DNA of 36,274 nucleotides from positions 1 through 36,274 of the forward strand of contig CBDUQR010000031.1 in the NCBI GenBank assembly GCA_965369655.1, written 5' to 3'. The notes under the pieces were generated by a model. The model did not search any database and had not been told where the DNA came from. It saw only the letters and a list, made by a program, of their open reading frames with translations. Below are positions 1 to 36,274 of this stretch, piece after piece; the first letter of the stretch is position 1, and every line of letters starts with the position of its first letter. The DNA comes from an uncultured bacterium (GTDB taxonomy: Bacteria; Zixibacteria; MSB-5A5; JAABVY01; JAHJOQ01). Both the position numbers and the translations under genes were made by a program.

Positions 1-154
1 CGAACATACCCAAAAAACCACAGCAATCGGAAAGTTATTCTGAGAACAGCTATAGGTGCCCATTTCTGGTTTGATATACTGAACAAGTTTATACGAATCC
101 GCTCAGCTGGAGTTGTGCCGGGGAGTAAGAAGAAGCAGATGAATAGATGATCCT

Positions 155-227
155 GTGGGCGCAGACCCTTCGAAGCTCAGAACTCGCCCTTCGAGGCTCA
201 GGACTCGCGAGGACGTTTGCCGCCCAC
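155..227. repeat. REP-like hairpin (GTGGGCGCAGA|CGAGGACGTTTGCCGCCCAC) interrupted by two tandem 21-nt units
   Basis: The arms GTGGGCGCAGAC and GTTTGCCGCCCAC pair. Between them are cccttcgaagctcagaactcg (166-186) and cccttcgaggctcaggactcg (187-207). Confidence 0.8.
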
Positions 228-240
228 GGTTGTACTCGTT

Positions 241-285
241 CCGGCAGTTCTTGCGACCGCCGAAGGCGTGTGTGTGAACTGCCGG
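241..285. repeat. Palindromic element with a 10-bp perfect stem
   Basis: CCGGCAGTTC (241-250) pairs with GAACTGCCGG (276-285). There is an inner mini-hairpin CGCC-GAA-GGCG (258-268). Confidence 0.7.
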
Positions 286-339
286 TCCCTCGGGATCCCC
301 TCGCGGATCTGGGTCCAAGACGGGATCGGCGACCGAAAA
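285..339. repeat. Dispersed repeat block, shared with 17900-17931
   Basis: gtccctcgggat-[24 nt, 297-320]-cgggatcggcgaccgaaaa here, versus gtccctcggggatcgggatcagcgaccgaaaa at 17900. Confidence 0.75.
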
Positions 340-445
340 ATGGAAGCAATGTCTGACAAGGGCTTGCAGAAGATCGCCAGGTCACATCGACGACTCCGTC
401 GTCGCCAAGACCCGGCGAAACTAACAGGAGTTGGAATAGACAATA

Positions 446-493
446 GATTCCCGTAATATCCTGAGCACAGCGAAGGGCCTTCGCTGGAATGAC
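446..493. repeat. REP-like element GATTCCCG|CCTTCGCTGGAATGAC interrupted by a 24-nt unit
   Basis: The insert at 454-477 reverse-complements to cccttcgctgtgctcaggatatta, the same family as the units at 166-207 and 13601-13621. Confidence 0.75.
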
Positions 494-514
494 GTGTTTG
501 AGATTACGGTTTGC

Positions 515-1930
515 CTATTTGCCGGTGGCGTTCAGTACGGCCGGGATTGTCTTGAGAAGAATCTTTGTGTCGAGCCATAGAGACCAGTTGTCGATGTATT
601 GCAGATCGAGCTTCATCCACTCATCGAATGTCGTATCATTCCTGTCGCCAACCTGCCATAGGCATGTCATTCCCGGCTTCATCGACAGCTTGCGTCTCTG
701 CCACCTGTCGAATTGATGGACTTCCTCTGGAACGGGAGGTCTCGGACCAACCAGAGACATCTCGCCTCTGGTGACATTGATTAACTGTGGGAGTTCGTCG
801 AGAGAGGTCTTCCTCAGGAACTTTCCTATTCGGGTGATCCGGGGATCATCGGCAATCTTGAATGCAGCGCCATCGATCTCGTTCTTGCTCATCAGAGATG
901 CTTTGAGGTCTTCTGCGTTATCGACCATTGTCCTGAATTTGAAAACCTCGAAACGTCTTCCATTGAGGCCGCATCTCACCTGCTTGAAGAAAACCGGGCC
1001 GTGCGATGTCGCCTTGATTACGGCTGCGATAGCCATGAACAAAGGAGCAATTACAAGCAGGCCGAACAGTGCGCCGAGCCTGTCTATCAGGCTCTTGATA
1101 GCGATCTGGAACCTGTCATCAGAGACAGTACTATAGAGAATTGCCGGCCTTCCAAGGAATTCCGTCATGCGTTTTTTCGCGATATTCGTCGAGAGAAAAT
1201 CCGCCATGAGGCACGCCTGTGTGCCCATCTCTTCACAGATCGCAAAAGCCGATTCGATCTTGTCAAGATGCTCGTGACCTGTGGCGAATATCACGCAGTC
1301 TATATGGCGATTCTGGATTATATCCGGCAGCTCCGATAACGATCCGATCAGGGGAATATCGCGGTATCTCCACAGGGTAGTCATCTCCTGCCAGTCGAGC
1401 AGACCGACGACGGCATATCCCCATTCAGGATGCGCCTTCAATTTGTCCACAGCCCACTTGGCAAGGTCGCCGGTCCCGACCACGATCAGATTCTGGTTGT
1501 TGCGCCCCATTCTTCTGGCGATATGCAGTACCCTGAGGACAATTGCCCTTATTATGTAAAGCGACACGAAATCGAGAGTCACGAATGTTACGATGAAGGA
1601 TCTATCATACACGAGGGCGTTTATGGCGAACAACCATGACACAAGCAGGATCATACCGAGCGCTACCACACGCAGGACGTCTCTGAAAATTGCGCGATAC
1701 GGTTTCATTCTGTAGACGTAAGATTGCTTTTCACGGTGGATCAGGATTCCCCAGATAACACAGAGCATTATGACATTTTGCAACGAAAGTTGTCCCGGAA
1801 TGAGCGGCAATGGCGATCCGTTGTGATAAAGCGCTTCAAGCAGACATGTCGCTATGAACGCCAGACATGTCACCGCGATATCGAATCCAAAGTGAATTGT
1901 CCTGTATGCAGCGACTCGATCTTTGAACAC
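515..1930 (-). CDS. Priming polyprenyl-phosphate glycosyl-1-phosphate transferase (WcaJ/WbaP family)
   Basis: N-terminal TM helices and a C-terminal bacterial sugar transferase domain with FKFRTM, DPRITRIG, SLDELPQL, MSLVGPRP and PGMTCLWQV. Confidence 0.93.
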   Translation of the reverse strand: MFKDRVAAYRTIHFGFDIAVTCLAFIATCLLEALYHNGSPLPLIPGQLSLQNVIMLCVIWGILIHREKQSYVYRMKPYRAIFRDVLRVVALGMILLVSWLFAINALVYDRSFIVTFVTLDFVSLYIIRAIVLRVLHIARRMGRNNQNLIVVGTGDLAKWAVDKLKAHPEWGYAVVGLLDWQEMTTLWRYRDIPLIGSLSELPDIIQNRHIDCVIFATGHEHLDKIESAFAICEEMGTQACLMADFLSTNIAKKRMTEFLGRPAILYSTVSDDRFQIAIKSLIDRLGALFGLLVIAPLFMAIAAVIKATSHGPVFFKQVRCGLNGRRFEVFKFRTMVDNAEDLKASLMSKNEIDGAAFKIADDPRITRIGKFLRKTSLDELPQLINVTRGEMSLVGPRPPVPEEVHQFDRWQRRKLSMKPGMTCLWQVGDRNDTTFDEWMKLDLQYIDNWSLWLDTKILLKTIPAVLNATGK

Positions 1931-1933
1931 CTG

Positions 1934-3175
1934 CTACTCCATGATCTCCATCAGGTTATCCATATAGCTCGCAGCGATTTTCTCGCGTCGACAATGTGAT
2001 GACACGTAGCGCAGGCCGTTTTGTCCAAGACGATTCGCCAGCTTCCGATTGTCGTACAGTTTCAGGATCGAGTCGGTGAGGCTCTCGGCATTTTCAGGCT
2101 CGAAAGCGATCCCTGCCTCGGCGCTCTCGACCAGTCTCCTGGACTCGCCTTCCGTACCGATCAGAATCGGTTTGCCCGATGCCATGATTTCATATATCTT
2201 CGACGGTATATTCCTGGTGAACAGTGATGCCTTCCTCAAGGGTACAAGGCATGCATCTGAAGCTTTGTAGTAATCGACCGCTTCTTCATGTTTCATTTGA
2301 GGGAGGAACAGCATATTGTCGAGTCCGCGCTCGCGCGTTGATTTTTCGAGTTTCTCTTTCTCGGCGCCGTCGCCGATCATGATGAATTTGATGCGATCGT
2401 TGTCTTTCAATTTTTCAGCGGCGGAGACAACCGTTTCGAGTCTGTGAGCCATGCCGTGAGTACCGATATATGAAACCACGAATTCTCCATCGAGACTGTG
2501 CCTGCCTCTGATCTTCTCGACGTCGATATCGTGGGAGAATTCATCGAGGTCTATGCCATTCGGCAGCAATACGATCTTGTCTCTCGGTACGCCGCGGCTT
2601 GTTAGTATTTCTATCGTACCCTGGGCAACCGCGACGATCAGACTCGCTCTGCGGTAGAGGAACATCTCCATCCATTCGAGCAGGCGGATCACGAGACGAT
2701 TCCTGATCGCGCCGACCGCAACGATTTCTTCGGGCCAGACATCTCTCACCTCGAAGATAAACGGCGCGCGCTTGACGAGCGAAATCAGGTAGCCGGCTAC
2801 TGCGACGAAAAACTGCGGCGACGTCGCGATAACAACATCGACTTTCGGCAGACGAGGCAGCCCCAGGATGATCGATGAAAACATGAATGACAGGTAGTTT
2901 AATACGCGTTTGAGAAGACCTTTGTTCTTTGTCGCGTAAACGTATGTGCGGATGACATCTACGCTTTCGTCCTTCTCGGTCATCGTGAATTTGCCCGCAT
3001 ATTCCGGCGGGATGACGCCGGTCGGATGATTCGGAAAGCCGGTCAGCACAGTGACACGATGCCCCTGTTTAGTCCAGAGCTTTGCCAGTCTCGATACCCT
3101 GAGAGCCGGAGCATTTACCTCAGGTGGGTAATAGTGCGAAATGTAGAGAATCGACCTTCTGCGTTGACCAGTCAT
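1934..3175 (-). CDS. Glycosyltransferase family 4 (WbuB-like)
   Basis: YYPPE, TGFPNHPTG, FEVRDVWPE, YIGTHGMAH and PSKIYEIMASGKPI motifs. Confidence 0.9.
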   Translation of the reverse strand: MTGQRRRSILYISHYYPPEVNAPALRVSRLAKLWTKQGHRVTVLTGFPNHPTGVIPPEYAGKFTMTEKDESVDVIRTYVYATKNKGLLKRVLNYLSFMFSSIILGLPRLPKVDVVIATSPQFFVAVAGYLISLVKRAPFIFEVRDVWPEEIVAVGAIRNRLVIRLLEWMEMFLYRRASLIVAVAQGTIEILTSRGVPRDKIVLLPNGIDLDEFSHDIDVEKIRGRHSLDGEFVVSYIGTHGMAHRLETVVSAAEKLKDNDRIKFIMIGDGAEKEKLEKSTRERGLDNMLFLPQMKHEEAVDYYKASDACLVPLRKASLFTRNIPSKIYEIMASGKPILIGTEGESRRLVESAEAGIAFEPENAESLTDSILKLYDNRKLANRLGQNGLRYVSSHCRREKIAASYMDNLMEIME

Positions 3176-3220
3176 TGTGCCCTCAATCTGGTTTCGGCGA
3201 CCCCAAGCCTGATGCGCTCA

Positions 3221-5380
3221 TCAGGAGCCGACTCGGACAGGTTTTCCGGTTGAAAGCGATTTGAGGACTGCGAAAGTCGATCTCGTCACTGCACATGCTG
3301 ACTCGAATTCCGCCGTCAGATCATCGCCTCCCAGGAAATGTGCGGCAAATGCCTCAATCTCGTTCTTGTGTCCCTTGTCCTGGCTGCCCGAATGGAGTTT
3401 CGTCCGCTTGCCATCGCGGTACATCTCGGCAGACTTGAAATCATTGATCACGAAGCTCGCGCCACCTGAGAATATCTCGAATCTTTCCTTGGGCATTCCC
3501 GCTCCCCCGTTTGCCGCGTAAGTTATCGAGCCGGAAGAACCGTCTCCAAACCTGACCAGTATCTGTACGTTGTCGCTGTTGAGATACTGCCTGCCCCCGT
3601 TTTCAGCGCAACCGGCGAACACTTCGACCGGAGCCGATCCAGCCATGAACGACATCAGATCGATGAAATGACACACCTCGCCAATGATTCTGCCTTTTCC
3701 GATTTTATCGTCCTGGAGTATGCTTTCTTTAGGAATGAAGCCTGCGTTGATGCGATAATTGAACAGTGCCGGGTACGGTATGTCTTCGAGCCTGCTCTTT
3801 ATCGCGAGCGCTGCAGGAGAGTATTTCCTATTGAAACCGACCATCAGTTGCGCTGAGTTGGACATCATAGCTTTCTCGACATTCCGCAACTCTCTTTCTG
3901 ATGTTGCGAGCGGTTTCTCCACGAAGACCCATTTGCCTGCTTCGAGCGCGCGCACAACCTGACCTGCGTGCATATTGTGCGGAGTCAGCACCATCACTGC
4001 GCCGATCTGCGGATCCTCGAAGACCCTGTCGAAAGATGTCGTTGCAGACTGAAACCCGAACTGCTTCGCTGCAGAGAGCGACTTGAGACCGTTGGGCGCC
4101 GCAAGCGTGCGACAGATGATTTTCTTGTTGTCGCGTAAGGCTGGAAACAGCACTCCCGTAGCAAATGGCCCCGCTCCACACGCGCCGATCACAAGTCTGT
4201 CGGTTTTCGGCGGAGACATCGGAGCTAACGAGATCGTCTTCACGGACTTCACGTCCTTGCGATACCTGAGGACAATCCCAAGATGAGGCTCAGGAGTCTT
4301 GCCTGTCACAATCGAGTACGCCTTCTCGGCGTCTTTGCAGTCGAATGTGTGAGTGACAAGTTTGTCGAGCCTGATCTTTCCTTCGGCGATCAGATCGAGA
4401 AAAGCAGCCATATTTCGTCGCTCGGTCCACCGCACATATCCGATTGGATAATCGTGTCCCATCTCTTCGTACTGTCTGTCGTATCGTCCCGGGCCATAAG
4501 AGCGGGATAGATTCAGGGACAGCTCCTTGTCATAGAGCGGTTTCCTGTCGAGTTCCATCCCTACTGCTCCCACGACTGTGATATGTCCTCTGTCGCGCGC
4601 GATCTGAGATGCCTGCCTGATTATCTCAGATGATGCAGTAGCGGCTGTTATTATCACTCTGTCGACGCCGATGCCGCCGGTGAAATGCGTCACCGATCGC
4701 TCGAATTCATCGGATGAATTGTCGACTGCCAGATCGACGCCGTTTTCGACAGCGAGATCGATCTTGCTCCTGTCGATATCGAGTCCGATCACGCGGCATC
4801 CCGCCGCCTTGAGCATCTGGAGAGTAAGCTGTCCGAGAAGACCAAGTCCAAAAACAGCGACATTCTCGCCGAGTTCGACTTTCGCTTGCCGTACGCCCTG
4901 CATAGCTATCGCGCCAAGTGTTACGAATGAACCGTCGCGGAACGAGACATTAGCAGGGAGTTTGACGACAAGGTTCTTCGGTACGAAAATTATTTCGGCA
5001 TGACAGGCATATCCGAAACCGGCGCAGGCGACTCTCTCGCCTGTTGCGAACTCGGAAAGTTCGGGGGATATGTTCTCGATAACTCCCGCCGACGAATAGC
5101 CGAGTGGAATGGGGGATTGCAGGCGCGACCTGACTTTGTTGAATGTCGACCGAATGCCCTCGGTCCTGACCTTCCCGATCACCTGTTTCACGAGATCGGG
5201 GCGCGACCTTGCCTTGGCGACAAGGTTTTTCTCGGCCAGCCCGATGATCGCGCGCTCAGTTCCGGCGGATACGAGCGAGCAGACATTTCTGACGATCACT
5301 CCGCCCTCTCGCAGGGCGGGAGACGGAACTTCTTCGATTCTGAGCATATTCTTTTTCGGATATTGAACCACTTGTTTCAT
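3221..5380 (-). CDS. Bi-domain oxidoreductase (Zn-type/MDR dehydrogenase fused to Gfo/Idh/MocA)
   Basis: SLVSAGTE, PLGYSSAG, GLGLLG and SRSYGPGRYD in the N-domain; EKPLA, MVGFNR and GEVCHFID in the C-domain. ATG at 5380 has a GGAG RBS. Confidence 0.9.
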   Translation of the reverse strand: MKQVVQYPKKNMLRIEEVPSPALREGGVIVRNVCSLVSAGTERAIIGLAEKNLVAKARSRPDLVKQVIGKVRTEGIRSTFNKVRSRLQSPIPLGYSSAGVIENISPELSEFATGERVACAGFGYACHAEIIFVPKNLVVKLPANVSFRDGSFVTLGAIAMQGVRQAKVELGENVAVFGLGLLGQLTLQMLKAAGCRVIGLDIDRSKIDLAVENGVDLAVDNSSDEFERSVTHFTGGIGVDRVIITAATASSEIIRQASQIARDRGHITVVGAVGMELDRKPLYDKELSLNLSRSYGPGRYDRQYEEMGHDYPIGYVRWTERRNMAAFLDLIAEGKIRLDKLVTHTFDCKDAEKAYSIVTGKTPEPHLGIVLRYRKDVKSVKTISLAPMSPPKTDRLVIGACGAGPFATGVLFPALRDNKKIICRTLAAPNGLKSLSAAKQFGFQSATTSFDRVFEDPQIGAVMVLTPHNMHAGQVVRALEAGKWVFVEKPLATSERELRNVEKAMMSNSAQLMVGFNRKYSPAALAIKSRLEDIPYPALFNYRINAGFIPKESILQDDKIGKGRIIGEVCHFIDLMSFMAGSAPVEVFAGCAENGGRQYLNSDNVQILVRFGDGSSGSITYAANGGAGMPKERFEIFSGGASFVINDFKSAEMYRDGKRTKLHSGSQDKGHKNEIEAFAAHFLGGDDLTAEFESACAVTRSTFAVLKSLSTGKPVRVGS

Positions 5381-5382
5381 TT

Positions 5383-6645
5383 CTATCTCCACTGATGTTC
5401 GATCAACTGTTTGTTATCTTCAGCGACAGGTGTTGTCTGGTGCGAAGAAGACTGTCGCTCCATGTACTCTGTCGCCGGATGTCCGGAGACTTCTCTGATG
5501 AACTCGGCTGTCATTTCTGCTGTCCGCCTCCACGAGAAAAACTCCGCCCTGTGTTTAGCCGACCTCCTGAGACCGGAACGCAGGGCATCATCATCGAGCA
5601 CTCTCTTAGCTGCGTCGCATATTGAACTTGGATCGTGTGGATCAAAGAACAGGGCCGCCTCGTCGAGGACTTCCGCGCACAGGCGCGTGTTGGATGCCAC
5701 TATCGGCGCACCGGCCTGAAGCGCCTCGATGAGTATCAACGAGGCCGATTCGAGCCATGACGGAAAGATGAAAAGATCACAGGATGAGTAGAGTCCTGCA
5801 AGTGTCGAGTAGTCCACCGATCCGACCATGCGTACCTGCGATTCCAAATCGTGTGACGAGATGTAGTCTCTAATCTCTCGGGCGTATCTCTTGTCATAAC
5901 ACTCGCCCGCCAGCACGAGAGTCATCTGTCTGCCGGAAGATCGGCGCAGGAGATCGAACGCCTGTACGACTTCGAGGATGTTCTTGTAGCGATATATATG
6001 TGAGCAACAGAAAATCAACTGCCCCTCGATATTGAATTGTTTCTCGATATTTCTGCGTGTCGTCAGTTTCGAGACATGTCTGTCTGTCCCCATGTAGATC
6101 ACGCGCTGTGGGATGTTATTGAGATCAAGACTGTCTGCGACAAAACTGCGCGCAAAGTCTGTCAGATGAATTACGCCGGAGGCGCTTTTCATCGAGAGGC
6201 GCGTTGCAAGTCGGAGCATGTGGAGCCTGAGTCTGCTAAGAAGCGATTCGCCTGCGATAAATTCGGGGCTGAAAGGCGCGAGGTTGTGGATAAGCAGTAT
6301 GCGCGGGACAGGACTGCCCATCATGCCGAGATTACCCGGCTCAAAGAGAATATCGATATCCAACCGTTTCAGTTCTCTGCGCAGCACTGTCTGTTCCCAG
6401 AGCAGACGATGCAGCAGGCTTCTCGCCGGAAAAGAATAGAATCGGTATTCTATGTCGTTTCTCTTCGGCAGATCGAAATCACGTTGAGCATTCGACAGGA
6501 ATACGACGATTTGAGTGTCCTGCTCTCTGGGGAAATACTGGAGTAGCTTTTCGAGATGTCTTCGACCGCCGCCGTCAACTAACTGGGTTGCCTTGATTCC
6601 GATTCTCATGGTAGCGGCTGTATCAGCGTTTTCACCGATCTCCAT
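5383..6645 (-). CDS. Glycosyltransferase family 4
   Basis: YKNI, FIFPSWLESASLILIEALQAGAPIVASN and ALFFDP GT-B motifs. An alternative start at 6609 is possible. Confidence 0.88.
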   Translation of the reverse strand: MEIGENADTAATMRIGIKATQLVDGGGRRHLEKLLQYFPREQDTQIVVFLSNAQRDFDLPKRNDIEYRFYSFPARSLLHRLLWEQTVLRRELKRLDIDILFEPGNLGMMGSPVPRILLIHNLAPFSPEFIAGESLLSRLRLHMLRLATRLSMKSASGVIHLTDFARSFVADSLDLNNIPQRVIYMGTDRHVSKLTTRRNIEKQFNIEGQLIFCCSHIYRYKNILEVVQAFDLLRRSSGRQMTLVLAGECYDKRYAREIRDYISSHDLESQVRMVGSVDYSTLAGLYSSCDLFIFPSWLESASLILIEALQAGAPIVASNTRLCAEVLDEAALFFDPHDPSSICDAAKRVLDDDALRSGLRRSAKHRAEFFSWRRTAEMTAEFIREVSGHPATEYMERQSSSHQTTPVAEDNKQLIEHQWR

Positions 6646-8766
6646 TCATGCGTGCGTATGCTTGAGCGTGAGCTTCTGCGAGCTTTCGGCTGTACCGTCC
6701 ATCCATTTCATATCTGCGATTATCTGCTGTGCCACTCTCCGTTTCCTTGACAACTCCCCGCTGCTTCTCATCGGAATTGCCGCCCAGACCATAGATGCCG
6801 GGGCGTTGCCAGTGAGGGAGAAATCGATTCTCTCGGCATTGCACTTCATTCCATAAAGAGGCGAGACTTCATGTGTCACGATTTCGAAATCCCACTCTCG
6901 ACTGAAGATGACGATATCGAGTCTTCTCTCTTCAATTCTGGACTCAAGCGATATGTGAGATGAATCGACCACTCTCGGTTCTACATCGCCGAGTATCAAC
7001 CTGTCTGCGAAATCGAATTCGCCGCCTCCGTAGAAATCATCCTTGATGATCCACAGGCCGTGCGGTTTGTCGAAGTAGACGGACCTGAGTACATGGATCG
7101 GATCCGGCAATCTTGAGTATGCCGAGTGCTCGGCCTCGATGAGATCGAAATCATCGTTCGACTCCCATCGATTGACCTTCACCTTGGCGTCGGGGCGAAT
7201 GGCGAACAGCAGTTTGGGAAGGAATCGATTCTGCTCTTCTTCGTTTATTGCAGGTACAGAGTGATATGCTGTCGATCTGAATCTGTCGCGGTCTGCCTGA
7301 TTCGATGTATACCTGTAAGTCCCGGAATCAACGATGAAGTTGGTGTTGCCGCAGCTTATCTCGATCGTGAGCATGTCGTTGTGTTTGTGGCCGCCGATTC
7401 CGCCCGAACCTATCGGGTTCGCCGCCAGAAAAAGGTAAAGATCATCTTCTCTGAGCGTAGCAAGACCTGAATCGGAATAGTAATGTGATTCTCTTTGTTG
7501 TCGCGGAGCATCAGCGGTAGATCGAAGCGTCTCCATGATTTCGGCTCCCGCCAGCCATACGGAATCGAAAGGCGGTTTTTTCGAGTGCGACCTGAGATGT
7601 GGCATATCGAGGATCAAGGCGCCGATGTCGAGCAGTCTCTGCGGGTCGGGTCGATCTACTCCATTGAAAACGAGGATTCGGCCTGAATCGCCGTCGCCAA
7701 AATTCGGGATCGATCCGTCCGGCTTGAGGAACACCCAGATCAACTCGAACATTTTCTTGAGCCTGTTGCGATATCCCTCTGAGAAGCCGTTGAACTTCGA
7801 CTCGACCAGATATGCGAGCAGGTATATCTCAGATGTGAGGAGTTGATAGTTCATTGATGATTCGAAACAGAAACCGTCGGGAAGAGTCTGAAGCATGATC
7901 TCTTTTTCGAGCTCATCGACTGCAAATTTTCGCCACTTGTCTCCGCGGTCGGTTCCTCTGAAGAGATTGCCTGCGACAATAAGCCCGAGCAGATCGGTCA
8001 GGTAGTGATTCGAGTTCAGACCGTTACCGATCACCTCGATATTTTCTTCGATATAGACAGCGTGCTGATAGACATGCCTGTAGAATCTGCGCGTGAAATC
8101 GAGGTCCAATACATCGTTGTCCTTGATGATCTCGAACGCCGCAATCCAGTTGAGCATTCGGATCGCGACTTCCATCGCACAGGTCCAGTTGATGCCGTAC
8201 GGATAGGAATTAGACTCGGTCCAGTCGTCGATCAGTTCGACGAACTTGCGGACATAGCGATCGTCATCGGTGAATTTCCACGCCTGCGCAAGCCAGACGA
8301 GATAGTGTCCTCTCGACAGTTCCCAAGGTACTTTGAGGTCGGATTTATTGTGCCACATCACGAGCGGCACCGCGAGATAGTAATTTTTCGCCCAGTGTAT
8401 GCCGGATACGAAATCCTTCTCCCACTCGATACCATCGTGGAACTGATGGGGCTGAAAGCCAAGGACCCTGAAAGTGTCGGTCGTGGTCTCATCGGCGCGG
8501 GTGACTATCCGGTCGACAGTGTCACTGTAATAATCCCGTGCGATTTGCAGCAGACGGTGGCGATCATCCGGAACGAGAACACTCTGACCCGATACCAGAT
8601 CAGCGAGACACTCCTCCGGGGATTTGAGTCGTGATCCATTCGTGAGAATGGCGTCGAATTCGTGGGAGCTCAGCGGCTTCTTCTTTATCGCTGTAGATAA
8701 CATCCGCTTCGCAACCCTCCTTAACTTACGTGCCGCTCTGGCGGTGAAAGCGTCGATGAATGCCAA
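6646..8766 (-). CDS. Heparinase II/III-like (alginate lyase-fold) protein
   Basis: DLKVPWELSR, GINW-CAMEVAIR, SNHY, GDGDSGR, GGHKHND, DSGTYRYT and FRSTAYHS motifs. Confidence 0.88.
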   Translation of the reverse strand: MAFIDAFTARAARKLRRVAKRMLSTAIKKKPLSSHEFDAILTNGSRLKSPEECLADLVSGQSVLVPDDRHRLLQIARDYYSDTVDRIVTRADETTTDTFRVLGFQPHQFHDGIEWEKDFVSGIHWAKNYYLAVPLVMWHNKSDLKVPWELSRGHYLVWLAQAWKFTDDDRYVRKFVELIDDWTESNSYPYGINWTCAMEVAIRMLNWIAAFEIIKDNDVLDLDFTRRFYRHVYQHAVYIEENIEVIGNGLNSNHYLTDLLGLIVAGNLFRGTDRGDKWRKFAVDELEKEIMLQTLPDGFCFESSMNYQLLTSEIYLLAYLVESKFNGFSEGYRNRLKKMFELIWVFLKPDGSIPNFGDGDSGRILVFNGVDRPDPQRLLDIGALILDMPHLRSHSKKPPFDSVWLAGAEIMETLRSTADAPRQQRESHYYSDSGLATLREDDLYLFLAANPIGSGGIGGHKHNDMLTIEISCGNTNFIVDSGTYRYTSNQADRDRFRSTAYHSVPAINEEEQNRFLPKLLFAIRPDAKVKVNRWESNDDFDLIEAEHSAYSRLPDPIHVLRSVYFDKPHGLWIIKDDFYGGGEFDFADRLILGDVEPRVVDSSHISLESRIEERRLDIVIFSREWDFEIVTHEVSPLYGMKCNAERIDFSLTGNAPASMVWAAIPMRSSGELSRKRRVAQQIIADMKWMDGTAESSQKLTLKHTHA

Positions 8767-8839
8767 CCAACCATCCCATTTATCATGTTCACACCACTAC
8801 ATGTGTCGCTCATAGTGGCATGGCCATCCTGGCCATGCT

Positions 8840-10015
8840 TCACGGGCTGGAAGCCCGTGCCACTTCCACTTCTTCACCCGTCCGAATTGACTCTTTTATC
8901 TTGATAGAATCGATATCAAAGAACTTATCGATTGCATCTACAATTCGAGGCGCTGTGGACCCATCCCACAGAATCGGTCGACCCTTACCTGCGCTGCGAC
9001 CGTCTATGTATTCACCAGCGAGCTCGATCACTCTTGTCGGATCGAGTCCAACGAGGGTGTTAGTTCCATCGGTGATCGTGACAGGTCTTTCCGTGTTTGG
9101 TCTGACAGTCAGGCATGGCACTCCGAGATATGTCGTCTCCTCCTGAACGCCCCCCGAGTCGGTCACTACGACCGCCGCATCCTTTTCGAGTTTGAGAAAT
9201 TCGAGGTAGCCGAGCGGTTCGACGAGATGCAGGTTCTTGTTGCCCAGAATTGAGTCCCCGCCGATCGAGAGCTCGAATTCGATAATGTTCTTTCTCGTTC
9301 GCGGATGGATCGGAAATACGACAGGCGCAAGCTCCGCAAGTCCTGAGAGAATCTCGACGATCTTCCTGAGTTGTTCGCTGTTATCCACGTTCCCGGGACG
9401 ATGCATCGTGATCAGGATATAGTCGCTGAGACCCAGGTCTTCTGCGACAGTCATTCTCTCAGCCATCGGGAGAAACTTGCTGAGCGAATCGATCATAATA
9501 TTGCCGACGAAATGAATCGAATCTTCGGAGACGCCCTCTCGAACGAGATTCCGGTTTGCATCTTCGCATGTCGTGAAGTGCAGTGTGCTAACCCTGTCCG
9601 CGACGATCCGGTTTATCTCTTCGGGCATACTCCAGTCGTTGGACCTGAGACCAGCCTCGACATGCGCGACAGGTATTTCGAGCTTTGCCGCTGTGATTGC
9701 GGTGGCGAGAGTCGAGTTGACATCCCCGAACACGACGACCATATCAGGATCGAGATCGAGCATGACTTCTTCGATAGCGATCATGACCTTGCCGGTCTGA
9801 ACCCCGTGAGAGCCGGAACCGACGCCGAGATTGATGTCCGGCTTCGGGAGGCCAAGCTGCCGGAAGAAGACGTCGGACATCCTGTCGTCGTAGTGCTGAC
9901 CGGTATGGACCACGAACGGTCGATACGATTCCCTGCGTTTACCAAGGGCCTCGTGGAGAGGGGCGAGCTTCATGAAATTGGGACGTGCGCCTGCAACCAG
10001 CAGTATCGTTTTCAC
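8840..10015 (-). CDS. wecB: UDP-N-acetylglucosamine 2-epimerase (non-hydrolysing)
   Basis: GARPNFMK, HTGQHYD, GDVNST, HVEAGLRS, MPEEINR, TDSGGVQEE and TERP motifs. GTG start at 10015 follows GAGG. Confidence 0.95.
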   Translation of the reverse strand: MKTILLVAGARPNFMKLAPLHEALGKRRESYRPFVVHTGQHYDDRMSDVFFRQLGLPKPDINLGVGSGSHGVQTGKVMIAIEEVMLDLDPDMVVVFGDVNSTLATAITAAKLEIPVAHVEAGLRSNDWSMPEEINRIVADRVSTLHFTTCEDANRNLVREGVSEDSIHFVGNIMIDSLSKFLPMAERMTVAEDLGLSDYILITMHRPGNVDNSEQLRKIVEILSGLAELAPVVFPIHPRTRKNIIEFELSIGGDSILGNKNLHLVEPLGYLEFLKLEKDAAVVVTDSGGVQEETTYLGVPCLTVRPNTERPVTITDGTNTLVGLDPTRVIELAGEYIDGRSAGKGRPILWDGSTAPRIVDAIDKFFDIDSIKIKESIRTGEEVEVARASSP

Positions 10016-10028
10016 ATTTGCCTCTCTG

Positions 10029-12413
10029 CTACAGTTTGTCCACGATGTAGACTGTTGTGGCAAGGCCGCCGACAATTGTCGCAGTGCTGGTGAGAATCTT
10101 CCACCAGTCCCGCTGCCTTTTGATCTGTGTCGGAACCACTATGGCATCGCCGAGATCAGTTGCTTTGCCACGTGCCTTGCTCCAATTGAGCACTCTGCCG
10201 TCCGCTTTGACGACCCTTATACTATTCTTATCGGAATTACGCAGTAATCCACCAGCTCTGTCGATGTAGTACGAAGGCTTCTTGCCTGTTTCGAACTGGA
10301 TTGTGCCGCTCGATGCTATTGCTCCCATCACCTGGACGCCGGATGGCATCCTCGGAATGTAGATTTGATCTCCCGGACGCAGCGGCAGGTATTTGCTCAT
10401 GCCGTTGTTATTTAGGATCAGATCGAGATCGATTACGATTCTGTTCATCTTCTCGGTATTGACATCGAAGGCAAGCTCTCGGTAGATTCTGCCTGTCGAA
10501 TCTTCCTTGAGAGGAGCTGACTTCGTGATGATATCGGAAATATTCTGTCTTCGGAGATCATCGGCTATCTGAGCGCGAGTGAAAACTGCTCCCGCCGGGA
10601 ATGCCTTTTCAGTCAATCCCCCCGCTCTATGAATCAACTGATAGAGCGACTCGCCGTCATGCGAGAGGATGTACTCACCCGGAAAGCGGACTTCGCCCTG
10701 GATCGCAACGATTCGATTCTCATCCCAGGCGGGCATCTTCCTGATGAATACCTGGTCATCCTCGGCAAGCGCGACATCGTAAGTCTGGTCGCTATCTTCT
10801 ATCAGCTTGTCCAGGCTGACATGGAACAATTCTGTTTCGCCCTGATCGGTCATTCGTGCGATCTCTGCTGAGAGCAGGTATGCGTTGCGGTTGAGATTGC
10901 CTGCCCTGAATATCAGGTCCGAGAGTTTCATGTTCTCGAGCAGGCGATACCTTCCGGGGTGCGCAACCTCACCCTTGATCCAGACATACTTATCGCGTGT
11001 CACATCTGATGTGGCGTATACGATCAGGCTGTCCTTCGCCTGAAGCACGATTTCGACTGAATCCTGACCGCCGGTGATTCGACTAAGATTGATCGGAATG
11101 ATTTCTTTGCTGCCGTTGGGGTGTGTGCGAATCAGGTCGGCGCGCTCCATGTACGCATCTTCGTAGAGCTGATCGCCATTCGATATCAACTCCGAGACGA
11201 TCGAGTGCATCTCGATCTGAAACGCTCCCGGATGTTTGACATGGCCGTCGAGCCAGACGATATTTACGCGAAGGCTGTCCTTCGGATGAATCGTGACAAC
11301 GTCGCCGCCACGCATGGCAAACTGACTATTGTCGACAGAAGCGTTACTAAGATCAACATCGAGCGCTATCCTGTCATCGTTCTTCCCGATTCTGTCGACA
11401 GCAACCTTACTCGCGTATGCTCCCGGCGTCATGCCACCAGCGAGATCGACAACTTCGTCGATAGTCTCACCCCCGAGCAGTTCATAGATCGCTGGCCTGC
11501 GTACTTCGCCATAGACCTTGACCAGATCGCCTGCGAGTGGGACAAAGATCACATCCTCCGATTCGAGCTTTATATCTCCGGAGGAATCGCCGAACAGCAG
11601 GAATCTGTACAGATCAACCGTCTGAATCGTATTTCCGCCTCTCAGGAGACGAATCTTTCGCATGCTTCCGCGTGCGTTAGGACCACTGGCCGAGTAGAGA
11701 CCGTTGAAAAGGGTCGACAGCGAACTGAGTGTATAGCGTCCGGGCTGTTTTACTTCGCCGTAGACATACACGCTTATCGAGCGGATCTTGCCGAGCGTCA
11801 CGCTCAGATTGAACTCACTATAGATTTCTGAGAATCTCTTCTTTAGTCGGGTTTCGAGATCGTCGAGAGAAAGACCGTAGCAGATAACATCGCCGACTCT
11901 GGGAATGAATACTTTTCCTTCACGGTTGACCGTCAGATTGAATTCCTTGTCGACCCGTCCCCACATATTGATGATGAGGTTGTCTCCCGGGCCAATACTG
12001 TAATCGGGGGGTGCAGCCGCTATCTCAGGAGGCGAAAAGCCGACCGATCTGTCGGTGAACATGTCGAAACCGAATATCTTCAGCGTGTCCGGCTCGGGAG
12101 CCAGGATAGTCCGAATGCCAGAATCGGGTGAAATGACTGAAGACTCTCCAGACTCGAAGCCAGCATCGGTACCTTCGTACGATTGAGCTTTGCGAGCCAG
12201 GGAATCCTCGAAAATGTCCGGGGATGTGTATGCTCCTGAGCGATCAGGTGTTAGAGATGTTCTTGATCTAACATACTCTTCGGTTATGGCTTTCTTCGAT
12301 CTCTCGTACTCATCCGAGAGTTGATGGGCATCTTTCTGGGATGTCCCGGACGCGAGAAGATTCGAACTGAGAAGAATCGCCAGACCTGTGGCACGAATAA
12401 TCGAAAGTTTCAT
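10029..12413 (-). CDS. Polysaccharide export protein with multiple SLBB repeats (Wza/KpsD-like)
   Basis: Signal peptide, FGFDMF, DYSIGPGD, repeated GEV-xPGxY SLBB units and a C-terminal amphipathic helix. GAGG RBS. Confidence 0.9.
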   Translation of the reverse strand: MKLSIIRATGLAILLSSNLLASGTSQKDAHQLSDEYERSKKAITEEYVRSRTSLTPDRSGAYTSPDIFEDSLARKAQSYEGTDAGFESGESSVISPDSGIRTILAPEPDTLKIFGFDMFTDRSVGFSPPEIAAAPPDYSIGPGDNLIINMWGRVDKEFNLTVNREGKVFIPRVGDVICYGLSLDDLETRLKKRFSEIYSEFNLSVTLGKIRSISVYVYGEVKQPGRYTLSSLSTLFNGLYSASGPNARGSMRKIRLLRGGNTIQTVDLYRFLLFGDSSGDIKLESEDVIFVPLAGDLVKVYGEVRRPAIYELLGGETIDEVVDLAGGMTPGAYASKVAVDRIGKNDDRIALDVDLSNASVDNSQFAMRGGDVVTIHPKDSLRVNIVWLDGHVKHPGAFQIEMHSIVSELISNGDQLYEDAYMERADLIRTHPNGSKEIIPINLSRITGGQDSVEIVLQAKDSLIVYATSDVTRDKYVWIKGEVAHPGRYRLLENMKLSDLIFRAGNLNRNAYLLSAEIARMTDQGETELFHVSLDKLIEDSDQTYDVALAEDDQVFIRKMPAWDENRIVAIQGEVRFPGEYILSHDGESLYQLIHRAGGLTEKAFPAGAVFTRAQIADDLRRQNISDIITKSAPLKEDSTGRIYRELAFDVNTEKMNRIVIDLDLILNNNGMSKYLPLRPGDQIYIPRMPSGVQVMGAIASSGTIQFETGKKPSYYIDRAGGLLRNSDKNSIRVVKADGRVLNWSKARGKATDLGDAIVVPTQIKRQRDWWKILTSTATIVGGLATTVYIVDKL

Positions 12414-12592
12414 TATTACCTCTTCCTAACTCCTATTTAGAAAGATGCTATCTCGTTCTGAAACAGTACAAACAGCGTGCCCATTGCTGGCTGACATGTA
12501 AGCTATTGCAATGGAATGGATAACGAGAAGCCTGGGTCGATGGCGGAGCGATCCCTGTGGAAAGAAATGCGGATCAGATTGGAACTTTTTTC

Positions 12593-13501
12593 TTAAGTCA
12601 GTTCAGAATCTATGAGCGCGAAGGCTTCTGCCAATGGGAGCGGTTTCGTACTGAGGGTCTCAAGCGCCAATGATATATCGAGTCCGGCGCGGAGAGGACG
12701 TTTCGCCGCGCGAGCCAACCCAGACAGCTCGATGGCCTCGACGAGCGAATCGGTGAATCCGAAGTGCCGAGCGACTAAAGATGAAAATTCGTATCTCGAC
12801 AGATACTCCGGGCCTGCGATATGGATTATACCAGTCAGATGAAGCGAGACAGCTTCTCTTATACTCTCGGCGAGGTTAGCCGTCCACATTGGATTGCAGT
12901 AGAGGTCGGATGCAACCCGGACAGTCTCGCCCTTTTTCAGGCGATCGTAGGTCGACGAGAAGAGGTTAGTTTTTCCCGCATGGCCGCAGTCATAGAGGGC
13001 GCATGTTCTGATTACCAGCGCATCGATTCCCGATTTCCGGACAGCTTCTTCAGCTTGCAGTTTGGTCCGGCCATACGTATTCAGCGGGTTTGGAACCGTC
13101 TGTTCAGCGTATTGACCATCCCCGCCACCGAAAATGTAGTCTGTCGATATCTGTACGAAGTAGAGGTCGTGACTGCTTGCTGCGTTCAGCAGATTCTCGA
13201 CAATGCCACAGTTGAGCCTGTATGCCATCGCCGGATCGGACTCACAACCGTCGACGTCTGTGGTCGCGGCGCAGTTAATGATAATTGCCGGAGCGATCTC
13301 CGCGAGCAATTGTTCGGCTTGTCGATGATCGGTCAGGTCGCAAACTCTCGCATCGACACCGCTCGACTCAATCAGGCTGTTGCGGAATACGACAGCAGTA
13401 ACATCATAGTCATCAGTGAAAACCGGGATAAGCCTTCTGCCGAGCAGTCCGCTCGCACCGGTTATCAGTATATGTTTCCTGGAGTTTGTTGAAAAACCCA
13501 T
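12593..13501 (-). CDS. rmlD: dTDP-4-dehydrorhamnose reductase family
   Basis: GASGLLG, TDVDGCE, ISTDYIF, YGRTK and AKRP motifs, plus rml operon context. Confidence 0.88.
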   Translation of the reverse strand: MGFSTNSRKHILITGASGLLGRRLIPVFTDDYDVTAVVFRNSLIESSGVDARVCDLTDHRQAEQLLAEIAPAIIINCAATTDVDGCESDPAMAYRLNCGIVENLLNAASSHDLYFVQISTDYIFGGGDGQYAEQTVPNPLNTYGRTKLQAEEAVRKSGIDALVIRTCALYDCGHAGKTNLFSSTYDRLKKGETVRVASDLYCNPMWTANLAESIREAVSLHLTGIIHIAGPEYLSRYEFSSLVARHFGFTDSLVEAIELSGLARAAKRPLRAGLDISLALETLSTKPLPLAEAFALIDSELT

Positions 13502-13523
13502 CTCAGCTCACATTTCTGGCGTT

Positions 13524-13639
13524 GTCATCACGAGGAGCGCAGCGACGTGGTGATCTCAGTTTTTGTAACGCGATGCCAACATGAGATTGCCACACTCCCT
13601 CCCTTCGAGGCTCAGGACTTGTCGGTCGCTCGCAATGAC
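13524..13639. repeat. REP doublet (GTCATCACGAG...CTCGCAATGAC) with a 21-nt unit inserted in the right REP
   Basis: Left unit gtcatcacgaggagcgcagcgacgtggtgatctc (13524-13557). Right unit gagattgccacactccct[cccttcgaggctcaggacttg, 13601-13621]tcggtcgctcgcaatgac. Lies between rmlB and rmlD. Confidence 0.85.
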
Positions 13640-13696
13640 GGTGAATTCCAGCCATCACTCTAAACGATATATCAACTAACTTTTTCAGAATACCCC

Positions 13697-14701
13697 TTAG
13701 AGTGAGCCATATTGTTTCCGGCAGTATTCTTCGTATTCTTTCGTCCGATGTTTCTTCAGCCAGTCCGGATTGGCACGATACCACTCGACTGTCTTCACGA
13801 GCGCTTTCTCGAAATCATACCTCGGCAGCCATCCGAACTGATTGATGAACTTGCTGCCGTCAGTCGAGTATCTCTGATCATGCCCCGGCCTGTCATCGAC
13901 AAAGCGAATCAGGTCATCGCCTTTGCCCATCATCGACACAAGATTCTTCACCAGATCAATATTCCTGATCTCGTTCTTCGAAGAGAGATTGAATATCTCT
14001 CCGGTCACAAAACCATCGATGGCAAAATCCATCGCGTGGCAGAAATCGTCCGTATGTAGCCAGGTTCTAGTCTGCATGCCGTCACCGTATACGGGAACCG
14101 GAAGTCCCCTCGAAAGCCTGTCGATAAACAACGGGATAATCTTTTCCGGATACTGATATGGTCCGAGATTGTTTACCGGTCTCAGGATCATGACATCGAG
14201 ACCGTGGGTTCTGTTCGCCGCCATCAGTAGAAGATCCGCAGCAGCCTTGGATGCCGAATAGGGTGAACTCGGTCGCAGCAACGTTTCCTCCGTGAAGGAT
14301 TCATCTGCGGCCGTCGAACCGTAGACTTCATCTGTCGATATATGCAGGAGTGAAATTGACCTCATGCGACATTGATCCGCGAGCACCTGCACACCATAAA
14401 CATTGGTCCTGATGAAATCGGACGGATACATGATCGATCGGTCAACATGCGTCTCGGCGGCGAGATTGATGACCATGTCGATGCCTGAATCGAGCGCATC
14501 CGATACCTGTCCCGGCTCGCAGATGTCGCCCTGGATGAATGCCACTCTCTTGTCGGATATGAGTCGCCTGATATTCGATTTGGTTCCCGCGTACGTCAGA
14601 AGGTCGAAAACCGTGAGATGATATTCGGCGCGATTCTCGGCGAGGAAATGAACGAGATTGGTCCCGAGGAAACCACAGCCTCCGGTTATCAGGATGTTCA
14701 T
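13697..14701 (-). CDS. rmlB: dTDP-glucose 4,6-dehydratase
   Basis: GGCGFLG, AAETHVDRSI, HISTDEVYG, YSASK and DRPGHDQRY motifs. Confidence 0.95.
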   Translation of the reverse strand: MNILITGGCGFLGTNLVHFLAENRAEYHLTVFDLLTYAGTKSNIRRLISDKRVAFIQGDICEPGQVSDALDSGIDMVINLAAETHVDRSIMYPSDFIRTNVYGVQVLADQCRMRSISLLHISTDEVYGSTAADESFTEETLLRPSSPYSASKAAADLLLMAANRTHGLDVMILRPVNNLGPYQYPEKIIPLFIDRLSRGLPVPVYGDGMQTRTWLHTDDFCHAMDFAIDGFVTGEIFNLSSKNEIRNIDLVKNLVSMMGKGDDLIRFVDDRPGHDQRYSTDGSKFINQFGWLPRYDFEKALVKTVEWYRANPDWLKKHRTKEYEEYCRKQYGSL

Positions 14702-14709
14702 CCGAAGGC

Positions 14710-15165
14710 TTACCTTTCTTTCAGCTTCCAGTCGTATGGGATGTCGTTGTCATGCGGGTCGACTCGCATCTCGTCGGGAGCTTCGTAGTCGTATGTCCTG
14801 TCAGGAATGTTGAGCGCGATGGCGGGACCGTCTCCGATCGCCTTGAAACCGTGGTATACGCCGGGCGGAATCTGGATCAGCATCGGAGATCTCTCTCCGA
14901 CGAAGAACTCGCTAATCTCTCCCCTGGTTGATGAACCATCGCGTCTGTCATACAGGACAAACTTGGCCATGCCGGAGACAATCGTGAAATTGTCGGTTTG
15001 CTCCTTGTGGTAGTGCCACGCCTTCACAACGCCCGGATACGCCATTGTCACGTAGGCCTGCCCGAACTGAGTGAATTGGTCATCGTCGTTTCTCAGCACC
15101 TCCATCAGGTAGCCGCGTTCGTCCGGAACGATTTTCAGCTTCTTAACAATCACACCATCAATCAC
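14710..15165 (-). CDS. rmlC: dTDP-4-dehydrorhamnose 3,5-epimerase family (RmlC/SpsL-like cupin)
   Basis: DERGYLME, PGVVKAWHYH and IPPGVYHGF motifs, plus operon context. Confidence 0.88.
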   Translation of the reverse strand: MIDGVIVKKLKIVPDERGYLMEVLRNDDDQFTQFGQAYVTMAYPGVVKAWHYHKEQTDNFTIVSGMAKFVLYDRRDGSSTRGEISEFFVGERSPMLIQIPPGVYHGFKAIGDGPAIALNIPDRTYDYEAPDEMRVDPHDNDIPYDWKLKER

Positions 15166-15913
15166 GTATTATCTCCATGCTTTGCGTTTTCTGTTCCCGA
15201 ACGAGCCGCGATGCTTCGTGCAGCGACTCGAATGTTCCGCAATCGCTCCACCAACCGTTCAGATAGCCGTATGACAGATTGCCTGACGCTATATACGAGT
15301 TGGATACATCGGTAATCTCGTACTCGCCGCGATCCGACGGTTCGAGAGTGCGAATTATGTCGAATACCCTGCTGTCATAAAAATAGATACCGACGACTGC
15401 GTATGGCGATTTAGGACGGTTCGGCTTTTCCTCTATACCGATCAGCTTTTCGCCGTCGAAAACCGGCACGCCGAATCGCTCGGGGTCCGGGACATTCTTA
15501 AGCAGTATTCGCGCTCCTTCGCGTTGCGATCTATAGTTTTCGAGTTCGAAATCTAAGTCATCCTCAAAAAGGTTGTCGCCTAATACGACGCATATTCTTC
15601 TATCGGCAGCGAAATCCTCGGCGAGAGCGAGAGCGGCAGCTATACCATCCTCGCCGACCTGTGTCGTAAACTCGATACTTGTACTCTGGAATCTGCGCTC
15701 GTTCCTGAGAAGCTGCTCGAAATCATCCTGATTGCCTTCACCGCACACGATGAGAATATCGTCTATGCCCGCCCGGATCATCTTTTCGAGCGGGTAGTAG
15801 ATCATCGGCTGATCGTAGACCGGGAGCAGATGCTTGTTGGCTACGCGTGTAAGCGGATCAAGCCGTCTGCCGAGTCCGCCCGCGAGTATCACGCCTGCGA
15901 TTTCGTTTTTCAC
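15158..15913 (-). CDS. rmlA: Glucose-1-phosphate thymidylyltransferase (RmlA/SpsI-like)
   Basis: GVILAGGLGRRL, NKHLLPVYDQPMIYYP, LGDN, EEKP, RGEYEITD and WSDCGT motifs. Confidence 0.93.
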   Translation of the reverse strand: MKNEIAGVILAGGLGRRLDPLTRVANKHLLPVYDQPMIYYPLEKMIRAGIDDILIVCGEGNQDDFEQLLRNERRFQSTSIEFTTQVGEDGIAAALALAEDFAADRRICVVLGDNLFEDDLDFELENYRSQREGARILLKNVPDPERFGVPVFDGEKLIGIEEKPNRPKSPYAVVGIYFYDSRVFDIIRTLEPSDRGEYEITDVSNSYIASGNLSYGYLNGWWSDCGTFESLHEASRLVREQKTQSMEIIRD

Positions 15914-15919
15914 AGGCTC

Positions 15920-15947
15920 AATCTATTATAGGTGGTGTGACAGTCAA
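15920..15947 (-). promoter_or_regulatory. Putative sigma70 promoter of the rml operon (leaderless candidate)
   Basis: TTGACT-N16-TAGATT ends 6 nt before the rmlA GTG. No SD sequence is visible. Confidence 0.45.
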
Positions 15948-16038
15948 GGGAAAGTTGGGGAGTGGGTCGGTTTGCAAGAAACGGGTGCAAGCCAAGATTT
16001 TGGTTTTCCCAATCTTCAACAGTGGCTATATTGGTGTT

Positions 16039-16923
16039 ATGGACAAATCTAAAGAGACCGCCGGATTGCGAGTGAAATATGGCGGAGAACTGAAGGAGAT
16101 AAATGTTAATACGTTTCTCAGTTCACTCTCTGGCATATCTGCAACTATCGATGAAGTAAGCAATGAAATCGGAGAGGGGCAGAAACTCGAAATAAGAATC
16201 AGGGCTATAGAGCAGGGTAGTTTCCTCATTGACATAGGGCTTATAGCTGTGCCCGTTCTCGATATTGTCAGAACAATTGATGTGGATGTAATATCGAAAG
16301 TAGTCCGGACGGTCGTGGACATCTTCAAACTTCGGAAATTCCTCAAAGGGGAGAAACCAGAGAAAGTAAGAGAGAAGGGCGACGATCTCACGGTGACCTC
16401 CCAATCAGGTAATCAAATCACAATTAACAGACCAACATTCAATATTTATGACAGTAATATCGCAGTTGGCGAAGCAATGGCAAAACATTTCAGCGCACTT
16501 AACTCTGACTCGTCCATAGAATCGTTTGAGATTCAGGATGCGAAGCGCAAATTGCTCTTTGAATCATCGAGAGAAGATTTTGAGATGATGTCTGTCAAGA
16601 GGCTTACCGAAATGCCGGAAGAAAACGTAAGATTGTTAGAGCAGCCAACTGCTCTCTATATCTTCAAACTTGTATGGGACAAGACCAGAAAGTGGGAATT
16701 CATTCATCAAGGGATTAAGATTTCTGCCTACATCAAAGACGAGTCGTTTTTCCAGTCTATAGATCAAGGGGAGCAGTTCTCAAAGGGCGATTCACTTGAA
16801 GTGGAACTACAAATCAAACAGATTTTCAGCGAGGACGTGAATACATACATCAATGACTCCTACAATATCATGAAAGTGTTCAAACATAATAGACGGCCCG
16901 ATCAGGGATACCTCAATCTTTAA
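16039..16923 (+). CDS. Hypothetical protein (AT-rich, probably horizontally acquired)
   Basis: 294-aa open frame from ATG 16039, 6 nt after TATATT. No catalytic motif recognised, and codon usage is unlike the flanks. Confidence 0.8.
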   Translation: MDKSKETAGLRVKYGGELKEINVNTFLSSLSGISATIDEVSNEIGEGQKLEIRIRAIEQGSFLIDIGLIAVPVLDIVRTIDVDVISKVVRTVVDIFKLRKFLKGEKPEKVREKGDDLTVTSQSGNQITINRPTFNIYDSNIAVGEAMAKHFSALNSDSSIESFEIQDAKRKLLFESSREDFEMMSVKRLTEMPEENVRLLEQPTALYIFKLVWDKTRKWEFIHQGIKISAYIKDESFFQSIDQGEQFSKGDSLEVELQIKQIFSEDVNTYINDSYNIMKVFKHNRRPDQGYLNL

Positions 16924-16950
16924 CCTCAGTTTCTCTCTTTTCCAAAGGTT

Positions 16951-17031
16951 TCAGTATATTTCCAGATTCCACAATTTGTTTGTTACACTCGCCTCCATCA
17001 CGAGTGTAATTCTTATAACTCTATGAATGCG
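16951..17031 (-). pseudogene. C-terminal fragment resembling an IS1-family DDE transposase
   Basis: RIHRVIRITLVMEASVTNKLWNLEIY resembles the RIHxTLRxTPAMEAGxTDxLWxLE tail of such transposases (recalled, not searched). Confidence 0.5.
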
Positions 17032-17134
17032 TTTGTCAATCGAATGAACCGACACATACTCATTCCAATTGTCAGGTTCTATTGTGACACCATCTTTTGC
17101 TTGGCATTCTAAATCCCTCTCGGTTAATTGATGT

Positions 17135-17839
17135 GTGACTATGATTATCGCCCACAGGGGGGCATCGTATGATTTTCCGGAGAACAGTCTGGAGGCAATC
17201 GAGGGAGCGCGTGCACAAAATGCCGATGGAATCGAGATCGATGTCCGTCTTACCTCAGATGGTATTCCCGTGTTGTGCCACGACAGAAGTCTGACACGAC
17301 TGTTCGGACAGCATCGGAAGCTTTCAACTGTGACAGCAATCGATTTCATGAAACTGAAAATACTCAGCAAAGGCACGACACTTAGGCTCGAGGACCTGTT
17401 TGCAGCGCATGATTCCGAAAGTCGAATCGTACTTGACTTGAAACAATTCGGGGTAGAGGCATCCGCCGTTCGACTGATCGAAAAGTATGGATTGCAGGAA
17501 ATAACGACCGTGTCATCGTTCTACTCGCTTATCATCAGGCGAATCAAGAAGCTCAACCCTGATCTGAGAACTGCTCTGGTGATGGACAGGATTGCCACTG
17601 TCCCGGTCGCTTTGCGGCTTACTCCATTGATGCGCCTCTACAGAAGATCGATCGGGTGCGATTATCTTCATCTCTATTATCGCAGATCGAATGTCTATTG
17701 CGCGCGCGGACTCGTCAGGCACGGTCATCCTGTCGCATTTTGGACTGTCGATGAACCGGATGATATTCGCGAAGCAATGAATGCACAGCCATACGCGATT
17801 ATCACAAACAGGCCGGGACTCGCACGTGAGCACTCGTGA
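17135..17839 (+). CDS. Glycerophosphodiester phosphodiesterase
   Basis: IAHRGAS, PENS, EIDVRLTSDG, CHD, WTVD and IITNRP motifs. Confidence 0.93.
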   Translation: MTMIIAHRGASYDFPENSLEAIEGARAQNADGIEIDVRLTSDGIPVLCHDRSLTRLFGQHRKLSTVTAIDFMKLKILSKGTTLRLEDLFAAHDSESRIVLDLKQFGVEASAVRLIEKYGLQEITTVSSFYSLIIRRIKKLNPDLRTALVMDRIATVPVALRLTPLMRLYRRSIGCDYLHLYYRRSNVYCARGLVRHGHPVAFWTVDEPDDIREAMNAQPYAIITNRPGLAREHS

Positions 17840-17864
17840 GCGACAGACGTCCCCAGGTTTTCAA

Positions 17865-18004
17865 GTAGGTCGGTGTTCCGCAGCAGGCGAAGCCTGCAAG
17901 TCCCTCGGGGATCGGGATCAGCGACCGAAAACCCGACTGCAGGTCAGCAAGATAGAAGTGTCGCGTTTCTCATCCCGCCCTGCGGGATTCGGAACACGAC
18001 CTAC
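17865..18004. repeat. GTAG-type REP doublet (REPIN-like) with nested mini-palindromes
   Basis: Termini GTAGGTCGGTGTTCCG and CGGAACACGACCTAC. Inside are GCAGGC-GAA-GCCTGC (17883-17897), the shared block 17900-17931 and ATCCCGC-CCT-GCGGGAT (17972-17988). Confidence 0.85.
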
Positions 18005-18085
18005 AGACTAAAACATAATACTATTCTATTGCGAAATGGCTATACATGACTTAATATCGATGGTTGAACAAAGGGATGTATACGA

Positions 18086-18463
18086 ATGAAGTATGAAATC
18101 AAGAAAATCAGTGTCTGGAGCAGTGTCAAGACCGGGTTTTTCATCTGGGGAATGTTGGGATTTGTCTTCGGAATCTACATGGCCCTGATGATGCCGGCGT
18201 TCATGAAGATGATAGAATCGGTCGGACCGTTCGGCGGGGAGTTTGGATCGCTCACCCCGATAGCCCTCATATTTCTCCCGATCATGTACTCACTGATCGG
18301 TGCGGTCGTAGGGACGATAACAACCGCAATCGCAGTCGGATTCTACAACCTGATCAGCAGCCTGCTGGGGGGAATAAGCATCGAGATGAGCGGCGAACAG
18401 ATTCATCCGCTCAATATCTCACCGCCTCGCGCAGAGAAGGACGCCTCGGATTTCCAGGTGTAA
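18086..18463 (+). CDS. Small membrane protein (DUF3566-like)
   Basis: EIKKISVWSSVK, two hydrophobic segments and FYNLISSLLGGISIEM. Confidence 0.75.
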   Translation: MKYEIKKISVWSSVKTGFFIWGMLGFVFGIYMALMMPAFMKMIESVGPFGGEFGSLTPIALIFLPIMYSLIGAVVGTITTAIAVGFYNLISSLLGGISIEMSGEQIHPLNISPPRAEKDASDFQV

Positions 18464-18472
18464 GTATCCATT

Positions 18473-19954
18473 ATGGTCTCCAGTGAGGTCAGGGTCAGAA
18501 TAGCTCCATCGCCGACCGGCTATTTCCATGTCGGCACTGCTCGAACAGCCATATACAACTGGCTTCTCGCCCGCAAACTTGGCGGCAAGTTCCTGTTGAG
18601 AATCGAGGATACGGACCGTGAGCGGTCGAAGAAAGAGTACGTTGATATTATCCTCGATGGTCTCAGATGGCTGGGACTCGATTGGGATGAAGAAATCGTC
18701 TATCAATCGGCGAGAATCATGGAGAACATGTACCGCCCGCATATCGACAGACTGCTCGAAGAGGGCAAAGCGTATCGCTGTTTCTATTTACCGGATGAAC
18801 TAAAATCTGAGCGGGAAAAGGCTCGCGAGGAGAAGCGCAATTTCAAGGCACGTAAGTATCGGGACATTGCTCCGGAAGAAGTCGAACAATATATGCAGGA
18901 TGGCAGGAGTTTTACGGTCCGCCTCAAGCTCCCCACCGAAGGCGAGGCTGTGTTCCATGACGAGGTCAGCGGAGATGTGCAGCGAAGCTACGACGACCTG
19001 GACGACCTGATAATAATGAAATCCGACGGCGCCCCGATCTACAACTTTGCAGTAGTGGTTGACGACCACGATATGGCGATAAGTCATGTCATTCGCGGCA
19101 ACGATCATATCACGAATACATTCTATCAGGTCGAGATATACAAAACGCTTGGCTGGGACATCCCGCAATTCGCGCACCTTCCGATGATCCTCAGACCGGA
19201 CAGATCGAAAGTATCGAAACGTAAAGGCGACAAAGGTATGACCGAGTACAGGGCGGACGGATATCTTCCGCAGGCTCTGATGAATTACGCCGTGCTTGTC
19301 GGATGGTCGCCGAAGGATGACCGCGAGAAGATGTCGGTCGATGAACTGATCGAGAGCTTCTCCATTGAAGGTATAAATCCGAATAACGCGATATTCGATA
19401 TCGAGAAGCTGAACTGGCTCAATGGAGAGTATCTCCGTGAGATGGACAGCAACAAGCTGGTATATCTGGTGTCGCCGTATCTCATTGAAGCCGGATTGAC
19501 AACCAAATACTGGATTGAGACCAACTGGCACTATTGTGTCAAAATCATAGACACTTTGAAAGATCGTTGCAAAGTACTTAAAGACTATGTGCATTTAGGG
19601 CGATACTTCTTCAAAGAACCAGTTTCTTATGAGCCGAAGGGTATGAAAAAGTACTTCCAGACCCTTGACACAGCATCTATCCTCAGAGAATTGAATAACG
19701 AATTTGCTGGTATTAGTGATGATAAGTGGGGAGCTGAATCCACTGCTGCAGCAGTAGCTGGTATTGCCAATGAGTATAATGTGAAATCTGCAAAGTTCAT
19801 TCATCCAACACGTCTCGCAGTCTCTGGAGTGACCACAGGTCCAGGGCTGTACGAAATTCTCGGTGTGCTGGGACGGCAGAGGGTTCAGGAACGAATCGAT
19901 ACGGCGATAGGATATATTGAGAAGGGTGAGTTCCCTGAGCAGGAGGATGTCTGA
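18473..19954 (+). CDS. gltX: Glutamate--tRNA ligase
   Basis: RIAPSPTGYFHVGT (HIGH), LRIEDTD, HVIRGNDH and KVSKR (KMSKS) motifs. Lies next to tRNA-Gln. Confidence 0.97.
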   Translation: MVSSEVRVRIAPSPTGYFHVGTARTAIYNWLLARKLGGKFLLRIEDTDRERSKKEYVDIILDGLRWLGLDWDEEIVYQSARIMENMYRPHIDRLLEEGKAYRCFYLPDELKSEREKAREEKRNFKARKYRDIAPEEVEQYMQDGRSFTVRLKLPTEGEAVFHDEVSGDVQRSYDDLDDLIIMKSDGAPIYNFAVVVDDHDMAISHVIRGNDHITNTFYQVEIYKTLGWDIPQFAHLPMILRPDRSKVSKRKGDKGMTEYRADGYLPQALMNYAVLVGWSPKDDREKMSVDELIESFSIEGINPNNAIFDIEKLNWLNGEYLREMDSNKLVYLVSPYLIEAGLTTKYWIETNWHYCVKIIDTLKDRCKVLKDYVHLGRYFFKEPVSYEPKGMKKYFQTLDTASILRELNNEFAGISDDKWGAESTAAAVAGIANEYNVKSAKFIHPTRLAVSGVTTGPGLYEILGVLGRQRVQERIDTAIGYIEKGEFPEQEDV

Positions 19955-19955
19955 T

Positions 19956-20123
19956 ATGTCACTTGAAAAGATCGAAAAGCTCAGGCAGGAGATCGAGCGG
20001 CTCGAAGCTCAGTACGAGCAGGCCAATTTCGGAAGCATGTTCGACAGATCGAAACAGAATCAACTCTACAAGAAAATCAAAAAGAAAAAGAAAGAGTTGA
20101 AGACTCTCGATGAATCGGTGTAG
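19956..20123 (+). CDS. Small basic coiled-coil hypothetical protein (55 aa)
   Basis: ATG 1 nt after the gltX stop, GGAGG RBS at 19942-19946, host-like codon usage and a heptad pattern. Confidence 0.7.
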   Translation: MSLEKIEKLRQEIERLEAQYEQANFGSMFDRSKQNQLYKKIKKKKKELKTLDESV

Positions 20124-20228
20124 TCGAACACGACGCCCGGCGTGAGACGTCGGCCAGCTTTGAGTTTCTTTCGTTTGTTGTGTATTCTACTTGTGCAGAA
20201 TCACATGCAAGTGTCGTTCAAATCGGGC

Positions 20229-20256
20229 TTGACAAGGCAGGGGTTAGCCATATATT
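20229..20256 (+). promoter_or_regulatory. sigma70 promoter of tRNA-Gln
   Basis: TTGACA-N16-TATATT followed by a GC-rich discriminator, 10 nt upstream of the tRNA. Confidence 0.75.
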
Positions 20257-20266
20257 TGCCGCGTAC

Positions 20267-20340
20267 TGGGAGATCGTCCAATGGTAGGACATGCGGCTCT
20301 GGACCGTAGGATCGGGGTTCGAATCCCTGTCTCCCAGCCA
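20267..20340 (+). tRNA. tRNA-Gln(CTG)
   Basis: Acceptor stem TGGGAGA/TCTCCCA, anticodon arm TGCGG-CT-CTG-GA-CCGTA, GGTTCGAATCC T-arm and encoded CCA. Confidence 0.97.
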
Positions 20341-20629
20341 TTTTTCGGTTTTGTTCCCTTCGACGATCAAATCGAAGGGCTTTCTGTATGTGGGGTAAAG
20401 AGTTCCGTCCTTGAGTACGCAGTTCGAAAGTATCATATCGAGCAGTTTGCGCTTTTCTTGCAAATTCTGCCTAACATAAAGAGAATGGGCTGCTTAGGTT
20501 AGAAGTCAATGCCAAACTGTATACCTATCGAGAATGCATGTATTCCCATAGAAGAGGGGAAACCGTGCGCGACTTTCGCTCTGGCCATTCTAATCTCTCC
20601 AACAACCCCGATTGCGCTACCTAAGAACG

Positions 20630-20662
20630 GTAGCCCACCCAGAGCGAAAGCGGCGGGTGTGT
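20630..20662 (+). repeat. RAYT-cognate REP copy 1
   Basis: GTAG-CCCACCC-AGAGCGAAAGCGGC-GGGTGTGT, a GTAG tetranucleotide plus hairpin. Confidence 0.88.
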
Positions 20663-20706
20663 TTTCGTTTTGAGAGAGGTCTTGCCTGTTGTATAATATG
20701 ATCTAA

Positions 20707-21237
20707 ATGAAACTGAAACACTATGACCATGATGGGTGCGCACGGTTTGTAACATTCGGAGTCCATCGCCGTATCCCCGTGCTAACTAATTCTGTATTTC
20801 GACGCTTAGTGATCCAGTGCATTGACAATATCCGAAACGAATACGAACTGCGATTGGTCAGCTACGTGATAATGCAGGAACATGTTCATCTCGTTCTAAT
20901 CCCACCGGATGAAGTGAAGCTTGGCTATGTTATAGGTGAAATAAAACGAATCTCGGCAAGGCAGATTCATAGACATCTTAATAACACCGGGAGCGTGTTG
21001 ACGAGCAGATTCATGGTCAACCGAAATGGCCGAGAGAAATTCGCTTTCTGGCAGCGAAGATGTTTCGATCACAACTGCAGATCAGAGGAAGCGATGTGGA
21101 GTAGAGTAGAGTACTGCCATAAGAATCCTGTTCTTCGAGGCTTGGTTGCGAGACCTGAAGATTGGATATGGTCGAGCTATCGTTGGTATACGGGTGATCG
21201 GAAAGTTGTCCTTCGGATGGATGTTGATATTGAATAA
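20707..21237 (+). CDS. REP-associated tyrosine transposase (RAYT/TnpA-REP, HUH Y1 family)
   Basis: FVTF, HUH motif YVIMQEHVHL, FWQRRCFDH, catalytic YCHKNPV and GLV-xxPEDW-xWSS. Flanked by inverted GTAG REPs. Confidence 0.92.
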   Translation: MKLKHYDHDGCARFVTFGVHRRIPVLTNSVFRRLVIQCIDNIRNEYELRLVSYVIMQEHVHLVLIPPDEVKLGYVIGEIKRISARQIHRHLNNTGSVLTSRFMVNRNGREKFAFWQRRCFDHNCRSEEAMWSRVEYCHKNPVLRGLVARPEDWIWSSYRWYTGDRKVVLRMDVDIE

Positions 21238-21240
21238 TGA

Positions 21241-21273
21241 ACCCACCCGACGCTATCGCTTTGGGTGGGCTAT
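21241..21273 (-). repeat. RAYT-cognate REP copy 2 (inverted)
   Basis: Reverse complement reads ATAG-CCCACCC-AAAGCGATAGCGTC-GGGTGGGT. Confidence 0.88.
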
Positions 21274-21307
21274 CGTGACAATCAATCTATATTAATAGAG
21301 GCAGACA

Positions 21308-23011
21308 ATGCATGACATTGGATATCTTCGGGACCTGGTAATTATTCTGGGTTTCGCCGTTGTGATAGTCGGTCTGTTTCACAAATTCAAGCTGCCTTCT
21401 ATAGCCGGGTTTATCCTCGCAGGTGTTCTTGTGGGACCGCACACTCTTGGGCTAATCAGTGATGTCCATCAGGTTGAAACTCTCGCCGAGATTGGAATGG
21501 CGCTTCTGTTGTTCAGCATCGGCCTGGAGCTTCCGTTGGCGAAACTTCGCCGCCTCTGGAAACTGATCCTGGCCGGTGGATTTTTGCAGGTCAGTCTTAG
21601 TATTCTGATCGCATTTGCAGTGGCCAGGACCTGGGGTTTGTCGGATGGTACTGCTTTGTTCATAGGCTTTCTTGTTGCTTTGTCGAGCACAGCCATTGTG
21701 CTAAGGGGGTTGCAGCAGGGGAATGTTGTGGACACTCCACACGGGCGTCTGATAGTCGGAATACTGGTATTTCAGGATTTTAGCGTCGTACCGATGATAC
21801 TGGCGATACCATTGTTGAGCGATTCCAGTTCCCTCGCTCCTGATCTCGTCGGCGCCATGCTTCGGTCTCTGGCAATTGTTGCCGGGGTGTTTCTCGCTGC
21901 GCACCTGATCGTGCCGCGGGTGCTGCGGTTTATTGCAGGGACACGACAACGACACCTGTTCATCTTGACTGTATTTCTTATCTGTATTGGTACTGCCTGG
22001 GCCATAACAAGATCAGGAGCGTCTCTCGCAATCGGTGCCTTTCTTGCAGGTTTGGTTGTAGCGGGAAGCGAGTACCGCCATCAGGCGCTTGCGGACCTCA
22101 TATCGTTCCGTGATGTATTTGCGAGTCTGTTTTTTGTGTCCGTCGGGATGTTACTCATACCGGCTATCATACTCGAAAATCTATTTTCCATACTCATTCT
22201 ACTCACAGTGATCATGGTGGGCAAATCGTTGATCGTTTTTGTTACGGCGTTAGTTATTAAAATGCCGCTGAGAGTCTGCCTGCTTTCAGCCGTAGCGCTG
22301 GCACAAATCGGCGAATTCTCTTTCGTTCTTTTCTATGCTGCGCAGGGAACCGACCTGCTATCACAATCGCTCGAAAGTAACCTGCTCGGTGCAGCAGTGC
22401 TTTCCATGTTCCTGACTCCATTTGCCATGGCGTTCGGTCCACGCCTTGCCGCAGGAGTGGGCAAGCTGCGTGTTCTTTCCCGCGCACTTGAAGTTTCCAC
22501 TGCTGAGGATGCCGGAAGCCACATGCGCGAAATTCATGATCATGTTATTATCGGTGGCTACGGATTTGCCGGTCTAGAGCTTGCACGGTCACTTAAAACG
22601 TACAGCATCCCGCATGTCATTGTAGACATAAACATAGAGAATGTGCGGGCGGCATGCGCTAAGGGAGTACACGCATATTTCGGTGATATCACCAGTTACG
22701 AGGTTCTTGAATTGCTGGGAGCTGCGCGAGCAAAAGAGTTAATACTTGTTATTAATGATCCCTTTGCGGCGGAGCGGGCGGTTCGGGTAGCTCGAAGTTT
22801 TGCCCCGAGTCTTCACATCATGGTTCGGACCAGTTATCTGCTTGACATCGAACCGCTGCTGAGCGCTGGCGCTGACGAGGTGATTCCGGCTGAACGCGAA
22901 TCAGCTATAGAAGTCACATCGCGTGTACTGAGGAGGCACAAGGTGGAATCAGAACACATTTTAGGGCAATTATCCATAATTCGTAACCGCAATGAAGACG
23001 ATCAGGAGTAG
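21308..23011 (+). CDS. Kef-type CPA2 cation/proton antiporter with TrkA-N (KTN) domain
   Basis: Multiple TM helices, LLFSIGLE, ALSSTAIV, LVFQD, AQIGEFSFV and a C-terminal GGYGFAG...FGD domain. Confidence 0.93.
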   Translation: MHDIGYLRDLVIILGFAVVIVGLFHKFKLPSIAGFILAGVLVGPHTLGLISDVHQVETLAEIGMALLLFSIGLELPLAKLRRLWKLILAGGFLQVSLSILIAFAVARTWGLSDGTALFIGFLVALSSTAIVLRGLQQGNVVDTPHGRLIVGILVFQDFSVVPMILAIPLLSDSSSLAPDLVGAMLRSLAIVAGVFLAAHLIVPRVLRFIAGTRQRHLFILTVFLICIGTAWAITRSGASLAIGAFLAGLVVAGSEYRHQALADLISFRDVFASLFFVSVGMLLIPAIILENLFSILILLTVIMVGKSLIVFVTALVIKMPLRVCLLSAVALAQIGEFSFVLFYAAQGTDLLSQSLESNLLGAAVLSMFLTPFAMAFGPRLAAGVGKLRVLSRALEVSTAEDAGSHMREIHDHVIIGGYGFAGLELARSLKTYSIPHVIVDINIENVRAACAKGVHAYFGDITSYEVLELLGAARAKELILVINDPFAAERAVRVARSFAPSLHIMVRTSYLLDIEPLLSAGADEVIPAERESAIEVTSRVLRRHKVESEHILGQLSIIRNRNEDDQE

Positions 23012-23035
23012 AAGTAATCAGCGTTCATTTAGTCC

Positions 23036-23067
23036 GTAGCCCACCCAAAGCACAGCGGCGGGTGGGT
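23036..23067 (+). repeat. RAYT-cognate REP copy 3
   Basis: GTAG-CCCACCC-AAAGCACAGCGGC-GGGTGGGT. Confidence 0.88.
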
Positions 23068-23071
23068 CTTC

Positions 23072-24376
23072 CTACAGCCTCGTTATCTTCTTCTTCCCAT
23101 TCCTGATTCGGCTGCAGGCGTTGCGGGTGTCAAAGATGAGTCTCGCGTTATCGACAATCCACTGGTAGTTGAAATTAGTGTGGTCGGTCAGGATCACGAC
23201 AATGTCCGCCGTCTGCAACATACTCGCAGTCAGTTTGACCGATCTCTTCTTGCCGGTATCGAACTCGACTACAGGTACGTACGGGTCATTGTAGGAAACT
23301 TTCGCGCCGGCGTTTTCGAGCAGCCTGATCACGTCGAGCGCCGGTGATTCGCGCAGATCGGAAATATCGCGCTTGTACGCAACGCCAAGCACGATAACCT
23401 TTGCGCCTTTGAGGGCGGTCCCGGTTTTGTTGAGTGCACGGCTCACCCGCTCGACGACATACTCCGGCATGTGCGAGTTTATGTCGCCAGCCAGTTCGAT
23501 GAAACGAGAATAATAATTGAGCGACTTGAGTTTCCACGCGAGGTAGTGCGGATCGATCGGGATGCAATGACCGCCGAGGCCGGGTCCCGGATAGAATGGC
23601 ATGAATCCAAACGGCTTGGTCGAGGCGGCGTCGATAATCTCCCAGACGTCGATCTTGAGCCGATCACACATCAGCGCAACCTCGTTGACCATAGCGATAT
23701 TCACCGACCGGAATGTATTTTCGAGAAGCTTTACCATCTCCGCCGCCTGTGTCGATGACACGACATAAGCATGATTGATCACCTGCTCGTAGAGCAACTT
23801 TGCAATCCTGCGGCATTTCGGAGTCGTTCCGCCGACGATTCTCGGCGTGTTCTTTGTCGTGTACCGTTCATTGCCCGGATCGATTCGCTCGGGCGAAAAC
23901 GCGAGAAAGAAATCCGTACCAATCTTCAGCCCGGTCTCTTCGAGCAACGGTCGAATCAGTTCTTCAGTCGTTCCGGGATAAGTCGTGGATTCGAGGACAA
24001 CCAGCATGCCCTTGTGCAGGTACTTCTTGACCTGCTTGACGGCATTCAGGATATACGTGACATCCGGATCCTTGGTTTTCGACAGGGGAGTCGGCACGCA
24101 GATGGCAACACAGTCCACCTGCTTCAACTTCGTGAAATCATCGGTGGCGATGAGATTCCTGGTCTTCACCTGCGCATTTACCCTCTCGCTCGAAACATCC
24201 GCGATATCCGACTTGCCGGAATTGACCAGCTTGCACTTTGGCTTCGAGACGTCAAAACCGACAACCTTGAATCCCTCCTCGGTGAACTCGACTGCGAGAG
24301 GCAGGCCGACATAGCCAAGTCCTATCACGCCGACAACCGCCGAGTGGTCCCTTATTTTGCTCTCAAGATTCTTCAA
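23072..24376 (-). CDS. Nucleotide-sugar dehydrogenase (WbpA/TviB/WecC family, likely UDP-GlcNAc 6-dehydrogenase)
   Basis: GLGYVGLP, ICVPTP, ESTTYPGTT, SPERIDPGN, KLLENTFR, GPGLGGHCIPIDP and DLRESP motifs. Confidence 0.93.
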   Translation of the reverse strand: MKNLESKIRDHSAVVGVIGLGYVGLPLAVEFTEEGFKVVGFDVSKPKCKLVNSGKSDIADVSSERVNAQVKTRNLIATDDFTKLKQVDCVAICVPTPLSKTKDPDVTYILNAVKQVKKYLHKGMLVVLESTTYPGTTEELIRPLLEETGLKIGTDFFLAFSPERIDPGNERYTTKNTPRIVGGTTPKCRRIAKLLYEQVINHAYVVSSTQAAEMVKLLENTFRSVNIAMVNEVALMCDRLKIDVWEIIDAASTKPFGFMPFYPGPGLGGHCIPIDPHYLAWKLKSLNYYSRFIELAGDINSHMPEYVVERVSRALNKTGTALKGAKVIVLGVAYKRDISDLRESPALDVIRLLENAGAKVSYNDPYVPVVEFDTGKKRSVKLTASMLQTADIVVILTDHTNFNYQWIVDNARLIFDTRNACSRIRNGKKKITRL

Positions 24377-24378
24377 CT

Positions 24379-25338
24379 CTATCTCCTCCGGACGACTGTT
24401 CTCCAGTATTCGAACGTATTTTCGAGAGTATCTTCAAACTTGTACTTTGGTTTGTATCCTGCATGGCGTCTTGCTTTCGAGTAACTTCCGACAAGCCTCG
24501 GCACTTCCGATGGGCGCATGAGTTTCCTGTTGGACGTTACCTTTATCGACACATTCGACAGGGACAACAGTTTCTCCAGAATATGCCTGATCCTGTGCGT
24601 TTTTCCTGAGCATAAGTTGTATGCTTCACCGGGCCTACCCTTCTCCGCAAGCAGCCTGTATCCTCTGACAATATCCCGAACATCCGATATGTCCCTTTCG
24701 GCTTCAAGGTTCCCGACCCGAATTTCGGGTTTCATACCTCCGTATTCAACAGCCGCAATCTGGGCGCAGAAATCCGGAACCACAAATCCGCGGTCCTGCT
24801 TTGGTCCGGTGTGATTGAATGCACGCACGCGGACTATTGGTAATCCGTATGATTTGTAGTACTGATACGCGAACATATCTGCGGCAGCTTTGGAGATAGC
24901 GTATGGGGACACCGGCTCAATCAGAGCAGTCTCCTTGATCGGCAAGTCGGATGGTTTGACCACGCCGTAGATGTCCGAGGACGTTATGGTCACAATGCTC
25001 TCGACTGATTCCAACTTGCGCAATGCCTCCAGCAGATTGACAGTACCCGCGACATTGACATCGACAGTCTCACGAGGATTATCGAACGAGTAGCCGACGG
25101 CTGAGATCGCGGCAAGATGAAACACCATATCCGGCCTGATCCTGCGGATCAATCTTCCTGTCGCAGAAGAATCTCTCAGATCGAGTTTCGATATCGAGAT
25201 ATGCTTGAGCATGCCCCTGAGTCGTTTCCTGCTCTCGCCGGGAAGCTGTGTGCCGCAAACCTCGTAGCCCGCGTCAAGCAACTCTTCCGTGAGATATGAA
25301 CCCGCGAATCCGACAATGCCCGTAATCAGCGCTTGCAT
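24379..25338 (-). CDS. GDP-4-dehydro-6-deoxy-mannose reductase (Rmd-like SDR)
   Basis: GIVGFAGSYL, TSSDIYG, SPYAISK, RAFNHTGPKQ and VGNL-xxxRD motifs. Directly downstream of gmd. Confidence 0.8.
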   Translation of the reverse strand: MQALITGIVGFAGSYLTEELLDAGYEVCGTQLPGESRKRLRGMLKHISISKLDLRDSSATGRLIRRIRPDMVFHLAAISAVGYSFDNPRETVDVNVAGTVNLLEALRKLESVESIVTITSSDIYGVVKPSDLPIKETALIEPVSPYAISKAAADMFAYQYYKSYGLPIVRVRAFNHTGPKQDRGFVVPDFCAQIAAVEYGGMKPEIRVGNLEAERDISDVRDIVRGYRLLAEKGRPGEAYNLCSGKTHRIRHILEKLLSLSNVSIKVTSNRKLMRPSEVPRLVGSYSKARRHAGYKPKYKFEDTLENTFEYWRTVVRRR

Positions 25339-25343
25339 GGAGT

Positions 25344-26370
<1,027 letters not shown>

Positions 26371-26524
26371 ACTATTTCGATGGTCAAATGATCCCATTTG
26401 CATCGCAAACTTCTTCATTGTTATACAATCGGTAATCCCGCCTGATGTTTTTGTGGCTCGCAAGCCGGATATTAACTAATATTTGAGATATGCGCCGAAC
26501 AGCAGGAAGATCACGATAGATGCC

Positions 26525-27583
26525 ATGCGACCCGGTAAATCGCCATCCATACTACTCGCCATAACATTCTCACTCGCTATATGCTGCGCAGTCTCGACCG
26601 GACTCATAGCCGACGATATTGAGCGTGGACCGGATATTGAAATACTCCGGAGAATGGTGGAAGCCGGGCTTAGGGAGAATTACTACCTGGCTGATTCGCT
26701 TGCGGTCGAAATGCAGCAGAGGTATCCCGACCATCCCATCGGATATGTAATGCACGCGGTGATGCTTCAGGGCGAAATGCTTGACTACGAGCATAACGAC
26801 AACGAGGATGAATTCTACAGATTGCTCGATTCGAGCGAGAACAAGTGCAAGGCTATGACTGAAAAGAATCCGCGCGATCCCTGGCCGCATTACTGCCTCG
26901 GTCTCGGGCATGGTTCGAGAGCGGTCTATGACGCGCGGAAGGGTTCCTGGTGGTCTGCGTTGCGACACGGTATGAAATCCAGGAACGCTTTCACCCGATG
27001 CATCGAGCGCGATTCTACGTTCTATGACGCCTATGTCGGACTCGGGTCGTTTCATTACTGGCGAACTGTGAAAACCAGGCTTATCAATTGGCTTCCTCTC
27101 GTTCAGGATGATCGCGAGGAGGGCATCAGGGAACTGGAGATTGCCGCTGAAAGGGGCAGGTTCTCGGCCGATTTCGCACGCAACGCGCTCGTGTGGGTCC
27201 TGATCGATATGAAAGAGTTCAATGCCGCCGAATCGCTCGCGGTCGAGATGCACGAAAAGTACTCAGGAGGACGGAAATTCCTCTGGGGAATTGCCGCCGC
27301 AAGACTGGCGAGAGAAGATTACGATCGAGCGGAATCAGCCTATCTGCAACTGCTTGAGTCCGCTCGGATTCTGCACGATGACAACGGCTATAATGAAATA
27401 GAATGCCTGCTCAACCTCGCGTCGATCTACCATGAGACGATGCGGTATGAACGCTGTATCAAGATATGTGAGAGGGCAGAATCGATCCCTCTCACCGACG
27501 ATATGAAGAAACGACTCAAAGAAAAGCTGAAGGAAATTGGCAAGCTGAAGAAAAAGGCGAACAAAGCTCTCGCCAGACATTGA
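26525..27583 (+). CDS. Secreted TPR-like helical-repeat protein
   Basis: Hydrophobic signal-like N-terminus and TPR-like YDAYVGLG...Y and REEGIREL segments. The start is uncertain. Confidence 0.75.
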   Translation: MRPGKSPSILLAITFSLAICCAVSTGLIADDIERGPDIEILRRMVEAGLRENYYLADSLAVEMQQRYPDHPIGYVMHAVMLQGEMLDYEHNDNEDEFYRLLDSSENKCKAMTEKNPRDPWPHYCLGLGHGSRAVYDARKGSWWSALRHGMKSRNAFTRCIERDSTFYDAYVGLGSFHYWRTVKTRLINWLPLVQDDREEGIRELEIAAERGRFSADFARNALVWVLIDMKEFNAAESLAVEMHEKYSGGRKFLWGIAAARLAREDYDRAESAYLQLLESARILHDDNGYNEIECLLNLASIYHETMRYERCIKICERAESIPLTDDMKKRLKEKLKEIGKLKKKANKALARH

Positions 27584-27620
27584 AAGTAGACTGCTCCTGG
27601 ACTACTGTCAGGATTGAACT

Positions 27621-28196
27621 ATGGATGCACTGATTTCACTCGACATTCAGATGATGCGGCTCCTGAACCTCACGCTCTCCAACCCAGTGTTCGATGCAAT
27701 CATGCCGGTTGTCACCGATGAGTGGTTCGTCAGGTCGATTCTGGTTGTCGCAGTCGTCATGGCTCTCTGGAAAGGCGGCAGGTATGGCAGGATCACCGCG
27801 TTACTCGCAGTGCTTGCTGTCGTGATGTCGGATCAACTCTCGTCTCAATTGATAAAACCATTGGTCGGTCGCATTCGACCGTGCCACGATCTCGACTGGG
27901 TGCATCTTCTGATCAATTGCTCGTCGGGCAAATCATTTCCATCCTCTCACGCGGCAAACTCGTTCGCACAAGCGGTCTTGTGGAGTTGCAGGTATCCGAA
28001 GATCAAATGGGGCGCGTATCCATTGGCGACTCTGATCGCCTTCTCGCGGATTTCAGTAGGCGTGCATTATCCTGTCGATGTGCTTGCAGGCGTCTTGCTC
28101 GGAGTGCTCACGGGACTGACTATTCTCATTATTTACAGGTTCGGTATCTCGCGGATTCGTTTCCTTTCGACCGACGGTTCGTCCAAAAGCTCTTGA
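27621..28196 (+). CDS. PAP2-family phosphatase (lipid/undecaprenyl-diphosphate phosphatase-like)
   Basis: KPLVGRIRP (C1), SFPSSHA (C2) and SRISVGVHYPVDV (C3). Confidence 0.93.
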   Translation: MDALISLDIQMMRLLNLTLSNPVFDAIMPVVTDEWFVRSILVVAVVMALWKGGRYGRITALLAVLAVVMSDQLSSQLIKPLVGRIRPCHDLDWVHLLINCSSGKSFPSSHAANSFAQAVLWSCRYPKIKWGAYPLATLIAFSRISVGVHYPVDVLAGVLLGVLTGLTILIIYRFGISRIRFLSTDGSSKSS

Positions 28197-28220
28197 CAAA
28201 ACGGGTCTCCGGCGTATAAT
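28193..28220 (+). promoter_or_regulatory. sigma70 promoter of tRNA-Asn
   Basis: Perfect TTGACA-N16-TATAAT. Confidence 0.8.
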
Positions 28221-28261
28221 ACCTGATCGTCAATTGACGATAGTATAGATTGACAGATCAC

Positions 28262-28334
28262 TCCGGTGTAGCTCAGTTGGTAGAGCAGCTGACTGTTAAT
28301 CAGCGGGTCACAGGTTCGAGTCCTGTCACCGGAG
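28262..28334 (+). tRNA. tRNA-Asn(GTT)
   Basis: Acceptor stem TCCGGTG/CACCGGA, anticodon arm GCTGA-CT-GTT-AA-TCAGC and GGTTCGAGTCC. Followed by CTA rather than CCA. Confidence 0.97.
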
Positions 28335-28640
28335 CTATATTTAAATCCACTAAGTTTATCGGTTCTTGTTTAACGCCAAACCCTGCGACTTGACCAGATC
28401 CTGACCTCATCGTTACTGCCGCAGTTTCACTCACTTACGCCGCTCAACATATCCTCCCTGATTCTCTGTTTCGAAACATTGCATACGGGGACCGAGCGCA
28501 ACCGTGGGGGTTGTTCGCGCTTATCAAAAATTACCTTTCCGAATTCTCTCGTTCTCCGTTATTCGAGTCGCCTTGTTTAACAGCCCGGTTGCATCCGGGC
28601 GACCGAGTTGCGGTTTTCATAACCGGCCAGGGAGGCGGCC

Positions 28641-28961
28641 ATGGGAATTGACGAATCCTTAGTGGAAGAGATCGTCCGACGGATTCTCGCCGCTGCCGCG
28701 CCGGACAAGATCATTCTTTTCGGTTCCGCCGCCACGGGCGAGATGACCCGCGACAGCGACATCGACCTGCTCGTTGTCGAGCCGGACCCCGTCGACCGGC
28801 GCAAGAAGAGCGTGAAGATCGACGCGACGCTCAGCGGACTGGGCTATCCCTTCGACGTCATCGTGATCTCAACCGAGTGGTTCGAGGCCAGCAGGAACGT
28901 CATTGGCGGCATCGCGTACCCGGTCAACAAGTACGGGAAGGTGATCTATGAGGCCGCCTGA
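28641..28961 (+). CDS. Minimal nucleotidyltransferase (MNT) antitoxin
   Basis: ILFGSAATGE...DSDIDLLVV motif, GGAGG RBS, and overlap with the HEPN gene. Confidence 0.92.
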   Translation: MGIDESLVEEIVRRILAAAAPDKIILFGSAATGEMTRDSDIDLLVVEPDPVDRRKKSVKIDATLSGLGYPFDVIVISTEWFEASRNVIGGIAYPVNKYGKVIYEAA

Positions 28962-29244
28962 GGAAGAGGTCATCCGCAAGATCGTCGGCGAGTGGCCGTG
29001 CAAGGCCGACCAGGATATCGTGGCCGCGGAGACTTTGATTTCTCAAGAACCGCCGCTCCTCTATCCATCGTGCTTCCACTCCCAACAAGCCGCAGAGAAA
29101 TACCTGAAGGCCTATCTCACCCGCCGCCAGGTGGAGTTTCCCAGGACGCACAGCATCAGGGAGAATCTCAATATGGTCAAAACGGTTGACGAGGAATTGG
29201 CGACGGTGATCTCGACCGTGTCGTATAGCCGTATGATTCTTTGA
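28948..29244 (+). pseudogene. HEPN-domain toxin, apparently 3'-truncated
   Basis: CFHSQQAAEKYLKAYL and FPRTHSI are present, but the protein is only 98 aa and the usual C-terminal Y...RY helix is missing. Confidence 0.7.
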
Positions 29245-29395
29245 CACTCTGGATCGTTCCTCCAACCTGCCTTGAGTCTCCATCACCAGACATGTGATGT
29301 TTTGTACGACGGTAGACAGCTTTCTGCCAGAATCAAGCTCACCTTTAGAGGCCTCATAGGAACCGTGTCTATTGGGGCGCGGCGCTCCCATATTG

Positions 29396-30379
29396 TCACC
29401 ACTCAAGAAGCGCGGAAGCCCAGGTCAAGCCACTGCCAAAGGCAACCATCAGGACTTTGTCTCCCGGCTTCAGACGCCCTTGACGATTGGCTTCATCAAG
29501 AGCCAAAGGGATTGATGCCGATGATGTATTGCCATACTTGTCGATGTTCACGACCATTTTGTCCATACTAACATGCAACCGCTTGGCCAATCCTTGAATG
29601 ATGCGAATATTAGCTTGATGCGGCACAATCAATGAAATATCAGAAAGTTCCAGGCCGGCGTCTTCAATAACCTTCACTGATGCGTTGTACATCTCACGTA
29701 CGGCCAGCTTGTAGACATCAGGACCATTCATTCGGAGTTTGTCTGAACCATCGTTTGCGAAGTTCGGAGTATACGGGTTTTTCACACCACCAGTGGGAAT
29801 CCAAAGCAACTCACGCTGTGTTCCGTCGGATTTCATGAACGTGGACAAAACCCCGTGGCCGTTCCTATCCTCGCCAACAACAACTGCACCGGCAGCATCA
29901 CCAAACAGGACGCAAGTGTTACGATCCGTGTAATCGGTTACGGATGTAAGTTTCTCGCTTCCCGCAACAATGATCGTATTGCACATTCCTGATTCAATAA
30001 ATGATGCGGCAATGATTAAACCATTTAAGAAACCTGAGCAAGCCGATACAACATCAAAGGCTACCGCATTAGGGAGGCCGATCTTCTCCTGGACTATGCA
30101 TGCCGTGGAAGGCATGCGATAATCGGGTGTGGTGGTTCCCACTATCAGCATATCGATATCTTCACAGTGGCATGTGGACATATCCAGAGCTCGCTGGATA
30201 GCTTCCACAGCCATGTCGGATGTAGCGCAATCGTCACCCGCGATTCGCCGTTCTCGGATACCCGTGTGACTGTAAATCCATTCATCAGATGTGTTCAACA
30301 TCTGCTCAAGGTCAGCGTTGGTCAACCGTTTGGGTGGTACGTACGAACCAGTTCCGATTATTCTTGCTCTTAACTTCAT
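29396..30379 (-). CDS. fabH: 3-oxoacyl-ACP synthase III
   Basis: GTGSYVP, TGIRERR, catalytic SACSGF, LFGDAAGA, PHQANIRI, YGNTSSASIP and FGSGLTW motifs. ATG at 30379. Confidence 0.93.
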   Translation of the reverse strand: MKLRARIIGTGSYVPPKRLTNADLEQMLNTSDEWIYSHTGIRERRIAGDDCATSDMAVEAIQRALDMSTCHCEDIDMLIVGTTTPDYRMPSTACIVQEKIGLPNAVAFDVVSACSGFLNGLIIAASFIESGMCNTIIVAGSEKLTSVTDYTDRNTCVLFGDAAGAVVVGEDRNGHGVLSTFMKSDGTQRELLWIPTGGVKNPYTPNFANDGSDKLRMNGPDVYKLAVREMYNASVKVIEDAGLELSDISLIVPHQANIRIIQGLAKRLHVSMDKMVVNIDKYGNTSSASIPLALDEANRQGRLKPGDKVLMVAFGSGLTWASALLEW

Positions 30380-30405
30380 TTTCACAAGTCCATTGTTTTT
30401 TGTCC

Positions 30406-32088
30406 TCAGCGGTGCCGTGATCGAAAGATGTTCCATAACAGTAGGAGTCCCAGTACTGATGCGATCAAATAGCCAATAACACCAACTAACGGGAAACCAA
30501 AAAGATTCGGCCCCGATGGAACTTGCATTACCAATGACGAACCAATAATCAGAGCTGCAATAATCACGGCAGAAGAGATGCGATTTGAACTTTGGTTGTA
30601 CTCTTTTGCGAGATTATCGAGATTACGATGTTCAAACTGGATACGCAGTTCGCCAGCATTGATTTTCCGAAGAGTATCGCGCACACCCTGTGGTAGCTCC
30701 TCAACCAGGTTACTAAAATCATCAAACACATTCAGGAGGTCCCTGAAACGGCGTCTTGGGTCATAGCGCCTAAACATAATCCGGCTGACATACGGCCGTA
30801 CTTCAGACACCATATCAAAATCCGGGTGAAGCAGTCTGCCTAACCCTTCCACCGTGACCAGGGCTTTCAGCATCAGCGACAAGTTTGAGGGAAGTGTCAT
30901 TTGATGTGTTCTGAAGATACTAAAGGCCTCCTTCAGGATGTCACTAACCTTTAGTTCCTGGAGAGGCACTTCGTAGTATTGACTGACAAAGCTGTTGATA
31001 TCCGCACGGAGTGTAACCTTGTTTGCGATATCATGGGTAATGCCCAATGCGTCAAACGCCCTGAGTATTCTGTTAGTATCCTTATGAATTATGCCGGTCA
31101 GCACACTTCCCAGTGCTTCTATGGTCGATTCATCCAGGCTACCAACCATACCGTAATCAAGTGGCGCGATGACATTACTCTCAAGTACCAGTATATTACC
31201 AGGGTGGGGATCGGCATGAAAGAAGCCGTGCTGAAAGACCTGTTTCAGTATCAACTGAGCGCCCCGCTCAGCGATTACAGTACGATCCAATCCCTTTCTT
31301 TCGAGTTCATCCAAGCGAGATGCCTTAATACCATCCACAAAATCCATAACCAGTACACGGTGCGAACTCAGCTCCGGATAGAAACTCGGGATTAACACGG
31401 TAGGATCATCAACGAACATTTGACCGAATCGATGGATGTTGCGTCCCTCTGAGAGAAAGTCTAGTTCTCGATGTATAGAGCGATCAAACTCCTCGACGAC
31501 AGCCACAGGATCGGAAAACACTGTATTGAGAGAATGACGATGAAGAACTTTAGCCAAGTCTGAAAGGATTTCCAAATCTACGTTTATAACGTCTTGAATA
31601 TCGGGACGTTGAATCTTTATGACAACCTGTCTGCCGTCGTGAAGTGTAGCCCGATGCACTTGAGCAATTGAAGCGGCTGCCAGTGGCTGCTCATCAATGT
31701 GTGAGAAGGCTGTTTCGAGTTCTTGTTTCAATTCCTCTTTGATAATATTTCGTACTTCCTCATAGGAGAAGGGGCTGACTTCATCTTGGAGTTTCTGTAA
31801 CTCTGCAGCAATATCAAGCGGTACAATATCTGGTCGCATGCTGAGAACCTGAGCCAGTTTCACAAATGTCGGCCCGAGCTCCTCGGCTGCATACCGCAAT
31901 CGTTCTGCCCTCGACATAGTAGAATCAACATGTTTACCCAGAAGGGGGATGATCTTGTCGCCAAATCGTCCGATAAGGTCCTTGCGCGTGACATCCACGA
32001 CATCACCAAATCCGTACTTCAGGAGAATACCAAGGATTTGCCGGTAGCGGTGCATATGTCGCCAACCGCGCCCGATTCTAAAAGACAT
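30406..32088 (-). CDS. ABC1/UbiB/AarF family atypical kinase
   Basis: LGPTFVKLAQ, AAASIAQVH, VIKIQRP, FFHADPHPGN and LDYGMVG motifs, plus two C-terminal TM helices. Confidence 0.93.
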   Translation of the reverse strand: MSFRIGRGWRHMHRYRQILGILLKYGFGDVVDVTRKDLIGRFGDKIIPLLGKHVDSTMSRAERLRYAAEELGPTFVKLAQVLSMRPDIVPLDIAAELQKLQDEVSPFSYEEVRNIIKEELKQELETAFSHIDEQPLAAASIAQVHRATLHDGRQVVIKIQRPDIQDVINVDLEILSDLAKVLHRHSLNTVFSDPVAVVEEFDRSIHRELDFLSEGRNIHRFGQMFVDDPTVLIPSFYPELSSHRVLVMDFVDGIKASRLDELERKGLDRTVIAERGAQLILKQVFQHGFFHADPHPGNILVLESNVIAPLDYGMVGSLDESTIEALGSVLTGIIHKDTNRILRAFDALGITHDIANKVTLRADINSFVSQYYEVPLQELKVSDILKEAFSIFRTHQMTLPSNLSLMLKALVTVEGLGRLLHPDFDMVSEVRPYVSRIMFRRYDPRRRFRDLLNVFDDFSNLVEELPQGVRDTLRKINAGELRIQFEHRNLDNLAKEYNQSSNRISSAVIIAALIIGSSLVMQVPSGPNLFGFPLVGVIGYLIASVLGLLLLWNIFRSRHR

Positions 32089-32092
32089 TACA

Positions 32093-33064
32093 TCACTTCC
32101 CTTTCTCCAGCAATGCGTCAAGCCGGCGTTTTGTCTCATCATACCCCACTGCTATTGCTTCACTGGCTCTGTTGAACCCAAGAAAATTGATGTGTGATAG
32201 GTTGGGCTGAATCAAGAGATCAGGCGGATCGGTCTTAAGCCTTGTGGCAGAAATTTGTGCTTCCATAATATTGATAGAGGTGTTCAATATATCAAAGATG
32301 CTCGGCAGTCGTTCTACGTCCGGACTATGCCTTATCCATGACAAAGCGGAGAAATCAATAGCAGCAATTCTGTCATTCAGGGCTTCCAATAATCTATTCC
32401 TCTTTTTTGTGACTTGTTGATCTTCTTTCTCCGAATGTGCGACGCCAAATTCATGGGCGGTTTTTTGTGCCGATTCACTCCCACCAACAATGCCATGACT
32501 TAGGTCAACGGCTATGACGAAATCGGCCCCCATCTCTCTTACAACGCTCACTGGAACCGGATTGACCAACCCTCCATCCACTAGAATCCTGCCATTATTT
32601 CTAACAGGTGTGAATATACCTGGAATGGAGATACTGGCCCTGACCGCCTCTATGATGTCTCCTTCTCTTATCACTACCTCGTCTCCTGTGTTCAAATCCG
32701 TTGACACGGCACAGAATGGGATAGGTAACTCCTCGATATTGGTCTTTTTCAAGTGATTTTGAACGAACTTCGCTACCTTTTTGCCGTCAATAAGTCCGGA
32801 TTTCGGTAAGACAACATCAAAGAGATGAGCGATCTGTTTCCAGTCAAGCTGAACCGCAACCTCTTCCAAAGCATTAATATTACCCGAAGCGAAGACTGAT
32901 CCAACTACTGCGCCGATACTTGTGCCGGCAACATAATCAATGCTGATACTGGTTTCAGCCAAGGCTCGAATCACTCCGATATGTGCCCACCCTCGAGCAG
33001 ATCCACTACCCAAGGCAAGGCCAATCTTCCCTGGATTCCATCGATTATGCTTTGATGAGACCAT
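32093..33064 (-). CDS. Patatin-like phospholipase (RssA-like)
   Basis: GSGSARG, GTSIG, RASISIPGIF and DGGLVNPVP motifs. Confidence 0.93.
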   Translation of the reverse strand: MVSSKHNRWNPGKIGLALGSGSARGWAHIGVIRALAETSISIDYVAGTSIGAVVGSVFASGNINALEEVAVQLDWKQIAHLFDVVLPKSGLIDGKKVAKFVQNHLKKTNIEELPIPFCAVSTDLNTGDEVVIREGDIIEAVRASISIPGIFTPVRNNGRILVDGGLVNPVPVSVVREMGADFVIAVDLSHGIVGGSESAQKTAHEFGVAHSEKEDQQVTKKRNRLLEALNDRIAAIDFSALSWIRHSPDVERLPSIFDILNTSINIMEAQISATRLKTDPPDLLIQPNLSHINFLGFNRASEAIAVGYDETKRRLDALLEKGK

Positions 33065-33081
33065 AGTCTTCTTCTACCCAA

Positions 33082-33390
33082 TCATTCGGTGGGCTTCTTC
33101 ACCGCAACTCTCGCTATGTCAAAAACGAAAGCAGAGATGCCTTCGTACTCGGCCTCCTGGTTGAACTGTTCGACCTTCTCCATCAGAGAATCTAACCTAT
33201 CGTCTTCGATCGGGAATAGCACGGCTCCGTTGTTACCCGGCCACACCTGAGTTCCCATCCGAGGACGAAATCCCGCAGCTTTGCCTTGGGTCTTAGTCCA
33301 ATGAGTATAGAATTCGACGTGTTCAGATTTGAGAAGCTGCAGAACCTCATCGGTTTTCCCCTCAAAGAATGACATAAACACCATTTTCAT
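33082..33390 (-). CDS. PII-like transporter-associated protein (PG0541-like)
   Basis: 102 aa with YTHW-xxxxG...PRMGTQVWPG-xN. Overlaps the RND stop codon. Confidence 0.75.
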   Translation of the reverse strand: MKMVFMSFFEGKTDEVLQLLKSEHVEFYTHWTKTQGKAAGFRPRMGTQVWPGNNGAVLFPIEDDRLDSLMEKVEQFNQEAEYEGISAFVFDIARVAVKKPTE

Positions 33391-36274
33391 GAGGATTCTC
33401 CTTCTACCTGATTCTTTCGCCCTTCAAAGATGGAGTAGATCACCGGAATAAGCACCAGCGTCACAAGCGTTGAAACCAACATCCCGCCAATGACCGTTAT
33501 TCCAAGCGGCCGCCACATTTCAGCTCCTTCGTTTCTGCTGAGTGCCATCGGGAGCATCCCAAACATAGTCGTCAGGGCAGTCATAAGAACAGGTCGCAAT
33601 CGATGTTTGCCGCCCAGCGAGACGGCCTCAATCAGTTTGAGTCCTCGCTTACGAAGGATGTTGGTGTAGTCGATCAGAACAATCGCGTTCTTTACGACAA
33701 TGCCAACCAGAATAATGACGCCTATAAAGGACATAAGATTCAAAGTCGTCTGAGTAATGAAGAATGCCCAGATCACTCCAACAAAGGCAAACGGAATAGA
33801 GAACATGATTATGAATGGATCACGGAAAGATTCAAACTGTGATGCCATCACCATGTAAACCAGGAGTAGACTCAAAATCAACAGGAGAAAAAGATCTGAG
33901 AAAGTTTCTTTCTGCTCCTTAACTGATCCGCCGAAGGTTACATCTATACCTTCAGGAATTTCTAAATCGTTCAGCTGTTCCTGGATATCTGCTGCGATAT
34001 CACCCAGGGGACGTTTATATATATCAGCTCCGACTTTTACGATTCTCTCACGATCCTGTCTTTCGATTTCAGTAGGACTTGTAGATTCCTCAATATTCGC
34101 AATACTGCCCAACCGGAGCGTGGTTCCAGACCCGGTAGTGATGACCAATCTGTTGATATCCTCGATAGTCTTCCGCTTATTCTCTTTTGCTCTTAGATAG
34201 ACTTCGAATTCGTCACCATCTTCCCGATATTGTGTAGCTTCCGTACCGAATACCTGGGTTCGCAACGCAATCGAAATCTGTGCTACGTTGGTTCCGGCAA
34301 GAGCCGCTTTCTCACGGTTGATATTCACCAAAAGCTCGGGTCTACCTAACCCTCTGGAAATTTTGGTGTCCTTAGTACCAGGTACGTTCTCGACAATTCT
34401 CTTGATATCCTGAGCGAGCATGTCGGTTTGTTCAACATCATGCCCTATGATCTCAATGGTAATCGGTTTGTCTCCACCGAAAAGAATGTCAGCAATCGGA
34501 TTACCTGCCTTTATGTCCAGCTTCATAATCCCCGGTATTGTCTTGGCATACTCCCTGATGACGTTAGCCACCTCGCGACTGGATCGGTCACGTAGTTTCT
34601 GTTCAACAAGTTTTGCTCCTACTTGCCCTTTGTGTGTTCCTCCAGCTTGTCCTATCGCTACCGAGAAAGCCTGAGAAGACTGGCCAACTCGAGTGAAAAT
34701 ATGCTTTGCTTCTGGAATACTATCTCGTAATACTTGTTCAAGTTCATATGCCACTACGGCTGTAGCTTCCATCCTGGTACCCGGAGCCATCTCGAATTCT
34801 ACCACTACGTCACCGGTATCTCCCTGCGGGATAAACTCAGTGGACAGAAACGGCACAAGCCCGCCCGACCCAAAAAATACTACTGCGGTGACCAGTATGG
34901 TCTTTTTCTTGTTCCGTAAAGCCCAGGACAACAGCGTAGCATATTTCCCTTCAACAGCATTGAACCATCGTTCACTCGTATTGTGAGCTCTCTTAAGAAG
35001 GGAGTTATTGCTATACTTGTTATTCGATTTGTACATTAGACGAGAAGCCAGAGCAGGTGTCAGAGTAAGCGAGGCAAAGAGAGACGCAAGGACTGTTATT
35101 ATGACTGCCGCTGCCAGCTGCTGGAACATGATGCCAACCAAACCACTCGCAAATAGCATAGGAGCAAATACCGCTACTATAGTTAGAGTGGAGGCCACTA
35201 CTGCCATCCCCACTTCAGAAGTGCCATAGACAGATGCTTCGACAGGGCGCGAACCAGTCTCTATATGCCTGGTGATGTTTTCCAGCACAACAATGGCATT
35301 ATCCACCACAATTCCAACTGCAATCGCCAGACTCATAAGGGAAACCATGTTGATGGTGTATTCGAACAGGAAGAAGAAGAAGAAAGCTATTATCAGTGAG
35401 AATGGAATCGTGAGAGCAATGATGAGGCTTGCCCTGATATGACGCAAGAATCCAAGAATCACAAGGATGACGATTATACCGCCAACTACTACAGCTTCAG
35501 TCATGTTGTTAAGGGAGCGTTTCGTAAAGACAGAGGTGTCAAAGATTTCGGAAATCACAACATCATCAGGTAGCCTAAGACTAAGCCTTTCGACCTCGTC
35601 TTTTACAAGATTTGCTACCTCTACGTTGTTTGCCCCCGACTGCTTCTGAACTAACAGGATAAGGCCGTTTACACCATTAGTCCTGATGTCCAGGGTTTGC
35701 TCCTTGAAGCTGTCTTCGACAGTTGCTACGTCCTTCAAATGAATCGGGCGTCCCGAATGCACGCCAACAACCACTTGTTCTATTTGCCTTGGATCAGTGA
35801 ACTCGCCCGGGACTCTTACGATGTATTCGGTTTGATTCATCTTTATGTTGCCAACGGGCATGTCCAGGTTTTCCGAGGCAATTGTACCAAGTATGGCACT
35901 AAGATTTAGATCGTAAGCTTCTATCTTGGCAGGATCGAACTCAACGCGAATCTGTCTTTCCATTCCCCCGAGAAATTGAACAGCCCCAACGCCCGGGACT
36001 CTTTTCAAGGGATCAGCTATGTGGTCATCGATCAAATGATAGAGTCCGCCATAGTTCTCATCTGCAGTAACTCCAAAGACCAGGATTGGAAACATCGATG
36101 TATTAAGCTTGAAGAGTATGGGATCATCGGCGTCATCCGGAAGCTCACGTTTTGCTAATTCCAGTAAGTCACGGATGTCATTTGAGGCTTCATCGAGATT
36201 CGCCTCGAAATCGAACAGTGCAGTTACGACCGACATGTTTTCCCTCGACATTGATTTCAACTCGTCGAGGTTAT
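33387..36274 (-). CDS. RND efflux permease (AcrB/AcrD/AcrF family), 5' end outside the window
   Basis: GIVVDNAIVVLENI, SLTLTPAL, GIVVKNAIVLID and RLRPVLMT motifs. The frame is open to the window edge. Confidence 0.95.
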   Translation of the reverse strand, partial: NLDELKSMSRENMSVVTALFDFEANLDEASNDIRDLLELAKRELPDDADDPILFKLNTSMFPILVFGVTADENYGGLYHLIDDHIADPLKRVPGVGAVQFLGGMERQIRVEFDPAKIEAYDLNLSAILGTIASENLDMPVGNIKMNQTEYIVRVPGEFTDPRQIEQVVVGVHSGRPIHLKDVATVEDSFKEQTLDIRTNGVNGLILLVQKQSGANNVEVANLVKDEVERLSLRLPDDVVISEIFDTSVFTKRSLNNMTEAVVVGGIIVILVILGFLRHIRASLIIALTIPFSLIIAFFFFFLFEYTINMVSLMSLAIAVGIVVDNAIVVLENITRHIETGSRPVEASVYGTSEVGMAVVASTLTIVAVFAPMLFASGLVGIMFQQLAAAVIITVLASLFASLTLTPALASRLMYKSNNKYSNNSLLKRAHNTSERWFNAVEGKYATLLSWALRNKKKTILVTAVVFFGSGGLVPFLSTEFIPQGDTGDVVVEFEMAPGTRMEATAVVAYELEQVLRDSIPEAKHIFTRVGQSSQAFSVAIGQAGGTHKGQVGAKLVEQKLRDRSSREVANVIREYAKTIPGIMKLDIKAGNPIADILFGGDKPITIEIIGHDVEQTDMLAQDIKRIVENVPGTKDTKISRGLGRPELLVNINREKAALAGTNVAQISIALRTQVFGTEATQYREDGDEFEVYLRAKENKRKTIEDINRLVITTGSGTTLRLGSIANIEESTSPTEIERQDRERIVKVGADIYKRPLGDIAADIQEQLNDLEIPEGIDVTFGGSVKEQKETFSDLFLLLILSLLLVYMVMASQFESFRDPFIIMFSIPFAFVGVIWAFFITQTTLNLMSFIGVIILVGIVVKNAIVLIDYTNILRKRGLKLIEAVSLGGKHRLRPVLMTALTTMFGMLPMALSRNEGAEMWRPLGITVIGGMLVSTLVTLVLIPVIYSIFEGRKNQVEGESS

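Follow-up and report, generated by a model that had tools for sequence, protein, structure and literature searches.

A tag-less arm of a CGTC-type REP inserted in the hairpins of other repeats in a Zixibacteria genome

Results

Nested repeats in the window

The window, i.e. the whole stretch of DNA analysed, comprises 36 274 nt of contig CBDUQR010000031.1 from an uncultured bacterium of the Zixibacteria (assembly GCA_965369655.1). It contains a short element, unit A, within three REP hairpins, a second element, unit B, and a gene for a REP-associated tyrosine transposase (RAYT):

155..227, minus strand: host 1, a GTGG-tagged REP with a tandem unit A pair 1 nt from the loop; left part diverged in the window copy
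166..186, plus strand: unit A copy 1, 21 nt, first member of the tandem pair
187..207, plus strand: unit A copy 2, 21 nt, 20/21 identity with copy 4
286..336, plus strand: unit B, 51-nt form with a further nested module
446..493, minus strand: host 2, a CGTC-type REP that fits the published consensus of NTS, the target of Ssn, with unit A 1 nt from the loop
454..477, minus strand: unit A copy 3, 24 nt, pattern match
13524..13557, plus strand: partner REP of host 3, uninterrupted and inverted; this pair type also flanks an Ssn-like gene at C1:281 kb
13583..13639, minus strand: host 3, a CGTC-type REP, unit A within the loop of the inner hairpin
13601..13621, plus strand: unit A copy 4, 21 nt, pattern match
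17901..17928, plus strand: unit B, 28 nt, inside a GTAG-type REP
20707..21237, plus strand: RAYT gene with its own GTAG REPs (NF047646, 98 bits, cut-off 80), not flanked by unit A

The four copies of unit A were found where the initial annotation had placed them, and its sequence pattern, with four matches in the window, had none in 100 dinucleotide shuffles. The single difference in 21 bases that it had reported between copies 2 and 4 was also observed. Deletion of unit A yielded the same junctions as it had given for the three window hosts, and uninterrupted hosts of all three types were detected in the genome, with 20 empty and 15 filled core forms for the GTGG-type host, 70 empty and 37 filled for the NTS-type host and two empty and three filled for the third type. 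A genome search with 22-nt junctions (≤1 mismatch) returned 12 and two matches for the second and third hosts and none for 166–207, because the left flank of this host is diverged. Unit B is 27–28 nt long, has a build like that of unit A and nests in REPs and in unit A. Rfam identified two tRNAs and nothing else.

Edges and insertion sites of unit A across the genome

Strict copies of unit A numbered 134 in the genome studied (G000), compared with none in one order-3 Markov simulation. The copies are 21–25 nt long with 87 core variants and occupy at least 12 host/site classes, with both REP superfamilies among the hosts. One host carries unit A in both arms, five whole unit A sequences are common to different classes, and 19 tandem runs were detected, some of unlike variants.

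Of 232 runs, 127 gave, once unit A was removed, a junction that also occurs at another place in the genome, as did 11 of 1141 controls; the other 105 runs had no empty match at ≤1 mismatch. A laxer test (≤2 mismatches, 48 boundary options) was dropped, as it accepted 202 of 232 runs but also 307 of 919 controls. Empty-site matches peaked at offsets −1 and 0 from the unit start (82 and 75 of 232 exact, with at most 12 at any other offset) and the tail was 4 or 5 nt long in 123 of the 127 empty-matched runs. As had been proposed, unit A is discrete; it is non-coding and its edges are fixed. The possibility of a one-base target duplication was dismissed, since the unit starts with C even where the target continues with T (six of seven junction types); the claimed lack of target duplication therefore holds.

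Hairpin tips were the predominant location, with 166 of 206 intergenic runs at a tip, far above the control values of 354 of 3000 and 422 of 6000 (7–12 %). No true free-standing copy was recognised by eye among the runs without an empty match. Hence, the genome contains both empty hosts and the expected enrichment inside palindromes, and its copies are not mostly free-standing. Targeting by structure rather than by sequence was upheld in part: tips are strongly favoured, but unit A precedes a pyrimidine in 46 of 48 junction types, a weak sequence preference (R|Y bias). The target continues with C in 39 of the 48 types, leaving a one-base C ambiguity at most junctions.

Four public contig runs were aligned to a 12-kb stretch with nine units, and their contigs broke at the repeats; none of the listed public runs held RNA. 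No filled/empty pair at a single locus within the species was seen in these public, repeat-broken runs. Such breakage would fit an assembly artefact from short repeats, but unit A is shorter than the usual assembly words, its variants are numerous, and it turns up again in other, independent genomes, in metagenomes and in viral contigs. For unit A as a class an artefact is refuted, its probability being practically nil, while single chimeric loci could still be artefacts.

Structure of unit A and its parent REP

A widespread CGTC-type REP is the source of unit A, which represents its 5′ hairpin arm, the CGTC tag having been lost. Read on the TCCTGAG strand, it consists of a 5′ tail of 4–6 nt and a short stem with a tandem G.A/G.A mismatch, the 3′ end being flush with the stem foot. 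The inner stem pair is G-C in 79 cases, compensatory A-T in 18 and a wobble on the TCCTGAG strand in 11, and the copies are kin. Folding energies with ViennaRNA DNA parameters were near zero and lent no support; such models undervalue tandem G.A pairs.

As in CGTC-type REPs, the element is a short imperfect hairpin, repeated and extragenic. The CGTC/GTC tag before the stem is absent from unit A in G000, where tails are variable, and present in the parent elsewhere. Inside its hosts unit A is single or in head-to-tail tandem, not in the inverted dimers usual for CGTC-type REPs. The intact, tagged parent was identified in 106 of 251 genomes of the phylum, with no copies in G000 or in its family sample. 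In one genome (G047) unit A is nested in its own parent REP.

Association of the parent REP with GIY-YIG nuclease genes

The parent REP adjoins small stand-alone GIY-YIG nuclease genes, being found beside 22 of 29 clade genes (13 on both sides) compared with two of 49 control windows; seven of the 29 had no hairpin. In a seven-member GIY-YIG clade (support 96/91) the hairpin lies beside six genes. A clade gene in a Sphingomonas record likewise adjoins the parent hairpin, and a search for the hairpin pattern at a Methylobacterium relative of the nuclease found none. Among 222 genomes that lacked a strong nuclease-clade match, 81 also had the parent REP. The nearest solved relatives of the nuclease are UPF0213 proteins. 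Neither the parent REP nor unit A occurred within 150 nt of any of the 14 genes of the NTS-flanked clade, as against six of seven in another clade. To judge from its NTS flanks, the NTS-flanked clade is probably that of Neisseria SsnA.

The clade genes are flanked by the tagged parent REP and not by tag-less unit A. The cognate nuclease was not found in G000 or its family sample, although G000 has the most unit copies seen; we assume loss or non-assembly of nuclease and parent in this genome. GIY-YIG enzymes cut, and to our knowledge none is known to join. The small GIY-YIG nuclease is the best candidate for the mover of unit A.

The initial annotation had instead taken a Y1/HUH enzyme as its lead and had proposed to test whether any RAYT or GIY-YIG gene is flanked by the unit. 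Unit A borders none of the Y1 genes of G000, while the tagged parent REP borders GIY-YIG genes, to which the lead now points. The RAYT at 20707..21237 was considered as the mover and is unsupported; unit A does not flank it. A search of G000 for DUF559 and reverse transcriptase families gave no match, and inspection by eye of 19 short repeat-flanked ORFs in this genome gave no new enzyme candidate.

A RAYT bound to a neighbouring REP might still cut after C in an exposed loop and paste unit A by strand transfer. HUH chemistry both joins and cuts, without duplication; TnpA-REP, according to the accessible text of PMC8266576, cleaves at C|T, C|A or C|C and takes an oligonucleotide as the attacking strand. 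The C ambiguity at most junctions would fit such a cut; G000 has four RAYT-like genes, and many hosts are of GTAG/GTGG type. However, the nearest unit A is at least 7 kb from any of the five Y1 matches in G000, and among 18 Y1 loci of five relatives a unit lay within the 3-kb locus in only three, the two placeable ones at least 400 nt away. Furthermore, the GTAG guide is absent from unit A, the shared C is absent at T-target junctions and in unit B, and the congener G001 has Y1 genes and hosts (106 empty NTS hosts) yet no strict unit A. This route is considered unlikely. In G001 the orthologous spacer is occupied by other REP arrays and thus offers no clean empty allele.

Unit A outside the genome and within genes

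Exact 24-nt in-frame inserts of unit A were found in genes outside G000. Of 72 anchored homologues of a tail-sheath gene, 63 were empty, eight had 24 additional nt and one was decayed; filled and empty HsdS had 61 and 53 residues. The view of the unit as a parasite of REPs was thus borne out for the REP hairpin tips of this genome but not as an exclusive habit, since elsewhere it lies in frame in single-copy genes. Enrichment at hairpin tips was modest in metagenome contexts (30 of 124 against 162 of 1235, 13 %) and in a second comparison outside G000 (25 of 123 against 14 %).

A search of the species-genome collection for the exact NTS-plus-unit composite returned four stretches, none a true composite. 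A REP-motif screen of flanks from this collection gave 74 of 109 and 74 of 129 but had no control and was not used. Pfam had no match for eight of 11 gene fragments, and the PDB none for one fragment. No description of unit A was found in the main text of a largely open-access literature.

Variants of unit A largely follow host families, and most copies are therefore probably co-amplified passengers rather than separate jumps. The absence of parent REP and cognate nuclease from G000 points the same way, so that most copies in this genome probably ride on host repeats. Such tracking would also be expected if there were no dedicated mobility, i.e. if hairpin tips broke, repair or template switching copied a neighbouring REP arm, selection spared stem and frame, and co-amplification and gene conversion did the rest. 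Consistent with this are chimeras that combine the left half of one host with another host's right half (C25+8720, C71+159), a host-plus-unit composite common to G000 and G005, and, in G072, longer pieces of the parent with its flank at the same site. Against it, an unbiased scan of inserts in repeats recovered, among the matches listed, units A and B as the recurring short families, not arms of the abundant host REPs, with 61 of 343 loci unit-like. One and the same edge is found across 48 junction types and in genes unrelated to each other, and purely random insertion would leave many free-standing copies, because tips make up about 7 % of intergenic positions. Insertion without dedicated mobility is likewise considered unlikely.

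Discussion

The best explanation as a whole, a tentative one that may well apply, is that a REP arm released by a GIY-YIG nuclease was inserted in hairpin tips and then amplified by its hosts. The nuclease would free a tail-plus-hairpin oligonucleotide, by analogy with SsnA, which cuts ssDNA on the 5′ side of such hairpins, a few bases away. Insertion of the oligonucleotide would be into unpaired stretches of DNA, chiefly other hairpins whose tips become exposed in single strands, and would leave no target duplication; the insertion sites are observed, whereas the joining step is a proposal. The hosts' own RAYT or Ssn systems may then multiply filled REPs, with recombination shuffling them, such that a dozen or more founding insertions, together with tandem additions, could account for most of the roughly 200 copies in G000. 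Within genes, to judge from three of them, only in-frame 24-nt inserts would persist. SsnA cleavage depends on three bases before the palindrome, according to the available part of PMC11893778, and these bases are altered in unit A.

The closest known systems are cyanobacterial SDRs and REPs inside palindromes. The SDRs of Nostocaceae, which Elhai et al. are said to have described in 2008, are reportedly 21–27 nt, structured, crowded among repeats and in frame in genes, their mover being unknown. Unit A, at 21–25 nt, is also dispersed with precise edges. SDR5 inserts precisely into the palindrome HIP1, in the portion consulted of PMC4390886, whereas the targets of unit A are hairpin tips in numerous unrelated REP families, with a weak base preference and, over its 48 junction types, no fixed palindrome. 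Unit A can also be traced to an identifiable REP arm, for which there is a candidate nuclease, and it spans many lineages, SDRs being compared by description.

For CGTC-tagged REPs, the type of the parent, Di Nocera et al. (2013, PMC3733652, accessible text) describe nesting in 'target palindromes' and in-frame positions within genes. The cases given there are whole tagged REPs or dimers with one host palindrome per species, unlike the single tag-less arm in a dozen hosts, self-nested and in tandem, reported here. In NTS/SRM repeats with Ssn nucleases, as described by Chenal et al. (2025, PMC11893778, available part), small GIY-YIG genes are flanked by their own hairpins and the cut is strand-specific, falling a few bases to the 5′ side of the hairpin. 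Host 2 fits the NTS consensus and the parent hairpin likewise flanks small GIY-YIG genes, but its nuclease falls in a different GIY-YIG clade; the available part of that source reports cutting alone and does not mention nested inserts.

With REP/BIME/REPIN-RAYT (TnpA-REP) and IS200/IS605 systems, as described in the portions consulted of PMC8266576, PMC6006769 and PMC3116915, unit A shares ssDNA hairpin substrates, non-autonomy and the lack of target duplication. It differs in having no GTAG/GTGG guide at the hairpin foot, in not being a doublet, in being at most about a third of the size and in flanking no Y1 gene. Unlike MITEs, it is an asymmetric tail-plus-hairpin without terminal inverted repeats or target duplication. 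REP-targeting insertion sequences code for an enzyme of their own and measure kilobases, and Rickettsia palindromic elements are several times longer than unit A. The former resemble it in inserting into REPs and the latter in in-frame gene insertion (PMC3733652, accessible text).

These precedents (SDRs, nested and intragenic REPs) mean that no new category is called for unless the mechanism proves new. What is new is the origin of unit A as a tag-less CGTC-type REP arm, the parent REP being associated with a GIY-YIG clade, and unit A is among the smallest insertion units known. A broader reading, possible though rather doubtful, is that small stand-alone GIY-YIG nucleases drive a transposase-free mobility in which tail-plus-hairpin oligonucleotides of 21–28 nt are pasted into single-stranded loops and genes across many phyla; units A and B would then belong to a general class of minimal mobile DNA, and the same route would spread and diversify CGTC-type REPs. 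Since its edges are exact, sites of both kinds (empty and filled) are known, the active strand is defined and there is a candidate nuclease clade, unit A is testable with oligonucleotides and one protein of ~100 residues. It explains a recurrent eight-residue insert in unrelated proteins and indicates that the layers of selfish DNA here are at least three deep. It also bears on how REPs, and above all those of the CGTC type, are copied.

Copies of unit A in the window and the genome

The initial annotation had reported four copies of unit A, a hairpin micro-insert of 21–24 nt, in three host repeats, and all four were present in the window:

166-186, unit A
187-207, unit A
454-477, minus strand, unit A
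13601-13621, unit A

The pattern matched four times in the window and never across 100 shuffles. Strict copies numbered 134 in the parent genome of the window (G000; 2.99 Mb, 100 contigs), compared with none in one Markov simulation. Allowing up to one mismatch gave 288 cores in 262 runs, a run being a single copy or a tandem. Three runs at contig ends and 27 lacking the usual two tail bases after the core were set aside; of the 232 kept, 206 lay outside long ORFs and formed the intergenic set. Lengths of 21 and 24 nt accounted for 132 of the 178 copies that were single and assigned, intergenic ones included; since the copies are kin, this preference for lengths divisible by three is no more than a hint. 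REPs occupy the spacers of a polysaccharide biosynthesis cluster (sugar transferase, RmlD-like, epimerase) at 515-15913 of the window.

Empty sites and boundaries

Removal of unit A with its start fixed left a 22-nt junction that recurred elsewhere in G000 exactly for 82 of 232 runs and with at most one mismatch for 127, while equal deletions nearby gave 7 of 1143 and 11 of 1141. The uninterrupted hosts that the initial annotation proposed to look for were recovered. A laxer empty-site test was dropped when its control failed. Start offsets −1 and 0 gave the most matches; a single ambiguous C separates them. In 123 of the 127 runs with an empty match, the tail measured 4 or 5 nt. Among 48 distinct junction types, the insertion point was followed by C in 39, T in seven and G in two, and preceded by a purine in 38. 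Unit A still started with C in six of the seven types continuing with T, indicating that this C is part of unit A and that no target duplication occurs. The boundaries and absence of duplication claimed earlier were correct.

Host repeats

The hosts included GTAG/GTGG-type REPs and CGTC-type REPs, one of the latter being a repeat that fits the published NTS consensus. Twelve host/site classes, defined from earlier output, accommodated 195 of 232 runs and left 37 over. After deletion of unit A, 166 of 206 intergenic runs lay no more than two bases away from a loop with seven or more closing pairs, compared with 354 of 3000 and 422 of 6000 in two controls and 440 of 6000 in a control near units; the other 40 had mostly decayed or bulged hosts, as judged by eye. 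Unit variants for the most part tracked host class, which points to co-amplification with the hosts. Five whole unit sequences were common to more than one class, one host carried unit A in both arms, and tandems of two to four units (19 runs) sometimes combined unlike variants. Chimeric repeats at C25+8720 and C71+159 (G000 contigs), in which left and right halves of two hosts were linked via unit A, reflect either recombination or misassembly.

Repeats were also scanned for inserts in an unbiased way; this gave 343 loci, 61 of them unit-like by filter. Among the matches listed was a second unit with empty sites, unit B, of 27–28 nt:

286-336, unit B, in a 51-nt form with a further nested module
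17901-17928, unit B

Its end motif matched 81 times genome-wide, in REPs, in host 3 (a CGTC-type REP) and twice within unit A, and it carries further nested modules. By inspection, unit B is built like unit A on the reverse strand, with a 5′ tail, a stem with tandem G.A and a flush 3′ end.

Origin of unit A and association with a nuclease

On the reverse strand, unit A has a short tail and then a stem, followed by a tandem mismatch (G.A), an inner pair and the loop. In copies with a 7-nt middle, which are related and non-independent, the inner pair was G-C in 79, A-T in 18 and a reverse-strand wobble in 11. The unit A hairpin also occurs with a GTC-type tag, as a free REP, the parent, in 106 of 251 phylum genomes; no tagged parent was found in G000 or four sampled family genomes. 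In one relative (G047) the parent itself carried a tag-less unit in its loop. Unit A derives from an arm of this REP.

The pairing of a subgroup of small GIY-YIG genes with the parent was tested here. Small GIY-YIG genes in relatives were flanked by the tagged parent. In a tree of 35 proteins they formed a clade (support 96/91) in which the hairpin adjoined six of seven genes; it lay beside three of six in a sister clade and none of the remaining 22. The hairpin occurred within 300 nt of 22 of the 29 best phylum hits, on both sides in 13, versus two of 49 control windows. By our own tally, the parent was present in 25 of the 29 genomes with these hits versus 81 of 222 others; 26 of the 29 belong to one family, within which the figures were 25 of 26 versus 36 of 69. 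A Sphingomonas record had the same layout, and the hairpin pattern used gave no match in a Methylobacterium record. The closest solved relatives of the clade nuclease are UPF0213 proteins. The parent REP is associated with a GIY-YIG nuclease clade. Elsewhere in relatives, small GIY-YIG genes lay between a tRNA gene and a copy of the tRNA 3′ end (L079, L084, L523, L524), some with a parent-like hairpin upstream.

The parent-flanked clade was not found in G000. The five Y1 and three GIY-YIG hits of G000 included none flanked by unit A, the arrangement that the initial annotation had suggested looking for; the nearest copy lay 300 nt from an Ssn-like gene, nested inside another REP. Insertion of unit A by RAYT strand transfer appears unlikely. 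The window RAYT gene (20707-21237) adjoins a tRNA, lies within a GTAG REP pair of its own and has an 81 % identical paralogue on C76. A Y1-like remnant, found by family search at C23:20421-20732, is in frame with the end of a 1072-residue methyltransferase-like ORF.

Unit A in other genomes

The congener G001 contained 106 empty NTS copies, no strict unit A and four relaxed matches, none of these in NTS. In other family members (G003–G005) unit A lay within GTAG/GTGG hosts. At two loci (L056 in G072, L052 in G050) the host site of the short unit held a 45-nt piece of tagged parent plus flank, its hairpin-side edge fixed and its far edge variable. At L025 and L030 a CGTC-type REP had its inner hairpin replaced, rather than interrupted, by unit A.

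A one-tail pattern matched at least 121 metagenome loci and a shorter pattern at least 134 loci in viral contigs. Among the matches listed, tip enrichment was modest (30 of 124 versus 162 of 1235, and 25 of 123 versus 167 of 1219). Of 80 homologues of a tail-sheath gene (PF23844), 72 could be anchored: 63 were empty, eight had exactly 24 extra bases, six of these still clearly unit A, and one had a decayed 15; the inserts probably represent one event. An HsdS fragment had 61 residues versus 53 in plasmid homologues, and 58 residues of an ATE_C fragment covered 50 profile positions. Apparent in-frame copies were seen in hemF-like, WD40, ATE, HsdS and other genes on metagenome contigs (L216, L210, L218, L175, L268, L258). 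The proposed targeting of hairpin tips held in G000, but not as restricted to REPs, since copies also occur within genes, and only modestly beyond this genome.

Possible mechanism and relation to known systems

SsnA is reported to cut NTS 5′ of the hairpin (PMC11893778). Tentatively, and by analogy, a nuclease cut 5′ of the hairpin would set unit A free, which would give its short variable tail, and some joining activity would then join it into exposed single-stranded loops. Repair plus selection would be another, rather improbable, account of the unit.

A literature search found no account of unit A. REPs nested in palindromes and within genes have been described (PMC3733652), and SDR5 is reported to insert precisely into a palindrome (PMC4390886). 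Unit A is a genuine element that behaves in the manner of SDRs or nested REPs, and falls outside the REP, NTS, REPIN and MITE families by tag, dimer form or enzyme. Following the proposed release and joining into loops, it may have spread in G000 chiefly along with its host repeats.
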